From positions 1 to 64,000 of the IMG/VR virus record IMGVR_UViG_3300009506_003033: a stretch of 64,000 bases of DNA; one strand, written 5' to 3'. The notes beneath the pieces are model-generated. The model worked only from the letters and a program-made list of their open reading frames with translations. It had not been told where the DNA came from and ran no database searches. Shown here one piece after another: positions 1-64,000 of this stretch; the first letter of the stretch is position 1; every line of letters starts with the position of its first letter. Source of the stretch: a virus. The position numbers were made by a program, and so were the translations under genes.

Positions 1-204
1 GTGGCCAGAGTGTGCTTTGAGCAGAAAACGTGGGATGAATATTGGTTCCCCAAAGTATTCAGACGGCATCTCAGGAAACGGGAAGGGTTGATTGAGGAAT
101 TCGAGGCGGGACCGATAGTTGACCAGCAACGAGAATTTGAGAAAATCAAGCAACGTCCAGATGATGAATTCTGGAGAGGCTTGATACAGGAGGAGCGAGC
201 ATGA
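1..204 (+). CDS. C-terminal part of a probable GT2 glycosyltransferase (truncated by window edge)
   Basis: ARVCF..TW..YW and ..DDEFW resemble the C-termini of the GT2 paralogs at 1093, 5077 and 7899 (HAxxFPxxY...EFW/EQDFY). Confidence 0.4.
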   Translation: MARVCFEQKTWDEYWFPKVFRRHLRKREGLIEEFEAGPIVDQQREFEKIKQRPDDEFWRGLIQEERA

Positions 205-461
205 CACAATCTACAGAAGGTCAAGGACAGCCATTGTACCGGATACACAGGGCACTGGATCATCTTGACAAATCAATCGAGCAACTGATTACGTCGATTG
301 CCAATCAGAAGATGGCAATCGATTCCATGCGGAGCCGCATGATCGAAGAAAACCTGTCATTGAAGAAAGAACTAGAGTCTACGAAACAAGTGATAAATGG
401 CCTCGTCAGCAAGATAGACGAGATGAAGTTGCAATCACTGACCACTCATATAATCGTATGA
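201..461 (+). CDS. hypothetical coiled-coil protein
   Basis: AGGAG RBS, ATGA overlaps on both sides, heptad-like Leu/Ile pattern. Confidence 0.55.
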   Translation: MTQSTEGQGQPLYRIHRALDHLDKSIEQLITSIANQKMAIDSMRSRMIEENLSLKKELESTKQVINGLVSKIDEMKLQSLTTHIIV

Positions 462-1048
462 ACCAACATCCAAACATTGTGATCCTATGCCAGGAGCACT
501 GCAACAGCAGCATCGTGGCGAATATGCTGGCAACTGCAGGATGGAAGCGAAACGATATGGACGAGCACGGCGAGAGCCTCTCTGTGCGAGAACTGAATGG
601 ATGGATTATCAGGAACTGTGGTTCTGGATTGTTAGGATTTGAGAAAAAACAGAGAGCTGTCCTGGAAGTGCTGGAACAACCTTGGGTACTGAAGGATCCG
701 CGGTTCAGAATGACATTGCAGTACTGGGATTTTATAAGGTACACGCCGATCTTGCTCTATCTCAAGAAGGATGCCGAGAAGATACAGCAAAGCTATCATC
801 GCCGCAGCAGGCCGGAGTGGGGACGTCCATATCCGATGAGTCTGGATACCATAGCTGAGTGGGAACGGCAGTGTCGAAAACAGTATGAGATGTGGCCGAT
901 GAAGAAAATACAACTGAATGCGGAAGATATAGGATTGGCCTGCGGAATGTTTTCCGCAGAGAGAAGTGCAGGCCGAACCGATGCAATTCTTGGGAAGGAT
1001 AGTAGCGGGTTCGTATGCGGCAATGAATTTGTCGTGACGTGCATGTAG
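458..1048 (+). CDS. sulfotransferase-like protein
   Basis: degenerate PAPS loop (CQEHCNSSIVA), WVLKDPRF motif shared with the sulfotransferase at 4523 (WGIKDPRI). Confidence 0.55.
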   Translation: MNQHPNIVILCQEHCNSSIVANMLATAGWKRNDMDEHGESLSVRELNGWIIRNCGSGLLGFEKKQRAVLEVLEQPWVLKDPRFRMTLQYWDFIRYTPILLYLKKDAEKIQQSYHRRSRPEWGRPYPMSLDTIAEWERQCRKQYEMWPMKKIQLNAEDIGLACGMFSAERSAGRTDAILGKDSSGFVCGNEFVVTCM

Positions 1049-1092
1049 GAGCGAAATCATCAAAACGGTAGTCGAAGGAGCGAGTTCAAGTC

Positions 1093-2628
1093 ATGCCACC
1101 GTTAGTTAGCGTCATCAGTTGTGCCCTGAACCAAGGCGAGTGGGTACGGAGAACCGTACCGCTCATACGTCAATCACTCGGCGACTGGCCGCATGAAATC
1201 ATCATCGTCGATGACCAGAGCGTGGATGGTTGCTGCACCGGACTTGACAAGGATGTATTGATACTCCGAACCGAGACGCGATTCGGTGTCAGTGCCTCTC
1301 GTCGACTGGCAGTGAAGAATGCCAAGGGAGACATCTATCTGTTCACTGATCCTCACTGTCAATATCCGGAATTGGCATTGAGAGATTTGGTTGAACTGAC
1401 CTGCAATAAGCAGGCGATATGTCTTCCGAAGACGAAGGGCAAACCAGTCGTTCGGCATTCGAGGGCGGGCGGATTTCTGACGGAGAGCGACCGCGGGCTG
1501 AAAGTCAGCTACGCACGGCCCGGCCCGGCAGAATGGCCTGCCTTGCTGGGGACGATCTATTGCGTGCAAAAACCAATCTACGAACATCTCGGAGGTTGGC
1601 CTGAACTTCCGGGGTGTTGGGGTTACAGCGAACAGGCATTGTCGCTGATGGCTTGGTTCAGCGGGGTGCCGATATTCGTCGACGAGCGGCATATCTGCAA
1701 TCACCAGCATTATCATCCTCAGAAGCCGGACGGTGGATACATGTTCTCCTATCGGGTATCGATGGTAGATCAGTCGAACAACGGGCATTGGATACATGCA
1801 GCATTTTTCCCAGCGACCTATCACTTTCACTGGGCACCTATGCTGAAGAAAAGATTCAGGGACGCGGAGAAATACTGGAATTCTGTGAGCAGCGGATGGC
1901 GAAGCAAATTGATTCCGGGTGCCCGCATCCAGTTGATCAGCAAATTCCGCGAGGAAATCGCTGGTAGGGCGGTACGGAGTGAGCAGGACTTCTACGAGAT
2001 GGTTCTCAAGAAACCGATGCCGCGCGAAATACCGGAAGTCGACGAGGAATTCTTGAAACAACAGAGGCGACGCAGCAAACCGAAAGACTATGGCAAAGTT
2101 CAACGAAGACAGTCACGAGCTGTTGATTGGTTCATGGGTCAGATACCCGGATGCATCAAGGGCAGAAAGTTTCTCGATCTTGGTTCCAGAGATGGTTTCG
2201 TCGTCGACAAACTGACTCAGATGGGCACTAAGGAAGTGCTTGGCGTGGAGTTGGTACCAGAGACAGCAAAGCATACGAAAGAAGTACTCGGTCGCAACGT
2301 GATGCAGGGCGACATGCGGCATTTGCCATTCGAGGATGGGAAATGGCATTGCGTAACTTGCATTCATACTTTGGAACACATTCCGGATCCAGAGAATGGA
2401 ATTCGAGAGATGCTGCGAGTTTTGATGCGGGGAGGATGGTTCCTGATCGTTGTTCCCGTAGAAGGCAAACCAAACAGTGGGGCAGCACACAATTGTTGCT
2501 TTCCGGATGAGGAGTCGCTCAAACAACTAGTCGGCAAGTTCGCTGTGGACAACGTGCGGACGGAGATCAAGGGCCTATCGCCCAAACCGCAGAAAGAAAT
2601 ACTGCTCGCCGGGAGAAAAAAACGATGA
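1093..2628 (+). CDS. GT2 glycosyltransferase fused to a class I SAM-dependent methyltransferase
   Basis: N-term VSVI..ALNQ, IIIVDDQSVDG, LFTDPH; C-term FLDLGSRDG, GDMRHLPF, HTLEHIPDP, LRVLMRGG. Confidence 0.8.
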   Translation: MPPLVSVISCALNQGEWVRRTVPLIRQSLGDWPHEIIIVDDQSVDGCCTGLDKDVLILRTETRFGVSASRRLAVKNAKGDIYLFTDPHCQYPELALRDLVELTCNKQAICLPKTKGKPVVRHSRAGGFLTESDRGLKVSYARPGPAEWPALLGTIYCVQKPIYEHLGGWPELPGCWGYSEQALSLMAWFSGVPIFVDERHICNHQHYHPQKPDGGYMFSYRVSMVDQSNNGHWIHAAFFPATYHFHWAPMLKKRFRDAEKYWNSVSSGWRSKLIPGARIQLISKFREEIAGRAVRSEQDFYEMVLKKPMPREIPEVDEEFLKQQRRRSKPKDYGKVQRRQSRAVDWFMGQIPGCIKGRKFLDLGSRDGFVVDKLTQMGTKEVLGVELVPETAKHTKEVLGRNVMQGDMRHLPFEDGKWHCVTCIHTLEHIPDPENGIREMLRVLMRGGWFLIVVPVEGKPNSGAAHNCCFPDEESLKQLVGKFAVDNVRTEIKGLSPKPQKEILLAGRKKR

Positions 2629-3383
2629 GTGGTATCGTTTTGGATATATGCACCACAGCCATGCCTCGACCAGAATTGCATCGCCAGACATACAGCTCAT
2701 TTTACACGAATCTGTGTGGAGTAGATTGGGACAACTCTACGCATTACGTGAACATCGATCCTTATCCTACGGATAGTCTTGCCGACAAGTTAGAGATGGA
2801 ATCAATCAGGGATGAATGTGAACTAGTATCCAAAGGGCACTTCAAGAATTCAGTGAGCAATAGAACAGAAGTCGGAAACCAGGCGAAGGCGTGCAAATGG
2901 TGCTGGGGTCAAACCACAGCGGATTACGTGCTGAACCTGGAAGATGACTGGGTGCTTTATCAGGCAGTGAACATCAACAATATGCTGGCTTGGTTCGAGC
3001 GAGAGGATACGTTGCAGGTGGTTTTTCGCTGGAGAACGCAGCGGAGGCATAGACATTATTTGCCATACTTTGTCTTGGGCCCGTCTATAGTCAGGGGCGA
3101 ATTGCTTCGCATGTTGGCCAAGGAACTCAACGAGGTCAACAATCCGGAAATACAACTACGCAGCAGAAAAGACTTTTCTATCCCGATACCAAACTTGGAA
3201 ACACATGAACGAGAGGAACTATACAAATACTTCATCGTTCACTCGCAAGGGCGGCATGGCACAGTGGCACAAGATATCGGTTTGCCGTGGATTGCAGCAA
3301 GTAGGTTTCGCAAGCCACAATGTCTCGGCCCGCTCGATCCGAAGCGACAAAGAACAAGGAATGCAGTGTCATGGGTCCTATAG
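2625..3383 (+). CDS. GT-A fold glycosyltransferase-like protein (paralog of 7198)
   Basis: TTAMPRPELH, NIDPYP, VLNLEDDW acidic motif. Confidence 0.6.
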   Translation: MSGIVLDICTTAMPRPELHRQTYSSFYTNLCGVDWDNSTHYVNIDPYPTDSLADKLEMESIRDECELVSKGHFKNSVSNRTEVGNQAKACKWCWGQTTADYVLNLEDDWVLYQAVNINNMLAWFEREDTLQVVFRWRTQRRHRHYLPYFVLGPSIVRGELLRMLAKELNEVNNPEIQLRSRKDFSIPIPNLETHEREELYKYFIVHSQGRHGTVAQDIGLPWIAASRFRKPQCLGPLDPKRQRTRNAVSWVL

Positions 3384-3949
3384 GATTAGAGAGTAGATTT
3401 AGATTGAGTCGTAGAAATCAAGATTGCAAAGATTGCAATCTATGGCACAGCCACAACGGTTCTGCGACAGAGTACGAAGTGGCAGAATTGATCGCGGGAT
3501 TCGTCAGGGCACTGCAACCAGAACTCGTGGTCGAAACCGGAGCATACCGTGGATACACGACGGAGATGATAGGAACGGCTCTAAAACGTAATGGACATGG
3601 AAGAATAGTCGCGATAGAAAAAGACCTGAAAAGTTTCCGCTTGATGAGACGGAAGTGCAGAGGACTTCCTGTGCAAATGGAGCATGGCAGTTCGTTGGAC
3701 TGGCTGCCAAAGGACGGAGAGGAAATAGAGTTTGCGTTTTTCGATACTAACTTCCCTTTTCGCCATCAAGAATTTGAACATTTCAGGCCGTACTTCAACA
3801 AGTGGACCGTCGTCTGTTGGCATGATTCGGGTTGGCATTTCGAGAATCCCATTAGAGCATCCATTGAACAACTAGCGAAAGAGGGCATCGTGCAGCCGAT
3901 TTTCCTGCCCACTCCAAGAGGCGTATGTTTTGCAAGAGTGATCGGATGA
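3371..3949 (+). CDS. class I SAM-dependent O-methyltransferase (Methyltransf_24-like)
   Basis: LVVETGAYRGYTT, GRIVAIE, FAFFDT, VVCWHD. Confidence 0.75.
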   Translation: MGPIGLESRFRLSRRNQDCKDCNLWHSHNGSATEYEVAELIAGFVRALQPELVVETGAYRGYTTEMIGTALKRNGHGRIVAIEKDLKSFRLMRRKCRGLPVQMEHGSSLDWLPKDGEEIEFAFFDTNFPFRHQEFEHFRPYFNKWTVVCWHDSGWHFENPIRASIEQLAKEGIVQPIFLPTPRGVCFARVIG

Positions 3950-3950
3950 C

Positions 3951-4526
3951 GTGAAAGCAAGACGAGAGAGTCAAAACACGCAGAGCCTGGGCAATCCAGA
4001 CTGCAAAGATTGCGGGCTGTGGCACAGTCATGATGATGCGGCGATAGAAATTGAAGTAGCTGAATTGATAAGTGCATTCGTGAGAGCTCTTCAGCCCGAT
4101 TTGGTGATTGAGACTGGTTGTTATCGAGGACACACAACGAAACTCATCGGACGGGCATTACAGCGAAACGGTCACGGTAGACTTGTGGCCATTGATAATG
4201 AACGCAAACGAGTCAGGATCACGAGACGTAGATGTGTAGGATTGCCGGTGCAAGTGCATTGGGGCAATTCACTGGACTGGTTACCGCAAAAGGAAGAAAC
4301 CATCGAGTTTGCATTGTTCGACACGCCATTTGAACATCGACGCAGAGAATTCGAGCATTTGCATCCTTACTGCAACAAATGGACTGTGGTGTGTTGGCAT
4401 GATACGGGACTACATTTTCCCGATCCTCTGAGGCCAGATATTGAAGACATGGCAAAACAAGGATACATACAGCCACTATTCTTGCCGACACCTCGCGGCA
4501 TATGTTTTGCGAGAGTCTTGAAATGA
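3951..4526 (+). CDS. class I SAM-dependent O-methyltransferase, tandem paralog of 3371
   Basis: LVIETGCYRGHTT, FALFDT, VVCWHD; near-colinear with the upstream gene. Confidence 0.75.
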   Translation: MKARRESQNTQSLGNPDCKDCGLWHSHDDAAIEIEVAELISAFVRALQPDLVIETGCYRGHTTKLIGRALQRNGHGRLVAIDNERKRVRITRRRCVGLPVQVHWGNSLDWLPQKEETIEFALFDTPFEHRRREFEHLHPYCNKWTVVCWHDTGLHFPDPLRPDIEDMAKQGYIQPLFLPTPRGICFARVLK

Positions 4527-5080
4527 ACGGCAATTCGTTCCTTTCAGGCCCATACCTCGTCATTGGAACTGGACGATCGGGAACGAGCACGGTGGCGAGA
4601 GTAATGCACACTATGCTAAGAATCGACATGGGGGAACGGTTTGTCGAACCTGACGAAAACAATCCACTTGGATATTGGGAAGACCTGGATTTCGTAGAAC
4701 TAAACAGCAGACTGTTATCAGGAGACATCCATTTGGTTAGATTCATGAGGTTGTTGGAGTTACTGATTAGAAAAAAGAGTCAGAAGGGGGCGACTTGGGG
4801 AATCAAGGATCCGAGAATCTCTGATCTGTTGGGAATCTATCTCGTTGCAATAGATAATCCAAGGATCATTGTAGCTGCGAGATCGGCACGCATGGTCATA
4901 TACAGCATAGCTAGATGTTCCAAGATAAGTCTGAACCGAGCGTATGCTCTTTACAGGCGACGGAAATTAGCACTAGATAGGATAGTGAAGTACGTGGATT
5001 ATCTCGTGATCGGTTTTGATTCGCATGTAGAAGACCAGCAAATTGCTGACCGCATCACAGCCAAGTGGAAACCACTATGA
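4523..5080 (+). CDS. sulfotransferase family protein
   Basis: PAPS-binding loop VIGTGRSGTS, NPLGYWED, WGIKDPR. Confidence 0.75.
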   Translation: MNGNSFLSGPYLVIGTGRSGTSTVARVMHTMLRIDMGERFVEPDENNPLGYWEDLDFVELNSRLLSGDIHLVRFMRLLELLIRKKSQKGATWGIKDPRISDLLGIYLVAIDNPRIIVAARSARMVIYSIARCSKISLNRAYALYRRRKLALDRIVKYVDYLVIGFDSHVEDQQIADRITAKWKPL

Positions 5081-5931
5081 AAACATCTGTGCTCATGGCA
5101 GCCTGCAACGCCGGTTATATGCTCAAGGAAACAGTCGCATCGATTCGTCAGAGCAGCGATGACAATGCCAATGTGGAGATCGTGATCGTCGACGATTGCA
5201 GCAAAGATGGATGCTGCGATGACATAGGTGACGTGAGACTCATACATGCCGAACAGAGATTGGGTTGTTCAGGGGCGAGACATCTTGCCGGACAACATGC
5301 GACTGGAGACGTATTGATCATCAGTGATCCACATTGTTCATTTCCAGATGGCAGCATAGAGATGCTCGCTGAATCATGTTCCGTGTTCAATGGTATCGTG
5401 CAACCGCCTGTCGTTTTAGAAGGTCACGGCAGGAAACGTGCGGCGACGATGGAGATAACGAAAAGGGGATTAACAACCAAGGTGGTAACGTACTTGCCGA
5501 AATATCCCATCATGCTTGGTTCGATATATGCATTCAACCGCGATGTGTGGGATAGAACTGCGCAGTATCCAGTGCTACCGGGATGGTGGGACTGCGATGA
5601 GAACTACATTTCCAGCATCGCCTATAGAGTCGGACTTAGCGTCAAGACAGACAAGAGTATTCCGCGGTGCACGCACCGAAAGTACCGCAAGACTGGCAGA
5701 TTGCCTTTCAGTTTGCCGACGCACCATCAGGACCTCAACGCTCATTGGTTCCACGCAGTTTGCTTCCCGAGGTACTATCAAAAGATGTTCAAGGCGATGC
5801 TGGATGAGTCTGCTTCACGTACAGACACTGAAATCTACATGGATGCCGATAACTTCATGGATGCATGCGAGTTCGTGGAAAGGAATGCAGTTCGCACGGA
5901 ATTCTGGTTCATGAGGAACGTCGTCCGATGA
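5077..5931 (+). CDS. GT2 glycosyltransferase
   Basis: SVLMAACNAG, IVIVDDCSKDG, LIISDPHC. Confidence 0.75.
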   Translation: MKTSVLMAACNAGYMLKETVASIRQSSDDNANVEIVIVDDCSKDGCCDDIGDVRLIHAEQRLGCSGARHLAGQHATGDVLIISDPHCSFPDGSIEMLAESCSVFNGIVQPPVVLEGHGRKRAATMEITKRGLTTKVVTYLPKYPIMLGSIYAFNRDVWDRTAQYPVLPGWWDCDENYISSIAYRVGLSVKTDKSIPRCTHRKYRKTGRLPFSLPTHHQDLNAHWFHAVCFPRYYQKMFKAMLDESASRTDTEIYMDADNFMDACEFVERNAVRTEFWFMRNVVR

Positions 5932-6578
5932 TTCCAAAGATCATCCACAAGATATGGCTTGGGGAAAGCAAACCAGACAAGGTGGTGGAATGTGATGAAG
6001 CGATAAAAAACTTGCCGCCTGGGGTCAAGGTGTGGAATTGGAACGAAGGATTGTTGTCGAGAGATGGTAATAACTATGCAAAATCATGGTACAATCGTGG
6101 TGTGATGGCTATGGTGTCAGATCAGTTGCGGTTCTATCTGTTGCACCAATATGGTGGTGTCTACATGGATGGAGACGTGGAAGTATTAGAAAATGATTTG
6201 TGGTATTCGCTGGAGGATAGAGAAGTTCTGTGCGGTTATGCCGATAGAGCGAGCACCAGAATAGAAAGTGCAGTGATAGGGATGGCGGCTGGTCATCCAT
6301 TAGCGAGTAAGGCATACGTATTTTACGAGCGGCGACGAAAACACAAGTTCGTCAGTGCTGGTAATGTGCTGAATACCATAATGCAGGATATGTCATCAGT
6401 TCTGCCACATGACTATTTGGCCCCGATGACATGGGAGGACTACCGCGAATGCAATGGCGTTGTCGACAAGAGTAGATACGTGACTGAGAACTCGATGACG
6501 TTTCATTGGTACATGGCAAGTTGGCACGGGAAGACGGCGAAGAACAAATGGCAGAAGAAGTACGATACGCTGAATTAA
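5928..6578 (+). CDS. GT32 / DXD sugar-binding glycosyltransferase (OCH1-like)
   Basis: MIPKIIHKIWLG, SDQLRFYLLHQYGGVYMDGDVE, HWYMASW. Confidence 0.85.
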   Translation: MIPKIIHKIWLGESKPDKVVECDEAIKNLPPGVKVWNWNEGLLSRDGNNYAKSWYNRGVMAMVSDQLRFYLLHQYGGVYMDGDVEVLENDLWYSLEDREVLCGYADRASTRIESAVIGMAAGHPLASKAYVFYERRRKHKFVSAGNVLNTIMQDMSSVLPHDYLAPMTWEDYRECNGVVDKSRYVTENSMTFHWYMASWHGKTAKNKWQKKYDTLN

Positions 6579-7201
6579 CACCCGAGAAACTGCACAAGCG
6601 AATAACTGAACAGCCCATCGCTTATATTCCTCTCGGCAGCCTTGAATATCACGGAGAACATTTGCCATACGGTACCGACATTATGCAGTCCGAATGGTTT
6701 CTGTGCGAATGTGCGAAGAAGTTTGGCGGAGTGGTGCTGCCTCCATTCTTCGTGGGTCCAGGACTTGATGACGAATGCAGCTGCTACCGCATCGATCCTG
6801 ATCTATTTGACTCGCTTCTGACTACTATCGTCAGAAGACTAGTTGATTTGGGTTTCAAGGCAGTTTTCGCTGACGGACACGGCCCATCAAGGATAGCGTG
6901 GCATCAGATCGCTCGCAGAATGTCGAAAGAGACCGGATACTGCTTTCCGAGAACGGATCGCAATATCAGGAAACATATTAAGTTCATGCATGATCATGCT
7001 GGAAAGAAGGAAACGTCGACGATAATGCTAATACGTTCGGACTTGGTGGATCTTTCTACGTTGCCAGATGACACATCGAAATGGCCGCCATGCGTCACCG
7101 GTCAGGATCCGCGGACAGCGACAGTGGAATACGGAAAGGCATGCGTTCAGTTGGCAATGAATTGGTTGGAGCAACAGTTCAAAAATGGTGGTATGCTATG
7201 A
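6548..7201 (+). CDS. creatininase family amidohydrolase
   Basis: IPLGSLEYHGEHLPYGTD, DGHGP, DHAGKKETS. Confidence 0.85.
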   Translation: MAEEVRYAELTPEKLHKRITEQPIAYIPLGSLEYHGEHLPYGTDIMQSEWFLCECAKKFGGVVLPPFFVGPGLDDECSCYRIDPDLFDSLLTTIVRRLVDLGFKAVFADGHGPSRIAWHQIARRMSKETGYCFPRTDRNIRKHIKFMHDHAGKKETSTIMLIRSDLVDLSTLPDDTSKWPPCVTGQDPRTATVEYGKACVQLAMNWLEQQFKNGGML

Positions 7202-7902
7202 CACTCGATATCACCATGATTGCCATGCCTCGACCGGAACTGCATAGAAATGTGTTCAGGAGCCTCAAGAGATACATGCAAAACATAGATCACAATGGCA
7301 TCACTCTATATCTGAACGTGGACCCGTATCCGCTTGCTAACAGAAATGAGAAGATGGAGATGGAGGCTCTCCGGTCAGAAGTGATCGCCATCGCCTCATC
7401 GTATTTCCGAACGATCATCACGCTACCGTCCGTCGCGGGGAAGGCGAATGCCTGCAAGAGAGTCTGGAGAGCGACAACTGCCGACATCGTTATGCACTAT
7501 GAAGATGACTGGAGATTATTCCGGCCATTAGATATGGGAAGAGTCCGTGAATTGTTCGATGCCAACGATTGGCTTCAATGGATGTATTTGGGATCCAGTA
7601 ATCATAGAAAGAATCCGATGCGACATCGATGGATATTGATGCCGCCGTCCATATTTAGAGGTCAACTCATTCGGAAGATCGCTGCACAGCTTCACGACTT
7701 CCCAAATCCAGAAGTGCAACTCAAGCAGAGAAAAGACTGGGATCTGTTCCCGGGATACGGAACAATCCCGCTCAACGAATATGCCATACCGTGCCCGAGT
7801 CCGGGATTCAGCCGACACATGGTGATTGACATCGGCAGCAAGTGGCTGGAGCAATCAAAATTCAAGCGAATCTTTCCTTCAAACGTTTGGGGCAGACGAT
7901 GA
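7198..7902 (+). CDS. GT-A fold glycosyltransferase-like protein (paralog of 2625)
   Basis: IAMPRPELHR, NVDPYP, MHYEDDW, NPEVQL. Confidence 0.6.
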   Translation: MTLDITMIAMPRPELHRNVFRSLKRYMQNIDHNGITLYLNVDPYPLANRNEKMEMEALRSEVIAIASSYFRTIITLPSVAGKANACKRVWRATTADIVMHYEDDWRLFRPLDMGRVRELFDANDWLQWMYLGSSNHRKNPMRHRWILMPPSIFRGQLIRKIAAQLHDFPNPEVQLKQRKDWDLFPGYGTIPLNEYAIPCPSPGFSRHMVIDIGSKWLEQSKFKRIFPSNVWGRR

Positions 7903-8969
7903 AGATATCGATCATTTACGCGGCGTGCAATCAAGGCAAATTACTGCAAGAGACGGTGGACAGTGCCATCGTCGGATTGTCTGGTTGCCGAGATTGGGAG
8001 ATCATAGTCGTCGATGACAAAAGCGACGATGGTTGCTGCGAATTCTTGTTAGTTGACCGCGACAAACAAAAATATCCTCTCGACAGAATCAAACTGTTTC
8101 AGCCAGAAGAGAAATTGGGAGTAAGTCATGCGAGACACTTCGCGGCCGAACAGACGACTGGCGACGTCATCGTCACTTCGGACACGCATTGTGAATACCC
8201 GAGGCGCAGTCTATGGCGCATGGCTCATTGGGCAGCTAGACTGCGAGCAATCATCGTACCGCCAGTCAATCTGTTGTCTTTGGATCGCAAGAGAAATCAT
8301 CGAACGGAAGGCGGAGGTTTTGAGATCAGCCCAAGGGGCTTGCGAGTTGTCAGGCCACCGAGAGCGAGAACCTGGCCGAGTATGTATGGTAGCATCTACC
8401 TAATGCGAAGGGATGTGTGGGATTTCTTAGGTGGTTGGCTGCGTCTGCCAGGATATTGGGGCGGGGAGGAACAGATGGTGAGCACGGTAGCGTATCTGTT
8501 TGGAGTTCCCATCAAAGTATTGTCCGGCGATGCACTCTCGCATCACACATGCACTCATAAGCAATACCGCGAGAAGGCAAAATATCCCTATCCGCTTCCT
8601 CCCCATCATCAGGCAGAGATAGCTCATTACTATCATGCCGCATGCTTTCCTCAGACGTATGCTGAAATCTGGGGCCCCATGCTTGTCAGGACCTATAACT
8701 ATGACATGCCAGACGTCACCAGAGATGGAGCAGCGGCATTGGCGACGTGGATAAGAGAGAGAGCCGTCTGGGACGAGCATCGATTCTTCAAGACTGTGTT
8801 GGGTATCGACAACATCAAAGAGCACGTGTTGATCAAACATTCATTGGAGCGCATGCATGAGTCTGGAAAACAAATTGCATCTAGCAGTGATAACGAGCCC
8901 GGCCCCGTGGCATCCGTCGACGGAGATAATCCAGAAGACGTTGAAGAGCACGTGGCAGCTGCTGGGTGA
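7899..8969 (+). CDS. GT2 glycosyltransferase
   Basis: ISIIYAACNQG, IIVVDDKSDDG, VTSDTHC, LPGYWGGEE. Confidence 0.75.
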   Translation: MKISIIYAACNQGKLLQETVDSAIVGLSGCRDWEIIVVDDKSDDGCCEFLLVDRDKQKYPLDRIKLFQPEEKLGVSHARHFAAEQTTGDVIVTSDTHCEYPRRSLWRMAHWAARLRAIIVPPVNLLSLDRKRNHRTEGGGFEISPRGLRVVRPPRARTWPSMYGSIYLMRRDVWDFLGGWLRLPGYWGGEEQMVSTVAYLFGVPIKVLSGDALSHHTCTHKQYREKAKYPYPLPPHHQAEIAHYYHAACFPQTYAEIWGPMLVRTYNYDMPDVTRDGAAALATWIRERAVWDEHRFFKTVLGIDNIKEHVLIKHSLERMHESGKQIASSSDNEPGPVASVDGDNPEDVEEHVAAAG

Positions 8970-9639
8970 ACAATTGAAGCCAACGTTCTACTGCGATTAC
9001 CCATCACCCTGGATTAGCAATAGTGACGATTATTGGACCTATGTTGAGCTATTGAGAGATATAGGGCACGTGGTTGAACAACCATTTTGGAAAGGAATCT
9101 CCGGTCAATACAAGACCTTGATAGAGTGGTGCGACAAACCGCTAATATTGAATGTGCAGCATGACTGGGAATTTGTGGATCCCGCCAGAGTTCTCATTTT
9201 GGCACTCGCGAATCTGATGATGCAAGGCAAGATCGGCATCGTGCGATTCCACAAACGAAGTCTACCGCAACCAAAGAAATATGTCGATAGGCAATATTAC
9301 GAATTGATTCCAGATCAATATCACGATGTGCCGTTGATCTCAACAGACGGATGGGGCGACAGTCCACACATCGCCACTCTCACTCATTACAAGAACAAGG
9401 TACTGCCGAACCTGTCAGATGATTACCAGAGAGATTACGGTAGATACGGAGTGGAAGGACCGGTGTGGAGACAATATCAGAAAGACATCAAGGCAAAAGG
9501 CTTCGCTGCGGCATGGTGCGATTGGCTGAGTTGCATCTATGGCCGCTTCGGAGATGGCAAATATGTACGGCACCTTGGCGGCGATGCAACGAATTGGCGA
9601 AAAGAATTAGTCGGTGGGACTGGGGGAAGAAATCCATGA
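8857..9639 (+). CDS. GT-A fold glycosyltransferase-like protein
   Basis: AVITSPAPWHPST, LNVQHDWEF, YVRHLGG; operon context. Confidence 0.5.
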   Translation: MSLENKLHLAVITSPAPWHPSTEIIQKTLKSTWQLLGEQLKPTFYCDYPSPWISNSDDYWTYVELLRDIGHVVEQPFWKGISGQYKTLIEWCDKPLILNVQHDWEFVDPARVLILALANLMMQGKIGIVRFHKRSLPQPKKYVDRQYYELIPDQYHDVPLISTDGWGDSPHIATLTHYKNKVLPNLSDDYQRDYGRYGVEGPVWRQYQKDIKAKGFAAAWCDWLSCIYGRFGDGKYVRHLGGDATNWRKELVGGTGGRNP

Positions 9640-9845
9640 AGTCTCCGAGCGATACAGATGAATCATTCACAATTGCCGCGACCGAGTACCACTGTAAAGC
9701 ATGCAAGAAAATGACTTGTTGGGATATCTTTGGAGTCGAGTCAGACATCGAAATATGTTGCGAATGCGGGGCAATGAGAGCAATCAATCCGATTCCATAC
9801 GACGATCTGCGCCGGGAGCTGGGGCTAAATGAAGCGTCCAATTGA
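9636..9845 (+). CDS. small Zn-ribbon protein
   Basis: CKAC...CCECG; start overlaps the upstream stop. Confidence 0.45.
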   Translation: MKSPSDTDESFTIAATEYHCKACKKMTCWDIFGVESDIEICCECGAMRAINPIPYDDLRRELGLNEASN

Positions 9846-10542
9846 ATGGTCATACGGAGTGACGACTACGCCCGATCGGTTCGACGAATCGCTCCCGCGA
9901 ACATTGCGAAGTCTATCTGATGCTGGTTTCGACAGTCCCCGCATTTTCGTCGATGAAACAATACCGGATCAATCAATATGTTCATGCATAGTGAACCATA
10001 ACAAGACAATCAGGCGGCCAAAAGTTGGCGCATTCGGCAATTGGGCATTGGCGTTATGGGAATTGTTTGTGAGAAATCCCGGAGGCAATTGCCGATACGT
10101 GCTGTTCCAGGACGACATACTGGCAGTCAAGAACTTGAGGCTATATCTTGAACGATGCACATACGAGAAGAAATATTACTACAATTTGTGCACTTACCCG
10201 AAGAATGAAGAATTATTGGCAGACAAGAACATCAAGGGATGGTACCAGAGCAATCAAAAGGGACAGGGTGCCCAAGCTCTCATGTTTGATAGGACTGCCG
10301 TGGTCATCTTGTTGTCATCGATGAAGTTCTGCGCTCGGCCTCGCGATAGCGGTCAACGCCGAGACAACATCGACGGAGTGGTGAGCAGGAGTTTCCTGAA
10401 GGCTGGCTGGAAGGAACTGGTGCATTATCCAAGCTTAGTCGATCATGTAGTGGAAGGACAGAAAAGTACCCTGAGGCCATATCAACAGCCGAAGATCAAT
10501 ATCTTTCCTGGAGAGGAATTTGACGCATCAACCTTAGCATAG
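9829..10542 (+). CDS. GT-A fold glycosyltransferase-like protein
   Basis: YGVTTTPDR, YVLFQDDIL, HYPSLVDH. Confidence 0.55.
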   Translation: MKRPIEWSYGVTTTPDRFDESLPRTLRSLSDAGFDSPRIFVDETIPDQSICSCIVNHNKTIRRPKVGAFGNWALALWELFVRNPGGNCRYVLFQDDILAVKNLRLYLERCTYEKKYYYNLCTYPKNEELLADKNIKGWYQSNQKGQGAQALMFDRTAVVILLSSMKFCARPRDSGQRRDNIDGVVSRSFLKAGWKELVHYPSLVDHVVEGQKSTLRPYQQPKINIFPGEEFDASTLA

Positions 10543-10550
10543 GAGGTCAT

Positions 10551-11540
10551 GTGATGAGCAAATGCCTTGTGACTGGTGCTGGTGGATTCATCGGTGGTCA
10601 TCTTGTAGCTAGACTCATAAATGATCATCACGATGTCAGGGCAGTAGATCTGAAGCCTTTCCATAAATGGTGGCAGATACATGAGCAATCATACAACTGG
10701 GAACGTGTTGACTTGAAGGACTTATGGAATTGTCAGGATGCGTGTCGGGACATCGAAATCGTGTACAACTTGGCTGCCGATATGGGTGGAATAGGATTCA
10801 TAGAGAGCCACAAATCAGAATGCATGCTTTCGGTGCTGATAAACACAAATATGCTTAGGGCCACGACATCAACCAAGGTGAAAAGATATCTCTACACGTC
10901 GTCAGCATGCGTCTACCACGCTATGAGGCAAAACGATCCATCCGCGACTGCTCTATGCGAAGACGACGCCTATTACAATGGCGGTGCAATGCCAGAGGAT
11001 GGATACGGATGGGAAAAATTGTTCAGCGAGCGCATGTGCCGCCACTTTCGAGAAGACTACGGGATACAGACACGAATTGCCAGACTCCATAACATCTATG
11101 GGCCGATGGGCACTTGGGAGGGTGGCAGAGAAAAAGCTCCGGCAGCCATCTGCAGAAAAGTCGCTGAAGCAAAATTTATCGGAAAGCAACAGATCGAAGT
11201 CTGGGGTGATGGATCATCAACTAGGTCCTTCTGTTGGGTCGAGGATTGCATTGAGGGACTTATTAGGCTGGCACATTCAGAGTGCGTAGAACCCATTAAC
11301 ATAGGATCGTCAGAATTGGTAAGCATCAATCAGTTGATAGACATAGTGGAAGACGTGGCACAATATCAAGTCGTCAGAAGATACGACTTCAACAAGCCGC
11401 AGGGAGTGAAGGGCAGAAACAGCGACAATACCAAGATATTGGCTACGCTCGATTGGCAACCGTCAACTCCACTTAGAAACGGCTTGGAGAGAACATATCA
11501 CTGGATTGAGGAGCAAATACGAGGAAGGGAGCAAACATGA
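10551..11540 (+). CDS. NAD-dependent epimerase, GDP-mannose 3',5'-epimerase-like
   Basis: VTGAGGFIG, NLAADMGGIGFI, YGWEK (YxxxK), GREKAPAAICRK, GVKGRNSDN. Confidence 0.85.
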   Translation: MMSKCLVTGAGGFIGGHLVARLINDHHDVRAVDLKPFHKWWQIHEQSYNWERVDLKDLWNCQDACRDIEIVYNLAADMGGIGFIESHKSECMLSVLINTNMLRATTSTKVKRYLYTSSACVYHAMRQNDPSATALCEDDAYYNGGAMPEDGYGWEKLFSERMCRHFREDYGIQTRIARLHNIYGPMGTWEGGREKAPAAICRKVAEAKFIGKQQIEVWGDGSSTRSFCWVEDCIEGLIRLAHSECVEPINIGSSELVSINQLIDIVEDVAQYQVVRRYDFNKPQGVKGRNSDNTKILATLDWQPSTPLRNGLERTYHWIEEQIRGREQT

Positions 11541-12811
11541 ACGCGGCTGTAATTGGATTGGGAAAACTCGGGTTACCGTGGGCTGCAGTTCTTGCATCGA
11601 AAGGTCATCACGTAATCGGTGTTGATCTGTCGACTGTGATCCAGAATCTGTTGTTGGGAGAGCTACCGGTAAGGGAACCGCAACTGTCAGATATGTTGAT
11701 ATTGCATAATGACAGAATCAGATATACCACAGAAGTTGACAATGCAGTTTCAGCGAGCGACATCGTATTCATCGTGGTTCCGACACCGAGCCTAGACAAC
11801 GGAGAGTTTTCCTCCCATTATGTTTTAGAAGTATGCCGAACCATTGGCGAAGCAATGAAAACGGCGGACCATTACATCTTGGTCGTATTGACATCCACTG
11901 TGATGCCGGGAACCACGAGCAAGGCGTTGCAAATATTGGAGGATGCATCATACAGAAAATGTGGCAAGGATTTTGGCCTGTGTTACAATCCAGAATTCAT
12001 AGCCCTTGGATCAGTCATTCGCGACATGATGCATCCAGATTTTGTGCTTGTTGGTCAATACGAAGATGACAGCGGAGAATTCTTGGAGAAATTTTATTCC
12101 AGCATACACTCTTCGCCAGTGTTGCGAATGAATCTCGTCGGTGCTGAAATAGCCAAACTGTGTATCAATAGTTATGTCACGACGAAAATCAGTTTCGCTA
12201 ACAGCGTGTCTGAACTGTGCGAAAGGTTCGGGCAAGGAGCTGATGCCGTTGAGGTGTTAGAAGCACTCGGTTATGACAGCAGGATAGGAGAAAGATACCT
12301 CGCATCCGGCACGGCCTACGGTGGCCCATGCTTTCCGCGGGACAACAAGGCATTGCAATGTGCTTATCGAAGTGTAGGATTAGCCAATCAAATATCCAAT
12401 GCTACAGAGGTGATCAACAACAATCAATCATACAGAATAGCCACCATCCTGATGCGATACCTTGAGAGGCCAGGGTTAGTGGCAGTAATCGGCATAGCTT
12501 ACAAGCCGAACACCCATATCACCGAAGAGTCGGCCACTATGCGGCTGATTCCGCATCTTGCTAATTTCGGGAATCGCATCATCTGTTGGGATCCTTTGGC
12601 GACGAGAGAGGATGTTCCAACTGACATCGACATGGCTGACAGTTTTGAATCATGTGTGGAGAATGCTGACGCCATCATTTTCATGCACGGCGAGGATGTG
12701 CTGACTATCCCCGAGACAACTGCAAAAGTAGTGCTTGATGCGTGGGGATGTCTGGTGAATGTACCTTCCGGAATTGAATACGTGCGATTAGGAAAAGGGA
12801 AAGATGCCTGA
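11537..12811 (+). CDS. UDP-glucose/GDP-mannose dehydrogenase family protein
   Basis: VIGLGKLG, VVPTP, YNPEF, AYGGPCFPRD catalytic Cys, GIAYKPN. Confidence 0.9.
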   Translation: MNAAVIGLGKLGLPWAAVLASKGHHVIGVDLSTVIQNLLLGELPVREPQLSDMLILHNDRIRYTTEVDNAVSASDIVFIVVPTPSLDNGEFSSHYVLEVCRTIGEAMKTADHYILVVLTSTVMPGTTSKALQILEDASYRKCGKDFGLCYNPEFIALGSVIRDMMHPDFVLVGQYEDDSGEFLEKFYSSIHSSPVLRMNLVGAEIAKLCINSYVTTKISFANSVSELCERFGQGADAVEVLEALGYDSRIGERYLASGTAYGGPCFPRDNKALQCAYRSVGLANQISNATEVINNNQSYRIATILMRYLERPGLVAVIGIAYKPNTHITEESATMRLIPHLANFGNRIICWDPLATREDVPTDIDMADSFESCVENADAIIFMHGEDVLTIPETTAKVVLDAWGCLVNVPSGIEYVRLGKGKDA

Positions 12812-13481
12812 AATAACAGTCAAGGAAATCCGCAATCTCGTAGGCGAGTCTCCCATCATCCTGGAAGTCGGATGCAACGACGGAACAGACACGTTGAGGA
12901 TGATCACGGAAATGCCAGGAGCAACCATTCATTGTTTCGAGTGTGATCCCAGGGCCATCGATAGGTTTAAGAAGTTGGTAGGCAACCACGACCAGATTCA
13001 TTTGCATGAAATGGCCATCGCAGACGTGGATGGGAAAGCACTGTTTCATGGTAGCAGCGGGCAACCTCCGAATGCTGGCAAAAATGCATCGCACTATTGC
13101 TTTCTTTCAGAATGGGACTTGTCCGGATCCCTCTATGAACCGAGTCGCCATCTCACGTATTCGCCTTGGTGCACTTTCCCAGAAGATAGAATCTGCGAGG
13201 TATCAGTCACTAGACTAGATACGTGGAAAGAAAGTCATCCGGAAATATCACGGATCGACTTCATTTGGTGCGATGTGCAAGGAGCGGAAGCCTCTCTGAT
13301 CCTTGGCGCACGGAAACTCTTGTCGGTAACGCAATTCTTTTACACTGAGTTCTACAATGATCCCTTATATTCAGGCCAAGTCCCGCTCCATGTGCTGCAG
13401 GTGATGATGCAGGAAAATGGATTTCTTCTGACGGGGACGTACAATGACAACGCACTATTCAGGAATACATCATGCAACTGA
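12804..13481 (+). CDS. FkbM family methyltransferase
   Basis: ILEVGCNDG, HCFECDP, IDFIWCDVQGAE, FFYTE. Confidence 0.85.
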   Translation: MPEITVKEIRNLVGESPIILEVGCNDGTDTLRMITEMPGATIHCFECDPRAIDRFKKLVGNHDQIHLHEMAIADVDGKALFHGSSGQPPNAGKNASHYCFLSEWDLSGSLYEPSRHLTYSPWCTFPEDRICEVSVTRLDTWKESHPEISRIDFIWCDVQGAEASLILGARKLLSVTQFFYTEFYNDPLYSGQVPLHVLQVMMQENGFLLTGTYNDNALFRNTSCN

Positions 13482-13651
13482 CGCCTGAACAGATATCCGA
13501 AGTTGGATCAGTTCTGTACCGGACCGGAACCTACATCCGGCGCACGATACTTGCTTCAGGTGGTGCCCGCTGCTACCATGAAACAGTGCTTTCCCATCCA
13601 CGTCTGCGATGGCCGTTTCATGCAAATGAATCTGGTCGTGGTTGCCTACCA
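12976..13651. repeat. 88-bp inverted repeat (12976-13063 and 13564-13651), 87/88 identical
   Basis: TGGTAGGCAACCACGACC...GGTAGCAGCGGGCA recurs as its reverse complement; the minus-strand ORF 13470-13733 repeats the FkbM peptide LVGNHDQIHLHE(M/T)AIADVDGKALFHGSSG. Confidence 0.95.
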
Positions 13652-13696
13652 GATGAACCACATATATATCCGTTTGTGACCAGGAGACTATCGTAA

Positions 13697-14272
13697 ATGG
13701 GAACAAATTTCCCCACTGGCGCCATTTTGCCAATACTCAACATATTTCACTCTCATTATTTCGTTGAAACCGGTACTGGCAGTGGCGCGACATTGGAAAT
13801 TGTATCACAGTATTTCAGACAATGCTTCAGTTGCGATATAAATCAAAAGGCCATAGATGCTGCGATAGCAAAGAATCTTCCAAATGTTGACATTCGGCTA
13901 TCAGATTCCCTCCAGTTTCTGGCTCAGATACTTCCCGGTCTGGAAGATCCGATCGTCTACTGGCTCGACGCTCATTGGTGTGGTGGTATTTGCAACTGCA
14001 AAGAATGTCCGCTCTTAGCTGAGCTTTCAATTATCGGATCGCTTCGTGGCAAGGATGTAATCTTCATCGACGATGTTAACTTCTTTCTAGCTCCGCCACC
14101 AAAACCACACAAAACAAGCGAATGGCCAACTATCTATGATATCATCTCAGCGATATCGTCTTGGGGAGCCGTCGGATACAGTTACGTGGGTACAACGATA
14201 GTTCTGGCAATCTGTCCGCGCGAAGTTCCTGAACTTCTCGAATTCGCAAATCGTTTTCCGTTACAGATATGA
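13697..14272 (+). CDS. putative SAM-dependent methyltransferase
   Basis: FVETGTGSG, SCDI, YWLDAH, VIFIDD. Confidence 0.6.
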   Translation: MGTNFPTGAILPILNIFHSHYFVETGTGSGATLEIVSQYFRQCFSCDINQKAIDAAIAKNLPNVDIRLSDSLQFLAQILPGLEDPIVYWLDAHWCGGICNCKECPLLAELSIIGSLRGKDVIFIDDVNFFLAPPPKPHKTSEWPTIYDIISAISSWGAVGYSYVGTTIVLAICPREVPELLEFANRFPLQI

Positions 14273-14324
14273 CTCTCTACGAACTGCGAGATACTGATGA
14301 CTCTCTACGAACTGCGAGATACTG
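14269..14324 (+). repeat. perfect 28-bp tandem duplication containing a start codon
   Basis: ATGACTCTCTACGAACTGCGAGATACTG twice. Confidence 0.95.
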
Positions 14325-14986
14325 ATACCTATTCGGAAATCGTGCAGTGCGATGTTTACGGACTTCGCACTCTTTCCGTACGTCCAACGTTCATTCTTGA
14401 CGTTGGTGCCAACATCGGATGTTTCAGCCTTTATGCGGCGACTCTTTTCCCAGAAGCCACACTGCTTGCAATTGAACCCGATCCAGAAAACTACAAGAGT
14501 CTGTGTGCCAATCTCGACGGGAAGTCACATTTATCGTGCCTCAATGTTGCCCTTGGCACGGGACCGGTCTATTATCGTCACAATGATAAGTCAGTTCTCC
14601 GCGGTTACAATTCTCCATCATCGCCCGGATTTGATACGATTCAGGATGACGTCAACTGGATTGGAACGGAGATTCAATCAGTCACTATTGATCAACTAAT
14701 TCCAAGAGACTGTGGCGAATATCTCATCAAAATCGACTGCGAGGGTGCCGAGGCATGCATTATCGGCCACAAACCATCTATGGACATTTTGCAACGGAGC
14801 TGTATGGTTACTGCGGAACTGCATTTCTACCAAGAACATGCGGTTCCCGCTCCCTTGTGGGACAATAGAGAGTTGGCGATCAGTAATCGCATGTGTTTAG
14901 CGTATAACTTGTCGCTGACGCACGATGTACAACTTAAATTATGGTCAAATGGAGCAATATTGTGGGCCATGAAACGGTCACTGTGA
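14297..14986 (+). CDS. FkbM family methyltransferase
   Basis: ILDVGANIG, AIEPDPEN, LIKIDCEGAE. Confidence 0.85.
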   Translation: MTLYELRDTDTYSEIVQCDVYGLRTLSVRPTFILDVGANIGCFSLYAATLFPEATLLAIEPDPENYKSLCANLDGKSHLSCLNVALGTGPVYYRHNDKSVLRGYNSPSSPGFDTIQDDVNWIGTEIQSVTIDQLIPRDCGEYLIKIDCEGAEACIIGHKPSMDILQRSCMVTAELHFYQEHAVPAPLWDNRELAISNRMCLAYNLSLTHDVQLKLWSNGAILWAMKRSL

Positions 14987-15879
14987 AATCGCCCCTGAGG
15001 TTGACGCTCGGAGGTGGAGGCACGGATCTAGCGTCCTACTATGGCATGTATGGCGGTTGCATCGTCAGTGCCGCCATTGATTGCTGGATCACCATCTCTG
15101 TTACTAGGTCGTCGTCTTCCAGTATCAACGGTGCCCCCAATGATTTGGTTGAAGCTGCGATGCATTATCTGCGCATCCCGAACCAGTTGGCTATCTCATG
15201 CAACAGTCCAGTTGGCTACGGCACCGGTCTCGGATGGTCCGGAGCATTTCTCGTCGGATTAGTCCATGGTCTAAATCACATCCATGGGAAAGCAGTTGAT
15301 CCTTACACTGTCGCTCATACAGCGTTCCAGATTGAATCGTCGATTCTTAACAGGCCGGCAGGAATCCAGGATCCATATGTTGCTGCTTTCGGATCTGTGA
15401 GGCGGTATCAAATTGAACGTAGCGGTAACGTCATCGTGTCTCGGCCGGCATCCTTGTACGGATATTTGAGCATCGAAAATGCCTTGCAGCTATTCTTCAC
15501 TGGTATCGTCAGGCGGTCATCTAAACCACTGATCGAGATGTTGCAATTCACCGATAGACTTCACCAAATACACCAATTGGGCCGTGAAACGTGGCGTCTA
15601 GTCAATGTTGGTAATGTTCATACCCTGTCGGCATTGACAAACTATCATTGGCAGATCAAACGCATATACGGCGGAGAATCGCATCTTGATCACATCGTGG
15701 AATCAGGTATAGCAGCTGGGGCAAGCGCCGGCAAAATATCTGGTGCCGGGAAAGGTGGTTACGCTTGTTTCATTTGTGATGATGACTATAAGCAACAGCT
15801 TTCCGATAAGATGACGTCTATGGGATTAGTTGAACTTCCAGTTCGGTTTACTGAAGAGGGTTGTCATGTCGTTCGTTAG
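14983..15879 (+). CDS. hddA: GHMP kinase, D-glycero-D-manno-heptose 7-phosphate kinase-like
   Basis: KSPLRLTLGGGGTD, PVGYGTGLGWSG, GIQDPY, GKISGAGKGG. Confidence 0.75.
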   Translation: MKSPLRLTLGGGGTDLASYYGMYGGCIVSAAIDCWITISVTRSSSSSINGAPNDLVEAAMHYLRIPNQLAISCNSPVGYGTGLGWSGAFLVGLVHGLNHIHGKAVDPYTVAHTAFQIESSILNRPAGIQDPYVAAFGSVRRYQIERSGNVIVSRPASLYGYLSIENALQLFFTGIVRRSSKPLIEMLQFTDRLHQIHQLGRETWRLVNVGNVHTLSALTNYHWQIKRIYGGESHLDHIVESGIAAGASAGKISGAGKGGYACFICDDDYKQQLSDKMTSMGLVELPVRFTEEGCHVVR

Positions 15880-16426
15880 CGATTACTTGTCGCAGACAGT
15901 ATCGATTATCCATGCTTTGGATTGTGATGAGATTGAGCATGTCGTGTCAGCCTTGCACTCCGTTAAGACATCTGAAGGTCGTTTATTCCTCGCCGGTTCT
16001 GGGGGAAATGCAGCATCTGCACAGCATGCCGCAGCTGACTTCCGTAAATTCTGCGGTATTGAGGCATATTCAGTGAGCGACAACATATGTTCTCTGACAG
16101 CTGATACGAATGATATTAGCTGGGCAGAATCCTATTCAACATGGCTCTCGTTCAGTAGATTCTCCCAGGACGACTGCCTGATGGTTCTTTCTGTTGGAGG
16201 CGGTTCACAGTCCATCTCACAGAATCTCGTTCAGGCCATGATGCTTGCGAAACGACGTGATGGAACAATACTCTCAATCGTCGGAAGAAACGGAGGGGAG
16301 GCGGCACGATTGTCAACGCATTTAATATTGATTCCTCCGCTTTACGATCTGATTACTCCGCACACGGAAGAAATTCAGACGGTACTATTGCATCTACTTG
16401 CCTTTCACCCGAGTTTGCAATTGTGA
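15866..16426 (+). CDS. gmhA: SIS-domain phosphoheptose isomerase
   Basis: LFLAGSGGNAASAQHAAADF, LTADTND, SVGGGS, TPHTEE...LH. Confidence 0.75.
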   Translation: MSFVSDYLSQTVSIIHALDCDEIEHVVSALHSVKTSEGRLFLAGSGGNAASAQHAAADFRKFCGIEAYSVSDNICSLTADTNDISWAESYSTWLSFSRFSQDDCLMVLSVGGGSQSISQNLVQAMMLAKRRDGTILSIVGRNGGEAARLSTHLILIPPLYDLITPHTEEIQTVLLHLLAFHPSLQL

Positions 16427-16734
16427 TATTCTATGTCGATATCGATGGAACGATTTGCTACACACAGGCAGGCAACTACCTTGACGCTAAACCACTCCTG
16501 GAAGCAATTCTGGCGATCAACAGACTTCATAATGACGGCCATAAAATCATCTATTGGACTTCGAGGGGAACATCCTCGGGAATCAACCACTATGATCTCA
16601 CGATGTCCCAGCTTCAACAGTGGGGTTGTCGCTTCGAGTGTTTGCTAATGGGGAAACCATCCTATGATGTCATTATCGATGACAAGTCAATCCAGATAAA
16701 GGAAATCATCCGTGGCAATCACAATTTTCGCTGA
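16423..16734 (+). CDS. small HAD-superfamily phosphatase
   Basis: YVDIDGTI, YWTSRG, MGKPSYDVIIDDK. Confidence 0.75.
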   Translation: MIFYVDIDGTICYTQAGNYLDAKPLLEAILAINRLHNDGHKIIYWTSRGTSSGINHYDLTMSQLQQWGCRFECLLMGKPSYDVIIDDKSIQIKEIIRGNHNFR

Positions 16735-17407
16735 CTGTGCGTCAGTTGCCACAATACTAACTCTCCGTAAGGACCCGACGATCAAGGGTTTTACTACGAA
16801 CCCAAGTCTTGCTAAACGAGCCGGTGTCACTGATTATGCAGAGTTCGTTGCGACTGCATCTGAGGCTGCTGACGGTCTACCAATTTCGTTTGAGGTCCTC
16901 TCTGACGATCGAGAGGATATCGTACGGCAAGCCCGATTATTACAAGATGCTGGAGATCACATCTATGTCAAGATACCGATCTGTCATCGTTCCGGAGCAT
17001 TGTGCCTTTGGGAAATCCAGCAAGCCATAGACATCGGAATCCATGTCAACATCACATCCATATTTACCCAAGACCAAGCAGAGGCAGTATTCCCAATAGT
17101 GGAACGCAGCGATGCAATACTATCCGTATTCGCCGGAAGAATTGCCGATACTGGACGGGAACCAGGCTCAATCGTCTCGCAGATTTCACAGATGTGCAGA
17201 CATTTGCCAGACGTCCGCGTTCTCTGGGCAAGTCCCCGCCAACTACTTGACATGATGACCGCCGACCGCTGCGGCGCTGATATTATCACCCTGTTTCCGG
17301 AGATGCTCGCCAAACGACACCTCATCGGCAAGGACCTGTCAGAGTTTTCCCGTGAGACAGTCGCAATGTTTTTGGATGATGCCAACAGTAGCGGGTTCTG
17401 GATCTAA
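16712..17407 (+). CDS. transaldolase (TalC/FSA-type)
   Basis: IFAD, GFTTNPSL, ISFEV, IYVKIP, SVFAGRIADTG, LWASPR. Confidence 0.85.
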   Translation: MAITIFADCASVATILTLRKDPTIKGFTTNPSLAKRAGVTDYAEFVATASEAADGLPISFEVLSDDREDIVRQARLLQDAGDHIYVKIPICHRSGALCLWEIQQAIDIGIHVNITSIFTQDQAEAVFPIVERSDAILSVFAGRIADTGREPGSIVSQISQMCRHLPDVRVLWASPRQLLDMMTADRCGADIITLFPEMLAKRHLIGKDLSEFSRETVAMFLDDANSSGFWI

Positions 17408-18141
17408 TGGCCACGATTGCAGCTCTCTGCCCGACCTATAGGCGACCTCAGCTGCTGGGACAGCTCATCAAACTATTCCAGATGCAAACATGCATGGATA
17501 GCGAACTCATCATACTTGATGATGCGGGGCAGTACGGCAACGTCGCCGGAGACCGGTGGCGCATAATTTCCATGTCGGATAGATTTCCGAGCGTCGAGGC
17601 AAAGAGAAACTACCTTATCCGGAATACATCCGCTGAAATGATTGCCATGTGGGACGACGACGATATCTATCTGCCATGGGCCTTGGATGCGTGTGCATAT
17701 GCACTCAGCAACAGCACCTTCGCACAGCCACGTCAAATCCTCGAATGGACTGGGCCTGGAGAACACCGGTGGAAGAGGTGCCTGACATATGGACATCGCC
17801 ACGACTACTGCTATGGCGGCTGCTGGTCGTATCGGCGCGACTGGTTCCTTTCGACAGGAGGTTATCCGGAACATGAGGACAATGGTGGTGATTGGTACTG
17901 GTTTAGACGAATTGCCCATTCGCCGGCCTCTGTAGATACAATTTGTGATCGGTATCCCGACCCGTTCTATGTCTACAATCGCGGACATTTCCAGTCATGG
18001 AGTGCTGGAAACATCGGATATAACTCCGTTCCAGATGCTTCCATAGATCATGCTGGCAAAGTCGATGTGCTTGACATCAAGCTGCTCGTGGATGTTTTGG
18101 CGATACCGATGCCTATCAATGTGGAGCCGCGCCCATGGTGA
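17407..18141 (+). CDS. GT2 glycosyltransferase
   Basis: LCPTYRRP, ELIILDD, KRN, AMWDDDDIYLP. Confidence 0.8.
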   Translation: MATIAALCPTYRRPQLLGQLIKLFQMQTCMDSELIILDDAGQYGNVAGDRWRIISMSDRFPSVEAKRNYLIRNTSAEMIAMWDDDDIYLPWALDACAYALSNSTFAQPRQILEWTGPGEHRWKRCLTYGHRHDYCYGGCWSYRRDWFLSTGGYPEHEDNGGDWYWFRRIAHSPASVDTICDRYPDPFYVYNRGHFQSWSAGNIGYNSVPDASIDHAGKVDVLDIKLLVDVLAIPMPINVEPRPW

Positions 18142-18959
18142 TGAAATCCAAAGCATTCATCGCCTGTGCGGGGCATGCACGACGACTAGGCCCATTCTGC
18201 TATCAGATCCCGAAATGTATGCTTAACGTCAACGGTCGGCCATGTCTTCAGCACATCATCGAGGACTACCGTGATTCCGATATAGTACCGATGACAATTG
18301 GCTTATCGAAGAATCAGGCCCCATCCGTTATCGCTCGTTTCGGAGATGGAACTAGACTGAGAACTCGGATATTCTACAGCATCGAGACGTCTGCGAACGG
18401 ATCAGCCATAAGCTTACGCCATGCATGGCATCTTCTTGACGACCGATGCCATCTAGCCTTCTGTGATGTGTTGACACGCTTTAATATTCGTTCACTCGAA
18501 CAGTGGCCAATTTCCATTCTGATCTGCCGCTCATCGGAACCAGAACGATGCGGTAATGTGATTATTGATGGCGACCGAGTAGTAGCATTCAAAGAAAAAC
18601 CCCAGCATCCAGATGGGAGTCTTGTTTTCGCCGGTAGAATGTGGTTCATTAAATCAGCAATATTCACGGCGATGTCAGAACCCGGAGCAATTGATTTGTC
18701 GCGAGACGTTCTTGCACGTGTTACTCTTCACGCTGTCACAACTGAAAATATAATCGACGTAGGTACAACGAGAGGATTTCTCAATGCTGCACAATGGTCT
18801 GATCACTATGTCATGCCTTGGCCGAAAGGGTCGTTGGGGAAACCAAGTCTTCCAGTACATGTTCCTCAGAACGTACGCAAAGAGATGCAGGCTGCAGTAC
18901 CAGTGCCCCAAGTGGATCGGGCAGATACTTCTAGGCCATGCCGATCCGTCTATCACTGA
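18135..18959 (+). CDS. sugar-phosphate nucleotidyltransferase (HddC/GmhD-like); C-terminus overlaps the next gene
   Basis: AFIACAGHARRLGP, IPKCML.VNGRP, AFKEKP, IDVGT. Confidence 0.75.
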   Translation: MVMKSKAFIACAGHARRLGPFCYQIPKCMLNVNGRPCLQHIIEDYRDSDIVPMTIGLSKNQAPSVIARFGDGTRLRTRIFYSIETSANGSAISLRHAWHLLDDRCHLAFCDVLTRFNIRSLEQWPISILICRSSEPERCGNVIIDGDRVVAFKEKPQHPDGSLVFAGRMWFIKSAIFTAMSEPGAIDLSRDVLARVTLHAVTTENIIDVGTTRGFLNAAQWSDHYVMPWPKGSLGKPSLPVHVPQNVRKEMQAAVPVPQVDRADTSRPCRSVYH

Positions 18960-19743
18960 ATCTTGCGAGAGTGTCCGAGAGACACGTAATCGAGCACCGG
19001 AAGGTTGTGAACAGGATGAACTCGGATTGACATTTCCACCATCGGGGAACGAGATAGACGGACATGATTTCGATGGCTATTGCCAATATCACACGAGTTA
19101 CTACGCACCAGATTGGGAGTTCATTCGTGGATTGTTCATTCCAACCGCAGAACATAGAGATCGGATGCAGCCGGCACTCGACGAATTGCGATCCCGAGGG
19201 AAGACACTGATAGGACTCCATCTGCGGCGAGGAGACACTGGGCGTCTGATCTACTATTTGACTCCAAACGCATGGTACCTCGTTTGGCTGAAAGAGAATT
19301 GGCAACGATTGAAAAAGCCAGTCTTGTTCATTGCCTCTGAGAGACCCGCCGACAAGGAAGCATTTGCCGAATATGATCCTATGGCATCAAGTGATTTGTT
19401 GAAGTTGCACCCGCAACCATACAGGATCTACAACTACCTCAAGTACGATTTGAATCATCCGACGCCAGTGTCAATGGACTGGTTTCCAGATTGGTACATC
19501 CTCACGCAATGTGACATCTTGTTATTCGGTAATTCGACGTTCAGCTATACCGCAGCGATGATGGGAAACAATCTCTCGGAGGCATGGAGATCGAAATTAT
19601 CCCTTCAGGGATTCCAGCAGATCAATCCCTGGAACGACTGGCCACTTGTCAGAGAAGACTTGAGAAACTATCCGGGCATCGCCGACACATGGTACGACAG
19701 GAATCCGGCCTGGAAGGGAGGAGAGGTCCACGGAAGAGACTAG
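18784..19743 (+). CDS. GT11 alpha-1,2-fucosyltransferase-like protein
   Basis: GRWGNQVFQY, GYCQ, GLHLRRGD, GNSTFSY. Confidence 0.8.
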   Translation: MLHNGLITMSCLGRKGRWGNQVFQYMFLRTYAKRCRLQYQCPKWIGQILLGHADPSITESCESVRETRNRAPEGCEQDELGLTFPPSGNEIDGHDFDGYCQYHTSYYAPDWEFIRGLFIPTAEHRDRMQPALDELRSRGKTLIGLHLRRGDTGRLIYYLTPNAWYLVWLKENWQRLKKPVLFIASERPADKEAFAEYDPMASSDLLKLHPQPYRIYNYLKYDLNHPTPVSMDWFPDWYILTQCDILLFGNSTFSYTAAMMGNNLSEAWRSKLSLQGFQQINPWNDWPLVREDLRNYPGIADTWYDRNPAWKGGEVHGRD

Positions 19744-19783
19744 CCCCTATCCCAGTGGGAATGCTCCCTCCCGGAGTTCGCTC

Positions 19784-19972
19784 CTATCCGGGTGCCTGCT
19801 GGGTGGGGGCGTCTTCCGCGCGTTCGTAGTCTCCGCACCAGTGGCCGGATACTACCGTCGGATGCTTGGGATGTGGCGCATAGCGAACGCACTCGCCATA
19901 ATCCGTGCCGTAATCCAAGTCGTTGCGAATCGCTATGTAGAATCGGCACGTCTCACAGGTTTCTTCAGTCAT
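19784..19972 (-). CDS. small Cys-rich phage protein
   Basis: CETCRFY...GECVRYAP...WCGDY. Confidence 0.5.
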   Translation of the reverse strand: MTEETCETCRFYIAIRNDLDYGTDYGECVRYAPHPKHPTVVSGHWCGDYERAEDAPTQQAPG

Positions 19973-20232
19973 TCTATGCCTTTCACGTATCTGACCCGAT
20001 CCTTAGTCACGGCCGTCGGCGGAATCTGTCTGGCCCGGATCTTGGAGCATTCAACCTGCCATCTCCAATTGAGTGGCACGCCTTTCGGCAACCGTAACGT
20101 GTGAACGCTGTTGCTGGCTGCGAGAATCATCTGGCCTCGTTCTGGCCCCATCCATCGCCATACTTGGCCGTCGCCACCTACTCGCAAATCATCAAGATTG
20201 ATTGCCATATCATCTAGTCTCCTTCTTTGCAT
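19969..20232 (-). CDS. hypothetical phage protein
   Basis: AAGGAG RBS, overlapping stop/start chain. Confidence 0.45.
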   Translation of the reverse strand: MQRRRLDDMAINLDDLRVGGDGQVWRWMGPERGQMILAASNSVHTLRLPKGVPLNWRWQVECSKIRARQIPPTAVTKDRVRYVKGIE

Positions 20233-20438
20233 TGAAGGGCTACAATCTCATTGTGCGGATTGATGCCTGGATTCGGTACATCGGCGTTGTTGCGAATGTC
20301 TGCCCACGACCATGATTCTGCTCCTTCGACGTGCAAGAGAAACTTGATCTCGCCCTTTGGCAGTTCTGGATGATTGGTGTTGCGTAAGATTCGCTGTACC
20401 TTTTCGGCGATGGTTCGTTTCTGTTGAACTGAGAACAT
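20214..20438 (-). CDS. hypothetical phage protein
   Basis: TTGAAAGG RBS; HPELPKGEI.F.LHV.GAE.WSWADI. Confidence 0.55.
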   Translation of the reverse strand: MFSVQQKRTIAEKVQRILRNTNHPELPKGEIKFLLHVEGAESWSWADIRNNADVPNPGINPHNEIVALQCKEGD

Positions 20439-20439
20439 G

Positions 20440-20527
20440 CTCTTGGCCTTTCAAGGAAAGAGCCCCGTCCCGGTTGAAAGGGTGTCCGCCGAGCTGCCGG
20501 GACGGGGCATTTCCCAGCCGGCGGTGA
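20440..20527 (-). promoter_or_regulatory. attenuator-like structured leader
   Basis: 12-bp stem GCCCCGTCCCGG/CCGGGACGGGGC; loop can pair with upstream CCGCCGGCTG and with the downstream RBS TTGAAAGG. Confidence 0.5.
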
Positions 20528-20528
20528 T

Positions 20529-20837
20529 TCATTCAACAACTGCTTTCCACAGCACGCATCCGAAAGATTCCGTGCATCGCAGTGCCGCGAAGTAGCCACT
20601 CCTGTCTTCCACTGCTGCCAGCCATTCCTCCTCTTCATCGTAGGGTTCCCGTGTCGCGTGCTGCGGGCCATGTATCGCGTTGCATCTTCCCACATCCGGC
20701 CAAATCGTCTCGGTCAACGGGCCGGACCAGTGAGCACATGTGCCACATGTTCTATTGACCATTTCGGATGCCTTTTTGCGTTTTTCTCGGGATTTTTCCC
20801 AAGCGGTAAAATTTACCGCTTGGGAGAGTTGCCCCAA
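20529..20837 (-). CDS. Cys-rich hypothetical phage protein
   Basis: CGTCAHW...GRC...FGCVLW. Confidence 0.5.
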   Translation of the reverse strand: MGQLSQAVNFTAWEKSREKRKKASEMVNRTCGTCAHWSGPLTETIWPDVGRCNAIHGPQHATREPYDEEEEWLAAVEDRSGYFAALRCTESFGCVLWKAVVE

Positions 20838-20861
20838 AGTGGGGATGCCTTATGTCATGCT

Positions 20862-21245
20862 TCAGCGAATATCCAGCACGCCAGGATATCGCTTGTTGAA
20901 GAGCACGAGCCAGGACTGCACTAGTGCTTTTTGTCTCTCAGTGACATCGCTGTCGTCGTACAGCCACTTTGGAGTGTTTGTGTGAATCCAATCCTGAACT
21001 TGTTCACAAGTCTGATCTGGTGTTATCAGTTTTCCATTTTTCCAGATGTCATAGAGACCATTACTGCTGGCGGCAACGATTTCGTAGCCTGCGAGCCGCG
21101 GGACTGGGGATGCTGCGAAAACCACGTCGCCTCGACGAAATACGATCGCAAGCATGCCGAATCCCTTGCGATTCTTCAAGGCTAGTAACCGCATTAACTG
21201 TGCGTCGCCGCCAGGAATACCAGGTACAATGTTGACATTCTGCAT
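20862..21245 (-). CDS. hypothetical phage protein
   Basis: TTGAAAGGGT RBS; 127-aa ORF. Confidence 0.5.
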   Translation of the reverse strand: MQNVNIVPGIPGGDAQLMRLLALKNRKGFGMLAIVFRRGDVVFAASPVPRLAGYEIVAASSNGLYDIWKNGKLITPDQTCEQVQDWIHTNTPKWLYDDSDVTERQKALVQSWLVLFNKRYPGVLDIR

Positions 21246-21288
21246 TTTGTTTACCCTTTCAATGGAACTTGTTAGCTGACATTGGATT

Positions 21289-21501
21289 TCAGCTGATTCG
21301 CAACACCTGCACTAGCCAATCCCGGATCGCATCGTGCATCGGGTGCCCTTCGCCCAAGATGATCGCCGCCAGCAACACGCCAGACAATCCGCCGACGACA
21401 ACCTCGAAGCCGATGAACAGCCGGATCACCCACCGTTGTATCGCTCTCCGGCGCCGTGTCTTGCGTAGCTGGTGTTGTCTACGGTTCATTGAATCCATCA
21501 T
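21289..21501 (-). CDS. small membrane protein
   Basis: basic N-terminus followed by one hydrophobic helix. Confidence 0.45.
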   Translation of the reverse strand: MMDSMNRRQHQLRKTRRRRAIQRWVIRLFIGFEVVVGGLSGVLLAAIILGEGHPMHDAIRDWLVQVLRIS

Positions 21502-22058
21502 CGAATATTAAATTGACTCATTTTGTTTCGTGGCCAGAGCCAGCCACCTTTCCCTCGTCTGCCACGATCTGCTTTGAATTTGCCTCCAGGCCAATCTTTG
21601 CGGTGATCACCGTATGTGAAAACATCAGCCAGCGAAATAAATAGCCACTTAGGAGGGCCATCGATTGGGCTTTCTTCATTGTCATCAAGCGGCGATTTCT
21701 CTTCGTGAATTACCAATATTACCGGAGATTCACTTTTCTTCGCGACTGTTTGATATTCCTCTAGCAGCGAGAAATCAATCCCATGTTCCCATCGTGGCCC
21801 TGGAGGATATCGTCTCCAAGTGGCAACTGCCTTTGCCTTGACTTCGTGCCATTGCACCATGCGAGCCATCAGGAGCATATCAGGGGCAACGAGTGCCGTC
21901 GTATCGACAAATATAAGCGGTGCTTTGCATTTTGCGTCTTGTTCAACCATTCCATATGTCGGTAAAACGACGTGACCACGTTTTGCCATCATCCTGGCCC
22001 ATTTCTTTTGGGCACTGTCGCCTATTTTCCATTCCCGTGTTTCATGAAACTCGCTCAT
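21498..22058 (-). CDS. PD-(D/E)xK nuclease-fold protein (putative endonuclease)
   Basis: APDMLL...WHEVKAK; overlaps the methylase gene. Confidence 0.6.
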   Translation of the reverse strand: MSEFHETREWKIGDSAQKKWARMMAKRGHVVLPTYGMVEQDAKCKAPLIFVDTTALVAPDMLLMARMVQWHEVKAKAVATWRRYPPGPRWEHGIDFSLLEEYQTVAKKSESPVILVIHEEKSPLDDNEESPIDGPPKWLFISLADVFTYGDHRKDWPGGKFKADRGRRGKGGWLWPRNKMSQFNIR

Positions 22059-23019
22059 AGATCATTCCAAACTTGGCGAAATGTTTCGCAAACTTCTTCG
22101 GTGCTTTTCCGAGGTATAATACGGCCTGCCCCTGTAGTGGACAGCTCTCGGTACCCTCGTCATCCCACCACTTCAGCCGTCCCTTGGGAAAGCAGATTGA
22201 CGCGGCCAACGTGCCTACCGACTGGAACCACGATGTCTCCGTGGCGTTGTTCACAAGCACGCACGCCGCCGTAACATCGCCAGACTGATATGATTCTGCC
22301 AGTTTCGTCATGAATGAATCAATGAGGCCAGAAGCGTACGGCGGATTCAACCAGACTCGTCCAGTCCATTTTTTGTCGCGGCCGTCGGTTTCCGCCGTGT
22401 AGAACTTCTTGGCCTTGATGACTTCCTGTGCCGCTTCGGACGTCGCGGGATCCAAGTCGATGTCCCCCATCGTTGCCCGGGCCGCTTCGATGTATTCAGG
22501 AGGTGTGTACCATTCCGGCTGGCCGGTGTTCTGCGAGACGTGGGCCGCCTCGTTGGACGTACCCAAGTGCGGCACCGTTTTCTTGGCTTCGTTGTAGAAC
22601 TTCTGGATGTATGCTTGTAGTTTTTTCTCCGTCGAGTACTTCAGTCGCATCCGTTGACATGTGGCCGATAGATGTTCGTCAATGGCCAAATCCTCCAATC
22701 TGCAAATCTGCACTTTTGCAGATTTGCATCGTAAGTGCTGATTTGACGGCCGTTTAGCTTTACCCCTTCCAAACACCCCGGCATCCTTCAGCCCGATGAT
22801 CTGCCCACCTAGATGCCAGCCGTTAATGACGACTTGGCTTCCGAGCTCGAATGCCTTCGGGTAGTCTGTGTTCATAGCCAGCAGGTGATCCCGTGCCGCC
22901 GATAGCACTCTTCCCCATGCCGCACGTTGTTCTGCTGGCATCGTTTTGGTGATTGCATGCAACTCTTCCTTTGTCATTTGCTCCAGCGGTTTCCCTGGAA
23001 TCTCGGCAAGTTCGCCCAT
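22042..23019 (-). CDS. phage DNA N6-adenine methyltransferase (Dam-type)
   Basis: EWYTPP, IDLDPA, VWLNPPY, NNATETSWF. Confidence 0.85.
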   Translation of the reverse strand: MGELAEIPGKPLEQMTKEELHAITKTMPAEQRAAWGRVLSAARDHLLAMNTDYPKAFELGSQVVINGWHLGGQIIGLKDAGVFGRGKAKRPSNQHLRCKSAKVQICRLEDLAIDEHLSATCQRMRLKYSTEKKLQAYIQKFYNEAKKTVPHLGTSNEAAHVSQNTGQPEWYTPPEYIEAARATMGDIDLDPATSEAAQEVIKAKKFYTAETDGRDKKWTGRVWLNPPYASGLIDSFMTKLAESYQSGDVTAACVLVNNATETSWFQSVGTLAASICFPKGRLKWWDDEGTESCPLQGQAVLYLGKAPKKFAKHFAKFGMIYERVS

Positions 23020-23059
23020 TCATCAGCCTCCCTGAAGATATTCGCATGAAAAAACGTCC

Positions 23060-23416
23060 CTAGTCGCGACGGGCCACCGAGGCACGTTCGCGTTCCAAAA
23101 TCCGGTAAGCCTCTTCGATCATACCGTCGACGGCTTCTTTTGAAATGTCGACGTTATGTTTCCGAGCCAATGCGGGCCATTCTGTTTTCCAGACATCCAA
23201 GGCATGACATTCGCAACCGATCGCTACGTAGCGCCACGGAATCAGCAAAAAAGCATCTTCGCCATCTATCGTTCCTATGTTAGTATTGTAGCCGTAGCCG
23301 GAGCCGTAGCCGGAGCCGTAGCCGGAGCCGTCGCCGTCGCCGTAGCCGTAGCCGGAGCCGGAGCCGGAGCCGTAGCCGTAGCCGGAGCCGGAGCCGAGAT
23401 GAATATCTATGGCCAT
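23060..23416 (-). CDS. Gly/Ser/Tyr-repeat phage protein
   Basis: GSGSGYGYG repeats (hexamer DNA repeat about 23290-23398) followed by VAIGCECH domain. Confidence 0.6.
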   Translation of the reverse strand: MAIDIHLGSGSGYGYGSGSGSGYGYGDGDGSGYGSGYGSGYGYNTNIGTIDGEDAFLLIPWRYVAIGCECHALDVWKTEWPALARKHNVDISKEAVDGMIEEAYRILERERASVARRD

Positions 23417-23697
23417 GCTTCAATCTCTTTCGCTGCAGTCTGTGATACAGACAGATATTGACAGACATGTTCTGTGGCAGTTACCTCCACAGTATCTGTC
23501 AATTGCGTGTCACCACGCGGACCATTTTGTGCCAAGCCAAATAATCCTTTGCAGGCGGCATCCCAATACAAAACCATTCGTGCGCGATGCAATGTGATCG
23601 GTGATCCGACGATTGGTTCCGCATCAGTCCAACCGTAGACAACACATTTACCAGTTTTGCCACAGCATATTATCCACGATCGTTGATTTGCTGACAT
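23407..23697 (-). CDS. hypothetical phage protein (DUF6948-like)
   Basis: VVYGW...ITLHRARMVLYW..KGLFGLAQNGP; a type often adjacent to Gly-rich genes. Confidence 0.5.
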   Translation of the reverse strand: MSANQRSWIICCGKTGKCVVYGWTDAEPIVGSPITLHRARMVLYWDAACKGLFGLAQNGPRGDTQLTDTVEVTATEHVCQYLSVSQTAAKEIEAWP

Positions 23698-23714
23698 GAT
23701 TGTTCTCCAGCAAA

Positions 23715-23850
23715 GAAAAACGCTCCTAGTCACGTCGGGCCAAACAGGCCAGGGACTAGCCCACCGTCGCGACCAAGAGCGTTGATTTCCTGTCCCTGTT
23801 CATGCGGGTTTGGCTCCGCGTTTCCCGAATTCTACCACATTATACCCGCG
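23715..23850 (-). promoter_or_regulatory. promoter (-10 TATAAT) plus attenuator-like leader
   Basis: 20-bp stem AACGCTCTTGGTCGCGACGG/CCGACGTGACTAGGAGCGTT plus T-run; shares CGGAGCCNAACCCGCA and GCGACGGTGGGCT with 34920-35032. Confidence 0.6.
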
Positions 23851-23980
23851 TCTCAAAATCCATATTAATCTTTAAAAGTCGAGCACGGATATCCGATTCC
23901 TTGTAACCCAGACAATATCGCCGAATTGCCTCTTCGCGTTCTTGGCGATGACGGGATATCATAGTTAGGCCTCCGTCTGT

Positions 23981-24379
23981 CTAATAGCTCAATACGGCCA
24001 GGCAATACAATGCAGGCATCATGCCACGAACTCCTTTGGAATGCAACAAGTCGTCAGTTCTAGCAATGACGCTTTCCGTTAGCGCAGGAACCTCCATGTG
24101 CGGTAAACCGAATCGATGCGAACAAGTTTCCGCAACCAACAACCCGAGATACCATCCATCCCTGTTTTCATAGTCGACATGATGTATAATCGTGCCGTCC
24201 CATAGCTCGGTATCATCTATGGCAATTGCGACGCCACTTTTTGTTGCATATCCTTTTGTTTTGACTATGGCTCCATAGGGTTCTCCGGTAGTCTCGTTGT
24301 ATTTGACTACTTGTTCATTTACATCAATGATCTCTATCGGTATGCCGTATACGATTTTGCATCTAATATCTAAACCCAT
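23981..24379 (-). CDS. hypothetical phage protein
   Basis: AAGGAG RBS; KYNETTGEPY. Confidence 0.55.
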   Translation of the reverse strand: MGLDIRCKIVYGIPIEIIDVNEQVVKYNETTGEPYGAIVKTKGYATKSGVAIAIDDTELWDGTIIHHVDYENRDGWYLGLLVAETCSHRFGLPHMEVPALTESVIARTDDLLHSKGVRGMMPALYCLAVLSY

Positions 24380-24391
24380 TGTATTGCTCCT

Positions 24392-25417
24392 TTAAGCCAC
24401 CGTCTGCAAAGCCAGCTCAAAGGCGTTTCGGCAGTGCAAGTCATAACTGCCGAGCAGGCATCTGGCTGCTTTGGCCTCCGAGGTCCTCGCTTGATTCTGG
24501 ACGGTCTCGGTGAAGGCGTTGAGCATCGTCCAGGCCGAGCCGCCGAACAGGCTGGATTCGATCTCCATGTTCGACAGACACTTTCCGATGAACTTAGCGG
24601 CCCGCTCCCGTTTCGCGTTGTCTTCTTCCGTCTTACCGCCAGACGGTACGGGGCCTCGCATCTTCGAATAGGCCGACAAAAAGAACAATTCGACCGCTGC
24701 CGTGTCAACGCTCGTGCTGGCCAAGCAATTCATGAGGCTGCGAGTTTCATCGATGGCGCGGCCGTAGAGCCCAAGTGCTGCCTTGGCATCGGCCACTCTC
24801 TTGCGAACGTCTCCTACGTGGCAAGCGACGAATGCCTGCGGAGTGAGTCGCTTCAGTCGGCCAGTCTCATGCTCCCGATCCGGGATGACAGCGTGCATTG
24901 TGTTTGAGCATACAACCCTGATCGTCGTCGGCGTGCAGCGAATCGCTGTGCCGCCATCGTGGCCGTTGGAGACTAATATATAAGGACAAATGCCATCCTC
25001 GCTTTTGGCCGTCCGAACGCTGAACGAGCGGCCTTGAATCAGAAACCAGACTTTCTTTCCGCTGCGGATCGAACCGGCCGATTCGATGTGCACCGTGTCG
25101 TTCTGTTCGGCAAGCAGTTCGCAGAATTCGGCCAGTTCTGCGTTTTGAATGACATGATAACCCTTGGAGACGATCCCCAGCACTTCGCTAATGTCAGCCC
25201 GAACGTTGGCTACGACATCTGGTACTCGCTGTCCCAGCGGATCCTCGTGCTCGTCACGATGTGCTGAGAGCCACCACTGTTCAACTTCCCAGTCGAGCCC
25301 GAGTCGCTCCAAGGCCTCCCGCGGCGTAGGAGCATCTGGCCACACTTGGCCGAGTCCGTGCCAGGCACCTTGGCCTGCGAATCCTACGCTGTCAGTTACT
25401 TCGATTTCATGCGCCAT
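24392..25417 (-). CDS. DUF932/DUF945 family phage protein
   Basis: MAHEI, AWHGLG, LGLDWEV, YHVIQN, ESAGSIRSGKKVW, NGHDGG, TTIRVVCSNT, SAWTMLNAFTE. Confidence 0.85.
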   Translation of the reverse strand: MAHEIEVTDSVGFAGQGAWHGLGQVWPDAPTPREALERLGLDWEVEQWWLSAHRDEHEDPLGQRVPDVVANVRADISEVLGIVSKGYHVIQNAELAEFCELLAEQNDTVHIESAGSIRSGKKVWFLIQGRSFSVRTAKSEDGICPYILVSNGHDGGTAIRCTPTTIRVVCSNTMHAVIPDREHETGRLKRLTPQAFVACHVGDVRKRVADAKAALGLYGRAIDETRSLMNCLASTSVDTAAVELFFLSAYSKMRGPVPSGGKTEEDNAKRERAAKFIGKCLSNMEIESSLFGGSAWTMLNAFTETVQNQARTSEAKAARCLLGSYDLHCRNAFELALQTVA

Positions 25418-25452
25418 CTCTTCACCCTTTCATAAGTTTCCGTCCTAAAAAA

Positions 25453-25722
25453 TCAATCGATACTCGGGACGGGTCGATGAATCGATTGTTCATTTACGTT
25501 GTTGAGTTCGCGGCATAATATCGCGGCACACAGTGCAGCAAATTCTTTCGTGTTCGGCCGCTGATTCCCTCCCATGCCAGTTGTAAACAGTATGATTTTA
25601 TCCTGGCAGCCCCAGCCATAAGTGCTACGCAAAAATTCGTACTCTGTAGCTTTTCGATTGATGACGGAAAGTTCCCAGTGTGTTTCTCCGTATTTTCCTT
25701 TTTCAAAGATTTCCCAAGCCAT
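25453..25722 (-). CDS. hypothetical phage protein
   Basis: GAAAAGAGGG RBS. Confidence 0.5.
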   Translation of the reverse strand: MAWEIFEKGKYGETHWELSVINRKATEYEFLRSTYGWGCQDKIILFTTGMGGNQRPNTKEFAALCAAILCRELNNVNEQSIHRPVPSID

Positions 25723-25769
25723 TATATCCCTCTTTTCAATCGCGGCGAAAACAGATTGGCTTCACACTT

Positions 25770-26147
25770 TCAATTGTCCGCTCTAATGGAATTAGTCGAT
25801 GCCTGGAGCGGTTCAGCGCTTCGACATTCTAACATCGCGACTAGTCGTTTGAGCTTCTCGACAGAGAGCGAGGATAGATCGCGTTGACACAAGACGCGAA
25901 TATGACGGATCAGTTCTCGCCGCAACTGATCCTCTCTAATTTGGTCCAGTTCTCCGTTTTCAGGTAGTCTGATGAATGTCGAATCCCACTGATTATGACG
26001 GCCTATTTCGCGGCCATCGCGTTTTCGGAACGCTCTGTTGCACACAATGATGCGTGTTGGCGTCACGCGCTCAATACGGCAAATGTGATTCTTGTGAAGC
26101 GAGCACAAGATCAATTCGTCGCCGACTTGAACATTGTCGAGGCTCAC
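25770..26147 (-). CDS. hypothetical phage protein (SH3-like N-terminus)
   Basis: VQVGDEL...RIERVTPTRIIV...FRKRDGREIG. Confidence 0.55.
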   Translation of the reverse strand: MSLDNVQVGDELILCSLHKNHICRIERVTPTRIIVCNRAFRKRDGREIGRHNQWDSTFIRLPENGELDQIREDQLRRELIRHIRVLCQRDLSSLSVEKLKRLVAMLECRSAEPLQASTNSIRADN

Positions 26148-26304
26148 AGCAGACCCCTTCGATTCGTGTTGGTGTTTCTTTCAGCCGCCAGTTGCCGCGA
26201 AATTGGACCACCGAGCCACATCTGCTACACTCGCTGATGGGTCGAGCAGATATCATTTCGTGGCGGCAAGTACGACAAAACCATTTCATTTTTTGCTCCC
26301 CGTC

Positions 26305-26338
26305 TTGACAATTATAGCAGATGGGCTAGACTAGTCAA
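26305..26338. promoter_or_regulatory. overlapping divergent sigma70-type promoters
   Basis: rightward TTGACA-16-TAGACT (26305-26332); leftward TTGACT-16-TATAAT (26338-26311). Confidence 0.7.
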
Positions 26339-26349
26339 TAGAGGTTTCG

Positions 26350-26571
26350 ATGAGAAATTTGACGACGCGACAGGTGGCTGAAATTCTGCAGGTGACTCGC
26401 GGCCGAGTACGACAGTATGTATGCAGAGGGCAGCTCCAGGCCGGCAGGTTCAACCACGATCTGGAGTTTTCCCCGGAGGATGTGGAAAAATTCCGGCAAA
26501 AACTGGCCCAGCACCCGCTCGCAAACTGTCATGTGGCAACAATTTACGGTGATTCCGATGATCCCGGCTGA
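26350..26571 (+). CDS. excisionase/Cro-like HTH DNA-binding protein (HTH_17)
   Basis: LTTRQVAEILQVTRGRVRQYVCRGQLQA; GAGG RBS. Confidence 0.8.
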   Translation: MRNLTTRQVAEILQVTRGRVRQYVCRGQLQAGRFNHDLEFSPEDVEKFRQKLAQHPLANCHVATIYGDSDDPG

Positions 26572-26611
26572 AAAATTCCGGGAAAAATTCGCCCGAGGGC
26601 CGTTTCCTGGG

Positions 26612-26639
26612 TTGACAGCTGTAGCAGTTGAGCTATAAT
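26612..26639 (+). promoter_or_regulatory. consensus sigma70-type promoter
   Basis: TTGACA-16-TATAAT. Confidence 0.8.
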
Positions 26640-26689
26640 TGGAGCAGGATGAGGAAACGAACGGTACTCAAATTTGAAAGGGCGAAACG

Positions 26690-26881
26690 ATGAAGACGAC
26701 GATCAAACGGTTCAAAGTCAAATCAGAGGCGGAGGCCATTCAGTACGTCCAAAACCTGCGGCGCAATCATGACCGGATGGCCACCGTCGAGAAAGACGGA
26801 GATCAATATTATCTATGTGTCCCAATGGAGGTGCGAACCGTCCGGTACGACCAAATCATTGCGGCTTACCGGTTCAACTAG
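26690..26881 (+). CDS. small early phage protein
   Basis: conserved start motif, strong promoter upstream. Confidence 0.65.
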   Translation: MKTTIKRFKVKSEAEAIQYVQNLRRNHDRMATVEKDGDQYYLCVPMEVRTVRYDQIIAAYRFN

Positions 26882-26953
26882 ATAATCATTTCGCCGGGGC
26901 GGTTCGCGTGTTGCGGCCGCCCGTGGCGAGACAATACTTGAAGGGGCGAAACG

Positions 26954-27187
26954 ATGACAAAAATTTGGTTTGACTGGCGAGATAAGCGAATTGCCATTTC
27001 AGCCGATGAAGTTGGATGGTATGGCGAAACACGACCGGTGCTGAGCGGCGTTGATCCTAGTGTTACATTGACTGCCGATGAATTGCGTGATCTGGCATTA
27101 GCCCTAGATCAGCAGGATTATTCCGATTTCACGGTCAAACAGATGCCTTTTTCGGAATATCTGGATCTCGTCTATTTATCCGCATAG
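26954..27187 (+). CDS. small early phage protein
   Basis: conserved start motif. Confidence 0.65.
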   Translation: MTKIWFDWRDKRIAISADEVGWYGETRPVLSGVDPSVTLTADELRDLALALDQQDYSDFTVKQMPFSEYLDLVYLSA

Positions 27188-27220
27188 TGCGGTTCTCTCG
27201 TAACTTGAAAGGGTGAAACG

Positions 27221-27553
27221 ATGACAACAACGGATCCCTGGGTGCAAAATCAGATATCCCGTGCTCATCAGCAAATCGCGGGATCGACTGGCGATGAAAC
27301 CGATCGGCTTCATCCAACTATGTCATTTCAGTGGTGCTGCGGACCGGCTAACGGAGGTGAGTTGCCACCGGAAGAATGTCGATTACTCATAATCGATGGA
27401 ACTGGTGGCAGCCGAGATGTCGACCTCATTCAGAAATCAGACGACGGAGATGAGGAATATTACATCCTGGATAATTACGGCGACGAATGGATTGGGCGAC
27501 TCGAACTCATTCTTTACTGGACTCGTGCTGATGCGTTGATTCCGGAGAAATGA
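27221..27553 (+). CDS. small acidic early phage protein
   Basis: conserved start motif. Confidence 0.6.
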   Translation: MTTTDPWVQNQISRAHQQIAGSTGDETDRLHPTMSFQWCCGPANGGELPPEECRLLIIDGTGGSRDVDLIQKSDDGDEEYYILDNYGDEWIGRLELILYWTRADALIPEK

Positions 27554-28263
27554 TCATGAAAACCGACATCGCAATCGGAAACCGCGGAATACAATTATCG
27601 AGCATTGTGGATTTGGGACGATTTGCTGAAATGGTAGCCCGCAGTCAATTGGCGCCGCTGGGTTTTCAACGGCCCGAACAGATTATGGTTGCCATACAAT
27701 ACGGTGCCGAACTCGGCCTGACGCCGATGCAGTCCCTTCAGGGCTTGTGTGTCATCAATGGTCGCGTGGGGATGTCCGGTGACATGGCGAGGGCACTTGT
27801 AGAATCACATCCGGCCTGCAAATACGTCAAAGACAATGCGGCCGAGTTGGCTACAATGCCGCTCGAAAACGATAGCACTGCTGCTTGGGTGGAAGTCTGC
27901 CGTGCTGACAAGCAGCAGAAACCAACTCGTCGATACTTCAGCGTCGGAGACGCTAAGCTCGCCGGCCTCTGGGGCAAACGTGGCCACAATGGCCAACCGA
28001 CGCCTTGGGTGACTTACCCGCGGCGCATGCTCTATTACCGCGCCCTCGGATTCGCACTACGGGATGGTATGCCCGACGTTCTTAAGGGAATCACCATCGC
28101 TGAGGAATTGGAGGATTATCCAAAACCTGGACTGCAATCTGGTGGCACACCTCCGTCGAGTACGCTGGACGAGCTGGCCGCAGAAATTGACGGAATACAT
28201 TCACTCGGGACCAACGGCGTGGTTGGTCCCAATTCATTGGAGCACGAAAATGACGATGAATAG
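27550..28263 (+). CDS. RecT-like single-strand annealing protein
   Basis: VAIQYGAELGLTPMQSLQGLCVINGR, AKLAGLWGK, PWVTYPRRML..RAL.FALRD..PDVLKG. Confidence 0.85.
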   Translation: MIMKTDIAIGNRGIQLSSIVDLGRFAEMVARSQLAPLGFQRPEQIMVAIQYGAELGLTPMQSLQGLCVINGRVGMSGDMARALVESHPACKYVKDNAAELATMPLENDSTAAWVEVCRADKQQKPTRRYFSVGDAKLAGLWGKRGHNGQPTPWVTYPRRMLYYRALGFALRDGMPDVLKGITIAEELEDYPKPGLQSGGTPPSSTLDELAAEIDGIHSLGTNGVVGPNSLEHENDDE

Positions 28264-29698
28264 CAAATTTGAATTGACGAACGTGGGACCGATTAAGGGG
28301 CAATTTTCAATCGATCTTTCTGCCGGGCCGGGATTGTACGAACTTCGCGGCGGGAAGGGCACCGGCAAGTCAACGATCCTCTCGGCATTGTCATTGATCA
28401 GCGGCCACAAAGTCTCGCTGACGGTCTATGACGGAGAATTGTCTGGCCAAATCAAAGGATTTGGAGTCGTTGCCCCAGTCGGGAGTCGGAAGCGAAAGAA
28501 AGGTGAGCTGGAACTAGAGACGATCGACACGACGCGATGTGATCTTGGGGACTTAATCGACCCTGACGGCAAGACCGCGGAAACACGCGACGCGGCACGA
28601 ATCAAAGCGCTTGCAGCACTATCCAATCTCCGCATGGTGCCGTCCGATTTCTATGAACTAGTAGGCGGTCAACAGTCCTTTGATGAGTTGGGTGTCCAAG
28701 ACTCAGATGATGCCGTGACAATGTGCGGACGAGTGAAGTCGGCAATAGAGGAACAAGCCCGCAGACATGAGTCACTTGCGGAACGAGAACAAGGTTACGC
28801 GAAAGCCAACTCTGAACGTTGCGATGGAATCGATGTAAACAGTGAATACGATCCGAACATACTGGCTATGGCAGCAGAGACGGCCGCACGGGATCTAGTG
28901 CGATTGAAAGACGGGAGAGAACGACGGTTGACTGCAGAGAAACAACGCGCATCTGCCACCGAGGCACTAGCCAAGGCTACAGCCGACTACACGGGTCCGT
29001 CGGTGGAAGAAGCCGCAGCCAACGTAGAAAAGGCTACGGAGAAACGCGACAAATTGCGGGATCAATTGGTAAAAGCCGTAGCCAATCTGAGGATTGCCGA
29101 GGAAAAAGCAACCGCTGCCGAGCAGCATCACAGAACGACAGTTGCATGGCGTGTTACCCTCGCCGAAGAATTGCCGCCTGAAGTAATAGAGCAGCAGATT
29201 GCGGAGGCACAGATTAAACTGGAAACAGCACGTGCCGATCAAGAAATGGGCGTGCGGATCCGAGACGCACTGCAAGCATCCGAACAAGCCGCGAAGCACA
29301 AAAGAGCTGCGGAACAGGCCATTACTATCGCGAAAAGGTACCGCGCGATCGCTGGCAATGTCTGGGACGTGCTGACGTCTAAGTTGGCGACACACGAACT
29401 GAAAATCGAATCGGTGGATGGATATCCCCGACTCGTGGTACAGCATCCCAAACGCGGTAAGACTGTGTACGATTGCGACAATGGACTTTCGGATGGCGAG
29501 CGAGTACGAGTGGCAATCGACGAAATGCTACCGCGGCTGAAATCTCCCGGACTGCTGCCGTTGCCTCAGAGAATCTGGCAAGATTTACCTCCGAAGGACA
29601 GATCAGAAATCGCCAGATACGCCATGGAAAAGGGACTCTACGTATTCGCGGCGCAGGTGACGGATGATGACCTTGGAGTCTATCGTTATGAATCGTGA
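28250..29698 (+). CDS. SMC/SbcC-like P-loop ATPase with coiled coil
   Basis: LTNVGPI, Walker A GGKGTGKST, long coiled coil, signature LSDGER. Confidence 0.7.
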   Translation: MTMNSKFELTNVGPIKGQFSIDLSAGPGLYELRGGKGTGKSTILSALSLISGHKVSLTVYDGELSGQIKGFGVVAPVGSRKRKKGELELETIDTTRCDLGDLIDPDGKTAETRDAARIKALAALSNLRMVPSDFYELVGGQQSFDELGVQDSDDAVTMCGRVKSAIEEQARRHESLAEREQGYAKANSERCDGIDVNSEYDPNILAMAAETAARDLVRLKDGRERRLTAEKQRASATEALAKATADYTGPSVEEAAANVEKATEKRDKLRDQLVKAVANLRIAEEKATAAEQHHRTTVAWRVTLAEELPPEVIEQQIAEAQIKLETARADQEMGVRIRDALQASEQAAKHKRAAEQAITIAKRYRAIAGNVWDVLTSKLATHELKIESVDGYPRLVVQHPKRGKTVYDCDNGLSDGERVRVAIDEMLPRLKSPGLLPLPQRIWQDLPPKDRSEIARYAMEKGLYVFAAQVTDDDLGVYRYES

Positions 29699-30554
29699 AC
29701 AATGGCTGACTGAACGTTTGGGTGGTATCGGAGCCAGCGAATCGGCCGCAATTCTCGGCTATGATCCATATCAATCTCCGTGGTCAATCTGGCAGAAGAA
29801 AGTTGATCAGGTCATCGAAGACGTTGACAGCGGTCCGATGGCCGAGTGGGGTCATCGTCACGAATCAGCGATTGCCCAGAAATTCTCCGAAGAGCATCCC
29901 GAATTCGAGATTCAGGATCCCGGAGATTATTACATCGAATGGGCAACCGGATTGTCTGTGCCGATGTTCTGCACGCCCGATCGTATTCTTTATCACGGCT
30001 CTGAGAAATCGGTGCTGGAATTGAAGTGTGCATGGTATGATCGGGCGAAAGAATTCGAGGATGATCTCCCGATTCATTATCGAATCCAGGTGACTCATCA
30101 GATGCTTTGTCTCGGGATTGAACATGCCTACTACGCGGTACTTCTGAATGGCTATGATTTCCGCTGGTATCGCGAAGAACTGAATGAGAAATTCGCCCAA
30201 GCATTGGTGAAGAAGCTGACAGAATTCTGGGAATTGGTCCAATCGAAGACGGCCCCGGCGACAGACTGGCGGAACGGAACGAAGCAAGCCATCGTCGCCC
30301 ATTATGGAGTCGCTGACGTCACCATCGAACTGCCAGAACGAATGGCAACAGTCGACTCAGAGCGAGAGCGACTCAAGTCGCAGAGAGCTGATATCGATCG
30401 AAAAATCAAAGCCTACGACAACGAAATCAGGGCAGCACTCGGTGAGGCGACAACCGGCGTGCTTCCAGACGGACAGACGGCGTTGACATGGGCACCGAGG
30501 AAAGACGGCGTTAGGATACTCGGACGCAAGACACTCCAAAGAGAGGCATGCTGA
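29688..30554 (+). CDS. YqaJ-like viral recombination exonuclease
   Basis: WLTERLGGIGASE, WGHRHE, CTPDR, LELK, YRIQVTHQM. Confidence 0.85.
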   Translation: MNREQWLTERLGGIGASESAAILGYDPYQSPWSIWQKKVDQVIEDVDSGPMAEWGHRHESAIAQKFSEEHPEFEIQDPGDYYIEWATGLSVPMFCTPDRILYHGSEKSVLELKCAWYDRAKEFEDDLPIHYRIQVTHQMLCLGIEHAYYAVLLNGYDFRWYREELNEKFAQALVKKLTEFWELVQSKTAPATDWRNGTKQAIVAHYGVADVTIELPERMATVDSERERLKSQRADIDRKIKAYDNEIRAALGEATTGVLPDGQTALTWAPRKDGVRILGRKTLQREAC

Positions 30555-31108
30555 TGCAAAAGCGTACCACTCGTTGCACGGCATGCGGAAGAATATTTGC
30601 CGTGGATGCACGTCGAAACAACGAGGGAATCCCCATCCGTGAGAGGCGAGAAGCCGTTCCGGGTACGTCCTATGCTGTCCTGTGGTGCCCTTGGTGCCAT
30701 GAGGCGAGTGGCTGGAATGGGAAGCATCAGACGATTGCAGCACTGAAACGATACGCATCGATGCTCGTGAACGCAACTGTGAAGAATGCGGCTGTTCGGC
30801 CTGATGGCAGAGTCGAATGCGTGACCTGCGGATTGCTGCTAGACCGAGACGACAACCGCGTAAACGCCGGCCACTGCGCCCCACAACTCCAGTCCACCAG
30901 TTATTACTACGACCAAAGGTGTATCAGGGTCCAGTGCGCAGCGTGCAACTGTGCCCGCGGTGGAATGCAATATGAATTCTCACAAGTGATCATTGCCGAG
31001 GAAGGTGAGGAATTCTGGAATGAGGTGCTGGACGCAAAAAACCGCAAAGATGTTCCATCCGTGACAGTTGGAGAACTTAGGGAAGTGATCAATCAGTACG
31101 ACAGGTGA
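30548..31108 (+). CDS. NinG/Rap-like recombination endonuclease
   Basis: CVTCG...NAGH...IRVQCAACN. Confidence 0.7.
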   Translation: MLMQKRTTRCTACGRIFAVDARRNNEGIPIRERREAVPGTSYAVLWCPWCHEASGWNGKHQTIAALKRYASMLVNATVKNAAVRPDGRVECVTCGLLLDRDDNRVNAGHCAPQLQSTSYYYDQRCIRVQCAACNCARGGMQYEFSQVIIAEEGEEFWNEVLDAKNRKDVPSVTVGELREVINQYDR

Positions 31109-31199
31109 ATCCGTGCTTCCCCATCGCTGTAAACACGTTGCGACGCATCGCACTTATGTCGTTGGTCGCGAGTATGTCTGCTTTTTCAAGGAATGTAAA

Positions 31200-31421
31200 A
31201 TGACGATGGTACAAGAGATTATTCGACGCCTGGAACATTACGGATATACATCACCAGGTGGGTTCAACCTCGCCGCAGACATCCTCGAATTGGCTGCGCA
31301 TGAATCCGATAACCGGACGAATCGCGCAGACGATGCGATGCGAATACCTGACATGATCGGCGACACAGCGCGGATGCTGCGAGAAATGGCGCAGGCACAT
31401 ATCGATCGAATTTTAGGATAG
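31200..31421 (+). CDS. hypothetical protein
   Basis: AAGGA RBS upstream of ATG. Confidence 0.4.
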   Translation: MTMVQEIIRRLEHYGYTSPGGFNLAADILELAAHESDNRTNRADDAMRIPDMIGDTARMLREMAQAHIDRILG

Positions 31422-31458
31422 GGCCAGTCCGGTTGCCGCTGGGCCCGTTTTGTTGTTG
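31417..31458 (+). terminator. terminator-like hairpin, copy 1
   Basis: GATAGGGCC...GGGCCCGTTTTGTTGTTG. Confidence 0.55.
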
Positions 31459-31488
31459 CCCGGTTGTTGCCCGGATGGGAGCTGAACG

Positions 31489-31800
31489 ATGGAAACGATC
31501 GAAACCTACACGTTTGAATCTAGAATGGCAGACGAACGTAGCAGGCAAATTCGGAAGTGGGGCGAGCAAACGCACTCCGGACATGCATGGATAGCGATAC
31601 TTGTCGAGGAAGTCGGCGAATTTGCGAAAGCTGTCAACGAGGAAAAACTATCTGGTGCTTTGGATGAACTAGTCCAGATAGCTGCGGTGGCCAAGGCCGC
31701 GTGGGAAATGGCAACAGAGAAGCGAGGAATTCTTGAGCCAATCTGGGGCGAATGCTTGCAGACGCCAGCTGATGCAGACTTGACAACGACGCCGGATTGA
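31489..31800 (+). CDS. MazG-like nucleotide pyrophosphohydrolase
   Basis: RQIRKWGEQ, ILVEEVGEFAKA, DELVQIAAVA. Confidence 0.75.
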   Translation: METIETYTFESRMADERSRQIRKWGEQTHSGHAWIAILVEEVGEFAKAVNEEKLSGALDELVQIAAVAKAAWEMATEKRGILEPIWGECLQTPADADLTTTPD

Positions 31801-31849
31801 GCAAAAATCATGGCTTCGTCAACACAGACCAAAACGCCAGATGCGTTTA

Positions 31850-31899
31850 GATAGGGCCGCTGTCCGGGTTCGCCCGGCACGCGGCCCGCTTTGTTGTTG
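31850..31899 (+). terminator. terminator-like hairpin, copy 2
   Basis: GATAGGGCC...GCGGCCCGCTTTGTTGTTG. Confidence 0.55.
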
Positions 31900-31971
31900 T
31901 TCGGAGGGAGGTGATAATCTTGAACCCCACCGCTATACCAGGTGGCTTGTGATCGCGGGGCAGTGCCCCGC

Positions 31972-32000
31972 TTTACAGACTGATCGACTGTGTGTATAAT
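31972..32000 (+). promoter_or_regulatory. sigma70-type promoter
   Basis: TTTACA-17-TATAAT. Confidence 0.6.
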
Positions 32001-32273
32001 TCAGGTGCCAAAAGTCACATGGAAGACAAAGCAATGTCACAAGACCCTCAAACCCGCAGCGGCCAGATGGATGAACCATCGGGTCGCATTGCTTCGGCCC
32101 TGGCAGGCCGCCGCGGGTCTGGGGGTCTTTCTTTGTCTTCTCTAGACGAGGCCCCGCAAGTGATGATCGATGTCGCCGATCTGGTGGACTGCTTGCCGCT
32201 AGAGCATGCTACTGAAATGTCCATCTGGTTGCGAAATGCGGCCGAATATGTCGCTGGATTGTCACGAAGGTGA

Positions 32274-32600
32274 AGCACAGCCCGGCCCAGATCCCAGCCG
32301 GTTAAGGCCACGACTCAGCGAGCCAAAATGGGACGGCAGCCCCGCAGGTAACTTCGGGTGCGATAAAATCCAGGCCATAGCCACGCAAATACTCGGCCAC
32401 CATCGAGGGCTTGCGGTAGCGTTGGCCGTTAGCTGGAAGGCTATTAAGGTTTCTACCATGACTTCCTAAAAGATCATGCCCGAGGCGATCTATGATTTCT
32501 GGCGGGACAGTTATAGCCTTCCAGTCAACGGCCACGTCGGATTCGTGGAAGGACCCTTTGTTGGGCGGTTGGATACCACGTTAAAAACACGGAGCGGGCT
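32274..32600 (+). ncRNA. candidate structured non-coding RNA or origin element
   Basis: 22-nt long-range stem 32423-32444/32513-32534 plus nested hairpins; no convincing ORF. Confidence 0.35.
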
Positions 32601-32651
32601 AGGGGATTTTGCGCAAAGATTTACCGAATCTGATTTCTGAGGACGTTATCC

Positions 32652-33035
32652 GTGTCACGCCATAGACGTCAAACAAAGAACCAACATCGCAACAGTGATA
32701 ACGAATCGTATCGCAAAGCACTCGGTCATACACAACGTTCTGGTATTTCTCGCAACGAAAACTTCCACGTCGCCACAACGCATGTCGCAATTTTTCCGAC
32801 TCTTGTGAGACGTAATCGGCAGACACAGGAAACCGTTTCGGAATCTGACAACGGTTTGATTTCTTTGAAAGAAAACCAGAAACCGAACCGCAACTTCGAG
32901 ATTCGGGATCTGGCCAACAAAACGGTTGAATACTGTATTCAACGGCTGAAGACCATGGATATGGACGCCATGTCAGTACGCCGATTTTTCCAGTACTTGG
33001 CCGAGGTTTGTGACGACGTAACCAACGACAGGTGA
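32652..33035 (+). CDS. hypothetical protein
   Basis: GAGG RBS; ends in the boundary repeat (DDVTNDR). Confidence 0.45.
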   Translation: MSRHRRQTKNQHRNSDNESYRKALGHTQRSGISRNENFHVATTHVAIFPTLVRRNRQTQETVSESDNGLISLKENQKPNRNFEIRDLANKTVEYCIQRLKTMDMDAMSVRRFFQYLAEVCDDVTNDR

Positions 33036-33039
33036 GACA

Positions 33040-33240
33040 GTGACTACAGAATCCGCTAAATCTGAAACTCAGCAGGCTGAGCATGTTCTCGATGGTGCTG
33101 ACATGAATCAGGATCTCCACCAGCTGATTGGCTACGTGTGGTCTTGTGGTGCGGAATCGCCGGACTTTCCAGTATCACAACTGTTGGAGCTTGCACGATG
33201 TTTTCTTTGCAAAATACCGACCATTAACCGAGGTTTGTGA
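33040..33240 (+). CDS. hypothetical protein
   Basis: between boundary repeats, AGGTGA RBS. Confidence 0.45.
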   Translation: MTTESAKSETQQAEHVLDGADMNQDLHQLIGYVWSCGAESPDFPVSQLLELARCFLCKIPTINRGL

Positions 33241-33266
33241 CGACGTAACCAACGACGGATGCCCCG

Positions 33267-33452
33267 ATGGACGAATGTGAACTCTGCGGAGATACAGATT
33301 TTGATCATCATAAGTGTGTTCAATGTGGCAGGGTTATTTGTACTGAATGTTGTGAATGGTGTCATGATGAAGATGACGAACCGAGTGGTGAATGGTTTTG
33401 TACTGAATGTATTGAAGCAGCAATTGTTGACGACTTAACCAACGACAGGTGA
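33267..33452 (+). CDS. Cys-rich zinc-finger protein
   Basis: CELCG, CVQCGRVICTECC, WFCTEC. Confidence 0.6.
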   Translation: MDECELCGDTDFDHHKCVQCGRVICTECCEWCHDEDDEPSGEWFCTECIEAAIVDDLTNDR

Positions 33453-33456
33453 GACG

Positions 33457-33744
33457 ATGATTCAACCACTGACACTGGAAGAGGAGATTAACTTGCTTCC
33501 ACCGCTGACACCGGAGGAACAAGCGGTATGTGACTCGATTGACTTCAATGCGATCATTGCCAAAATGCACGCAATGATGCCACCGGAAGAACGTCCGAAA
33601 TGGCAAGTAATAGATGATCGTGGTGGCTCAATTAAACTGTTCTTCAAGGAAAGTGATGCGTACGACGATGCCACAGAACGCAACTACCGCGCAGGCAACT
33701 ATGGAGTCTATGCTAGATACCATGTAATCCGATACGTAACATAA
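33457..33744 (+). CDS. hypothetical protein
   Basis: AGGTGA RBS from the boundary repeat. Confidence 0.5.
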   Translation: MIQPLTLEEEINLLPPLTPEEQAVCDSIDFNAIIAKMHAMMPPEERPKWQVIDDRGGSIKLFFKESDAYDDATERNYRAGNYGVYARYHVIRYVT

Positions 33745-33759
33745 TCGACGATAGGTGAG

Positions 33760-33960
33760 ATGATGGAATCGTATACACATGGTACTTGGGAATCAGCCAT
33801 ACAATTTGTAATGGAACACATTGACGATTTTCGGAACGGCCGGACAGATGTATATGTTGCTGGACGAAAGAGACGGCTGAGACTTACTTCAAGTCAATTG
33901 GCTGAACTTATCTGCCTGGCGGAATGGAGACTGGAACAATGCCAAAAGTCAGTGACATGA
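33760..33960 (+). CDS. hypothetical protein
   Basis: AGGTGA RBS. Confidence 0.45.
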   Translation: MMESYTHGTWESAIQFVMEHIDDFRNGRTDVYVAGRKRRLRLTSSQLAELICLAEWRLEQCQKSVT

Positions 33961-34232
33961 CCAGCGAAGAATTGGCGCGGCTGATTGATGAGCGATTTAA
34001 GATTGCCGTAGATGATTTGGTGAAGCACGGAGAATCTGTGGGCCGAGCGTTTTTATTGCAGCAAGTGAATCAGTTGCGAGAAGAGATTCGCACTACGAAC
34101 GAGCGGCTGGACAAAGCGGCCAAGGTATTCGATCACCTGAAAAACGCAGTCAGCGAGCACGATCAGTGGTTGCATTCGATGAGACATCAGGCGGCGCCGG
34201 CCGAGATATCCAAAGATTTGGGCTCGGGATGA
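33924..34232 (+). CDS. coiled-coil hypothetical protein
   Basis: KVSDMTSEELARLI..., followed by a terminator-like stem and T-run (34192-34251). Confidence 0.5.
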   Translation: METGTMPKVSDMTSEELARLIDERFKIAVDDLVKHGESVGRAFLLQQVNQLREEIRTTNERLDKAAKVFDHLKNAVSEHDQWLHSMRHQAAPAEISKDLGSG

Positions 34233-34841
34233 ACACCGGCGCCGTTTTTTTCAAAGAGAGCGTGTCATGAAAGAACAGTCAGATCGACGAATCCAACGAC
34301 ATCCAATCGCGCCGAAGCGAGACAGGCAGGCAATTGCCACAAAGGCCATTCGACGCCGGGCGATCGAAGAAGGTTGGAACGTGCGGCCAGTCGACTTGGG
34401 CACCGAAGGTGTGATATTGGCTGCATGGGGGACGATCGAACGAGGACTCAAGAAATGACGAACGAGTGCAGTAACCCGATTGATGATCGTAGGGATGATT
34501 GGTGGACTTGGACGGGTGAATCGACTTGCGGATGTGAATGCAAATGGGTGCCACTGATAGGAATAGATTTTCCACCGATCGTGAGCCAGGTTCCACCGAA
34601 AGAAATCTGCGTGAAGCCGGGAGAGACAAGTCTGTGGCAGATTACAAAGACGAGACGTCGCAGAAGAAGCCGCTGATACCAATTCAAAATCTGGCAGCAA
34701 TGATACTGTTATCATGTTGTATGTGGGGTTTTGTTGGTTTGATCATAGCATCGATATTATTGATGCTGTAGAAGACACCTTGTAGGTGTATCCGTGGTCA
34801 AGCGGTTTTAGGGAGGCTGCTTGGCCAGGGTAGACGAAGCC

Positions 34842-34875
34842 GTGGCGGCGGAGTGGTGTCCGCCGCCACATTTTT
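34842..34875 (+). terminator. intrinsic terminator
   Basis: GTGGCGGCGGA/TCCGCCGCCAC stem plus ATTTTT. Confidence 0.75.
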
Positions 34876-34886
34876 CGTTTTGAATA

Positions 34887-35034
34887 TTGACACACCCGAT
34901 CCGGTGATTATGATGGGTGGTAGCGGAGCCCAACCCGCAGATGAAACCTACGAAGTGACTAACGCCTTTCATTGCGACGGTGGGCTCCGTAGGTGCCCGT
35001 TGGGAACCGTCGCAGTGAGAGGCGTTGTTTTGTT
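34887..35034 (+). promoter_or_regulatory. promoter plus attenuator-like leader of the helicase operon
   Basis: TTGACA-16-TATGAT; 20-bp stem AACGCCTTTCATTGCGACGG/CCGTCGCAGTGAGAGGCGTT plus GTTTTGTT; loop pairs with upstream CGGAGCCCA and ACCTACG. Confidence 0.7.
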
Positions 35035-35046
35035 AATCACACCCCA

Positions 35047-37569
35047 ATGAATGTTCATTTTGACACTCGTGATATCGATAGCTATCGGCTGTTTTGCAAG
35101 ATCAAACGGCTGCCAACTTATCAACTGACTGGCCATGTCGCGACGTTTCCAGACGAGTACGCAGCCAAACTGGGATTGCAAGGCATCACGAACGAAGAGA
35201 TTGGTTATGAGCCACATCCTGACGTATTTGATTACCAACGGGATATAGTGCGAATATGTCTGAGGAAGCGAAAGTTCGCTATTTTTGCTGATTGCGGACT
35301 TGGCAAGACAATTATGTTTCTGGAATGGATTAAGGCTCTGGGAACGGTACTCAATGGCAAATCAGCACTGATTATATCTCCATTGATGGTGATTCCGCAG
35401 ACGATTGCCGAGAGCCGAAAATGGTTCTACGAGGACTTGCCAATTCAACAAGTGCGAGCAGCGGAACTTGTACGGTGGCTCAAATCTCCGACGTCTCAGA
35501 TTGGTATCACCAACTATGATGCATTGACACAAGATGGACTCACTAATCGCAATCTCGGAGCATTGGTACTAGATGAAAGTTCAATGCTTAAGAGTCATTA
35601 TGGCAAATGGGCCAGCCAATGTCTCGCACTCGGCCAGGGATTGGAATGGAAATTAGCTTGTACCGGTACGCCAGCACCGAATGACAGAATCGAATATGCA
35701 AATCATGCGGTGTATTGTGATGCGTTTTCATCTATCAATGGTTTCTTGGCAACATTTTTTGTCAATCGTGGCCAGACACAGGAACGATGGGTGCTAAAAG
35801 ATCATGCATTGGAATCATTCTATCGTGCATTGTCGCATTGGTGCATCTTCCTGACTCGACCGGAAATCTATGGCTGGAAGGACAACACTCAACCTTTGCC
35901 GCCGATCGTGATTCACGAGCACGACATAGCGTTAACAAAAGAACAGCAATCGATATTCACATCAGAAACGGGAGAACTGTTTGCAAACCGCATGGGTGGA
36001 ATTCGCACTAGAGGTAAGCTCGGGCAGTTGGCAAAGGGCCATCACAATGGCAAGGAAGTATCGACGAACAAGCCAGCAGCTATTCGCCGATTGATACAGC
36101 AGTGGCCGGATGAATCGACGATTGTGTGGTGTATCTACAACCGAGAACAAGATCAGCTCGCGAAAGAAATACCAGAGGCGGCAAGCATCTCAGGAGCAAC
36201 TCCCATTGGACAACGATTAGAATTAATCGAGGAATTTAAAGCTGGTATCCGTAGGATACTGATAACCAAGCCAAAGATACTTGGATTTGGTTTGAATCTG
36301 CAAATTGCCACGAGGCAAGTATTTGCTGGGCTACAAGACTGTTATGACGACATGACGGAAGTGTTGACTCGCAATGGCTGGAAAACATTTGGCGATTGCG
36401 ACATGGATGATCAGCTGGCCACGTGCAATCCGACGACGCTCCAGTTTGAATGGCAATGGCCAACAGAAATCATTTGGTCCGAATATATGGGGCCAATGAT
36501 TCAGTTTGGCGGCCAGCGAGGCTTCGACTTACTCGTAACACCCAATCATCGGATGTTTGTTTGCAGGTGTCCGATCAGGTATCGGTTGGCAAATAGAGCG
36601 TGGCATTTCCGGTATGCCAACGAACTATGCGAGAATTACAGACGACAGGAATATCGCATGTTGTCATGCTCGCAACTCTGGCGTGGCGATTCGCCAGAGG
36701 TAATTGTAAACACATGCGAATCCGGCCGATCGCGATGGGCTACTGTCAAAACGGTGCACGAAATGGCAACAGAGGACGCGGTACGACTGGCGGGATGGTA
36801 TGTGACTGAAGGGCATTGCAGATTGCCAACGACAGCTGAATTTGGTCGCATTGTAATATGTCAGAGTGATGGTAATCCATCAAATCGGGCGGAGATCATC
36901 GACCTGCTGTCTAGGTTGTTCGGTTCCGTAAACACAAACACTAAGGATTTGACGAGCTATTGCCGGCACGTGGCACACTGGCTGCTGTCTGAGTTCGGGC
37001 ATGGATCACATAACAAGCGTCTCCCCCGCTGGATTAAGGATCTTGATGCTCGTTATCTTTGTATATTGCGAGATGTCATGATGAAAGGCGACGGTGGGGC
37101 TACTGGCCGATATTATCGAACAGCGAGCCGACAATTGGCCGACGACTTCCAGGAAGTGGCAATCAAAACTGGCATTCGGGCATCCGTTAAACCCCGCATT
37201 TGCAAGGGCTCGACTTTATACGATGTCGTTCTGGAATACGAGCATACGCAACCATCAATATCGAGTACTCCGTCTGTCGTCAGCTACGAAGGCATGATAG
37301 GGTGTGCTCGGGTGATGAATGGGACACTGATTGTGCGTCGCAACGGTATCCCAGTCGTGAGCGGCAACAGCTACGAATCATTCTATCAGGCGGTGAAACG
37401 TAGCAACCGCTATGGTGCTGTTAAATCACTGAATGTCCATATCCCTATGACAGATTTAGAGCGACCTATGGTTGAAAATGTGCTTAGGAAAGCAAAACGG
37501 ATTGATGAGGATACTCGGGCACAGGAGAGATACTTCCGACGAGCATCAAAGGAACTTGCGTCGTGGTAG
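35047..37569 (+). CDS. SF2 (SNF2-like) helicase containing an intein
   Basis: FADCGLGKT, LVLDESS, CTGTPAPND, GFGLNLQ, QAVKRSNRYG. Confidence 0.85.
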   Translation: MNVHFDTRDIDSYRLFCKIKRLPTYQLTGHVATFPDEYAAKLGLQGITNEEIGYEPHPDVFDYQRDIVRICLRKRKFAIFADCGLGKTIMFLEWIKALGTVLNGKSALIISPLMVIPQTIAESRKWFYEDLPIQQVRAAELVRWLKSPTSQIGITNYDALTQDGLTNRNLGALVLDESSMLKSHYGKWASQCLALGQGLEWKLACTGTPAPNDRIEYANHAVYCDAFSSINGFLATFFVNRGQTQERWVLKDHALESFYRALSHWCIFLTRPEIYGWKDNTQPLPPIVIHEHDIALTKEQQSIFTSETGELFANRMGGIRTRGKLGQLAKGHHNGKEVSTNKPAAIRRLIQQWPDESTIVWCIYNREQDQLAKEIPEAASISGATPIGQRLELIEEFKAGIRRILITKPKILGFGLNLQIATRQVFAGLQDCYDDMTEVLTRNGWKTFGDCDMDDQLATCNPTTLQFEWQWPTEIIWSEYMGPMIQFGGQRGFDLLVTPNHRMFVCRCPIRYRLANRAWHFRYANELCENYRRQEYRMLSCSQLWRGDSPEVIVNTCESGRSRWATVKTVHEMATEDAVRLAGWYVTEGHCRLPTTAEFGRIVICQSDGNPSNRAEIIDLLSRLFGSVNTNTKDLTSYCRHVAHWLLSEFGHGSHNKRLPRWIKDLDARYLCILRDVMMKGDGGATGRYYRTASRQLADDFQEVAIKTGIRASVKPRICKGSTLYDVVLEYEHTQPSISSTPSVVSYEGMIGCARVMNGTLIVRRNGIPVVSGNSYESFYQAVKRSNRYGAVKSLNVHIPMTDLERPMVENVLRKAKRIDEDTRAQERYFRRASKELASW
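36340..37368 (+). mobile_element. intein (343 aa) with LAGLIDADG homing endonuclease
   Basis: QD|CYDDMTEVLTRNGWK, VTPNHRM, LAGWYVTEG and MMKGDGG, RRNGIPVVSGN|S. Confidence 0.9.
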
Positions 37570-38423
37570 ATCTCCCACACGATATCATTCGCGTATTTCC
37601 CAGAAAAGCTGGATGGGTCCCGGATGATGGCATGGCATATGTTGGTGCACCTCTATTATTCCGAGAACCAGCAAGAGAAGTACATGTCTCTTGTACCTTT
37701 TCTTGGGACATGAACGAATGCGAACGATTAGCAAGAGAATGGCGGCAATTCTATAGTAATGTGAAAATTGGTGGGCCAGCATATGACACAAGACCAGATG
37801 ATTTTGTTCCCGGGATGTATTTGAAACATGGATATACTATAACATCGAGAGGCTACCATCATCGTTGTGCATTTTGCAAGGTGCATGAGAGAGAAGGACC
37901 ATTACGCGAATTGCCAATCAAAGATGGATGGATTGTGGAGGATTCAAATCTGCTTGCATGTTCGCGGAGGCATATCGAAGCTGTTTTGGAAATGTTATCG
38001 AAGCAGCCGGAACCAGCGAGGTTTACCGGTGGATTTGAGAATCAGCTCGTCACACCATGGTTGTGCAAAGCATTGAAAGAACAGATACGGACAAGAGTTG
38101 TGTACTTGGCATATGATCGGCAAGCCCAAGCGAAATCATTGTCTAGGGCAGCTGCAATGCTATTGGAGCATGGGATACCTCGCGGTGCAATTCGCTGTTA
38201 TTGTTTAGTTGGCTTCGGGGACGATACGGTTGAAGAAGCTGAAAAGCGAATGCGATGGGCATTTACACAAGGGGTTACACCATTTGCTATGTACTATCGT
38301 CCAGTGGAGACCCGACAATGGCGAGTGCCTCCTGGAGACTGGAAAGACCTCGTTCAGAATTGGATATGGGACAAAGTGATCTTTGCACGAATGGCAAAAT
38401 TAGGTATAGAGACAAAAAAATGA
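37563..38423 (+). CDS. radical SAM-like protein with degenerate CxxxCxxC
   Basis: VHVSCTFSW, KIGGPA, TSRGYHHRCAFC, EDSNLLA, CYCLVGF. Confidence 0.7.
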   Translation: MVDLPHDIIRVFPRKAGWVPDDGMAYVGAPLLFREPAREVHVSCTFSWDMNECERLAREWRQFYSNVKIGGPAYDTRPDDFVPGMYLKHGYTITSRGYHHRCAFCKVHEREGPLRELPIKDGWIVEDSNLLACSRRHIEAVLEMLSKQPEPARFTGGFENQLVTPWLCKALKEQIRTRVVYLAYDRQAQAKSLSRAAAMLLEHGIPRGAIRCYCLVGFGDDTVEEAEKRMRWAFTQGVTPFAMYYRPVETRQWRVPPGDWKDLVQNWIWDKVIFARMAKLGIETKK

Positions 38424-39301
38424 TTGAGCCGTTAGCAGATGGATCCAGATGGCATTTATACCGTGGAGATTGCATTGAACACATGGCAGAGCTGCCACAA
38501 GCGTGCTTTGATTTTGCTGTGTTTTCACCACCATTTCCGAGCCTCTTTGCTTACACGGATCTTGCTGAAGATATCGGCAACACGGATGATGTAGAAGGCG
38601 AAGGAAGACTGCATTTGTCCTGGTTTTATCGGCAGCTGGTGCGAGTGATGAAGCCAGGTCGTGTAGTGATGGTTCACGTGATGCAGATACCGTGTCTGGA
38701 ACGTAGCGGTAAAGAAGGGTTGATTGATTTCCGGGGACTGAATATTCGTATCGGACAGCGAAGCGGATTGATTTATGACTACGATTGGTTGATCGGAAAA
38801 AACCCACAGGCTCAAGCGATACGTACTCGATCTCATTCGCTGATGTTTGTAACGATGGAACGTGATCGAGCCAAGATTCGCGGTACTCTTGGGGATTACT
38901 TAATCAAATATCGCATTCCTGGAGAAAACGCGGTTCCTATTGATTCTGAAGGACAGGTAACGCGGAACGATTGGATTTCTTGGGCGGAGGCATGTTGGCC
39001 GTGGACGGACATACGCGAGACAGACACATTGAATGTTGCCGCAGGTCGCGATCAGAAAGACACGAAGCATATTTGCCCATTGCAATTGCCGGTCATACGC
39101 AGATTAGTGAAGATGTACAGCAATCCAGACGAAATCGTTTTTTCGCCATTTGCTGGAATCGGAAGTGAGGGAGTTGAAGCATTGAAGGCAGGCCGGAGAT
39201 TCTACGGATGCGAGATCAAAGACAGTTACGTCAAGGCAGCACGAGCGAATCTAACGAAGACTGTGGCGAAGGAAGAGGATCAAATGGTTCTGTTCCGATG
39301 A
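38420..39301 (+). CDS. DNA methyltransferase (N4C/N6A, beta-type order)
   Basis: GDCIE, FSPPF, HICPLQL, FSPFAGIGSEG, YGCEIK. Confidence 0.85.
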   Translation: MIEPLADGSRWHLYRGDCIEHMAELPQACFDFAVFSPPFPSLFAYTDLAEDIGNTDDVEGEGRLHLSWFYRQLVRVMKPGRVVMVHVMQIPCLERSGKEGLIDFRGLNIRIGQRSGLIYDYDWLIGKNPQAQAIRTRSHSLMFVTMERDRAKIRGTLGDYLIKYRIPGENAVPIDSEGQVTRNDWISWAEACWPWTDIRETDTLNVAAGRDQKDTKHICPLQLPVIRRLVKMYSNPDEIVFSPFAGIGSEGVEALKAGRRFYGCEIKDSYVKAARANLTKTVAKEEDQMVLFR

Positions 39302-39464
39302 GCAATTATGTCGATGGTCAAAAGAGCAGTGATGAATCATCGGCTATTGATTCGCATTCTGTCATGAGGTCATTATACCAAGTCTTCACTTTCGATGAAT
39401 TGCGACAGATGCGGAGGGACGTGCAATATTGTCGCTGTTCTTGGGTTCTCGTGGCTGAATTCAA

Positions 39465-39680
39465 ATGAGGTATACGATGTTGTGGCAGCTGCACTGGCAA
39501 GACGTCGATACTGGAAAGCTAGAATTTCGAGAACAGCGAGATTTTCCAGACGGCGAGACGCATTTTGATTTTGCCTTATGGTGGAAAGGAGTGAACGAAC
39601 GTCATCCATTGCCAGCAAACAAGAGGTGGTTTGTTTGTAACGAATTAGCTCCAGAATTTATAAAGGAGTGTGAAAGATGA
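39465..39680 (+). CDS. hypothetical protein
   Basis: coupled to the downstream gene by ATGA overlap. Confidence 0.45.
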   Translation: MRYTMLWQLHWQDVDTGKLEFREQRDFPDGETHFDFALWWKGVNERHPLPANKRWFVCNELAPEFIKECER

Positions 39681-40666
39681 GCGATGATTTACCAAAAGCA
39701 CACGCACGGTTCAGGGCATTTCACGAGAGGTTCCCGCTGCCGGAGGATAAATTCACGGCACTCAAGGAAGACATCGTGCGAACGAAACAGGTGCGCGATC
39801 CGTTGGTGACGTGGAAAGGCTGTCTCGTCGACGGGTACACCAGGGCCGAGATCATCGAGTCGGAGGGCATCAATATCTGGTCGAGCGAAGCGTTGGATCC
39901 GGACTGGTCGGAGGATCGGGTCTACGAATGGGTGATCGTGAATCAGTGTGCTCGACGGAACCTCACGGAGCAGCAGATGGAGCTGGTTTGGGGGGAGCGA
40001 TACAACCTCGAGAAGGCGAAAGATCACACCGAAAACTTGCCAGTCACTACGGGGGATGTCGAACCAAGCGGTAAAAATTACCGCTTGGGAGAAACTCCGG
40101 GGAAAACGCAAAAAACGACAAACGGAACCGGAAAGAAGAGGGGGAGACCGAAAACGTCGGAACGGATCGCGAAAGAGGCAGGCAAATCCGAAAAAACGGT
40201 GCGGACATGGGGGAAGCATCAGCAGATATTCGAGAGTCTCCCATCGCTCGTTCAGCGGGCGGTCACGAAGAGTCCGAAAAAACTCACCGATAGCCAGTGG
40301 AAGGCCCTGGATAGATGCGAGGGCATCGAAGGTGTGGAGCGGGCATTGCGGGTAGGCCAAGCGGACAATTTGGCGACTGCATACAAGGTTGCCACGGGAA
40401 AAGAATTTGCGGGCATGAAATCGAAACCGAAACAGAAAGGGGAATCGGAACAAACGCAGGATGATGGGCCCCTCACGGAGATTCAGATTGTCAAGCAGAT
40501 CGACGGGATCCGCAAATCTATCGTAAAGCATCGAGCAGCCATGGGATTGTGGACGGAGGCCGGATTGAAGCTGCCAGAAGTCAAACAAATCAGGCTAATC
40601 ATGGCGGCCCTGGATATCCACGTGTATCAACCATTAGGACAACTGGAAGAGGCATTGAAGAAATGA
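39677..40666 (+). CDS. ParB-like N-terminal domain DNA-binding protein
   Basis: DPLVTW..CLVDGYTRAEI, NQCARRNLT, HTH TSERIAKEAGKSEKTVR. Confidence 0.7.
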   Translation: MSDDLPKAHARFRAFHERFPLPEDKFTALKEDIVRTKQVRDPLVTWKGCLVDGYTRAEIIESEGINIWSSEALDPDWSEDRVYEWVIVNQCARRNLTEQQMELVWGERYNLEKAKDHTENLPVTTGDVEPSGKNYRLGETPGKTQKTTNGTGKKRGRPKTSERIAKEAGKSEKTVRTWGKHQQIFESLPSLVQRAVTKSPKKLTDSQWKALDRCEGIEGVERALRVGQADNLATAYKVATGKEFAGMKSKPKQKGESEQTQDDGPLTEIQIVKQIDGIRKSIVKHRAAMGLWTEAGLKLPEVKQIRLIMAALDIHVYQPLGQLEEALKK

Positions 40667-40875
40667 TTGAATTCCGGGACTACAAACAGAAGGCAGCAGC
40701 AATATCACTCAGCGAAATTCGTAATCTAGAGATTCAGTGTCCGGGAGGACAGTGGTGCATGTGTTGTGGTTCTGGTTGTACTTGCGGCTGTCGCGATGAA
40801 TGTCCCGTGTTTTTGGCGGCTGGACGTCGTTTCATCTTCGAACAGTCAGCCAACCAATTGCAGAAAGATAATTGA
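40663..40875 (+). CDS. small Cys-rich protein whose N-terminus duplicates the helicase start
   Basis: MIEFRDYKQKA versus helicase MSIELRDYQQRA; CPGGQWCMCC..CTCGC. Confidence 0.45.
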   Translation: MIEFRDYKQKAAAISLSEIRNLEIQCPGGQWCMCCGSGCTCGCRDECPVFLAAGRRFIFEQSANQLQKDN

Positions 40876-42383
40876 TGTCGATTGAACTCCGAGACTACCA
40901 GCAGCGAGCGATACAAGCCACGCATGAGGCACTGAGACGTGTCAATCGCGTGGTGCTTGTAGCTCCCACGGGCAGTGGCAAGAATTTTTTGTGTAGGTGG
41001 TGGTGCGATGCAATTCCAAAGCGAAATCGAAGACTGGCTATCATTACCCACAGACGAGTTCTCGTATTCCAAATGTCACGACACTGTCAAAATTCTGGCA
41101 TTGATCATGGCATTCGCATGGGTGACGATACGACCAATATCGAGGCCCCAGTCCAAATCTGTTCAATCGATACACTCCATTCGCGAGGCAAAGAATTCTA
41201 TCCATCAGCAGACTGGGTGATCATTGACGAAATCCACTGTAACGAACAACGGTACGCCAAACTGCTAGAGCATTATCCGAGGGCCAAAATTGTCGGCTTG
41301 ACGGCTACACCGGCCAACGAACGTGGAGAGCGTCTGAGCATACCGGAAGAGATAGTTGAACCAGTCTGCAACAGCGATTTGATACCGAAATGGTTGTTGC
41401 CAACTCGGGTTTATCAGATTTGTGACGTTGAAACGAAAGGAATAGGTACGTCAAATGGTGAGTGGAACCAAGAAGAACTCGGCAAGCGACTCGAAAAAGG
41501 ATTCTCTGCAATCGATCTATGGAAACACTGGAAGCCATTTTCCGATCGACAAACTATTGTCTGGGTTCCAAGAGTTGCGTTTGCCAGAGGACTTGCCGAT
41601 CAGTTCGTCGAACGAGGATATTCTGCGGAGGTATTGGTTGCTTCCACAGACAACTCGGAACGCGATTCGATGTTTTCACGGTTTCAATCTGGAACACTTA
41701 GAGTGATTATTGGCGTTCAGATCCCGACAATCGGCCTGGACCTACCGATAGCCAGCTGCGGCATCGATTTACAGCCGAGTAGACAGTTGCGCAATTGGTG
41801 GCAAAAGCTAGGCAGAACGCGACGGCAGCACGGCGACCAGCAGGACGCAGTGCTTCTGGATTGCGGTGGCAACTACTGGAGGCATCAGATTCATCCCGAC
41901 GAGGATCCACCCTGGCCAACTGACGGTAAGACGACGGCCGAATTGCTGAAAGAACGTCGAGAGCGCACAGAGACGGCCGGTAAAGAGCCCTGGGAGTGTC
42001 CCATCTGCAAATACTCACTCGCTCCGTGGGAACGCCTGCACGACAATAAGTGCCCAAATTGCGGCCACGAGCTGGCTCGGGCGAAGCGGCGGATCATCAT
42101 GGGCGATGGAACCATGAGAGAAGTCACGGCGAAATCTCAGCGAGTCAAGAAACAATCTGAACACGTCAAAGTGTGGTTGTCGTGTCTGTACATCGCCGCC
42201 AATACTCACAAAACAGTTGGATTCGCATCTTGGCTATTCAAAAAACGCACGAACAAGTGGCCGCAGAGTACGGACGTAGCGTCAGCGATGAAGGGCTCTA
42301 TGGCACTTCCACCGCCGAATAGTGCAGACTGGAAATTGCCGGTGGCCATGCTATATCCACAGCTACGAAGGAAACCACGATGA
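40872..42383 (+). CDS. DEAD/DEAH-box SF2 helicase with zinc finger (RadD/YejH-like)
   Basis: LRDYQ, APTGSGK, IIDEIH, GLTATP, QKLGRTRR, CPIC...CPNCG. Confidence 0.85.
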   Translation: MMSIELRDYQQRAIQATHEALRRVNRVVLVAPTGSGKNFLCRWWCDAIPKRNRRLAIITHRRVLVFQMSRHCQNSGIDHGIRMGDDTTNIEAPVQICSIDTLHSRGKEFYPSADWVIIDEIHCNEQRYAKLLEHYPRAKIVGLTATPANERGERLSIPEEIVEPVCNSDLIPKWLLPTRVYQICDVETKGIGTSNGEWNQEELGKRLEKGFSAIDLWKHWKPFSDRQTIVWVPRVAFARGLADQFVERGYSAEVLVASTDNSERDSMFSRFQSGTLRVIIGVQIPTIGLDLPIASCGIDLQPSRQLRNWWQKLGRTRRQHGDQQDAVLLDCGGNYWRHQIHPDEDPPWPTDGKTTAELLKERRERTETAGKEPWECPICKYSLAPWERLHDNKCPNCGHELARAKRRIIMGDGTMREVTAKSQRVKKQSEHVKVWLSCLYIAANTHKTVGFASWLFKKRTNKWPQSTDVASAMKGSMALPPPNSADWKLPVAMLYPQLRRKPR

Positions 42384-42568
42384 ATCAAGACGACACCGAT
42401 GCAAATGTCGTGCAGTGTTGGCGATGTTTAACACGGATCTTAGTCCGAGAAGGCGTGATTATCGAACATGAATACGTTGAAGGCGAGTTTCGTCCAGTGC
42501 ATGAGATGTGTGCTGAACAACGGGTCATGAATGGCCACATGCCAGATGTAACTGATTGATTGTTTTTC

Positions 42569-42820
42569 CTAAGGATTGTGGCTAACTTCTCCCATTGTGG
42601 TCGGATTCTTGGATGAAGATCGACAGAGAAGTTCATCGGTCGTACATTTCAGGCAGTCTGCCAAGAGCACGAGTTGAAGAGTCGTCGGAAGTCGTTTGTC
42701 TCGTTCAAAGTCCGACAAAGTACCCTGGCTAATTCCCGTCTGTCTTGCGATCTCCAGTTGTGTCAGTCCCCGGAGCACACGCAGATTTTTGAGAATTTCA
42801 CCAGTGGTTTGCTCTTCCAT
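42569..42820 (-). CDS. XRE-family HTH transcriptional regulator
   Basis: LKNLRVLRGLTQLEIARQTGISQGTLSDFERDKRLP. Confidence 0.85.
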   Translation of the reverse strand: MEEQTTGEILKNLRVLRGLTQLEIARQTGISQGTLSDFERDKRLPTTLQLVLLADCLKCTTDELLCRSSSKNPTTMGEVSHNP

Positions 42821-42887
42821 GGCTTGACGCCTATCGAACGATGTGATAACGTGCATTGCTATACTAGACATGCAGTTTAGCAAATTC

Positions 42888-43931
42888 ATGGTCGGATTCA
42901 AAGTACAAATCGTAGCCGTCGTTCTGGTACTGGCCTCGTGGACATCTACCAGTGCCGAGCGGTGCATCGTTTTCGCCCAAGGTGCAGGCGGATGGTTCCG
43001 TGGAATGGGTGTGCTGGTAGCCAAGGAAGGCACTCGTGGCCTCGTGATGTCGGCGAAGCACGTTGTCCGAAATGCACGCGGTTCTGTGATTTGCCGATTT
43101 GTTGGCGGTGATGTGCGAGTGAGTCAAGTGTTGCGTGTCCCGAATGCAGATATTTGCGGCATGTTGATTGACAATGTACCCGCAAGGGCAGAGCCGACAT
43201 CGTTTGCCGAAGAAGCGCCAAGTGGCAGCGTTGGCACATTTCGAGGTCAGGCTCCGATCACTGTGCAAAATGTGTCGAGCCTGAACGGTTTGCCTCAAAT
43301 CGGATGGCTTGCATCTAGTCCACAAGGGGATTCAGGTGGACCGGTATACAACAGCAATCACGAAGTCGTCGGCATTCTTTGGGGATCCGATGGAAGAACA
43401 TCGATGTCGGAGAGCTATGCGACGGCGCGATGGGCATATGTGCAATTTTGTCAGGCATGGAATTTTCCATGTCCGAGTTGCCAACCGTTACCTTCTGGGA
43501 GGATGGTTGTAGTCCGGCCGACGCAACCGGCTGCTCCTGCTGGTAGTTCAACTCAAGTCGGTCCCTCACAGGCGACGCTGTCGCAGGAGCAGCTTCTAAA
43601 CACTCTGTTGGAAAGGATGGCCAAGGATGAAAGGTTCCGGGGAGTTGCCGGACCCAGTGGGCCTCCTGGCCCGATCGGTCCTGCTGGTGGCGATGGCAGA
43701 GATGGATCTGTGGGTGCTCAGGGACCTCGCGGACCTGTTGGAGAACCTGGCCCGCCAGGACAAGATATCGACGCGAGCGGTGCTATGGCAGCGATTGCAG
43801 CAATCGGCAATCGAATTGATGATCTGACGTTTACCGTCGAGGTTGTTCAACCCGACGGAACTGTTGACACCGGTGTTGTTGTGCACGTCGACGGAGGCGT
43901 GCTCCGTATTAACCTTTCTGGAAAGGAGTAA
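42888..43931 (+). CDS. secreted trypsin-like serine protease with collagen-like repeats
   Basis: signal peptide; SAKHVV, ADIC, GDSGGP catalytic triad; Gly-X-Y repeats GPSGPPGPIGPAG. Confidence 0.8.
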   Translation: MVGFKVQIVAVVLVLASWTSTSAERCIVFAQGAGGWFRGMGVLVAKEGTRGLVMSAKHVVRNARGSVICRFVGGDVRVSQVLRVPNADICGMLIDNVPARAEPTSFAEEAPSGSVGTFRGQAPITVQNVSSLNGLPQIGWLASSPQGDSGGPVYNSNHEVVGILWGSDGRTSMSESYATARWAYVQFCQAWNFPCPSCQPLPSGRMVVVRPTQPAAPAGSSTQVGPSQATLSQEQLLNTLLERMAKDERFRGVAGPSGPPGPIGPAGGDGRDGSVGAQGPRGPVGEPGPPGQDIDASGAMAAIAAIGNRIDDLTFTVEVVQPDGTVDTGVVVHVDGGVLRINLSGKE

Positions 43932-43936
43932 TTCCA

Positions 43937-44263
43937 ATGGCTATTCCGGCCCCGACATCAGACGCTGATGCCATGTGGACCATGAACCTCAAGGCAATCG
44001 CCGATAGCGGAGCATCACTTATTATGGGTGCTGCTCAAGACGTGAAGCTGAGTCAGGCTAGGCTTGCGATCCTTGGCGAGAACCTGCTGGCCCGCGCTGG
44101 CACGACTTTGGTTCAGCCCGATCCTATCGAGGCGGCTGCGACCAAGCAGATTTTGACGGGTAACGCGATGGGCGACAATGCACTTGTGACGGCTCTCGCA
44201 GCGATTCTATCGAAGGTCAGCTACGGGTTCCCAAATCCGATTCCGGCCGGCGGTACGAGCTAA
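43937..44263 (+). CDS. Ala-rich small protein, possibly RebB/R-body-like
   Basis: AAGGAG RBS; DPIEAAATKQILTGN; followed by a terminator. Confidence 0.35.
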   Translation: MAIPAPTSDADAMWTMNLKAIADSGASLIMGAAQDVKLSQARLAILGENLLARAGTTLVQPDPIEAAATKQILTGNAMGDNALVTALAAILSKVSYGFPNPIPAGGTS

Positions 44264-44297
44264 TCGCGTGCCGTAGAGGCACGTCTACGGCTGCGAT

Positions 44298-44337
44298 AAA
44301 CCTTCACCGGTGGCGTGCCACGCCGCTGGAGGTTTTT
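44298..44337 (+). terminator. intrinsic terminator-like hairpin
   Basis: AAACCTTCACCGG...CCGCTGGAGGTTTTT. Confidence 0.5.
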
Positions 44338-44338
44338 A

Positions 44339-44671
44339 ATGACTGCCAAATTCAATATCGAAGTTCCGGTGACGCTGATCTTTCAGCCTGGTCTCGTTCT
44401 GTTGAAAGCTGGATCTCAGACTTTCAATCTCGCAGCGATTGACACCATTGATGAATTTCGTGTATTGCTGTACGGACTCGCATCTGGGGCCATACAATCA
44501 ATAGCTGGCGATTCTGCGACCAGAGTTGTTGCTCCATCCGACGCCAAGCAAACTGCGGAGGCTGCCGATATAATGGCGGATGCCTTTCGCCGACAGGCCC
44601 AGCGGTCACATCAAAATCTCAAGGAAGCTCAAGAGACTTATGAGGCTGCCGTTGCTGGACTCACCAAGTGA
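44339..44671 (+). CDS. hypothetical protein
   Basis: GGAGG RBS, helical C-terminus. Confidence 0.5.
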   Translation: MTAKFNIEVPVTLIFQPGLVLLKAGSQTFNLAAIDTIDEFRVLLYGLASGAIQSIAGDSATRVVAPSDAKQTAEAADIMADAFRRQAQRSHQNLKEAQETYEAAVAGLTK

Positions 44672-44826
44672 ACCAACAGTAACCGCTACTGAAAAGGTTG
44701 CCGAACTACTGAAGTTTCGCCAGGACAAAAGCGAAGCTCTGAAGGAAATTCTCCGCGAATTGACAGAATACGAAGGTCGGCAAGATGCGAGGATGAAAGA
44801 TTTTCTCGATTATTCGCAGCAATGGA

Positions 44827-45057
44827 TTGCAAAGCAGAAGGAATTGGCAAATGGATGACTTTGGTAGAGAAGAAATTATTGGCATACTTGAAAGAATTGT
44901 GTCGATACAAGTAAGCATGAAAAATCTTCTGGACTCAGATTACACACAACCGATAAATGAACAACTCGCATGTGTAACGAATGACATCGATCTCGTTTTG
45001 GCTGATTTACGAGATGCCAGACGTATAGTTCATAAAAAGGAGTTGGCAAGTGAATGA
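44827..45057 (+). CDS. hypothetical protein
   Basis: coupled small-gene chain. Confidence 0.4.
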   Translation: MQSRRNWQMDDFGREEIIGILERIVSIQVSMKNLLDSDYTQPINEQLACVTNDIDLVLADLRDARRIVHKKELASE

Positions 45058-45268
45058 TTTCGACATCGCAGTCGATGATGATATTGCTGAACTTGTTGAA
45101 TCAGGTAAACTGGACCCGTGGAAAGCCGGTCAGTGTCAGCTCCGACGCGATGTCGCAGAACTCAAAACACAATTGCGAGATGACATCGCAGTCCTTCAAA
45201 AAAAAATGGAAGATCGAATCACAAAGGACAGTTGGCTCAAAATCCGAAGAAGAAATCCTACTGGCTGA
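45050..45268 (+). CDS. hypothetical protein
   Basis: AAGGAG RBS. Confidence 0.45.
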   Translation: MNDFDIAVDDDIAELVESGKLDPWKAGQCQLRRDVAELKTQLRDDIAVLQKKMEDRITKDSWLKIRRRNPTG

Positions 45269-45864
45269 TCGCGGTCTTGATCTTGGCATTCATCGCCGAG
45301 GCCATCATCGGATACTTAATACTGGATCAAGGATTTCTACCGACAATGAATCAACAACAGCCAATTCACATCAAACTGGAGACGCGATGAATCCAAACGA
45401 AAATCATCAATTGATCATAGGCGGGATCACTTTGATTTCAGACGGACGTTTGGCCACTGTGACGAGTCCAGTGTGTGTTTATGAGAATCTGACGCCGGAA
45501 AACGTGCAGGAATTTTGGAATCTGGCCCGATCGAGAGGAGACATCGTAAACGCGATGGATGAATTCCGCGACAAGATGTCTTCGATCTTGATTGATATAG
45601 GCAACGTTCGACAAGCAAAGGCTAAAGGAAATCCAGATGTCAGCATCGATCAATCCACGAAGTAATTTGCTCCGAACAGCACTTCCAAACGAACACGTGG
45701 CGAATTTTCTTCAAGGTCGCAAAGACATGCCAACGCTGCTTGGCACCATCGAATACATGGATGCTGAGATGGCACGTCTAGAAAGCGAGCTGCGAGCAGT
45801 GGAACATCAGAGACCGGGATGCCCGAAGAAATCTGATAATAACGACTGAAAGGAACAGAATCCA

Positions 45865-46206
45865 ATGAAACTGGCTGTTATCGCATCGTTTGTGGCAATA
45901 CTCTTCCTTGTCAGCGCATGTAGTGCTGACGTCATTTATCGTCCCGGATTGCTTCCGGGCGTTTGGTGGGGAATTCAGCCGGCGGGGCCACCGATCACAG
46001 TGCAACCGATGCAACGAGTTCGCATTCGTGTTTTTCGGCCATGGTTCTTGGCTGTGCCGCCGGTCATTCAGTACCCACGAGGACCATATTCACCGGTTCA
46101 GGTAATGCCAGGATCATCGGCGCCAACGTGGGGCGAATATCAGGGTCGATGGGGATGGGGAGTCATTCCACAGCAGAATTCAACCGTAACCAAAGAGGAG
46201 CAATGA
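45865..46206 (+). CDS. putative exported or lipoprotein, Pro-rich
   Basis: signal MKLAVIASFVAILFLVSAC (lipobox-like VSAC). Confidence 0.5.
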   Translation: MKLAVIASFVAILFLVSACSADVIYRPGLLPGVWWGIQPAGPPITVQPMQRVRIRVFRPWFLAVPPVIQYPRGPYSPVQVMPGSSAPTWGEYQGRWGWGVIPQQNSTVTKEEQ

Positions 46207-46496
46207 TGGCAGGACGAGGAAAGAAAGTGTGCCCAGAATGCAGTTCAGAATGCGGCACGAGAAGCAAAGAGTGTCCGAGTTGCAGTCATGTGTTCGCGGC
46301 CAGACGCGAATCGAAGAGGCCGCGAGTGCCAACTGATGCCGAACTAAAGGCACAAGATGTTTCCAGCAACGGAGCCATGATCCAGGCATCGAATGCCTTG
46401 GCGGCAATTGAGGCCGCTCGAAAATTGGTAGACTGTTGCAGCGGAGACGCGGCAGCCGCGAACGAGTTGATTCTATCTATGATCGGCCAAGATTAA
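46203..46496 (+). CDS. zinc-ribbon protein
   Basis: GKKVCPECSSECGTRSKECPSCSHVF; GAGGAG RBS. Confidence 0.6.
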   Translation: MMAGRGKKVCPECSSECGTRSKECPSCSHVFAARRESKRPRVPTDAELKAQDVSSNGAMIQASNALAAIEAARKLVDCCSGDAAAANELILSMIGQD

Positions 46497-46508
46497 AGAG
46501 TCGATGGT

Positions 46509-46575
46509 CGCGAGGCACGATGGACTGCCCCGTCTCGGCTTGGAGCGATGTCGGGACGGGGTTGCCTCGCTTTTT
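46509..46575 (+). terminator. hairpin plus T-tract
   Basis: GCGAGGCA...CCCCGTCTCGGC/GTCGGGACGGGG...TGCCTCGCTTTTT. Confidence 0.55.
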
Positions 46576-46586
46576 GAAAGCAACTC

Positions 46587-47261
46587 ATGCCTGTTTTCTG
46601 TCTTTGCACCGGCCGCTGCGGATCGCAATCTATAGTTGATCTGCTGAAGCGAAACGGCGTCGAAGGCTGTCATCACGAGAAATATCCGGCACTCTTTCGT
46701 GAAGCAATCGGTTATTATTACGGGCTCTACAGTCGGGATCGAATCGTAGCGAAGTTGCGAGAGACGCGGCAGGGCGTGTTCTTCGAGGCCAACAACAAAC
46801 TCTTTCCGTTGGCCAAGCCTCTTTTTCAGGCGTTTCCCGACGCCAAGTTCATGGTTCTGCATCGCGACGGCAGAGAAGTAGTGCGGTCGGCTCTTCAGAG
46901 CAATTGGTATCATCCCAAAGATCCCTATGGCATGTTGAGGCTCGGTGCGAGGATGAGAATCTCGCAGTTCAAGAAGGTGTGTCGATATTGGTCTGAAGTT
47001 TACCGGCGCATCTACGATGATCTGGCATCGCTGGATTGTGAATTCATTGAAGTACGATTCGATGAATTGATCAAAGGCAAATTGGCGGATCAGCTCGGCA
47101 AGTTCATCGGCAGGAGGCTAAGACTTCGCGTGCCGCGGAGACTGCACCGCACGAAGCGATGGACGGTGAAACCATACGCGCAGTGGAAGCCCGAGCGGCA
47201 GCGAGAATTTCGGAGCATCTGCGGCCCGATGATGGAACGGCTGGGATATTCTTTCGATTGA
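46587..47261 (+). CDS. sulfotransferase family protein
   Basis: LCTGRCGSQS, HHE, FPDAKFMVLHRDGREVVRS, VRFDEL, MMERLGY. Confidence 0.8.
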   Translation: MPVFCLCTGRCGSQSIVDLLKRNGVEGCHHEKYPALFREAIGYYYGLYSRDRIVAKLRETRQGVFFEANNKLFPLAKPLFQAFPDAKFMVLHRDGREVVRSALQSNWYHPKDPYGMLRLGARMRISQFKKVCRYWSEVYRRIYDDLASLDCEFIEVRFDELIKGKLADQLGKFIGRRLRLRVPRRLHRTKRWTVKPYAQWKPERQREFRSICGPMMERLGYSFD

Positions 47262-47266
47262 CGGTA

Positions 47267-47294
47267 TTGACAGAATATCGCAGTCGTTTATAAT
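47267..47294 (+). promoter_or_regulatory. consensus sigma70-type promoter for the repeat/Cas7-like locus
   Basis: TTGACA-16-TATAAT. Confidence 0.85.
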
Positions 47295-47308
47295 CTGGTT
47301 TATACGGT

Positions 47309-47408
47309 GTGGCAGCCGAAGAGTCCGGAGAGCCAAAACCCTTCGGTGTTCGCAACGAGCGCTTCTCCGGTGCTCACTGCCACGCGGTCACCGAAGGGTT
47401 TTTGTTTT
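47309..47408 (+). promoter_or_regulatory. attenuator-like leader (C4/CI antisense-type architecture)
   Basis: terminator AAAACCCTTCGGTG/CACCGAAGGGTTTT; loop CTTCTCCGGTGCTC and CTGCCAC complementary to upstream GAGTCCGGAGAG and GTGGCAG. Confidence 0.65.
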
Positions 47409-47419
47409 GATGGAGACGG

Positions 47420-47603
47420 GGCGCGGCGTGGCGCGGCGAGGCATGGCAGGGCGGGGCGGGGCCAGGCAAGGCGAGGCAGGCGTGGCATGGCAGGCGAGGC
47501 AGGCAGGGCTTGGCATGGCAGGCGAGGCGAGGCGCGGCGAGGCGAGGCAGGCAGGGCACGGCAGGGCATGGCAGGGCCAGGCAGGGCGAGGCAGGCATGG
47601 TTT
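47420..47603 (+). repeat. GGY-NN pentamer array 1 (candidate guide-RNA array)
   Basis: GGCGC GGCGT GGCGC GGCGA GGCAT GGCAG ... punctuated by GGCA. Confidence 0.9.
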
Positions 47604-47605
47604 TC

Positions 47606-47635
47606 GTCCGATGTGAGTGCATCGGACACTTTTTT
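47606..47635 (+). terminator. intrinsic terminator after array 1
   Basis: GTCCGATG-TGAGTG-CATCGGAC plus ACTTTTTT. Confidence 0.8.
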
Positions 47636-47673
47636 CCTTTACTGCTGGCACAGGCCAGCAAGGAGTTATTGTC

Positions 47674-48363
47674 ATGGCAAAGGCCAAGAAACCAGAAGGT
47701 ACGATCGAACTTCAGCGGCTCGAAGAGGCCATTCTTGAGGTGCCCATCATCGGCAAGACACCGTTGATCCCGCACAAATGGTCGGAGAAGGCCAAAGGCA
47801 TGATGCCAGGGCATCCTGATCGAGACAAAGTGAAAGCCGATAAGGGTACTCGCGATCCAGCAAAGGAAGCCGAGTCCTGCCAGTACAAACTCGGCGAACA
47901 GTACGCAGTTCCCGCTACTGCGTTCAAAGCGGCTATGATTGGTGCTTGTCGATTCTTCGAGAAGCCTACGATGGTCGAAGCCAAATCGCTGGTGTACGTC
48001 GAAGGTTCTGGCGCTGATCAGCTTGTCGAATTCGACTACAAGGACAAAGAGTTGCACGAGGATACTCCTCGCAACTCAAATGGCAGCGCCGATCTGCGGT
48101 ATCGATACTATTTCACGAACTGGTCAGCTGTTCTGCGAATCTTGTACGTGCCGAAGATCATCTCCCGAGAGTCCATCATTGCTCTTGTTGATGCTGCGGG
48201 CCGCGGAGGCATCGGCGATTGGCGGCCGAGTGCCCCAAAGTCGATGACGGGAACGTACGGCACGTGGCGAGTCGATGATCGCGGCACGATCAGAGACATC
48301 GATCCGAAAGATGTTGACAAGACATCGCCTAAACCAAAGCGGAAAGCATCAAAAGCAATCTGA
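47674..48363 (+). CDS. solo Cas7/RAMP-like RNA-binding protein
   Basis: beta1 LEVPIIGKTPLIPH, YAVPATAFKAAM helix, LRYRYYFTNWSAVLRI, C-terminal Gly-rich loop AAGRGGIGDWRP...GTYGTWRV; AAGGAG RBS. Confidence 0.75.
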   Translation: MAKAKKPEGTIELQRLEEAILEVPIIGKTPLIPHKWSEKAKGMMPGHPDRDKVKADKGTRDPAKEAESCQYKLGEQYAVPATAFKAAMIGACRFFEKPTMVEAKSLVYVEGSGADQLVEFDYKDKELHEDTPRNSNGSADLRYRYYFTNWSAVLRILYVPKIISRESIIALVDAAGRGGIGDWRPSAPKSMTGTYGTWRVDDRGTIRDIDPKDVDKTSPKPKRKASKAI

Positions 48364-48383
48364 TGTTTTGCGGTTGAAGACAT

Positions 48384-49253
48384 GGCAAGGTAAGGCTAGG
48401 CCGGGCATGGCGCGGCAAGGCAAGGCCAGGCGTGGCAGGTTGGGTTCGGCTTGGCAAGGCTGGGCAGGCCAGGCTTGGCATGGCATGACTGGGTCTGGCA
48501 GGGCTCGGCGGGGCTTGGCGAGGCAGGCGAGGCGCGGCCAGGCTTGGCACGGCTTGGCTGGGCCAGGTGAGGCAAGGCAAGGCGTGGCAGGCTAGTCGCG
48601 GCCAGGCATGGCTGGATTAGGTAGGGCTTAGCGAGGCGAGGCACGGCAGGCGTGGCGTGGCGTGGCTAGGCAAGGCATGGCGTGGCAGGCGAGCCAAGGC
48701 TAGGCAAGGCGGGGCAAGGCTGGGCGCGGCAGGGCGAGGCTTGGCTTGGCTCGGCAAGGCGCGGCAGGCGCGGCAGGGCTCGGCGCGGCAAGGCAGGCAA
48801 GGTGTGGCGCGGCATGCGCGGCAAGGCAGGCGAGGCGTGACGAGGCGAGGCCAGGCCCGGCGAGGCGAGGCCAGGCCCGGCGAGGCGAGGCGAGGCGCGG
48901 CGAGGCGAGGCAGGCAGGGCACGGCAGGGCATGGCAGGGCGGGGCAAGGCCGGGCTTGGTTTGGCATGGCAAGGCTGGCGAGGCAGGCAAGGCGAGGCAG
49001 TCGTGGCTTGGCGGGGCATGGCATGGCCTGGCAGGGCAAGGCGCGGTGGGGCTGGGCAAGGCGTGGCAGGCATGGCCCGGCATGGCGCGGCGAGGCGGGA
49101 CAGGGCGGGGCACGGCTGGGCATGGCAAGGCTGGCGAGGCAGGCAAGGCGAGGCAGTCGGGGCTCGGCATGGCGGGGCTGGGCTAGGCCAGGCGTGGCAG
49201 GTTGGGTTCGGCTTGGCAAGGCTGGGCTTGGCCCGGTAAGGCAAGGCGCGGCA
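48384..49253 (+). repeat. GGY-NN pentamer array 2 (about 870 bp)
   Basis: strict 5-nt register of GGC/GGT plus variable dinucleotide, reset roughly 17 times by GGCA tetramers. Confidence 0.95.
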
Positions 49254-49260
49254 GACATGA

Positions 49261-49298
49261 TGCTGGCGGTAAGTGCCGCCAGCAATATTTTCTTTCTC
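49261..49298 (+). terminator. intrinsic terminator after array 2
   Basis: TGCTGGCGG-TAAGTG-CCGCCAGCA plus ATATTTTCTTTCTC. Confidence 0.75.
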
Positions 49299-49331
49299 TA
49301 ACGTTCGCATAGGCGGACAAGGAGTTGTGTT

Positions 49332-50045
49332 ATGGCTAAGGCCAAATCTAGTGTAATCACGATGTCACTGTCTGAACTTGTGGAGGACATGGAATTGTAC
49401 CCGCGGCATGCTGTTGACAATGCACATGTCGCTTCTCTCGTGTTGGCGATGGAATCCGGCAGTCAATTGCCGCCGATCGTCGCTGACAAGAAATCCAAAC
49501 GGATCACTGATGGATGGCATCGGGCCAGGGCCTATGCGCGAATACATGGCCCAACGGCGACTGTAGAGGTCGAACTAATCGACTATGCATCAGAAGCAGA
49601 TATGATTTTTGATGCAGTGCGACGTAATTCTGCTCACGGTCGCAAGCTCGATTCAATGGATCAAACGCGGTCCATCCACATGATGGAAAAACGAGGCTTG
49701 CAATCGATTCAAATCGCGGCTGCCTTGAATGTGCCAGAGAAACGGATCGAGAAGCTGCGGATCAAAGTCGCGAGCAGCCGATCATCCGGGATTGCTACGG
49801 TTCCAGGCACGAAGTCGATCACGTTGAAGCGATCGTGTTCTCACATGGCCGGCAAATCATTGACAGCCGATCAAGTAAAAGTGCACGATTCGGCGCCTGG
49901 AACCAGCTATCTATTGGTTTCACGACAATTGCGAGAGGCACTGCGAGTTGAACTAGTGAATCTCGACGATGAGCGACTGGTGGAAGAACTTTGTGCTCTG
50001 CGTGACGCACTGAATGAGTACTTGGAGCAGCTTTGTGCTGCTTGA
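49332..50045 (+). CDS. ParB/Srx-like N-terminal domain protein
   Basis: LYPR, LPPIVAD..RITDGWHRARAY, RRNSAHGRKL, HTH IQIAAALNVP. Confidence 0.75.
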   Translation: MAKAKSSVITMSLSELVEDMELYPRHAVDNAHVASLVLAMESGSQLPPIVADKKSKRITDGWHRARAYARIHGPTATVEVELIDYASEADMIFDAVRRNSAHGRKLDSMDQTRSIHMMEKRGLQSIQIAAALNVPEKRIEKLRIKVASSRSSGIATVPGTKSITLKRSCSHMAGKSLTADQVKVHDSAPGTSYLLVSRQLREALRVELVNLDDERLVEELCALRDALNEYLEQLCAA

Positions 50046-50051
50046 GGTTTA

Positions 50052-50214
50052 GGTCTGGGCAAGGCGTGGCAAGGCCAGGATGGGCTCGGCGGGGCGTGGC
50101 AGGCAGGGCACGGCAAGGCAGGGCGAGGCCGGGCCAGGCGCGGCATGGCCTGGCATGGCGCGGCGCGGCGAGGCAGGCGAGGCAAGGCGCGGCTTGGTGT
50201 GGCAGGCGAGGCAA
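50052..50214 (+). repeat. GGY-NN pentamer array 3
   Basis: GGCAA GGCGT GGCAA GGCCA ... GGCA punctuation. Confidence 0.9.
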
Positions 50215-50233
50215 GACATCGCGGATATGAAAC

Positions 50234-50458
50234 ATGAAAGGTGTGGCGAATGAAATGAAAACCTACACGAAAACAAAGCTACTGGCATATTACAAAGAGC
50301 TCGGAAAAACGCCGCCTAAGTGGGTGTTGGAGGCGCCGGAGAATGCGTTATTCAATCAAGGCTTGACACCATACGGTCACGTTCCGCTGTATATCAAGGG
50401 GATGCCTGCACCGAAAGCACAACCTGATGTTGTATCAATCGACTTTCCGGACGCTTAG
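50234..50458 (+). CDS. small hypothetical protein between arrays 3 and 4
   Basis: AT-richer ORF MKTYTKTKLLAYYKELGKTPPKW. Confidence 0.5.
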   Translation: MKGVANEMKTYTKTKLLAYYKELGKTPPKWVLEAPENALFNQGLTPYGHVPLYIKGMPAPKAQPDVVSIDFPDA

Positions 50459-50475
50459 AGAAGGCTGGCATTGTA

Positions 50476-50708
50476 GGCGTGGCACGGCCGGGCATGGCTC
50501 GGCAGGGCGCGGCCAGGCGCGGCCAGGCGTGGCAGGCGTGGCAGGCGTGGCTTGGCGCGGCAAGGATAGGCAAGGCAAGGCTAGGTTTGGCGAGGCGCGG
50601 CGAGGCCGAGCTCGGCGCGGCTGGCTTGGCATGGCTTGGCGAGGGCCGGTTTGGCCAGGCGCGGCATGGCTTGGCATGGCGCGGCGCGGCGAGGCAGGCG
50701 AGGTGCGG
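50476..50708 (+). repeat. GGY-NN pentamer array 4
   Basis: GGCGT GGCAC GGCCG GGCAT GGCTC ...; shares 50/51 nt with array 3. Confidence 0.9.
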
Positions 50709-50769
50709 ACAAACAACTCTCCCAAAACCCAACCCACTTGTTACACTATGGATAGCAAAGGAGGTGCCA

Positions 50770-51939
50770 GTGACATTGCAGGTAGAGACAGTGCCGATTG
50801 ACAGCGTGAGTCCTGATCCGGCGAACACGATGAACCATCCACCGCGGAACATCTCTGCCATTGAGGGATCGCTGAAGCGGTTCGGACTTCGTAAGCCGAT
50901 CGTCGTCGATAGCAACGGGGTCATCAGGGCCGGCAATGGGACATGGCAGGCAGCCAAGAATCTCGGCTGGCAAACAATTGATGTTGCACGGACTAATCTC
51001 GCTGGTTCCGAGGCAACGGCCTATTCCATCGCTGACAATCGCACGGCTGAACTGGCGGAATGGAACGAGGAGTTACTGGCTAGACTCTTGCCGGAGATGG
51101 ATTACGAGTTGCAACTCGCTACCGGATTTGATGAGGACGATCTGAAAGAGTTGTTCGCTGAACAATTGAACAACACGGACAGCGAGATAGATCGTGAACC
51201 ACTTATCGATAAGGCCGGAGAACTTCAGAGGAAATGGAAGGTTGAGTTGGGCCAATTCTGGCAAATTGATCGGCACCTTGTATATTGCGGGGATGCTCTT
51301 GACTGGTCTTACGAAGCAGATGGAGTTTGCACCGATCCACCGTATGACATGAGTTGCGAAACGATTCGAACGGTCGTCCGTCAATATGCAAAAGTAGCAG
51401 CTGTTATCTGTACGGGACGCCAGGCATTCAATTTAGCGAGGGATGGATGGGAATATGCAATGGACTTATGTTGGAGTCATAAATCTCCACGATCAATCAA
51501 CACGAAGCGTACGCCATTGTTCTACCACGCGAATGTTGTCGTGATGAATCTGGGCGGAAACAAGACCGACTGGACGCGACCGAGGCCAAATTACGGCAGT
51601 CTATTACATCACGAATACGAGGACTGGGGAGGCCACGGCCAAGGCAAGTCGCCGAACTTATTCGCAGAAATTATGGAAGGATTTCCCTGGGAAACGATGG
51701 CTGATCCTTTCGCCGGAACGCTTGCGACACTTATTGCGGCTCACAAACAAGGCAGAACATTCATTGGATGCGAAAAAGAGCCAAAAATGCTGGCGGTAGG
51801 GCTTGAACGTTGCAGCCTATTGTGTCCTAAGGTGTTGACAGACAAGCAGTTGAGTCGGTATAATGCGGGAAAGCTTGCTGGTGGTCAGCAAGCGATCCCG
51901 AAACATGCTCGAACTGTGAAGGAGTCCGAGAATGTCTGA
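50770..51939 (+). CDS. ParB-like domain fused to a DNA methylase
   Basis: AAGGAGG RBS plus GTG; SLKRFGLRKPIVVD..IRAGNGT, IADNRTAELAEW, TDPPY, ADPFAGT. Confidence 0.8.
   Translation: MTLQVETVPIDSVSPDPANTMNHPPRNISAIEGSLKRFGLRKPIVVDSNGVIRAGNGTWQAAKNLGWQTIDVARTNLAGSEATAYSIADNRTAELAEWNEELLARLLPEMDYELQLATGFDEDDLKELFAEQLNNTDSEIDREPLIDKAGELQRKWKVELGQFWQIDRHLVYCGDALDWSYEADGVCTDPPYDMSCETIRTVVRQYAKVAAVICTGRQAFNLARDGWEYAMDLCWSHKSPRSINTKRTPLFYHANVVVMNLGGNKTDWTRPRPNYGSLLHHEYEDWGGHGQGKSPNLFAEIMEGFPWETMADPFAGTLATLIAAHKQGRTFIGCEKEPKMLAVGLERCSLLCPKVLTDKQLSRYNAGKLAGGQQAIPKHARTVKESENV
51835..51864 (+). promoter_or_regulatory. internal sigma70-type promoter
   Basis: TTGACA-18-TATAAT; spacer contains AGCAGTTGAG, also in the 26612 promoter. 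Confidence 0.6.
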
Positions 51940-52720
51940 AGCTATTTTAGCGGAATCGTTGCCGAAAGGAATTAAGTCAACCAAGATAGCGTGGACGGAC
52001 ACCACGCTCAATTTTTGGATCGGCTGCCAGAAGATCAGTCCTGGCTGTAAGAACTGCTACGCCGAGCGGATTGTCAGAGATCGGATGGGTCGCGAGCACT
52101 GGGCCACATCGCCACGATGGCGGACGAAAGCGGCATGGGATGATGCCTATCGCTACAACCGAATCGCCAAGAATGCTGGGCGTCGAATCATGGTATTCGC
52201 CAACGACATGTCTGATTGGGCTGAAGATCATCCCGATGTCAATCGTTGGCGATGGGACATGTGGCGGGTGATCAAGGAATGCCGCTGGCTTGACTGGCAG
52301 CTACTGACAAAAAGAGCCGATCGCATCGCAAGATGCTTGCCAGCGGACTGGAATGATGGATACCCGAACGTCTGGCTTGGTGTTTCGATCGAATCGGATG
52401 ATTATTGCTGGCGAGCTGATAGGCTCCGGGAAGTAAATTCTGGAATCAGATTCATCAGTTATGAACCGGCATTAGGTCCGCTCGATAGCCTCGATCTAGC
52501 TGGTATTGACTGGCTGATCATCGGCGGAGAATCAGGACCGCATTATCGGCCGTTCGATCACAATTGGGCTCGGGAGCTACGAGTACGATGCGCCCTGTCG
52601 AACACAGCATTTTTCTTCAAGCAATCAGCTGCCATCAGGACAGAGATGGGGATAGAACTTGATGGGGCAATCGTCAGGGAATACCCAAAAGTGATGTCAG
52701 ATCTAGTAGGTGTGGGATAG
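51932..52720 (+). CDS. phage Gp37/Gp68 (DUF5131) radical-SAM-like protein
   Basis: TKIAWTD.TLN, GCQKISPGCKNCYAE, QLLTKR, WLGVSIE, FISYEP, DWLIIGGESG, FFFKQ. Confidence 0.9.
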   Translation: MSEAILAESLPKGIKSTKIAWTDTTLNFWIGCQKISPGCKNCYAERIVRDRMGREHWATSPRWRTKAAWDDAYRYNRIAKNAGRRIMVFANDMSDWAEDHPDVNRWRWDMWRVIKECRWLDWQLLTKRADRIARCLPADWNDGYPNVWLGVSIESDDYCWRADRLREVNSGIRFISYEPALGPLDSLDLAGIDWLIIGGESGPHYRPFDHNWARELRVRCALSNTAFFFKQSAAIRTEMGIELDGAIVREYPKVMSDLVGVG

Positions 52721-52722
52721 TA

Positions 52723-53355
52723 ATGGCTGCCACCATAGAGAACAGGACGAACGGCGCCGACATCGCGAAGATGTCTGCGATGCAGCAGAAATTCTGCCTG
52801 GAGATGTTGGCGGACGAGAAATACAACGCCACGGAGGCTGCCAGAAAGGCAGGATATTCTCAGCCGAATACGGCCGCTTTCAAACTCTTAGCCAATCCCG
52901 CTATCAAGCGGTATCTAGGCAAGGCCAAGCGACTCAGGGAAGAGCGGACACAGCTTACAAGCGACGACATTTGGCGGCAGTTGCATCGTGCGATATTCTT
53001 CGATCCGGCAGAAGTTTTCGAGAGTGCCGGCAGGGGATGGTGGATACTGAAGGCACTGAATGACATCCCGGTCGAAATTCGCCAGCTCATTGAAGAGATT
53101 CACATCACTACGCGGCAAGTGACGGTTCCGATTCGGGATGCGACCAGCGGGCACGTCACGGGGACGAAAGTCATCGACATGCCGTTGCCACGGCTGAAGT
53201 TCATCAGCAAGAGCGGTGCACTTGCAACAGCGGCCAAGCACAGCATACCTCAGCAGGTCGAGGTGAGCATCGACTACGAAAAGCTGTACCGATCCAACCG
53301 CGACGAACCCAACGAGATCGAAGGGGAGATTCTCAAGATTGAAAGGGGTGAATGA
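52723..53355 (+). CDS. terminase small subunit
   Basis: QQKFCLE...NATEAARKAGYS...AAFKLLANPAI. Confidence 0.85.
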   Translation: MAATIENRTNGADIAKMSAMQQKFCLEMLADEKYNATEAARKAGYSQPNTAAFKLLANPAIKRYLGKAKRLREERTQLTSDDIWRQLHRAIFFDPAEVFESAGRGWWILKALNDIPVEIRQLIEEIHITTRQVTVPIRDATSGHVTGTKVIDMPLPRLKFISKSGALATAAKHSIPQQVEVSIDYEKLYRSNRDEPNEIEGEILKIERGE

Positions 53356-53358
53356 AGC

Positions 53359-53577
53359 ATGAGGATTAGTACATCCGAGGACATGGCGGCATTCATCCAG
53401 GAAACGCTGTATCCAGATGCTGATAGGATGTTGGCGATAGTGAAGGAACATGGCTGGTGGAAAAGGGATCGGCTGGCCCACATGAGTGCACGATGGATGC
53501 TGATTCATCTAATCCGAATGGAGACTTCCGACCAAGAATGTCATGCCCGCATTGTTCAGAAGTGTCGCAAGCGGTGA
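53359..53577 (+). CDS. hypothetical protein
   Basis: coupled ORF between the terminase subunits. Confidence 0.4.
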   Translation: MRISTSEDMAAFIQETLYPDADRMLAIVKEHGWWKRDRLAHMSARWMLIHLIRMETSDQECHARIVQKCRKR

Positions 53578-53822
53578 TGTGTCTCAAATATGGTGGCGAT
53601 ATCTACAAATGTGCGGCATGCGGTTCTACTTGGTCCAAGAGGTATCGTCATCGGGACATGGGTGTAGGAACTAAGAAAAAGGTGTGTGCCCGATGTGGCG
53701 AAGTGCGAGAGCACGAGGATCTCACCTATCATAGCTTGTGGTGTCATTGCGATTTGGATGAGGATTGTGATCACGGTCTGTGCGATGATTGCCTGTGCGA
53801 AGTGTTAGATGGCGATGGATAA
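53574..53822 (+). CDS. Cys-rich zinc-finger protein
   Basis: CAACG, CARCG, CHC, LCDDC. Confidence 0.45.
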   Translation: MMCLKYGGDIYKCAACGSTWSKRYRHRDMGVGTKKKVCARCGEVREHEDLTYHSLWCHCDLDEDCDHGLCDDCLCEVLDGDG

Positions 53823-55296
53823 CATCGTAGTCGATCCGATTGAATTTGCTCGGGTTCACTGGCCGGACATACGCTTTTACAAGCAGCAGCAGGACATCAT
53901 CTATTCTGTAGTAGAGAACGATGAGACGGTGGTGCCAGCTGGTAATGAACTGGGCAAAGACTTTGTAGCGGCATTCATCATTCTCTGGTTCTTCTGCAGC
54001 CGCCTTCCCGCCCGAATCGTAGCTACCGGTCCAAGTGAAAGACAAGTCGAGGACGTGCTATGGGGGGAAATCAAGCGATTCGTCGACACGTCAAAGTACA
54101 AACTTCCCGTAGTCTATTCTCATATGCTCTTGAGGCGAACGAGAAGAGACGGATCCATCGTGCCAGCCTGTGAAGTACGGGGACAGGTGGCACAAAAGGG
54201 CGAATCATTACTTGGTAGACATACGCCGCGGGGACTGGGTGGATTGCCGATGACCATGGCAGTATTCGATGAAGGTTCTGGAATCGACGATATGCCGTAT
54301 CAGTCGAGTGACACCTGGGCACATCGCAAGCTCATAATTGGTAACCCGCGGCCCTGCACGAATTTCTTTTTCCATGCAGTGCAAAGTGGTGACAAGCGAT
54401 CTCCGGCGAACAATCATTATTGGCGCAAAGTAATCAGGATACGAGCAGATGACAGTCCGAACGTTAGGGCGGGGCGGGCCGGACTGCAAAAGATACTTGT
54501 GCCTGGGTTAGTCACTTGGGAAGATTATCAGAAGCGGCGTGCCCAGTGGGGACGAGAACAACAGGCATGGGGGCTCGATGCAGAATTCTACGAAGGTCCC
54601 GAACTCAAGCTTTTCCCGGCCGAATGGCTCAATCGGGCCGAGGCGGCAGCTGACGGCGGTGTGAAGCCGAAGGGACGAATTACTATAGGTAGCGATCCAG
54701 CGGAGGGCGGCGACAGCACGGTGTGGGCAGTCGTCTGCGAGAACGGACTGCTTGAACTGGTGAGCATGAAGACTCCGAATACGGCGGTCATCAGCAACTG
54801 GACGCTCGGACTGATGCGAAAATGGCATGTGCAGCCCGAGGATGTCTATCTGGATCAAGGTGGTGGCGGGAAGGAACATGCTGACTATCTTCGGGAAAAG
54901 GGATATCCTGTACAGACGGTGGCCTTCGGCAAGCCGGTGAACGCGGACGGCGGAATGGTGACGTTTTGGGAGAAGCGGGACATGCGGGAACAAGGCTACG
55001 GCTACAAGAATCGTCGGGCCCAGATGTACGATCTCATCAGTCAGAGATTGAATCCCGACAACGGTTCCCCGTTCGCTATAGGCAGGGAACACGCGGAACT
55101 GCGGCGGCAACTCAGCCCCATTCCCCGCTTGTACGATGGAGAGGGTAGAATGTATTTGCCTCCGAAGAGGAAAGTGCCTCACAGCAACGTGCAGACGATG
55201 ATCGACTTATGTGGTCATAGTCCGGACGAGGCGGATGCATTGGCCTTGGCGGTATACGGGTTGTCACAGGAGCGATTCGAGATAGGGCCGATTTAG
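53809..55296 (+). CDS. terminase large subunit
   Basis: Walker A AGNELGKD, Walker B VFDEG, IIGNP, nuclease GSDPAEGGDST, SPDEADALAL. Confidence 0.9.
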   Translation: MAMDNIVVDPIEFARVHWPDIRFYKQQQDIIYSVVENDETVVPAGNELGKDFVAAFIILWFFCSRLPARIVATGPSERQVEDVLWGEIKRFVDTSKYKLPVVYSHMLLRRTRRDGSIVPACEVRGQVAQKGESLLGRHTPRGLGGLPMTMAVFDEGSGIDDMPYQSSDTWAHRKLIIGNPRPCTNFFFHAVQSGDKRSPANNHYWRKVIRIRADDSPNVRAGRAGLQKILVPGLVTWEDYQKRRAQWGREQQAWGLDAEFYEGPELKLFPAEWLNRAEAAADGGVKPKGRITIGSDPAEGGDSTVWAVVCENGLLELVSMKTPNTAVISNWTLGLMRKWHVQPEDVYLDQGGGGKEHADYLREKGYPVQTVAFGKPVNADGGMVTFWEKRDMREQGYGYKNRRAQMYDLISQRLNPDNGSPFAIGREHAELRRQLSPIPRLYDGEGRMYLPPKRKVPHSNVQTMIDLCGHSPDEADALALAVYGLSQERFEIGPI

Positions 55297-55307
55297 GAGC
55301 AAATATC

Positions 55308-55649
55308 ATGAAGAAAGAGATACTGACTGATAAGGACATAGGACGCACATATTATAGGGCACCACATCTGTATCGATCTTCTCCAAGTGAATTGATGATA
55401 GCAACGCGGGCTATGGTAGTAGTTAAGGGTTCGGAGGGGCGTTTGTTTCTTGTACCACTTTATTGTCCCACCAGGAGCGACGAGCATGGCGATCCTATAG
55501 TTGATCTGTATGAATTAGAGGAGATAGATCTATATGATACCATTGAAGAGGCGATGGAAAATGGAATTGACTCAACAAGAAACCGAATAGCATCGATGAT
55601 GACGGCGATACGAGAAGTGGAGACGTGGCTGGAGCAGCGGCCGAAATGA
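55308..55649 (+). CDS. hypothetical protein
   Basis: AGGAG RBS. Confidence 0.5.
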   Translation: MKKEILTDKDIGRTYYRAPHLYRSSPSELMIATRAMVVVKGSEGRLFLVPLYCPTRSDEHGDPIVDLYELEEIDLYDTIEEAMENGIDSTRNRIASMMTAIREVETWLEQRPK

Positions 55650-55848
55650 ACGACGGAGAAGACGAAAATCTGAACGATCGAAGCGAAGCCTATCAGTTGG
55701 CTCTAGAGGAATACTACGAGCGACAGCGCGAGATGCGGGAGGACTGGGAATACGAGGAGGAACTGCGGAAGAAGCGGCCTGATGGGCCTTGGGCGGATTT
55801 GATGCGGCGAGTGGGGAGGTTGATATAGCAATAAAAGGGAGCGAAAAG

Positions 55849-56397
55849 ATGACTGAACAGAAAATATCGAAGGTAGAACTAGATGTACTAGCGATCAAGG
55901 CCGATATCGCAGCATTGCGAGATTTCGTTGAGAATTTGGAGGGATACAAGGAATGGAATAAGCGCACGGCTCATCTATCATCAGTAATTGAGAAATTGAC
56001 GGTACAACTTAACAAAGATACGGCCCTCAAGTCGTTATCTACCGCTGTGTTAATGATGAACGATGAACTTTCGACGTTTCGTACCAGCTATCAGTCTGCA
56101 TTCAAAGAATTCAGAAAGACATACAAAGATATGTCGGAAGAAGACAGATTACCGTCCGCAAAGCAATTGCGGCACATGGTGAGCAATGGTGGAATAGAAG
56201 AGATTGAAGAAACGATGACTAGACTGCGAAAGGAATTGATTAGCCTAGAAACAATCTATGTACTGGCAAAAATGCCTTGGTTGGTAAACGGGAGCGAGAA
56301 AGAAGAAAGCGAAAATGCCACGGAAAACAAAACAAGCCGATCCCGTACTAAACATCAATCGCGAAAGCATGCCGGAATCACAGCGCACGGCGACTGA
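55849..56397 (+). CDS. coiled-coil hypothetical protein
   Basis: AAGGGAG RBS, helical composition. Confidence 0.5.
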   Translation: MTEQKISKVELDVLAIKADIAALRDFVENLEGYKEWNKRTAHLSSVIEKLTVQLNKDTALKSLSTAVLMMNDELSTFRTSYQSAFKEFRKTYKDMSEEDRLPSAKQLRHMVSNGGIEEIEETMTRLRKELISLETIYVLAKMPWLVNGSEKEESENATENKTSRSRTKHQSRKHAGITAHGD

Positions 56398-58339
56398 ATC
56401 CAACAACGGTAACGGATTCAGTCGCAGTTTGTTGAGAGACATGGTGGATAATGCCATGCTCGCACGCAGCGAATTGATGGAGCGGTATTTTGATCCTCGC
56501 CGCAACCTCAACGACGAATGCGGATATCCCGAGACGAGGAAGATACAGGGGGACGACTACAGGGATCTTTACGATCGGGATCCGATAGCCGCCCGTGTGG
56601 TCGAGATATTGCCCTATGAGAGCTGGATGCTAGATCCATCTGTCATTGAAGATGAAGACGTGGAAACAATCACCAAGTTCGAGGGAGCCTTCTACGAACT
56701 GCCCAAGAGTCTTGAGGGCGAAGAAAGTTGGTACGAGGATGAACAAGAGAACAGCATTTGGAGCTATCTGCTACGGGCGGACATTCTGAGTCGAATCGGG
56801 TGGTACGGGACGCTGCTGCTGGGAATTGACGACGGGAAGCCTCTTTCGGAGCCGGCAGAATCAAAGAAAGATCAACGACTCATCTATCTGCGTCCGTTTG
56901 ACTCCACGATGTCCGTAGTCAGTCGCTGGGAGACTGATTCTGACAGTTCGCGGTTCGGCTGGCCTGCGGAATACAGCATTACTTTCGTCGACACGAACAA
57001 TGCGGCACCGTACGGACTTGGAGTCAAGAACATCACCGAGCAAGTTCACTGGAGCAGAGTCATTCACATCTGCAATAAGAGTGCGTCGAGTAACGTCGTG
57101 CACACACCGCCATTGCAGCACGTGCTCAACAGGGTACTCGATCTCCGGAAGTTGTACGCTGGCAGTGCGGAGATGTACTGGAGAGGTGCATTTCCGGGCA
57201 TCAGCTTTGAAGTCGCGCCGCAACTCTTGGAAAAAGGTGTCGGCATAGGAAGCACGCGCAGGGCCGCCATACGATCCGAGATTGAGAACTACATGAACGG
57301 GCTACAACGGTATCTGACGGCCACTGGACTGACTGCGAAGAGTCTGCCCACACAGGTTGTTGATCCGTCGCCGCAAATCGAAGTGCAACTGACGGCCATC
57401 TGTATCCTACTGGACATCCCCAAGCGAATATTCATGGGGAGCGAGCGTGGCGAACTGTCATCGAGCCAGGACGCGGTGGACTGGCTGCGAAACCTGAATA
57501 GTCGACAGCGGAGGCATAACACGCCAAACTTAATAGTGCCATTTGTGAACCGATGTATAAGTCTTGGCATTTTACCGAAGCCGAAAAGCTACAAGGTGAC
57601 ATGGCCGGACATGTTGAACCTGAGCCCAGAGCAAAGGGCAACCATTGCCGAGAAACGCATCAAAACGATGGCGGCGTATGTTGGTGGCAACGTCGAAGCG
57701 ATCATGTCTCCAATAGATTTGTACACGCGGGAACTGGATTACGACAGCAGTGAAGCCGAGCAGATACTTGATTCTGTCGAAGGGCAAGAATTTAATGAGT
57801 CAATGCCACCGCAAGCTGAAGAAGTGATACTCGAGGAGATGTTGCAGCAAGCCGACGAGGCACTGAATCAAATCGGTAGTGGACCTATCAGCGGGCAACC
57901 AATAGGTGGTGAAGGTGAGGGAGCGTCTACGTCTTCTGATCTTGATATTGATCTATTAAGGCAGATATTAGGAGAATTGAGACGCAGAGTGGGACTGGCG
58001 ACGATTGGATACATTGACAATCAGTTACTTTTCAATATTTCTACTAGAGATTTATTGATGGGAATCCTTGGAGAACTGAGGAAACTGAGGGGGGAGAAGA
58101 CGCTGGGATACCGCGAAGAAGATTTCGGCGGATCGTTGTTGGATGAGACTGTTTCTGATTTTCGTGAATGGCTGGATACTGCCAAACGCATCAACGTACG
58201 AACTGGTGAAACTATTGTATCGAAGGGCGCGAAATCGGTAGATACAATGTCCAGTTTGGCGACTATTTCAACGGCTGCCAGCATAAAAGATAAAAATCCG
58301 ACTGCGGGCTTGAATATAAGAGAGAAGCAAGAATGGTGA
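56315..58339 (+). CDS. phage portal protein (DUF1073-type) with acidic C-terminal extension
   Basis: ECGYP, YDRDPIAARVV, RFGWPAEYSI, VHWSRVIH, GSAEMYWRGA, IPKRIFMGSERGELSSSQD; follows terL. Confidence 0.85.
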   Translation: MPRKTKQADPVLNINRESMPESQRTATESNNGNGFSRSLLRDMVDNAMLARSELMERYFDPRRNLNDECGYPETRKIQGDDYRDLYDRDPIAARVVEILPYESWMLDPSVIEDEDVETITKFEGAFYELPKSLEGEESWYEDEQENSIWSYLLRADILSRIGWYGTLLLGIDDGKPLSEPAESKKDQRLIYLRPFDSTMSVVSRWETDSDSSRFGWPAEYSITFVDTNNAAPYGLGVKNITEQVHWSRVIHICNKSASSNVVHTPPLQHVLNRVLDLRKLYAGSAEMYWRGAFPGISFEVAPQLLEKGVGIGSTRRAAIRSEIENYMNGLQRYLTATGLTAKSLPTQVVDPSPQIEVQLTAICILLDIPKRIFMGSERGELSSSQDAVDWLRNLNSRQRRHNTPNLIVPFVNRCISLGILPKPKSYKVTWPDMLNLSPEQRATIAEKRIKTMAAYVGGNVEAIMSPIDLYTRELDYDSSEAEQILDSVEGQEFNESMPPQAEEVILEEMLQQADEALNQIGSGPISGQPIGGEGEGASTSSDLDIDLLRQILGELRRRVGLATIGYIDNQLLFNISTRDLLMGILGELRKLRGEKTLGYREEDFGGSLLDETVSDFREWLDTAKRINVRTGETIVSKGAKSVDTMSSLATISTAASIKDKNPTAGLNIREKQEW

Positions 58340-59832
58340 AATATCTGACTGCGGTTCTATTGATGGTGCTGTTTTTGACATCGGCAGCTGCACAAGTGTA
58401 TGTCGATCGAGTGATGCAGAGTACGGCAATCACTGGCACTGGCACTTATAGCTTGTCCGGTACCAATGTCGGATATAAGACATTCGTCGATGGTGTCGGG
58501 AGCGGCAATCAATGTCCCTATTGTGCCGTCATGGGGAATGATTGGGAAGTCGGTATTGGAACAGTGATAGATGCAGCTACTGATACGTTATCGAGGGATA
58601 CTATTCTGGCATCAACGAATGGCGGAGCTGCTGTGGATTGGACTGGTGGAACGAAAACGATCTTTGTGACGATGCCGGCTGCGTTTGGTAATGTTGGATT
58701 TGTGACAACATCTCTTTCAAGTGCCATCAGTAACGAAAGATTATTAACCGGAAGCGCCAATGAGATCACCGTCACCGACGGCGGGGCAGGCAATAACGTT
58801 ACGCTGTCGCTTCCCAGTGGAGTCAACCTCGGAGACGCTTCTTATCTCGCAACGGACGAGGTGCGGGCGTATGATAATGCGGGTCTCAAACTGTACGAAG
58901 ATGAAGGAAGCGGTATCTTTGTACAGGATTCAACAGGCTTCATTGGCATCGGGACGACGGCGCCGAACACTTTATTAGATGTTAATACTAGTTCACAGGG
59001 TCAAGGGGTAATCGCCGGAAATATGTTTATAGGAGTTTGGAATGCGAACTCTGATTATGCTGTAGTATCTCACAAGAATTTTAGAACTACAAATGCAAGC
59101 ACGAAATATGCTTTCATCCAAAGAGATAACGGAGAGACTTATTTTAATTCTCCAACGGTTTTGCACTTTAATGGTAATGGAAACGGAAAGATGAATCTTT
59201 ACGTCTCTGGTGGTTTAGCTATTGGAGATATTTTTGATGATACTGACCCTGGAGCAGACAATGTAATAATAGAAGGCACCGTTGGCATCGGGACGACGGC
59301 GTCGAATAGTACAATGGAAATCAACGCCGCCACCGGAGGTACCCTGCGCCTGACGTACAACGACTCGAACGGCAGCGCCACGGATCACGCTGACTTGGCA
59401 ACGGATTCAAACGGCGGGCTGACTGTGACGACCACCGATGGCGACGGGGCGGCGGGGAATATTACGCTAACCCCAGACGGTAACACAGTTATTAGTATTG
59501 GTAATGTCACGCTGACCGATGGTGCGGTAGCAGCTGCACCGGAGACGGTGGCCACGCTCGGCGTTGGTGTAACAACGTTCGCGGTAGACTCGAATCTGTG
59601 TGTGATTACTGGGGACGGTGGCGGAAACACGGTGGCGACGATTACTGGTGGTGTGACCGGACAGATGCTCGTGCTATTGTTTACGGATGCCAATATCACG
59701 ATCACGGATACCGACGCACATACAGCCAACACAGTGGACTTGTCGGCGGCGTTCACGAGTGCGGACGATACAACGTTGACACTGGTATTTGATGGTACTT
59801 CGTGGTATGAGACATCGCGAAGTGCAAATTAG
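58333..59832 (+). CDS. tail-fibre-like Thr/Gly-rich protein with N-terminal Sec signal peptide
   Basis: MVKYLTAVLLMVLFLTSAAA|Q; DRV..TGTGT.SL.G...WEVGIGT...TLSRDTILAS; IGIGTTAP and VGIGTTAS repeats. Confidence 0.65.
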   Translation: MVKYLTAVLLMVLFLTSAAAQVYVDRVMQSTAITGTGTYSLSGTNVGYKTFVDGVGSGNQCPYCAVMGNDWEVGIGTVIDAATDTLSRDTILASTNGGAAVDWTGGTKTIFVTMPAAFGNVGFVTTSLSSAISNERLLTGSANEITVTDGGAGNNVTLSLPSGVNLGDASYLATDEVRAYDNAGLKLYEDEGSGIFVQDSTGFIGIGTTAPNTLLDVNTSSQGQGVIAGNMFIGVWNANSDYAVVSHKNFRTTNASTKYAFIQRDNGETYFNSPTVLHFNGNGNGKMNLYVSGGLAIGDIFDDTDPGADNVIIEGTVGIGTTASNSTMEINAATGGTLRLTYNDSNGSATDHADLATDSNGGLTVTTTDGDGAAGNITLTPDGNTVISIGNVTLTDGAVAAAPETVATLGVGVTTFAVDSNLCVITGDGGGNTVATITGGVTGQMLVLLFTDANITITDTDAHTANTVDLSAAFTSADDTTLTLVFDGTSWYETSRSAN

Positions 59833-59841
59833 GAGATAGAA

Positions 59842-60315
59842 ATGAAACGACGTGAATTATTGACATCTTTGACCGCCGCCCCCTTGGCAGTATTGGTAGC
59901 CGGAGAGGCTTCATCTTCTGTAAACATTGGACCGCTCTTGGCCAGTCAAGCGGTCGGTGCACTCGAACTTGCCCGCCTGCGCATCGTTCTTGATCTGGTA
60001 AGAGATGGAATCGTAACTACGCCAGCAAACTACACGCAAGACAAGGTAGACTACCTCGACTTGGCAACGGTAAACAAGTACGTACTGCCGTTCTTGCGCG
60101 TCTGGAGCAAGTTCACGCAGGAACAGCTCGATGCGATGACCGTCGAGCAGCAGGCACTTGCCGTGATGGACCGGCTAAAGTGGTTCTTCCGATACGCCTA
60201 CGTCAGCGAGCAGTCTGACATGAAGACATCGCAGCAGACGGCGATTGATACGTCTACGGCGACGGCGAGGACAGATCTTGGCGAAGACGAGTTCTCTTTA
60301 CCAGAGCCAGAGTAG
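59842..60315 (+). CDS. protein with twin-arginine-like signal peptide
   Basis: MKRRELLTSLTAAPLAVLVAGEA; AGGAG RBS. Confidence 0.5.
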   Translation: MKRRELLTSLTAAPLAVLVAGEASSSVNIGPLLASQAVGALELARLRIVLDLVRDGIVTTPANYTQDKVDYLDLATVNKYVLPFLRVWSKFTQEQLDAMTVEQQALAVMDRLKWFFRYAYVSEQSDMKTSQQTAIDTSTATARTDLGEDEFSLPEPE

Positions 60316-60446
60316 CCGTGTGCAGTTCCTCTGTTGACGCTTTTTGATTAGTGCAACGATTGCCGAAGGAGGGCCGCAGATGGGCACGATGCGCAGATGG
60401 ATGGTCGCCGTCTGTGGCTTTGAATTTACTATCAGAAAGAGAAACC

Positions 60447-60857
60447 ATGAAAGATAAAATGCAATGTAATTTCGATACGATGACGATAGAAAGACTTCGT
60501 ATGGTATTAGAGCAGCAAGTGTCATTCAAGACGAACAGAATTTTAAATCTCCGCCCGATTGAACTGTTCAAACGCGAAGGCGATATACTCGTGATGCGAG
60601 TTGAAGCTGGGATTGCAGCACTTCCGGAGAAGACAGTATCCATACATAAACGATGGCCATCTAATTGGTTACAATCCCTCAAGGAACGATGGGCTCCTCG
60701 ATGGTGGAGAAATCGGTGGCCAGTACAGTATGAACGAATCGATGTTGAACAGAAAATATATAAGGCAGTTTGTCCGCATATTAGATTTGATGATGACTGC
60801 TATAAGTTTCTAGTCGAAAGAGAATGTTGCGGAATACTGGAAGAACAGTCTGGATGA
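60447..60857 (+). CDS. hypothetical protein
   Basis: WPSNWLQSLKERWAPRWWRNRWPV. Confidence 0.5.
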   Translation: MKDKMQCNFDTMTIERLRMVLEQQVSFKTNRILNLRPIELFKREGDILVMRVEAGIAALPEKTVSIHKRWPSNWLQSLKERWAPRWWRNRWPVQYERIDVEQKIYKAVCPHIRFDDDCYKFLVERECCGILEEQSG

Positions 60858-60982
60858 AAACAAGAAGCCTGCTAAAGCGGGCCGTGCGATGGCTAATCTT
60901 GGTCCACTGGAGAATCGCACGGGTATATCCCCATGCATCTCCGGGCATTGTATCACACTAGCAGCGATAAAAAAGGGAAATT

Positions 60983-61735
60983 ATGATTACGTGGAAAATC
61001 ATCGGAGACACGCCGCAAGCTCCGGCCGTCATTGAAGGATATACGCTCGGCAATGTCATAGCAGAACGTTTCGCGATAGATTGGCAATTACCGCCAGCAC
61101 CAGAGCATCCGACATGGCAAGTGAAAATCGGAAATGTAGCTGTGAAAGCTGAAGGAAAGTCTTCAGACGGCATCGATGAACTGTTGAAGATAGAAGGCGT
61201 GGCGCATACAGATGTTACCGTGCTGTTTGACGGCACGCTCTATTCGTTTGCGAGGCGTATTCAGTTGCAGGCTAATTGTTCGGCTGTGATGATGGCTCCG
61301 AATGGAGTAGCACAGCCACTATCTCCGATTTCTTATTTCACTGTGCCATTAATATTGGAAGTCGTGCCTGGACCTGCTCGATCGAATCCGATCTGGTCAA
61401 GAGCAGTGGGTACTGAATTGCGAGAAGCTTTTCGCGGCATCAGAGCGCAGACTTTCGCCAATGCGCCACTTATTTTACGCTTTGGATCAGCTGAATGGAT
61501 TGCACCGATGACAGAAGCAGATATCAAATCAGTCAAAATAGAAGCGACGGACAAATGTGCCATCTGCAACCATTCACACGCCACGACTGATTTGTTGCCG
61601 GATGTCACTTGGATCCTTTTAGAGGACGGAAGCGGAATTGAGATGTGGCCGTCGAACTGTCAACCATACGAACGGTATCGTATAATCGTAGACAGGGGCA
61701 CCGCCAAAACCATCGTACACTTGCGGACGCAATGA
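60983..61735 (+). CDS. hypothetical protein
   Basis: AAGGGA RBS; 250-aa ORF. Confidence 0.5.
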   Translation: MITWKIIGDTPQAPAVIEGYTLGNVIAERFAIDWQLPPAPEHPTWQVKIGNVAVKAEGKSSDGIDELLKIEGVAHTDVTVLFDGTLYSFARRIQLQANCSAVMMAPNGVAQPLSPISYFTVPLILEVVPGPARSNPIWSRAVGTELREAFRGIRAQTFANAPLILRFGSAEWIAPMTEADIKSVKIEATDKCAICNHSHATTDLLPDVTWILLEDGSGIEMWPSNCQPYERYRIIVDRGTAKTIVHLRTQ

Positions 61736-61758
61736 AAAGATTGAAGGTATTAGCAACC

Positions 61759-64000
61759 ATGCCTGTGCAGCCATGCAAACGCAACGGAAAGAGAGGATGG
61801 CGATGGGGCCAGCACGGCAAATGTTATCTCGGTTCAGGAGCAAAGGCGTTAGCTGACAAGCAGGGGCGTGCCATACGAGCCAGCGGATGGACCGGAAATG
61901 AAGCTAAGCAACAAGCAGGTGATGATTCTGACAAGACGTTGCTGGAAGAGATTGTACATAGTTGCCTATGTACTTCTGCGCAGAAAGCGAAAGGGCAACC
62001 GAACCCGCTGAGACGCGATCCAACTCGCATGGCGACGCTAAAACGACGTTTCGTTGCCGAGTTGAACCGCAAGCTGAATAAAATCAAAAAGGCAATCTAT
62101 GATCTGATCATCACCGAAGATGCTTTCGGATTGTCTGTCAAGGAACCGTCCATTCGGGATTTTCTGGCTAACGCGAGTACGGCGCTCGCCGCACGGCTCC
62201 CCGAGCTTTCATCTCTTTCATTCGGGGAGCCACTTTCTGAACCACCGAGAGAGCTCCCTGGGGCACTTCAAGGCGATCCTTGTCCTGGGGAGCTTATTTC
62301 ACAAGAGGGATTGGATGATGATAGATGTGGACATCGAAAAATTGAGAAAGGCATTCAAAAAGGAATACGAGATACACAGGACAGCCTTCGACGAAATTCT
62401 GAAAATCAGTCGATTGCGAACGGAACAATGGATAGTGCCAGATCACAATTTGATGGAGACGCTGGAGAATTTGGGCTACGACGGGACACAGAACGTGCAG
62501 ATATTCTTCTCCGCAACCAACGATTCCGATTCGGAAGCACTCAAGAGAAAGTAAACCAATTCGAGGAATGGCTGAAGACAGTTCTACAACTGCATCTGTC
62601 ATCGTCCGAAGCAGTGAAGGATACCTACTGGTACAAGTTTATTGAAGAAGGCTACCAAAAGGGAGCTGGCCGGGCGTTCGATGACACGAAGCAGGCGCAA
62701 CGAGTAGCGGCTGAAGAAAACCCAGAGAAGTGGTCGTTTTATCAGGGAGGAAAGGAACAGTTTCTGCGGTCATCGTTTGCTAGGCCAGAATCTATCGACA
62801 AAGTGAAGCTGTTGGCTGGGCGGACGTTCGACGAGCTGAAGGGCATGTCAGACGACATGCGGAACAGAATGCGGCGAACGCTGCTGGATGGACTAGTGCA
62901 GGGCAAAGGGGTGATGCCCATCGTCAGGGATTTGTCGAAGGCCATCGACATCAGCCGCGACAGAGCGAAGACGATAGTCAGGACGGAACTGACGCGGACA
63001 CACTCGGAAGGCGCTCTTGATTCAATGGAACAGCTCGGTGTTGAGAAAGTCGGAGCCATGGTGGAATGGTCCACGGCAGGCTATAACGTGTGTCCCCTCT
63101 GTGCGCCTATGGAAGGCGTGGTGATGACGCTGAAAGAGATGCGAGGGTTGATCCCGCGCCATCCGAACTGCTTTGTAAATCCGAAGACATACGTTAGGAC
63201 AGACAAAGGATGGAGATCGATCGATAGTATCGGAGTTGGCGATTGGGTTCTAACGCACAGGGCGAGATATAAGCAAGTCACTCAGGTACATAGAAATGAA
63301 CTGGAGTGCATTGTTGTTGATATTGTCATAGGTGATCAGCGGCTAGAAGTGACAGCCGATCATCCAATTCGCACGCTGCATGGACCATGGACACCAGCGA
63401 AGCAGATTCACATTAGGGATGTGCTAGAGGTGATTTGTTGGACGGACGATCGTACATATTATAACGCACATTCGGATGTCGATAAGATACATATCAATGC
63501 CGCGCAGATGCACAAAACGTATAATCTTTCCGTCGAAGCAGACGAGTCATATATAGTATTTGGAGGAACACAGAATCACGCACAAACAATGGGATTCATC
63601 GTGCATAATTGTGCATGCACACCGATCCCAGCCAATGTAGGCGAACCCGTCGATCGCAGTCGTACCATCACCGTGAAGAAAGGAAGTGGCGAAGCGAAAT
63701 CGGAAACCGTCGAGGGCCAGACTCGCGGGAAAGAGGGCGTACAGCGGGCGATAGACAAGAGCATCGCGGCAGAGATTCCGAAGACCAAGCCGCGAAGTCT
63801 GGATGAACAGAAAGAATTGACGCGATGGCCAGGTGCAGATGTGCGGATAGCGAAAGAGAGGCCGGTGAGTCCGCTGGAAATTAAGCCAGGGGAGAAGCCA
63901 TCGGTGCCTCTAGAAAGGATACCATCTAGAGTACCAGGCGAAGCAAAACCGGGAGCGAAAGAGATGACATTCCCTTATCACAAAGATGTAGAAAACATAC
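61759..64000 (+). CDS. MuF/SPP1-gp7-like minor head protein with intein (open at window end; absent from the ORF track)
   Basis: manually translated open frame MPVQPCKRNG...DPTRMATL...RAKTIVRTELTR...VEWSTAGYNVCPLC...IPRHPN|intein|CACTPIP. Confidence 0.85.
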   Translation, partial: MPVQPCKRNGKRGWRWGQHGKCYLGSGAKALADKQGRAIRASGWTGNEAKQQAGDDSDKTLLEEIVHSCLCTSAQKAKGQPNPLRRDPTRMATLKRRFVAELNRKLNKIKKAIYDLIITEDAFGLSVKEPSIRDFLANASTALAARLPELSSLSFGEPLSEPPRELPGALQGDPCPGELISQEGLDDDRCGHRKIEKGIQKGIRDTQDSLRRNSENQSIANGTMDSARSQFDGDAGEFGLRRDTERADILLRNQRFRFGSTQEKVNQFEEWLKTVLQLHLSSSEAVKDTYWYKFIEEGYQKGAGRAFDDTKQAQRVAAEENPEKWSFYQGGKEQFLRSSFARPESIDKVKLLAGRTFDELKGMSDDMRNRMRRTLLDGLVQGKGVMPIVRDLSKAIDISRDRAKTIVRTELTRTHSEGALDSMEQLGVEKVGAMVEWSTAGYNVCPLCAPMEGVVMTLKEMRGLIPRHPNCFVNPKTYVRTDKGWRSIDSIGVGDWVLTHRARYKQVTQVHRNELECIVVDIVIGDQRLEVTADHPIRTLHGPWTPAKQIHIRDVLEVICWTDDRTYYNAHSDVDKIHINAAQMHKTYNLSVEADESYIVFGGTQNHAQTMGFIVHNCACTPIPANVGEPVDRSRTITVKKGSGEAKSETVEGQTRGKEGVQRAIDKSIAAEIPKTKPRSLDEQKELTRWPGADVRIAKERPVSPLEIKPGEKPSVPLERIPSRVPGEAKPGAKEMTFPYHKDVENI
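62315..62554 (+). CDS. nested ORF in an alternative frame inside the MuF gene
   Basis: GAGGGA RBS; MMIDVDIEKLRKAFKKEYEIHRTAFDEILKI; preceded by three hairpins. Confidence 0.45.
   Translation: MMIDVDIEKLRKAFKKEYEIHRTAFDEILKISRLRTEQWIVPDHNLMETLENLGYDGTQNVQIFFSATNDSDSEALKRK
63169..63609 (+). mobile_element. mini-intein (147 aa, no endonuclease)
   Basis: HPN|CFVNPKTYVRTDKGW, VGDWVLTH, LEVTADHPI, TYNLSVEADESY, FIVHN|C. Confidence 0.9.

What the first reader, a model, noticed from the sequence alone, without database searches (positions are those of the whole stretch)
47267..50708. Solo Cas7/RAMP-like gene embedded in GGY-NN pentamer arrays: candidate phage RNA-guided system with a non-contiguous guide code
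Seen: four non-coding arrays (47420-47603, 48384-49253, 50052-50214, 50476-50708) keep a strict 5-nt register of a constant GGC/GGT triplet plus a freely varying dinucleotide. They flank a 229-aa protein with RAMP hallmarks (I.G.TPL..H first strand, P.TAFKAAM helix, C-terminal G-rich loop GRGGIGDWRP...GTYG). The locus has its own TTGACA-16-TATAAT promoter, and terminators follow arrays 1 and 2. No cas1/2/3/5/6/8 and no classical repeat-spacer array are in the window. Established: Cas7 proteins polymerise on guide RNA with a fixed step size. Inference: each protomer grips one GGY and presents the NN for pairing, so the NN string is the information, for example AA-AA-TA-CG-AT-GC-AA-AA-CA-GT in the first segment of array 2. 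I recall a recently reported phage system of this design (VIPR, GGY/NN guides pairing with DNA while skipping every third base) but cannot verify that here.
Basis: partly seen in the sequence, partly recalled or inferred. Interest (0 to 1): 0.97.

Follow-up and report, generated by a model that had tools for sequence, protein, structure and literature searches.

The report
Phage VIPR RNA-guided locus, large arrays
This stretch of a marine-sediment phage carries a VIPR system, a recently published kind of phage RNA-guided DNA-silencing machine made of one small Cas7-like protein and arrays of GGC-plus-two-letter repeats, so it is a further example of a known kind and not a new one.

Summary
Four same-strand arrays (1,456 nt, 284 GGY triplets) hold 234 of the window's 273 GGYNNGGY words. 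The register is not strict: 234 of 279 spacings are 5 nt and 30 are 4 nt, mostly GGCA.

The interpretation also holds. VIPR is in print (bioRxiv 10.64898/2026.04.26.720920 and .720927). Protein 47674-48363 is a full-length homologue of the solved SUSP1 Vipr (profile E 2e-14, hhalign 98.5%). Both proteins match phrog_4652. The five residues that grip GGY in SUSP1 are kept. Same-strand arrays flank 37 of 40 viral homologues.

What this work adds:
- GGCA tetramers delimit guide-sized segments, with a conserved boundary that is specific to this clade. This probably matches the preprint's "staggered arrays".
- The downstream ParB-like gene is a recurrent Vipr partner. At least 19 of 26 loci have a Vipr gene (9 checked as adjacent), and 16 of 26 have arrays.

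Not shown:
- No target was found under the one-base-skip rule in any search.
- No RNA data exist for this phage.

Verdict: a new member of a known kind, of moderate interest.

The parts
47267..47294 (+). Sigma-70-type promoter, TTGACA-16-TATAAT
   Evidence: 12 of 12 consensus positions. Whether it drives the arrays is inferred.
47296..47412 (+). Structured leader ending in a 14-bp stem plus T-run (terminator-like), between the promoter and array 1
   Evidence: Fold of -49.5 kcal/mol, z -2.26. No Rfam family at E<=1. Loose similarity to leaders elsewhere in the phage.
47420..47603 (+). vrRNA array 1 (38 GGY; 7 segments, two of them of guide length, 12 and 9 units)
47606..47637 (+). Intrinsic terminator-like hairpin plus T-run after array 1
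47674..48363 (+). vipr gene (229 aa). The ATG start with an AAGGAG site upstream fits the homologue alignment. A 248-aa GTG call (47617) also exists in public gene calls.
48384..49253 (+). vrRNA array 2 (168 GGY; 20 segments, 12 of them with 8-17 units)
   Evidence: Block 48883-48955 is 93% identical to 47520-47592.
49261..49294 (+). Intrinsic terminator-like hairpin plus T-run after array 2
49332..50045 (+). ParB-like accessory gene (237 aa), a candidate vap
   Evidence: phrog_1033 at 2e-13. No Pfam hit, nothing significant in PDB. The family sits beside vipr and arrays in other viral contigs.
50046..50214 (+). vrRNA array 3 (starts right after the ParB-like stop codon; guide-length segments of 9 and 15 units)
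50234..50458 (+). 74-aa ORF between arrays 3 and 4, with no family match and no relatives in the fetched loci
50476..50708 (+). vrRNA array 4 (guide-length segments of 12, 16 and 15 units)

Best explanation
The locus is a VIPR system (Viral Interference Programmable Repeat) of a marine-sediment phage.

Proposed mechanism, by homology with the SUSP1 system:
- The arrays are transcribed and cut or delimited into vrRNAs.
- Vipr protomers polymerise along each vrRNA, one per pentamer. They lock each GGY through His34, Arg144 and the Asp182-Trp183-Arg184 G-loop, and present each NN.
- The NN string pairs with double-stranded DNA while skipping every third target base. This represses transcription of a competing mobile element.

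In this clade the guides carry no separate tail. A 4-nt unit (GGCA, a -1 slip of the register) preceded by a constrained purine-A/T unit marks each guide end. This gives 19 guide-length segments (8-17 units) among 36 segments. A ParB-like protein is the accessory partner.

Shown here:
- Homology of the protein to the solved SUSP1 Vipr and conservation of the contact residues.
- Array anatomy.
- Co-occurrence of the protein, the arrays and the ParB-like gene in other phages.
- Modular gain and loss of GGCA-delimited segments in related mycobacteriophages.

Inferred:
- Transcription and processing of the arrays.
- Filament formation.
- The skip rule for this clade.
- The targets and the role of the ParB-like protein.
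For: Protein:
- The only PDB sequence match is 36pp 'SUSP1 Vipr protein': E 0.0026 with the single sequence, 4.2e-6 with the near-clade profile, and 2e-14 over profile positions 19-202 and chain residues 2-189 with a broader profile.
- hhalign gives 98.5%, E 2.7e-15, over 172 columns.
- The window protein (3.9e-29) and SUSP1 Vipr (1.4e-96) both match phrog_4652.
- SUSP1 H17, R138, D177, W178 and R179 are named as GGY contacts in 10.64898/2026.04.26.720927 section 5. They align with H34, R144, D182, W183 and R184.

Family size: 788 hits and 2,225 representative clusters at E<=0.001.

Co-occurrence: 37 of 40 viral loci with a homologue have same-strand 5-nt GGY arrays close to the gene, and only one short array (6 units, in L038) lies on the opposite strand.

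Delimiter:
- 4-nt units, mostly GGCA, occur in the near clade, with segment lengths clustering at 9-15 units. They are all but absent from the distant clade L029 and L031-L040 (one GGCG in L030 and one GGCT in L040).
- The boundary logo is GGC-R-W-GGC-A|GGC in 13 window boundaries and 45 boundaries from relatives.
- In mycobacteriophage loci L004 to L008, whole GGCA-delimited segments are gained or lost. One such difference is 113 nt, which is not a multiple of 3.

Partner: the ParB-like gene follows vipr in L002, L010 and L013. Of 26 viral loci with the ParB-like family, 16 have same-strand arrays and 10 have vipr by tblastn. Of 10 further records, 9 have an adjacent phrog_4652 match.

Indirect: the NN make-up of core guide units correlates best with codon positions 1-2 of the phage's own genes (Spearman 0.68, against 0.22-0.31 and -0.35 for the other phases and strands, and 0.55 for genome dinucleotides). 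This fits wobble-skipping targets.

Viral setting: IMG/VR provirus record, CheckV completeness 96%, with the small terminase subunit nearby.
Against: - No target was found. The own genome gave a mean best match of 0.694 against 0.690 +/- 0.005 for shuffled guides, and 49 fetched loci gave 0.717 against 0.717.
- Viral-contig scans for 3 of the 19 guide-length segments, and one metagenome scan for a fourth, gave only seed-level hits.
- A control guide from mycobacteriophage L004 also found no credible target. The skip rule is therefore untested for this clade.
- No RNA run holds the locus, so expression and processing are unknown.
- 17 of 36 segments have only 2-6 units, which the guide model does not explain.
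- A terminator-like hairpin sits between the promoter and array 1, and terminators precede vipr and the ParB-like gene. How the genes are expressed is unclear.
- The ParB-like call rests on PHROG profiles only. There is no Pfam hit, the NCBIfam match is far below its cut-off, and nothing significant appears in PDB.
Confidence: 0.88

Rival explanations
1. It is a VIPR locus, but its arrays mainly regulate or act as decoys, rather than silencing competitors. They could titrate a rival phage's Vipr, or time the phage's own or host genes. Many segments may be decayed remnants.
For: - 17 of 36 segments are too short (2-6 units) for the published 9-16 repeat guides.
- Blocks are copied between arrays.
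- No external target was found.
- Decoy and solo vrRNAs are reported for the SUSP1 family in 10.64898/2026.10.15.759431 (abstract and passages).
Against: - No match in the own genome is better than for shuffled guides.
- The locus keeps an intact vipr with all contact residues.
- The searched collections may simply lack the competitors of a marine-sediment phage.
Confidence: 0.07
2. It is a reduced CRISPR-Cas remnant: a solo Cas7 of a class 1 system that lost its partners, with the repeats unrelated to guide function.
For: Vipr and Cas7 share the RAMP architecture according to 10.64898/2026.04.26.720920 (Results).
Against: - No Pfam RAMP or Cas1 match in the record, and no repeat-spacer array.
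- No PADLOC match.
- The only solved relative is Vipr, with no Cas7 at E<=10.
Confidence: 0.02
3. The arrays are not RNA guides at all. They could be low-complexity coding sequence (Gly/Ala/Arg-rich) or structural DNA such as G-rich recombination or quadruplex-prone tracts.
For: - Open frames run through the arrays in several frames.
- Gene callers sometimes include them, as in the N-terminal extension of P0025.
Against: - A 5-nt period with 4-nt slips cannot keep a reading frame.
- Related phages differ by whole segments whose length is not a multiple of 3.
- The arrays are tied to vipr on the same strand in 37 of 40 loci.
Confidence: 0.02

Closest known systems
SUSP1 / Pseudomonas fulva VIPR (called type II in bioRxiv 10.64898/2026.04.26.720920; structure in 10.64898/2026.04.26.720927; PDB 36pp)
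   Same: - Homologous Vipr over its full length, in the same PHROG, with the same GGY-contact residues.
- GGY/NN pentamer arrays on the gene's strand, upstream and downstream.
- A minimal two-gene phage locus without cas genes.
   Different: - About 20% identity.
- GGC units here against mostly GGT in SUSP1.
- SUSP1 vrRNAs each end in a non-repeat tail (reported to form a pseudoknot). Here segments abut and are split only by GGCA.
- The partner is ParB-like (phrog_1033), not vap1 (phrog_5926).
- Far more units: 284 GGY here against four vrRNAs in SUSP1.
VIPR 'staggered arrays with overlapping vrRNAs' (legend of Fig. S18 of 10.64898/2026.04.26.720920, seen as a passage; the figure itself was not seen)
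   Same: The legend says vrRNAs derive from positions overlapping by 1 nt, with the end of one marking the start of the next. GGCA|GGC can be read as GGCAG overlapping GGCNN by one G.
   Different: I could not see the figure or the type tables, because supplements are closed. The identity of the two architectures is therefore likely but not verified. The constrained purine-A/T unit before the slip and the short 2-6-unit segments are not mentioned in the text I read.
Vipr loci of cluster-A-like mycobacteriophages (Pippy, Donkeykong, Florinda and others; Cheoctovirus) and Gordonia phages
   Same: - The closest named relatives, at 50-52% identity.
- The same GGCA-delimited arrays upstream of the gene.
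   Different: - One upstream array of 3-6 guides, against four arrays here.
- A different downstream gene, with no family hit.
- Annotated only as hypothetical proteins.
Class 1 CRISPR-Cas Cas7 backbone filaments
   Same: By the published comparison: a RAMP protein polymerising on a guide RNA with a fixed step, and a thumb that flips bases periodically.
   Different: - No repeat-spacer array, no Cas1/2, and no other Cas proteins.
- The guide information is non-contiguous.
- No Pfam RAMP match.
ParB / Noc / KorB-type DNA-binding proteins
   Same: The 237-aa partner matches PHROG ParB-like families over residues 5-143. It keeps an R-I-x-D-G-x-H-R-x-R-A block across four homologues.
   Different: - No Pfam ParB_N hit at E<=0.1, and the NCBIfam match is far below its cut-off.
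- No partition context.
- CTP binding, sliding and nuclease activity are all untested.

Membership tests
VIPR system | Vipr protein homologous to a characterised Vipr | tested here: met
   36pp SUSP1 Vipr is the only significant PDB sequence match: E 2e-14 at full length, hhalign 98.5%. Both proteins match phrog_4652.
VIPR system | Residues that recognise GGY (SUSP1 H17, R138, D177, W178, R179) | tested here: met
   They align with H34, R144, D182, W183 and R184. Among the 30 aligned Viprs: R in 30 of 30, H in 28, W in 28, R in 29, and D or E in 29.
VIPR system | RAMP fold: RRM core, glycine-rich loop, thumb | not testable with these tools
The G-loop motif G-R-G-G-I-G-D-W-R-P is visible in the sequence. 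The fold is inferred from homology to 36pp.
VIPR system | Tandem YNNGG / GGYNN repeats (at least 4 units) next to vipr on its strand | tested here: met
   Four arrays with 284 GGY, all on the + strand.
VIPR system | GGY conserved while NN is hypervariable | tested here: met
   All 16 NN dinucleotides occur, with 3.68 of 4 bits. Related mycobacteriophages differ by NN changes and by whole segments.
VIPR system | Individual vrRNAs of 9-16 repeats capped by an invariable 3' tail | tested here: inconclusive
   19 of 36 segments have 8-17 units. No non-repeat tail lies between segments, and a GGCA slip with a constrained preceding unit takes its place. Hairpins follow only arrays 1 and 2. This may equal the published staggered type.
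VIPR system | Minimal locus: vipr plus an accessory vap gene, no cas genes, no CRISPR array | tested here: met
   No PF01867 or PF03787 match. The ParB-like partner recurs with vipr in at least 19 of 26 loci. Which published vap it is, if any, could not be checked.
VIPR system | Array-derived small RNAs that bind Vipr | not testable with these tools
   No RNA holder was listed among the sequencing runs.
VIPR system | Natural targets that match NN under the one-base-skip rule (at least 80% NN match) | tested here: inconclusive
   Nothing above chance in the own genome, in 49 loci, or for 4 of 19 guides in public collections. Only exact seeds could be scanned.
CRISPR-Cas class 1 (Cas7) | Repeat-spacer array, adaptation genes, and a RAMP matching Cas7 profiles | tested here: not met

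The most novel reading that the evidence does not exclude
This clade may be a VIPR variant that the main texts of the four VIPR-related preprints do not spell out.

First, guides are tail-less and self-delimiting. A -1 register slip (GGC-R-W-GGC-A|GGC) ends one Vipr filament and starts the next, so the RNA register itself sets guide length.

Second, the accessory protein is a ParB-type protein. It could be recruited to the vrRNA-marked site and spread along the DNA from it, widening the silencing beyond the footprint.
Probability: 0.2. Interest if true: 0.6.

Novelty: new member of a known kind. Interest (0 to 1): 0.3.

Why it matters
The locus confirms that sequence reading alone can recover a VIPR system. 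It also extends the family to a large marine-sediment phage with an unusually big guide repertoire: 19 guide-length segments in four arrays.

Two features could be useful to people working on VIPR:
- A clade-specific, tail-less way of delimiting guides, which bears on how vrRNAs are processed and on how compact multiplexed arrays could be built.
- A ParB-like accessory gene tightly linked to vipr, which hints at how a bound guide complex might be turned into wider silencing.

Neither feature changes the picture of what VIPR is.

Tried and rejected
The protein atlas did not hold the sequence or a homologue. No Foldseek or VIA comparison was therefore possible, and I relied on sequence and profile comparison with the solved SUSP1 Vipr.

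I used the search for related loci instead.

Host. The window has no tRNA and the record has no tyrosine integrase. Megablast of 30000-47000 against phages found nothing. Genome contigs gave only about 50% relatives, in a Micromonosporaceae MAG and Mycobacterium szulgai. Cluster look-up gave no names. The host stays unknown.

Targets.
- Own genome under skip rules 0-3 gave means of 0.690, 0.694, 0.695 and 0.682, against 0.690 +/- 0.005 for shuffled skip-1 guides.
- 49 fetched loci gave skip-1 0.717 against shuffled 0.717.
- Viral scans: a 10-unit seed gave 0 hits. An 8-unit seed of the same guide gave 6 hits, best 19 of 30. An 8-unit seed of guide 50476 gave 3 hits, best 18 of 24. A 9-unit seed of guide 49005 gave 0 hits.
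- Metagenome scan: a 9-unit seed of guide 48526 gave 21 hits, best 21 of 26, with 18 fixed by the seed.
- Control with a guide of mycobacteriophage L004: 10 hits, best 22 of 24 in three contigs sharing one sequence. Of these, 18 are fixed by the seed, all hits lie in contigs of 32-49% G+C, and none is a mycobacteriophage. I judged this to be chance.
- In all, only 4 of the window's 19 guide-length segments were scanned in public collections, and only by exact seeds.

RNA. No RNA holder was listed, so nothing can be said on expression. Rfam gave no family at E<=1 in 46500-51500.

ParB-like protein. It has no Pfam hit, no significant PDB hit with the sequence or with profile A3 and no PADLOC hit. 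The single-sequence locus search found none, whereas the alignment found 26.

In print. 'ParB' has 0 occurrences in the main texts of 10.64898/2026.04.26.720920.720927, 10.64898/2026.10.15.759431 and 10.64898/2026.10.21.760802. Supplements were closed. The type tables, the vap list and Figs S16-S21 may already cover this clade, the ParB-like gene and the GGCA architecture.

Full report
**What is there**

The window is the first 64 kb of an 84,498-bp single-contig IMG/VR virus record. The record has 51% G+C, is classed as a provirus, and has a CheckV completeness of 96%.

Between 47267 and 50708 on the + strand, the elements run in this order:
- a perfect sigma-70-type promoter (12 of 12);
- a structured leader ending in a 14-bp stem plus T-run;
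- array 1;
- a terminator-like hairpin;
- a 229-aa gene;
- array 2;
- a second terminator-like hairpin;
- a 237-aa gene;
- array 3, starting directly after that gene's stop codon;
- a 74-aa ORF;
- array 4.

Downstream lie a ParB-N/DNA-methyltransferase fusion, a phrog_2045 protein and the small terminase subunit. A sulfotransferase lies upstream.

Yes. The four arrays span 1,456 nt and hold 284 GGY triplets. They contain 234 of the window's 273 GGYNNGGY words, and the reverse-strand equivalent occurs only 39 times in the whole window. They are the only such arrays in the whole record, all on the + strand, while 20 block-shuffled genomes gave one array in total.

GGC dominates, with 219 GGC against 15 GGT among 234 clean units. 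All 16 NN dinucleotides occur, at 3.68 of 4 bits.

The register is not strict. Of 279 spacings, 234 are 5 nt, 30 are 4 nt, and 15 are longer, mostly a degenerate triplet kept in register.

Logan contigs of two marine-sediment DNA runs from one study cover the arrays with no or one differing letter. They break within the repeats, so the long-range order depends on the original assembly.

**What it is**

- bioRxiv 10.64898/2026.04.26.720920 describes VIPR. It consists of a Vipr RAMP protein and vrRNAs of 9-16 YNNGG repeats, whose NN dinucleotides pair with DNA while one target base in three is skipped. It is mostly phage-encoded, usually has one accessory vap gene, and comes in seven types. I read its Results, Discussion and Methods sections 18, 20, 26 and 27, plus some figure legends as passages.
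- 10.64898/2026.04.26.720927 gives the cryo-EM basis. I read sections 5 and 6.
- 10.64898/2026.10.15.759431 covers satellite conflict. I read the abstract and passages.
- 10.64898/2026.10.21.760802 recovers 5-nt arrays with a language model. I read passages only.

The 229-aa protein has no Pfam, NCBIfam or PADLOC match. Its only solved relative by sequence is 36pp, 'SUSP1 Vipr protein':
- E 0.0026 with the single sequence;
- E 4.2e-6 with a near-clade profile;
- E 2e-14 over nearly the whole length with a profile that adds intermediate relatives;
- hhalign 98.5%, E 2.7e-15, over 172 columns.

No Cas7 appears at E<=10. The window protein and SUSP1 Vipr (taken from NC_028808.2) both match phrog_4652.

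In a 30-sequence MAFFT alignment, the SUSP1 residues reported to hold G1, G2 and Y3 are H17, R138, D177, W178 and R179. They align with H34, R144, D182, W183 and R184, and these columns are nearly invariant.

The family is large: 788 hits, and 2,225 clusters at 50% identity with E<=0.001. The nearest named relatives are hypothetical proteins of Cheoctovirus mycobacteriophages at 50-52% identity, and of Gordonia phages.

**Co-occurrence**

Of 40 IMG/VR loci encoding a homologue, 37 carry 5-nt GGY arrays on the gene's strand close to it. The three without are L022, L024 and L028. One short array of 6 units lies on the opposite strand. One public gene call even translates an upstream array as an N-terminal extension (P0025).

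The record has one Vipr, no Cas1 and no Pfam RAMP.

**Guide boundaries**

Splitting the arrays at every register break gives 36 segments. Nineteen have 8-17 units and 17 have 2-6 units.

Nearly all breaks are a 4-nt unit, GGCA. It can be read as GGCAG overlapping the next GGC by one G. The unit before it is constrained. Its first letter is G or A in 12 of 13 clean window boundaries and in 95% of 45 boundaries from 15 related loci. Its second letter is A or T in about 84% of both sets. This compares with backgrounds of about 70% and 62% in the window, and 65% and 50% in the relatives.

The delimiter is clade-specific. It is found in the nearer relatives, with segment lengths clustering at 9-15 units. 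It is all but absent from the distant clade (L029 and L031-L040, with single odd 4-nt units in L030 and L040), which pairs with a vap1-like gene.

In five mycobacteriophage loci, the arrays differ by whole GGCA-delimited segments. For example, 113 nt is present in L004 and absent from L005. This is the behaviour expected of modular guides and is incompatible with coding sequence.

The legend of Fig. S18 of the discovery preprint describes 'staggered' arrays whose vrRNAs overlap by 1 nt. That is very likely this architecture, but I could see neither the figure nor the supplements.

**Accessory gene**

The 237-aa protein matches PHROG ParB-like families (2e-13). It has no Pfam hit and no significant PDB hit.

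Its homologues follow vipr in L002, L010 and L013. With an alignment of the four sequences, 26 viral loci were found:
- 16 have same-strand arrays beside the gene, and 10 have vipr by tblastn;
- of 10 more records tested with phrog_4652, 9 have a match directly next to the ParB-like gene, and one complete genome has none;
- six loci were not tested with the profile.

Other Vipr relatives pair with phrog_15946 (a gene family found next to vipr in 11 loci; three representatives match that PHROG) or with phrog_5926, the family of SUSP1 vap1. 'ParB' does not occur in the main text of any of the four papers.

**Targets**

None was found:
- Best matches in the phage's own genome equal those of shuffled guides under every skip rule, as the preprint also reports for own contigs.
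- The 49 loci then in hand gave the same result.
- Exact-seed scans of viral contigs (three guides) and metagenome contigs (one guide) returned only hits explained by the seed.
- A control guide from a mycobacteriophage also failed. The method therefore has no positive control in this clade.

One indirect hint is that the NN make-up of core guide units follows codon positions 1-2 of the phage's genes better than any other phase or strand. Spearman is 0.68, p 0.004 uncorrected for seven comparisons, against 0.55 for genome dinucleotides.

**Open points**

- How vipr and the ParB-like gene are expressed behind terminator-like hairpins.
- What the 2-6-unit segments are.
- Whether the leader (47296-47412) gates the locus. 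It resembles other leaders in this phage only loosely, at 61% mean column identity across four sequences.
- The host is unknown.

**Verdict**

The locus is a new member of a published kind. It has two features worth passing on: the GGCA-delimited tail-less guides and the ParB-like partner.

Noticed in passing
window 47296-47412: Right after the perfect promoter lies a leader that folds into a long hairpin (-49.5 kcal/mol, z -2.26) ending in a T-run. It looks like a promoter-proximal terminator or a roughly 115-nt small RNA. It aligns only loosely (61% mean column identity across four sequences) with leaders at 34915-35040, 23710-23825 (minus strand) and 20430-20535.
   Followed up: partly
window 50770-51939: A fusion of a ParB N-terminal domain with a DNA methyltransferase (phrog_498 at 7e-50; PADLOC MTase_II at 1e-24) lies just downstream of array 4. 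It is the second ParB-type domain next to the VIPR locus.
   Followed up: partly
window 47650-47690 and 49310-49350: The vipr gene and the ParB-like gene have near-identical translation starts: AAGGAGTT, a short spacer, then ATGGC-AAGGCCAA, giving MAKAK in both. This hints at a duplicated or co-regulated initiation region.
   Followed up: no
window 47520-47592 and 48883-48955; 48977-49004 and 49133-49160; 48429-48466 and 49191-49228: Blocks of array sequence are copied within and between arrays (93% identity for the first pair). Guides at 50102 and 50623 share their last nine units except for one letter.
   Followed up: partly
window 46587-47261: A sulfotransferase-family gene (Sulfotransfer_3, 2e-10) lies directly upstream of the VIPR promoter.
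   Followed up: no
window 23288-23396: A hexamer tandem repeat (GTAGCC, 18 copies, 89% matches) was reported by Tandem Repeats Finder. It was not examined.
   Followed up: no
L090, L091, L099 (IMG/VR contigs): These records have vipr (phrog_4652) next to a ParB-like gene but no GGY 5-nt array by my criteria. They may use a non-canonical repeat.
   Followed up: no
L004-L008 (mycobacteriophages Donkeykong, Pippy, Florinda, ByChance, SwagPigglett): The arrays upstream of vipr differ by insertion or loss of whole GGCA-delimited segments and by single NN changes in a shared guide, much like spacer turnover. These genes are annotated only as hypothetical proteins.
   Followed up: partly

Follow-up and report, generated by a model that had tools for sequence, protein, structure and literature searches.

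The phage region 47420-50706 of the window, that is, of the whole 64,000-nt stretch that was analyzed (positions 1 to 64,000 of IMG/VR record IMGVR_UViG_3300009506_003033), is probably a VIPR locus of the "staggered array" kind. It comprises a vipr gene and four same-strand GGCNN arrays, and its repeated blocks fit guide arrays whose content changes as pieces are copied, slip or disappear; our confidence covers the locus assignment together with the copy events and the turnover described below. VIPR, first described in 2026, is a CRISPR-like DNA silencer that consists of a Vipr protein and GGY-NN pentamer RNAs, or vrRNAs (bioRxiv 10.64898/2026.04.26.720920). In the same year it was proposed as an ancestor of CRISPR lacking an adaptation module, and the way in which its guide sets change therefore matters as a question. 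A word search of the available main-text parts of the preprints found no treatment of such change.

Identification of the locus

The assignment starts from the 229-aa product of the gene between the first two arrays (Table 1). Over query positions 143-188, a profile of 26 members of its family matched the PDB entry 36pp_D, "SUSP1 Vipr protein" (E 2.5e-6), and the homologue of Escherichia phage wV8 was aligned to the same family by hhalign with 95.6% probability (E 1.3e-8). The Vipr alignment is confined to about 50 C-terminal residues around GxGDWRP. The glycine-rich motif is conserved in the family alignment, which is an observation at the sequence level and says nothing on fold; the solved Vipr has a RAMP fold with an RRM core, a glycine-rich loop and a thumb (structure preprint 10.64898/2026.04.26.720927). 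Moreover, at least 20 chained GGY pentamers are present on the strand of the gene in 52 of the 71 viral loci that encode Vipr homologues. The ParB-like gene downstream is a candidate accessory (vap) gene; among 13 related loci, 4 have a homologue of it immediately 3' of vipr, and the word "ParB" is absent from the available part of the main text of 10.64898/2026.04.26.720920. All promoter-like and terminator-like sites around the arrays are on the plus strand, and a search of Rfam gave no match within 44000-54000.

Table 1. Coordinates of the genes, arrays, repeated blocks and putative signals in the window
Feature	Position	Strand	Remarks
RecT-like ORF	27550..28263	+	23.3 bits, under the Pfam 24-bit cut-off
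YqaJ-type exonuclease ORF	29664..30554	+	77.2 bits
Promoter-like site upstream of A1	47267..47294	+	perfect sigma-70 consensus, 12/12
vrRNA array A1	47420..47600	+	GGCNN pentamers with GGCA tetramers
Block 1 copy a	47520..47577	+	58 nt, in A1
Intrinsic-terminator-like hairpin and T run after A1	47606..47627	+	from sequence
vipr gene	47674..48363	+	229 aa; phrog_4652; C-terminal GxGDWRP region matches SUSP1 Vipr
vrRNA array A2	48384..49256	+	about 873 nt; four block copies and the tandem pair
Block 2 copy a	48423..48465	+	43 nt, in A2
Tandem duplication	48841..48891	+	20-nt (4-unit) stretch
Block 1 copy b	48883..48940	+	58 nt, in A2
Block 3 copy a	48963..49003	+	41 nt, spans two tetramers
Block 3 copy b	49119..49159	+	41 nt
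Block 2 copy b	49185..49227	+	43 nt, in A2
Intrinsic-terminator-like hairpin and T run after A2	49261..49284	+	from sequence
ParB-like gene	49332..50045	+	237 aa; candidate accessory (vap) gene
vrRNA array A3	50058..50218	+	pentamer array
Block 4 copy a	50132..50182	+	50/51 against copy b; exact core 50151-50182; in A3
ORF between A3 and A4	50234..50458	+	74 aa; without family match
vrRNA array A4	50463..50706	+	pentamer array
Block 4 copy b	50653..50703	+	3' end of A4

The four arrays total about 1,460 nt and hold 267 units (209 pentamers, 28 tetramers and 30 irregular units), and no array in the 53 sets examined is longer than A2. When the record itself was searched with the array pattern, 57 matches were obtained, all of them on the plus strand and inside the four arrays, and the reversed control gave none. 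A GCC-rich stretch at 23258-23426 was set aside as a hexamer repeat in minus-strand coding sequence that is unrelated to the arrays. Among the 28 tetramers, of the form GGC-N-GGC, the single base is A in 24 and T in 4. As it reads in the sequence, the GGCA tetramer is a 1-nt overlap of two pentamer registers and marks predicted ends of guide segments. Segment lengths are modal at 59/64 nt, both in the window and in the arrays of the relatives L010, L012 and L044. According to the legend of fig. S18 of 10.64898/2026.04.26.720920, adjoining vrRNAs of staggered arrays have 1 nt in common and no intervening tail, and the tetramers and length peaks of the window agree with that legend. Many window segments are far below 59 nt (4-19 nt), and thus either some tetramers do not mark guide ends or the array is partly debris. 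In GenBank phage records, pentamer arrays are found annotated as protein-coding genes; arrays of this kind also break short-read assemblies.

The usage of the NN bases correlates with that of positions 1-2 of sense codons (r = 0.85), whereas the other five phase and strand models give r of at most 0.28. Such usage is expected because VIPR guides skip wobble bases, as stated in the Results and Discussion of 10.64898/2026.04.26.720920. A function of the array segments as guides is a prediction resting on family membership and codon-like NN usage. For target searches, the longest clean guide runs were re-coded under the published xNN rule (NN plus a 1-nt skip), and no target was found for any guide of the window or of the mycobacteriophages described below in the phage's own genome, in viral, metagenome and genome contigs or in five phage records. 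The best match in the own genome with the arrays masked was 19/28 positions, which is at chance level, and exact guide patterns had no match in viral, metagenome or genome contigs. A 9-unit core of a mycobacteriophage guide gave two matches in unrelated viral contigs, without extension, and these were judged to be due to chance; the 11-unit form had no match with up to 3 mismatches in the five whole phage records.

Repeated blocks in the arrays

The first-pass annotation had listed four pairs of near-identical blocks, and recomputation returned the same values: 47521-47577 = 48884-48940 (57/57), 48424-48465 = 49186-49227 (42/42), 48963-49003 = 49119-49159 (41/41) and 50132-50182 against 50653-50703 (50/51). 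The maximal exact extents of blocks 1-4 are 58, 43, 41 and 32 nt, respectively. A further pair that was absent from that list, 48841-48871 / 48861-48891, is a 31-nt overlapping exact match with a 20-nt period. These five, namely the four dispersed blocks and the tandem pair, are the only exact matches of at least 20 nt among the four arrays, and the same five are the only regions with 60-nt windows of at least 85% identity (mean 0.33 and maximum 2 regions in 30 unit shuffles). The longest shared block, 58 nt, compares with a mean of 21.4 nt (sd 2.5, maximum 29) when the 267 units were permuted within each array 300 times.

The blocks are not aligned with the segments. The earlier statement that they often span a GGCA boundary holds for every one of the four dispersed blocks, each containing at least one GGCA or GGCT 4-nt unit. 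Block 1 copy a, for example, consists of an entire 29-nt segment and the first 28 nt of the following 44-nt segment, and copy b of the last 29 nt of an 84-nt segment and the first 28 nt of a 64-nt segment. Different flanks had also been claimed, and indeed the 40-nt flanks match at only 6-28 of 40 positions, where random array pairs average 14.1 and reach 25 at the 95th percentile; the upper value, 28/40 for the left flank of block 3, is close to the identity calculated for unrelated in-phase arrays (about 72%). Since their flanks are unrelated, the blocks are copied patches and not whole guides, and since they cut across segment boundaries, the segments on both sides are chimeric relative to their partners. 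The evidence thus supports the repeated blocks as genuine copies set in unrelated contexts. The 156-nt "period" that TRF reports in A2 was rejected as a diverged duplication: outside the 41-nt block the two stretches are about 70% identical, and unrelated in-phase arrays would be expected to give about 72%. No block was conserved in the other loci (L009-L094), where the longest word in common was 25 nt, and the 36-nt core of block 1, searched verbatim, had no match in metagenome contigs.

Array turnover in relatives

Comparison of related genomes, which the first-pass annotation had suggested as a check, demonstrated that arrays like these vary among relatives. In 17 Cheoctovirus mycobacteriophages we found 10 array alleles, and 1,370 nt of flanking sequence are 99.9-100% identical within two groups. 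The arrays of Donkeykong and Pippy are distinguished by two whole segments (113 nt) and a single NN base, although their flanks are 100% identical (270 nt upstream and 1,100 nt downstream). Six alleles occur in nine phages whose flanks are 99.9-100% identical to those of SwagPigglett; these alleles are set apart by a 59-nt segment, by individual units (GGCCC or GGCGA) and by one substitution. In Quico and Florinda, a 9-unit core is in common with another segment and the ends are different. The commonest change among these relatives is in single-unit copy number, and such changes look like slippage rather than homologous recombination. The relatives in which turnover was followed have only about 50% Vipr identity to the window, and the best relative of the phage has 62%.

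In other members of the family, 8 of 52 other loci contain a repeated block whose length was not reached in any of 100 shuffles, and L027 and L044/L045 have 46-47 nt common to arrays on opposite sides of vipr, as in the window. These data show that the arrays of the VIPR family change much faster than their flanks and that the steps of turnover keep register: single 5-nt units or whole segments are gained or lost, patches are shared and individual NN bases are substituted.

Assembly support and alternative explanations

That a short-read metagenome assembler made the repeated blocks, or the joins at them, is highly unlikely, although A2 tops all examined sets in array length and the contigs that could test its arrangement have a clear limit. 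The Logan contigs, which come from two samples of a single marine-sediment study, all end inside or at repeated blocks and none spans a whole array, and thus the pairing of left and right flanks rests on the assembly. Nevertheless, in both samples the listed array pieces are reproduced with 0 or 1 other letters, parts of A2 having no listed contig piece, and six block-to-flank junctions are covered (47519/47520, 47577/47578, 48465/48466, 48940/48941, 49184/49185 and 49227/49228). In sample X2 the 58-nt block is a separate contig with a word depth of 18.3, compared with 6.8-13.4 for the adjoining pieces, which fits a true two-copy repeat, contig word depth being a weak measure. Four joints of low depth (2.2-6.9, with sides of 22-28 nt) were also present among the contigs, as were several loose ends that carry different pentamer sequence; joints with sides below 30 often stem from other organisms or repeats, and we base no conclusion on them. 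Arrays flanking vipr and blocks common to both of its sides are present in other loci too, and the same kind of array occurs in isolate mycobacteriophage genomes, which also argues against an artefact.

Three biological explanations were also weighed. The blocks could be conserved functional modules, such as processing or boundary signals between guides, that selection keeps identical. Tetramer boundaries lie inside all four dispersed blocks, the copies of block 2 are situated near the start and the end of A2, and its GGCGT-GGCAGG-WW motif is found again at array ends, or close to them, in several lineages, 17/17 mycobacteriophages among them; however, there are about 28 boundaries and only two copies of each block, at most 25 nt of any block are in common with other loci, and the blocks are mostly ordinary variable NN content, so that we regard this explanation as improbable. 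Duplicates might instead be kept as useful redundancy, with one guide made from separate transcription units, or they might have arisen independently against one target, the code being deterministic. Block 1 does occur both in A1, with its own promoter-like site and terminator-like hairpin, and in A2, 3' of vipr, and the blocks shared across vipr in L027 and L044/L045 are of the same kind. On the other hand, the blocks are not whole segments and the duplicated material therefore amounts to two half-guides and not a guide, while independent origin of 22 matching NN bases and the same internal tetramer would hardly be expected without a templated mechanism, of which we know none; this pair of explanations is very unlikely. 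Finally, the phage's own RecT/YqaJ pair may catalyze the shuffling of the arrays. At 27550-30554 the phage encodes a YqaJ exonuclease (77 bits) together with an ORF that weakly resembles RecT. Single-strand annealing recombinases use homologies of a few tens of bases, which is the size range of the blocks. Against this, the RecT match is below the Pfam cut-off (23.3 versus 24 bits) and the dominant changes in relatives are single-unit slips that need no recombinase, and we consider a role of the pair rather unlikely.

A possible mode of guide change

The repeated stretches are best read as five real copy events in the guide store, namely one tandem 4-unit duplication and four dispersed 41-58-nt patches. 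The patches were copied within or between arrays regardless of segment boundaries, giving chimeras of shared and unshared parts. They may arise by non-reciprocal recombination, template switching or slippage, and the GGC periodicity may favour such patch copying; copy events followed by selection would then change the guide set. Copying alone leaves the origin of entirely new segments unexplained. The first-pass annotation had proposed that segments are shuffled by homologous recombination rather than acquired through Cas1. The proposed shuffling stands in part: real copies in unrelated contexts and chimeric segments agree with it, but most changes in relatives are single-unit and slippage-like. 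Its exclusion of Cas1 is consistent with our search, in which Cas1 (PF01867) had no match in the 84.5-kb record and the control search was positive in 7 of 14 known genomes.

It is conceivable, and we offer it tentatively, that VIPR arrays are built-in diversity generators which constantly produce length variants and chimeric guides that are sorted by selection from rival phages. Since every unit shares GGC, slippage and short-patch copying would always keep register. If true, VIPR would thereby have a counterpart to Cas1-driven adaptation. The direct repeats on either side of vipr would also be explained, and these could lead to the loss of vipr that is seen in "solo vrRNA" phages.

Comparison with known systems

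The kind of system is already known, and the window locus adds a member. Like the staggered arrays of 10.64898/2026.04.26.720920, it has a small Vipr homologue flanked by same-strand GGY-NN arrays in a provirus, guide segments that abut with a 1-nt overlap at the GGCA tetramer (as far as the available part of that source describes them), no CRISPR array and no Cas1, and NN usage like that of codon positions 1-2. VIPR systems are grouped in seven types in the available part of the source. The window differs in its extent (about 1,460 nt and 267 units in four arrays, against vrRNAs of 9-16 repeats in the type II systems that have been studied), in the lack of a conserved 3' tail, in its many very short segments and in its ParB-like neighbour gene. 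What the locus contributes is copied patches that cross guide boundaries in a VIPR system, and the mycobacteriophage isolates, with 10 alleles in two backgrounds, are a natural series in which slippage, segment gain and loss and patch copying can be measured directly.

CRISPR arrays are likewise guide stores that differ between close relatives and undergo duplications and deletions by recombination between repeated parts, but the window has no long repeats, spacers or Cas1/Cas2. Moreover, the information in a VIPR array occupies 2 of every 5 bases in an interleaved manner, and target DNA therefore cannot simply be pasted in, unlike in CRISPR. Simple-sequence contingency loci, which vary by slipped-strand mispairing at short tandem repeats, resemble the VIPR arrays in that relatives gain or lose single units where identical units adjoin (GGCCC, GGCGA). 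VIPR units differ from theirs in carrying variable information, and slippage alone does not explain the dispersed 41-58-nt patches and the whole-segment insertions and deletions.

Organization of the array locus

Four tracts between 47,400 and 50,710 (A1-A4, see table) are made of a 5-nt unit, GGC followed by two variable bases (NN). When cut at every GGC, they comprise 267 units, including 209 pentamers, 28 tetramers (GGCA or GGCT), and 30 irregular units. A seven-unit GGCNN pattern produced 57 matches in the whole 84.5-kb record, all of them within A1-A4 and only on the + strand, and a reversed control pattern produced none in the record. No Rfam match was obtained in the array region. By eye, a leader of approximately 110 nt (47295-47410) connects the promoter to A1 and ends in a GC-rich hairpin and T run. 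A second perfect sigma-70 consensus (12/12) is present at 51835-51864, inside the end of the ParB_N-methylase gene and just upstream of a DUF5131 gene. Another repeat, made of hexamers (GGCTCC/GGCTAC) on the minus strand (23258-23426) just after an ATG, would encode a Gly-Ser/Gly-Tyr-rich stretch and was set aside as having no relation to the pentamer arrays.

Features of the array locus, and GenBank gene calls over arrays in mycobacteriophages
Feature	Position	Strand	Remark
A1 array	47420-47600	+	GGCNN units
A2 array	48384-49256	+	GGCNN units
A3 array	50058-50218	+	GGCNN units
A4 array	50463-50706	+	GGCNN units
Sigma-70-like promoter, perfect	47267-47294		upstream of A1; consensus match
Terminator-like hairpin	47606-47627		after A1
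Terminator-like hairpin	49261-49284		after A2
229-aa ORF (vipr)	47674-48363	+	phrog_4652; without Pfam match
ParB-like ORF, 237 aa	49332-50045		between array tracts
74-aa ORF			between array tracts
ParB_N + DNA methylase ORF			among genes of the array region
Block 1	47520-47577/48883-48940		repeated stretch
Block 2	48423-48465/49185-49227		repeated stretch
Block 3	48963-49003/49119-49159		repeated stretch
Block 4	50132-50182/50653-50703		repeated stretch
'Hypothetical protein' genes over pentamer array, or vipr ORF extended into array	L080 2489-2875 (Donkeykong gene 48); L082/L083 1602-1790; L085 336-500; L086 356-1288		GenBank mycobacteriophage records

The VIPR system has already been published (2026 preprints). 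It is described as a small RAMP-like Vipr protein with vrRNAs of 9-16 YNNGG repeats, whose NN bases read double-stranded DNA with every third base skipped, and its seven types include "staggered arrays with overlapping vrRNAs" (10.64898/2026.04.26.720920), in which adjacent vrRNAs come from positions overlapping by 1 nt (fig. S18 legend of that preprint). Further VIPR preprints deal with the structure, with a satellite conflict, and with a language model that recovers VIPR arrays. Searched as a profile, the 229-aa family (26-sequence alignment) matched PDB 36pp_D, "SUSP1 Vipr protein" (E 2.5e-6), and the homologue of Escherichia phage wV8 with 95.6% probability, only the last ~50 residues being aligned. 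At least 20 chained GGY units were present on the vipr strand in 52 of the 71 viral loci found with this family.

Of the 28 tetramers, 24 have A and 4 have T as their single base. Their spacing is most often 59 or 64 nt, or 11 or 12 pentamers plus a tetramer, both in the window and in three other vipr loci (L010, L012, and L044). Because GGCA followed by GGC looks like a 1-nt overlap of two pentamer registers, we infer that the tetramers delimit the guides of a staggered array. In the arrays, the frequencies of the 16 NN dinucleotides follow those at codon positions 1-2 (sense) in 36 long ORFs from this record (r = 0.85) but not those of five other phase/strand models (r ≤ 0.28); C-initial dinucleotides (CT, CC, and CG) are under-represented. 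Such a pattern would be expected of guides directed at coding DNA if the wobble base is skipped. Searches with window and mycobacteriophage guides found no target for any guide.

The ParB-like gene may be an accessory (vap) gene in this VIPR clade, since homologues with 32-39% identity directly follow vipr in four (L010, L014, L019, and L025) of the 13 related loci examined. The word "ParB" is absent from the main text of the VIPR discovery preprint (10.64898/2026.04.26.720920).

Repeated blocks are patches shared within or between arrays

The first-pass annotation had listed four identities within or between arrays, and all hold as listed (57/57, 42/42, 41/41, and 50/51). Maximal exact matches extend over 58, 43, 41, and 32 nt; apart from these and a tandem pair at 48841/48861 (31 nt, 20-nt period), A1-A4 share no exact match of ≥20 nt. 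In 300 unit shuffles within each array, the longest shared block averaged 21.4 nt (sd 2.5, maximum 29). A 60-nt, 85%-identity criterion recovered the same five places, and 30 shuffles gave a mean of 0.33 such regions.

We also considered whether the blocks are assembly artefacts. Logan contigs from two runs of one marine-sediment study contain the stretch and differ from it by 0 or 1 letters in the listed pieces. Every listed piece stops in or at a repeated block, and in one sample the 58-nt block 1 forms a contig of its own. Six block-to-flank junctions are reproduced in contigs; therefore, the blocks do occur in two contexts each, and the pairing of left with right flanks comes from the record's assembly alone. 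As the first-pass annotation had noted, the blocks are joined to different flanks, identity on both sides of each dropping to the level of unrelated arrays, and all four dispersed blocks straddle a tetramer.

None of the four dispersed blocks matches a segment, the stretch between tetramers read as one guide. In A1, block 1 covers an entire 29-nt segment and the first 28 nt of the next, 44-nt segment; in A2, it consists of the final 29 nt of an 84-nt segment and the initial 28 nt of a 64-nt segment. Both copies of block 3 start with the final 14 nt of a 64-nt segment, run through a 9-nt segment, and end 18 nt into the following one, and blocks 2 and 4 cross a tetramer too. Since no block coincides with a segment, the copied items are patches, and the segments touched are chimeric relative to their partners. 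The blocks are not general signals, the longest stretch common to them and any other locus compared being 25 nt. For block 2, a reading as a boundary module is still alive, as its short motif (GGCGT, GGCAGG, then two or three A/T) is found again in other lineages at the ends of arrays or close to them.

Arrays vary among related phages

Members of the 229-aa family are encoded in 27 records of Mycobacterium phages and in 5 of Gordonia phages. The comparison of related phages suggested by the first-pass annotation revealed variable arrays: upstream of vipr, 17 Cheoctovirus genomes carry 10 array alleles with 23 segment types. Compared with the array common to Pippy, Brocalys, LastJedi, and Clifton, that of Donkeykong has two additional whole segments (113 nt) and one NN substitution, and the flanks of these five phages (270 nt upstream, 1,100 nt downstream) are 100% identical. 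Six alleles were found among nine phages with flanks 99.9-100% identical to SwagPigglett; in this group, ByChance is without one 59-nt segment, Mattes has one substitution, and the difference in DRBy19, Philus, Saal, and Gorge is a single GGCCC or GGCGA unit next to identical ones. Such differences beside near-identical flanks show that arrays change far faster than flanks, every step keeping the 5-nt register. Moreover, a segment of 2 units is identical to the 3' end of a longer segment, apparently as its remnant; an internal duplication makes up one Donkeykong segment; and in Quico and Florinda a 9-unit core is shared with another segment, the ends differing. In 8 of 52 other array-bearing loci, a repeated block exceeds the length reached in any of 100 shuffles.

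GenBank gene calls over pentamer arrays (see table) are probably spurious ORFs on non-coding guide arrays. In Mycobacterium phage Gorge, a single annotated CDS of 1,218 nt (gene 54; L092 542-1759) takes in both the vipr ORF and the gene that follows; tblastn matches it in two pieces, and it may represent a frameshift or fusion.

Possible routes of array change and relation to known VIPR systems

The first-pass annotation attributed the blocks to recombination, plausibly by RecT/YqaJ, rather than Cas1-type acquisition. Cas1 was not found in a search of the 84.5-kb record, in agreement with the published VIPR description. The shuffling itself holds in part: patches are copied and arrays vary, but the commonest step in relatives looks like slippage rather than recombination. 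At 27.5-31.1 kb lie the gene of a YqaJ exonuclease (77 bits), an ORF resembling RecT that falls just short of the Pfam cut-off (23.3 versus 24 bits), and a weak NinG match, and nothing ties these genes to the arrays. Copying accounts for shared patches and for lost or duplicated segments but not for the origin of wholly new ones.

A direct repeat of 46-58 nt flanks vipr in three separate lineages, namely the window (block 1), L027, and L044/L045; in each of the latter two, a block of 46-47 nt is common to the arrays on both sides of vipr. Recombination between such repeats would delete vipr and leave the arrays, which recalls the "VIPR-null solo vrRNA" phages reported to exist (10.64898/2026.10.15.759431).

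Word searches of the main texts of the 2026 VIPR preprints, supplements aside, found no treatment of how arrays change, the nearest statement being one that mentions, in general terms, "acquisition of a new vrRNA" and locus exchange among phages. The window locus is an unusually large example of VIPR arrays with a useful comparative series attached. In several respects it fits the published description of VIPR systems, among them its Vipr homologue, its same-strand pentamers, and its tetramers compatible with a 1-nt overlap.

What the first reader, a model, noticed from the sequence alone, without database searches (positions are those of the whole stretch)
48384..49253. GGCA tetramers punctuate the array into discrete segments (putative individual guides)
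Seen: the pentamer phase is reset about 17 times by a 4-nt GGCA (twice GGCT), usually after GGCGT, GGCGA or GGCGC. Many resulting segments have 10-15 pentamers, for example CA-TT-AT-AT-TG-CT-AG-TC-GG-TT-GA; GA-GC-CA-TT-AC-TT-TG-CA-GA-AA-AA-GT; GA-AA-TA-AA-GG-AA-TG-GC-AG-GA-TT-TT-TC-AA-GC. That is 20-30 informative bases, comparable to a CRISPR spacer. The constant part is G-rich while NN is often AT-rich, unlike a simple slippage satellite. Inference: GGCA is a processing site or filament boundary. If every third target base is skipped, guides could ignore codon wobble positions and resist synonymous escape.
Basis: partly seen in the sequence, partly recalled or inferred. Interest (0 to 1): 0.85.

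Follow-up and report, generated by a model that had tools for sequence, protein, structure and literature searches.

The report
Phage VIPR guide-RNA array, GGCA-punctuated
The five-base repeat tract is a guide-RNA array of a phage VIPR system, a CRISPR-like system first described in 2026, and its four-base GGCA units break it into mostly guide-sized pieces, so it is a new example of a known kind.

Summary
Window 48384-49253 tiles into 158 GGYNN pentamers and 20 four-base units (18 GGCA, 2 GGCT). Three further same-strand arrays lie at 47420-47600, 50058-50215 and 50476-50708.

The arrays flank a 229-aa gene (47674-48363). Its family profile hits PDB 36pp 'SUSP1 Vipr protein' at E 2e-6, with the published GG-binding residues conserved. 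This is therefore a VIPR locus (bioRxiv 10.64898/2026.04.26.720920), whose published rule already skips every third target base.

The GGCA punctuation is not random:
- 30 of 33 tetramers are GGCA (P 2e-12).
- In 23 related loci, 128 of 165 tetramer-bounded segments hold 7-16 pentamers, against 57±6 by chance.
- Cluster F mycobacteriophages differ by clean indels of whole segments plus their GGCA.

This fits the preprint's 'staggered arrays' (fig. S18 legend). Caveats:
- About half of the window's own segments are too short to be guides.
- No RNA data exist.
- No target was found.

The scan has met VIPR arrays on other DNA before. Verdict: a new member of a known kind, of modest interest.

The parts
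47267..47294 (+). Sigma-70-type promoter (TTGACA, 16 nt, TATAAT) upstream of the first array
   Evidence: It matches 12 of 12 consensus positions. It is the only full-consensus site in 46500-51500.
47336..47410 (+). Leader hairpin followed by a T-tract, between the promoter and array 1 (attenuator-like)
   Evidence: Read directly from the sequence: AAAACCCTTCGGTG ... CACCGAAGGGTTTT, then TTGTTTT. It was not folded or tested.
47420..47600 (+). Array 1: 31 GGYNN pentamers and 6 GGCA tetramers
47606..47636 (+). Intrinsic-terminator-like hairpin plus T-run directly after array 1
   Evidence: 9 base pairs, followed by ACTTTTTTCC.
47674..48363 (+). vipr gene: a 229-aa RAMP-family guide-binding protein
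   Evidence: Translation. Matches phrog_4652 at 5e-29. The family profile hits PDB 36pp_D 'SUSP1 Vipr protein' at E 2.2e-6. H34, R144, W183 and R184 are invariant and D182 is conserved in at least 90% of rows; they align to SUSP1 H17, R138, W178, R179 and D177. The protein is 52% identical to mycobacteriophage Donkeykong gp49.
48384..49253 (+). Array 2 (the finding): 158 pentamers, 18 GGCA and 2 GGCT tetramers, 20 segments
49261..49294 (+). Intrinsic-terminator-like hairpin plus T-rich tail directly after array 2
   Evidence: 10 base pairs, 7 of them G-C.
49332..50045 (+). ParB-like gene, a candidate accessory (vap) gene
   Evidence: Matches phrog_1033 at 2e-13; no Pfam hit. A homologue lies between or beside arrays next to vipr in 3 of 46 related loci: L013, L021 and L024.
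50058..50215 (+). Array 3: 29 pentamers and 3 GGCA tetramers
50234..50458 (+). 74-aa open reading frame between arrays 3 and 4, function unknown
   Evidence: Listed. No homologue was found in 46 related loci.
50476..50708 (+). Array 4: 43 pentamers, 3 GGCA and 1 GGCT tetramers

Best explanation
The tract is the largest of four vrRNA (guide-RNA) arrays of a phage-borne VIPR system.

Shown here: the arrays lie on the same strand as, and on both sides of, a gene for a Vipr protein. This protein keeps the residues that in the solved SUSP1 complex hold the two G's and the pyrimidine of each GGY.

Taken from the literature: one Vipr protomer binds each pentamer, hides the GGY and exposes the NN. The exposed NN dinucleotides then pair with double-stranded DNA while skipping every third target base, which silences the target.

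Inferred: a four-base unit (GGCA here; GGCG or GGCC in some relatives) shifts the five-base register by minus one. Two neighbouring in-phase tracts then overlap by one base, and a Vipr filament cannot run across the junction. Each in-phase tract of about 7-16 pentamers would be one guide, and the tetramer would mark where one guide ends and the next begins. This matches the 'staggered array' of the VIPR preprint.

Transcription probably starts at the consensus promoter at 47267. It would read through leader, array 1, vipr and array 2, with hairpin terminators after arrays 1 and 2.

Short tracts of 1-5 pentamers, frequent in this window, are probably linkers or decayed guides rather than working guides.

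The confidence given is for the whole statement, including the guide-boundary inference. That the locus is a VIPR system I hold at about 0.93.
For: 1. Vipr membership.
- A profile of 44 family members hits 'SUSP1 Vipr protein' (PDB 36pp_D) at E 2.2e-6, the only hit below E 0.1 among 177,635 sequences.
- H34, R144, W183 and R184 are invariant and D182 is conserved in at least 90% of rows. They align to SUSP1 H17, R138, W178, R179 and D177, the published GGY-binding residues.

2. Protein and array travel together.
- 37 of 40 IMG/VR loci encoding a relative carry GGYNN arrays of at least 8 units on the gene's strand next to the gene. Only 3 of 40 have any array on the other strand.
- This includes Cluster F mycobacteriophages, whose protein is 52% identical.

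3. The tetramers are specific. 30 of 33 are GGCA (P 2.1e-12).

4. Spacing is regular in relatives.
- 165 tetramer-bounded segments from 23 loci have a mode of 9-11 pentamers, and 128 lie in the range 7-16.
- Random placement gives 56.7 ± 6.0; 0 of 5000 shuffles reach 128.
- In the window, 15 of 29 internal segments are 7-16 (null 9.1 ± 2.4; 80 of 5000 shuffles reach it). None exceeds 16 (P 0.0014).
- The published vrRNA length is 9-16 repeats.

5. Segments behave as cassettes.
- Donkeykong and Pippy differ by one clean 113-nt gap, which equals two segments plus two GGCA.
- SwagPigglett and ByChance differ by one 59-nt gap, which equals one segment plus one GGCA.

6. Other clades also break the register. 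L022 uses GGCG, and a distant clade uses a 7-nt GGAACNN unit. The shared property is the register break, not the letters.

7. NN usage correlates with codon positions 1-2 in sense (Pearson 0.83, Spearman 0.75). The other five phases and strands give Pearson values of 0.26 or less. TA is depleted: 8 observed against 18.4 expected from the marginals. In three groups of relatives the same phase is the best of six (Pearson 0.58, 0.33, 0.56).

8. A consensus promoter lies upstream, and terminator-like hairpins follow arrays 1 and 2.

9. The preprint's fig. S18 legend describes staggered arrays in which vrRNAs derive from positions overlapping by 1 nt.
Against: - No RNA evidence exists. The only runs holding the stretch are two DNA runs of one marine-sediment study, so transcription and RNA ends are untested.
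- The window is irregular. 14 of its 29 internal segments hold 5 pentamers or fewer, against 27 of 165 in relatives.
- The four exact blocks shared within or between arrays (58, 43, 41 and 32 nt) each contain one to three tetramers inside them. They do not start and end at tetramers.
- No conserved 3' tail of about 40 nt follows each tract, unlike the characterised type II vrRNAs.
- The indel end points in the mycobacteriophages are ambiguous within the repeated junction sequence. They could reflect recombination at the longest local repeat rather than functional modularity.
- The codon-usage correlation is weaker in relatives, and C-initial dinucleotides are under-used relative to codons. Composition may explain part of the correlation.
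- No natural target was found for any guide.
- The record is a metagenome assembly, and public contigs break inside the arrays. The order of segments may not be exact.
- By the preprint's own text, staggered arrays were not among the architectures confirmed by small-RNA sequencing.
Confidence: 0.75

Rival explanations
1. This is a VIPR array, but the tetramers are not guide boundaries. Guides would be cut or measured some other way, for example at a fixed length from a nucleation point or straddling the tetramer. Alternatively, the transcript is never cut. In either case the tetramers would be tolerated or regulatory register slips, or hot spots for recombination between arrays.
For: - The four exact shared blocks each straddle tetramers, with roughly 10-30 nt on either side.
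- Units flanking the tetramer are biased: GA, GT or GC before it and GA or GT after it. This makes the junction the longest local repeat and therefore a natural recombination site.
- Half of the window's segments are too short to be guides.
- No RNA ends are known.
Against: - Segment lengths in 23 related loci peak sharply at 9-11 pentamers and match the published guide length. 128 of 165 lie in 7-16 against 56.7 ± 6.0 by chance.
- Different clades use different register-breaking units at similar spacing.
Confidence: 0.15
2. The arrays act as DNA, not RNA. They would be iterated binding sites for the neighbouring ParB-like proteins (a centromere or packaging site), or G-rich tracts that form R-loops.
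For: - Two ParB-domain genes lie among the arrays, just upstream of the terminase genes.
- The G-rich strand is the non-template strand.
Against: - The arrays follow vipr, not ParB. A ParB-like homologue is present in only 3 of 46 related loci, while arrays are present in 37 of 40 IMG/VR loci.
- The arrays are always on the vipr strand.
- The Vipr residues that bind GGY in RNA are conserved.
Confidence: 0.03
3. The tract codes for a pentapeptide-repeat protein (G-x-A-x-x). This is how GenBank annotates the equivalent tract in mycobacteriophages, as a hypothetical protein.
For: - Open reading frames of 102-214 codons cross parts of the array on the + strand.
- Donkeykong gene 48 is annotated over its array.
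Against: - Any GGCNN run is open in all three frames except at TAG, so the ORFs come for free.
- No single ORF spans the array.
- Tetramers shift the frame about every ten units.
- Array 1 lies between a promoter and a terminator, and no ribosome-binding site or start codon before it stands out in the sequence.
- Phages differ by indels of 5n+4 bases, which are not multiples of three (113 and 59 nt).
Confidence: 0.01
4. The tract is a neutral slippage satellite, and the tetramers are random one-base deletions.
For: It is a tandem short-period repeat.
Against: - 30 of 33 tetramers are GGCA (P 2.1e-12).
- Neighbouring units are no more alike than chance (22 of 225 against 8.8% expected), and 141 of 146 five-unit windows are distinct.
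- Punctuation is conserved across phyla of hosts.
Confidence: 0.01

Closest known systems
VIPR systems (Vipr protein plus vrRNA); the experimental exemplar is the type II system of Escherichia phage SUSP1. Sources: bioRxiv 10.64898/2026.04.26.720920 and 10.64898/2026.04.26.720927; PDB 36pp.
   Same: - The protein is homologous to SUSP1 Vipr, with the GGY-binding residues conserved.
- GGY/NN pentamer arrays lie on the gene's strand on both sides of it.
- The NN positions are hypervariable.
- The system is phage-borne.
- Long tracts of 7-16 pentamers compare with the published 9-16.
   Different: - There is no non-repeat 3' tail of about 40 nt after each tract. The tracts abut directly and are separated only by a 4-nt unit.
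- The arrays are far larger: 261 pentamers in four arrays, against four vrRNAs in SUSP1.
- The neighbouring accessory candidate is ParB-like, a word that does not occur in the preprint's main text.
- Expression and targets are unknown here.
'Staggered vrRNA arrays' of the same preprint (fig. S18 legend)
   Same: The legend says that individual vrRNAs derive from positions overlapping by 1 nt, and that the end of one marks the start of the next. A 4-nt unit between two five-base registers has exactly this geometry.
   Different: I could read only the legend. The text says the other two architectures, not this one, were confirmed by small-RNA sequencing. Which VIPR type this clade belongs to is not known to me.
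Class 1 CRISPR-Cas: a Cas7 (RAMP) filament on crRNA, with repeat-spacer arrays
   Same: - A RAMP-family protein polymerises on a guide RNA and flips out bases periodically (preprints).
- Guide units vary between related phages as whole cassettes.
   Different: - There are no 25-40-nt repeats or spacers.
- No cas1 or cas2 was seen among the ten proteins annotated near the arrays.
- The guide information is non-contiguous.
- The guide boundary is a register shift rather than a repeat hairpin.

Membership tests
VIPR system | Vipr protein homologous to the characterised Vipr (SUSP1) | tested here: met
   A profile of 44 homologues hits PDB 36pp_D 'SUSP1 Vipr protein' at E 2.2e-6 and 30.4 bits. Profile positions 142-187 of 211 align to chain residues 135-181 of 202. 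The match covers only the C-terminal quarter; a second N-terminal stretch aligns but is not significant on its own.
VIPR system | Residues that hold GGY: SUSP1 H17, R138, D177, W178 and R179 | tested here: met
   They align to H34, R144, D182, W183 and R184 of the window protein (alignment; residue list from 10.64898/2026.04.26.720927, section 5). Across 44 homologues, H34, R144, W183 and R184 are invariant and D182 is conserved in at least 90%. The H17-H34 pairing rests on the weak N-terminal stretch.
VIPR system | RAMP fold (RRM core, glycine-rich loop, thumb) | not testable with these tools
VIPR system | Tandem GGY/NN pentamers next to vipr on the same strand, with variable NN | tested here: met
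   247 of 261 pentamers have a GGC or GGT core, and NN entropy is 3.70 of 4 bits. 141 of 146 five-unit windows are distinct. All four arrays are on the + strand.
VIPR system | Guide tracts of 9-16 repeats | tested here: inconclusive
   19 of the window's 36 segments hold 7-16 pentamers and 17 hold 5 or fewer. In 23 relatives, 128 of 165 segments hold 7-16.
VIPR system | Conserved structured 3' tail after each repeat tract (type II) | tested here: not met
   Tracts abut through a 4-nt unit with no non-repeat sequence between them. No shared motif flanks the arrays of relatives. Only terminator-like hairpins follow arrays 1 and 2. The preprint allows other architectures, so this bars type II, not VIPR.
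VIPR system | vrRNAs expressed and bound by Vipr | not testable with these tools
   No RNA run holds the stretch.
VIPR system | Natural targets that follow the one-base-skip rule | tested here: inconclusive
   All searches were negative. There were no local hits above shuffles in 447,653 bases. Four IMG/VR seed scans and one metagenome seed scan for window guides gave 2, 1, 0, 0 and 1 hits, all at chance level on extension. Three full guides gave 0 of 161 genomes each, and one of them also gave 0 of 5 genomes reached by handle. These searches needed exact seeds or at most 3 mismatches, so they were insensitive.
Staggered vrRNA array (preprint fig. S18) | Neighbouring guides overlap by one nucleotide within one uninterrupted array | tested here: met
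   Each 4-nt unit places two five-base registers one base into each other. Whether RNAs are processed there is not testable here.
CRISPR array | Direct repeats of about 25-40 nt alternating with spacers | tested here: not met
   Tandem Repeats Finder finds period 5 and longer periods that overlap the same arrays, and no separate repeat-spacer array. Rfam gives no match in 46500-51500.

The most novel reading that the evidence does not exclude
The minus-one register break may itself be the ruler. Each GGY is held jointly by two neighbouring protomers, so a Vipr filament growing along the transcript would have to stop at a 4-nt unit. In that case guide length would be set by RNA geometry alone, without a tail, ribozyme or dedicated nuclease.

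One long transcript could then carry a train of a dozen or more independent guide filaments. It might stay uncut and tether several target sites together. The ParB-like gene embedded between arrays, seen here and in three relatives, would be an undescribed accessory class acting on the bound DNA.
Probability: 0.15. Interest if true: 0.6.

Novelty: new member of a known kind. Interest (0 to 1): 0.3.

Why it matters
The locus does not add a new principle. VIPR and its skip-one-base code were published as preprints in 2026, and this scan has already met such arrays on other DNA.

It adds three points on the least-studied architecture:
- A conserved register-breaking unit divides tail-less arrays into tracts whose lengths peak at 9-11 pentamers.
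- Related phages gain and lose these tracts as whole cassettes.
- The NN letters carry a codon-position-1-2 signature even when no target is known.

It also points to a practical test bed. Cluster F mycobacteriophages such as Donkeykong, Pippy, SwagPigglett and ByChance grow on Mycobacterium smegmatis and carry the same kind of array. In GenBank these arrays are currently annotated as hypothetical protein genes.

Tried and rejected

The host remains unknown. The two holder runs are labelled marine sediment metagenome.

RNA. No RNA holder was listed. Laying the two DNA runs' contigs showed only assembly breaks inside the arrays, low-depth joints to other arrays, and one A>G difference at 48707.

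Known RNA families. There was no Rfam match at E up to 1 in 46500-51500.

ParB-like gene as a query in IMG/VR. 11 pattern matches, none a relative.

Targets:
- Local search. 19 long segments were run against 447,653 bases of fetched loci plus the whole record at skips of 0-3. For skip 1, 2 of 19 beat the maximum of 10 shuffles, each by one base, which is chance level. Skip 3 finds only the arrays themselves.
- Exact 9-NN seeds from window segments 48688 and 48526 in IMG/VR gave 2 and 1 hits. Extension matched 1 of 12, 3 of 12 and 2 of 6 bases.
- Seeds from segments 50102 and 50476 gave 0 hits.
- A 10-NN seed from segment 49000 in JGI metagenomes gave 1 hit. Extension matched 2 of 6 bases, and the NN fell on codon positions 2-3.
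- Two seeds from mycobacteriophage segments gave 10 and 3 hits. All were in contigs of 32-53% G+C, which did not look like mycobacteriophage contigs.
- Full guides with up to 3 mismatches gave 0 of 5 genomes and 0 of 161 genomes for each of three guides.
- The lead from earlier notes, that guides spell defence-gene motifs, was therefore not borne out for the three guides tried. 16 of the 19 long segments were not tried in that way.

Flanking motif. No motif is shared by array ends across relatives.

Rows left out of counts:
- parsed 46 loci and left out L054, a 1.9-kb fragment.
- The pooled histogram left out L016, L018 and L037 because their arrays nearly duplicate L015, L019 and L036. It left out L038 because it has no internal segment, and L033, L035 and L039 because no array was parsed for them (of these, L035 has two small arrays on the other strand). 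It also left out all distant-clade loci.
- Only segments bounded by tetramers on both sides were counted.

Papers:
- 10.64898/2026.04.26.720920: outline, sections 4, 10, 18 and 20, and passages found by term, including the legends of figs S17-S22.
- 10.64898/2026.04.26.720927: outline and section 5.
- 10.64898/2026.10.15.759431 and 10.64898/2026.10.21.760802: search listing and found passages only.
- Supplementary files and figures were not seen. They may name this clade's type and show the staggered arrays.
Full report
WHAT IS THERE

Window 48384-49253 is a continuous run of five-base units with a constant GGC (less often GGT) and two variable bases. A tiling script gives 158 pentamers and 20 four-base units, 18 GGCA and 2 GGCT.

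Three more arrays of the same kind lie on the same strand, at 47420-47600, 50058-50215 and 50476-50708. A seven-unit pattern matches 57 times forward, never in reverse and never in the control, across the whole 84,498-base record. IMG/VR classes this record as a provirus. A GCC-rich patch at about 23300 on the other strand is a coding six-base repeat and is unrelated.

IS THE PUNCTUATION MORE THAN CHANCE?

Over the four arrays there are 261 pentamers and 33 tetramers. Thirty tetramers are GGCA and three are GGCT. If they were random one-base losses from pentamers, the chance of 30 or more A would be 2.1e-12.

The variable dinucleotides use all 16 combinations with an entropy of 3.70 of 4 bits. 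Neighbouring units are no more alike than expected (22 of 225 against 8.8%), and 141 of 146 five-unit windows are unique.

Segment lengths in the window are bimodal. Nineteen of 36 segments hold 7-16 pentamers, 17 hold 5 or fewer, and none holds more than 16. Against random placement of the tetramers:
- The absence of long segments is unlikely (P 0.0014).
- The excess in the 7-16 range is modest: 15 of 29 internal segments against 9.1 ± 2.4, reached by 80 of 5000 shuffles.

WHAT IT BELONGS TO

The arrays flank a 229-aa gene at 47674-48363. The gene has no Pfam family and falls in a PHROG of unknown function. It has 788 database relatives at E of 0.001 or better.

A literature search found a 2026 preprint on VIPR systems. 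It describes phage-borne Vipr proteins, which are RAMP relatives of Cas7, and vrRNAs built from 9-16 YNNGG repeats. The NN letters of these vrRNAs pair with DNA while every third target base is skipped, and that base usually falls on the codon wobble position.

I tested membership rather than assuming it.
- A profile of 44 relatives hits the PDB chain named 'SUSP1 Vipr protein' at E 2.2e-6, with nothing else below E 0.1.
- The residues that the structural preprint says hold G1, G2 and Y3 are H17, R138, D177, W178 and R179. They align to H34, R144, D182, W183 and R184 of the window protein.
- H34, R144, W183 and R184 are invariant in the family, and D182 is conserved in at least 90% of rows.

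THE ASSOCIATION IS GENERAL

Of 40 IMG/VR loci that encode a relative, 37 carry arrays of at least 8 units on the gene's strand beside the gene. Only three have any array on the other strand.

Among the relatives are Cluster F mycobacteriophages. Their protein is 52% identical to the window's. Their arrays have the same GGCNN units and GGCA tetramers, and GenBank annotates them as a hypothetical protein gene.

DO THE TETRAMERS DELIMIT GUIDES?

Three comparative results say they probably do.

1. Spacing is regular in the close clade.
- GGCA accounts for 183 of the roughly 225 non-five-base units listed. One locus uses GGCG throughout, and one uses some GGCC.
- The 165 segments bounded by such units in 23 loci peak at 9, 10 and 11 pentamers, and 128 fall in 7-16.
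- Random placement gives 56.7 ± 6.0 and never reaches 128 in 5000 trials.

2. A distant clade of Vipr relatives has no tetramers. Its arrays are broken at similar intervals by a seven-base GGAACNN unit. The property shared across clades is a break in the five-base register, not a particular word.

3. Closely related mycobacteriophages differ by single clean gaps.
- One gap is 113 nt, which equals two segments plus two GGCA.
- The other is 59 nt, which equals one segment plus one GGCA.
- The flanks are otherwise nearly identical.

A four-base unit between two five-base registers is geometrically a one-base overlap of two tracts. That is how the preprint's legend describes 'staggered' arrays.

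WHAT SPEAKS AGAINST, OR IS MISSING

- The window's arrays are less regular than those of relatives. About half of its segments are too short to be guides.
- The four exact blocks shared within and between the window's arrays each contain tetramers rather than ending at them.
- The indel end points in the mycobacteriophages are ambiguous within the repeated junction sequence. Recombination at the longest local repeat would give the same picture.
- The preprint's text says that the hammerhead-interspersed and single-vrRNA architectures were confirmed by small-RNA sequencing. It does not say so for staggered arrays.
- The record comes from a metagenome assembly, and public contigs break inside the arrays.

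THE WOBBLE IDEA

The skip-one-base rule is published for other VIPR systems. I could not test it on targets here because none was found (see 'tried and rejected').

An internal signature does fit. NN usage in the window's arrays correlates with the first two codon positions of the record's own long ORFs in sense orientation (Pearson 0.83, Spearman 0.75). It does not correlate with the other two codon phases or with any antisense phase (Pearson 0.26 or less). TA is depleted as it is in codons. In three groups of relatives the same phase is the best of six, but more weakly (0.58, 0.33, 0.56). C-initial dinucleotides are under-used throughout. I treat this as supportive, not decisive.

HOW IT MOST LIKELY WORKS

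A full-consensus promoter at 47267-47294 is followed by a leader hairpin, array 1 and a terminator-like hairpin. Then come vipr, array 2 and a second terminator-like hairpin.

Inferred: the arrays are transcribed with vipr, and Vipr protomers load one per pentamer. Each GGY is held jointly by two neighbouring protomers, so a four-base unit stops the filament. Exposed junctions may then be trimmed.

A ParB-like gene sits between arrays 2 and 3. Homologues occupy the same kind of place in 3 of 46 related loci. It is a candidate accessory gene. The word ParB does not occur in the preprint's main text.

VERDICT

The element is a new member of a known kind: a VIPR locus with a tail-less, register-punctuated ('staggered') array.

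The scan has found VIPR arrays on other DNA before, including one noted as separated by GGCA. No look-alike of this particular stretch was on record.

Noticed in passing
L011 3001-3346 (Mycobacterium phage Donkeykong NC_051648, 36889-37234); also L015-L019: Cluster F mycobacteriophages carry a GGCNN/GGCA array directly upstream of a Vipr homologue (gp49). GenBank annotates the array itself as a hypothetical protein gene (gp48), which is probably a misannotation. These cultivable phages would make a convenient test system.
   Followed up: partly
L040-L051, for example L047 4200-4520 and L050 3020-3480: A distant clade of Vipr relatives punctuates its arrays with a 7-nt GGAACNN unit instead of a 4-nt unit. 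This also breaks the five-base register, at intervals of about 8-23 pentamers.
   Followed up: partly
window 47267-47410: A full-consensus sigma-70 promoter is followed by a long leader hairpin and a T-tract before array 1. It looks like an attenuator. Earlier notes of this scan report similar leaders elsewhere in the record.
   Followed up: no
window 47643-47690 and 49261-49350: The vipr and ParB-like genes both begin MAKAK behind the same AAGGAG ribosome-binding site. Each is preceded by a TGCTGGC...GCCAGCA hairpin.
   Followed up: no
window 48950-49003 and 49106-49159: A tetramer-rich block of about 27 nt recurs exactly twice inside array 2: GGCT, one pentamer, GGCA, two pentamers, GGCA. 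It might be a linker or handle rather than a guide.
   Followed up: partly
window 49240-49256; L030 and L031 near 3950-3970: Array 2 ends with GGCGC GGCAG ACATG. The arrays of two related IMG/VR loci end in the same way. No motif common to all array ends was found.
   Followed up: partly
window 48707: The only base difference seen in public contigs over 3.6 kb is an A>G change in one run, and it falls on an NN position of a 15-unit segment.
   Followed up: no
window 23300-23410, minus strand: A six-base repeat (GGCTCC/GGCTAC, 17 copies) would code for a Gly-Ser/Gly-Tyr stretch. It is unrelated to the pentamer arrays.
   Followed up: no
window 50479-51939, 51932-52720, 52723-53355 and 53809-55296: Downstream of the arrays lie a ParB-domain/DNA-methyltransferase fusion, a DUF5131 gene, and the small and large terminase genes. 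The VIPR locus therefore sits just upstream of the packaging module.
   Followed up: no
window 42843-43931: This ORF combines a trypsin-like peptidase domain with collagen-type repeats of the kind seen in phage tail fibres.
   Followed up: no
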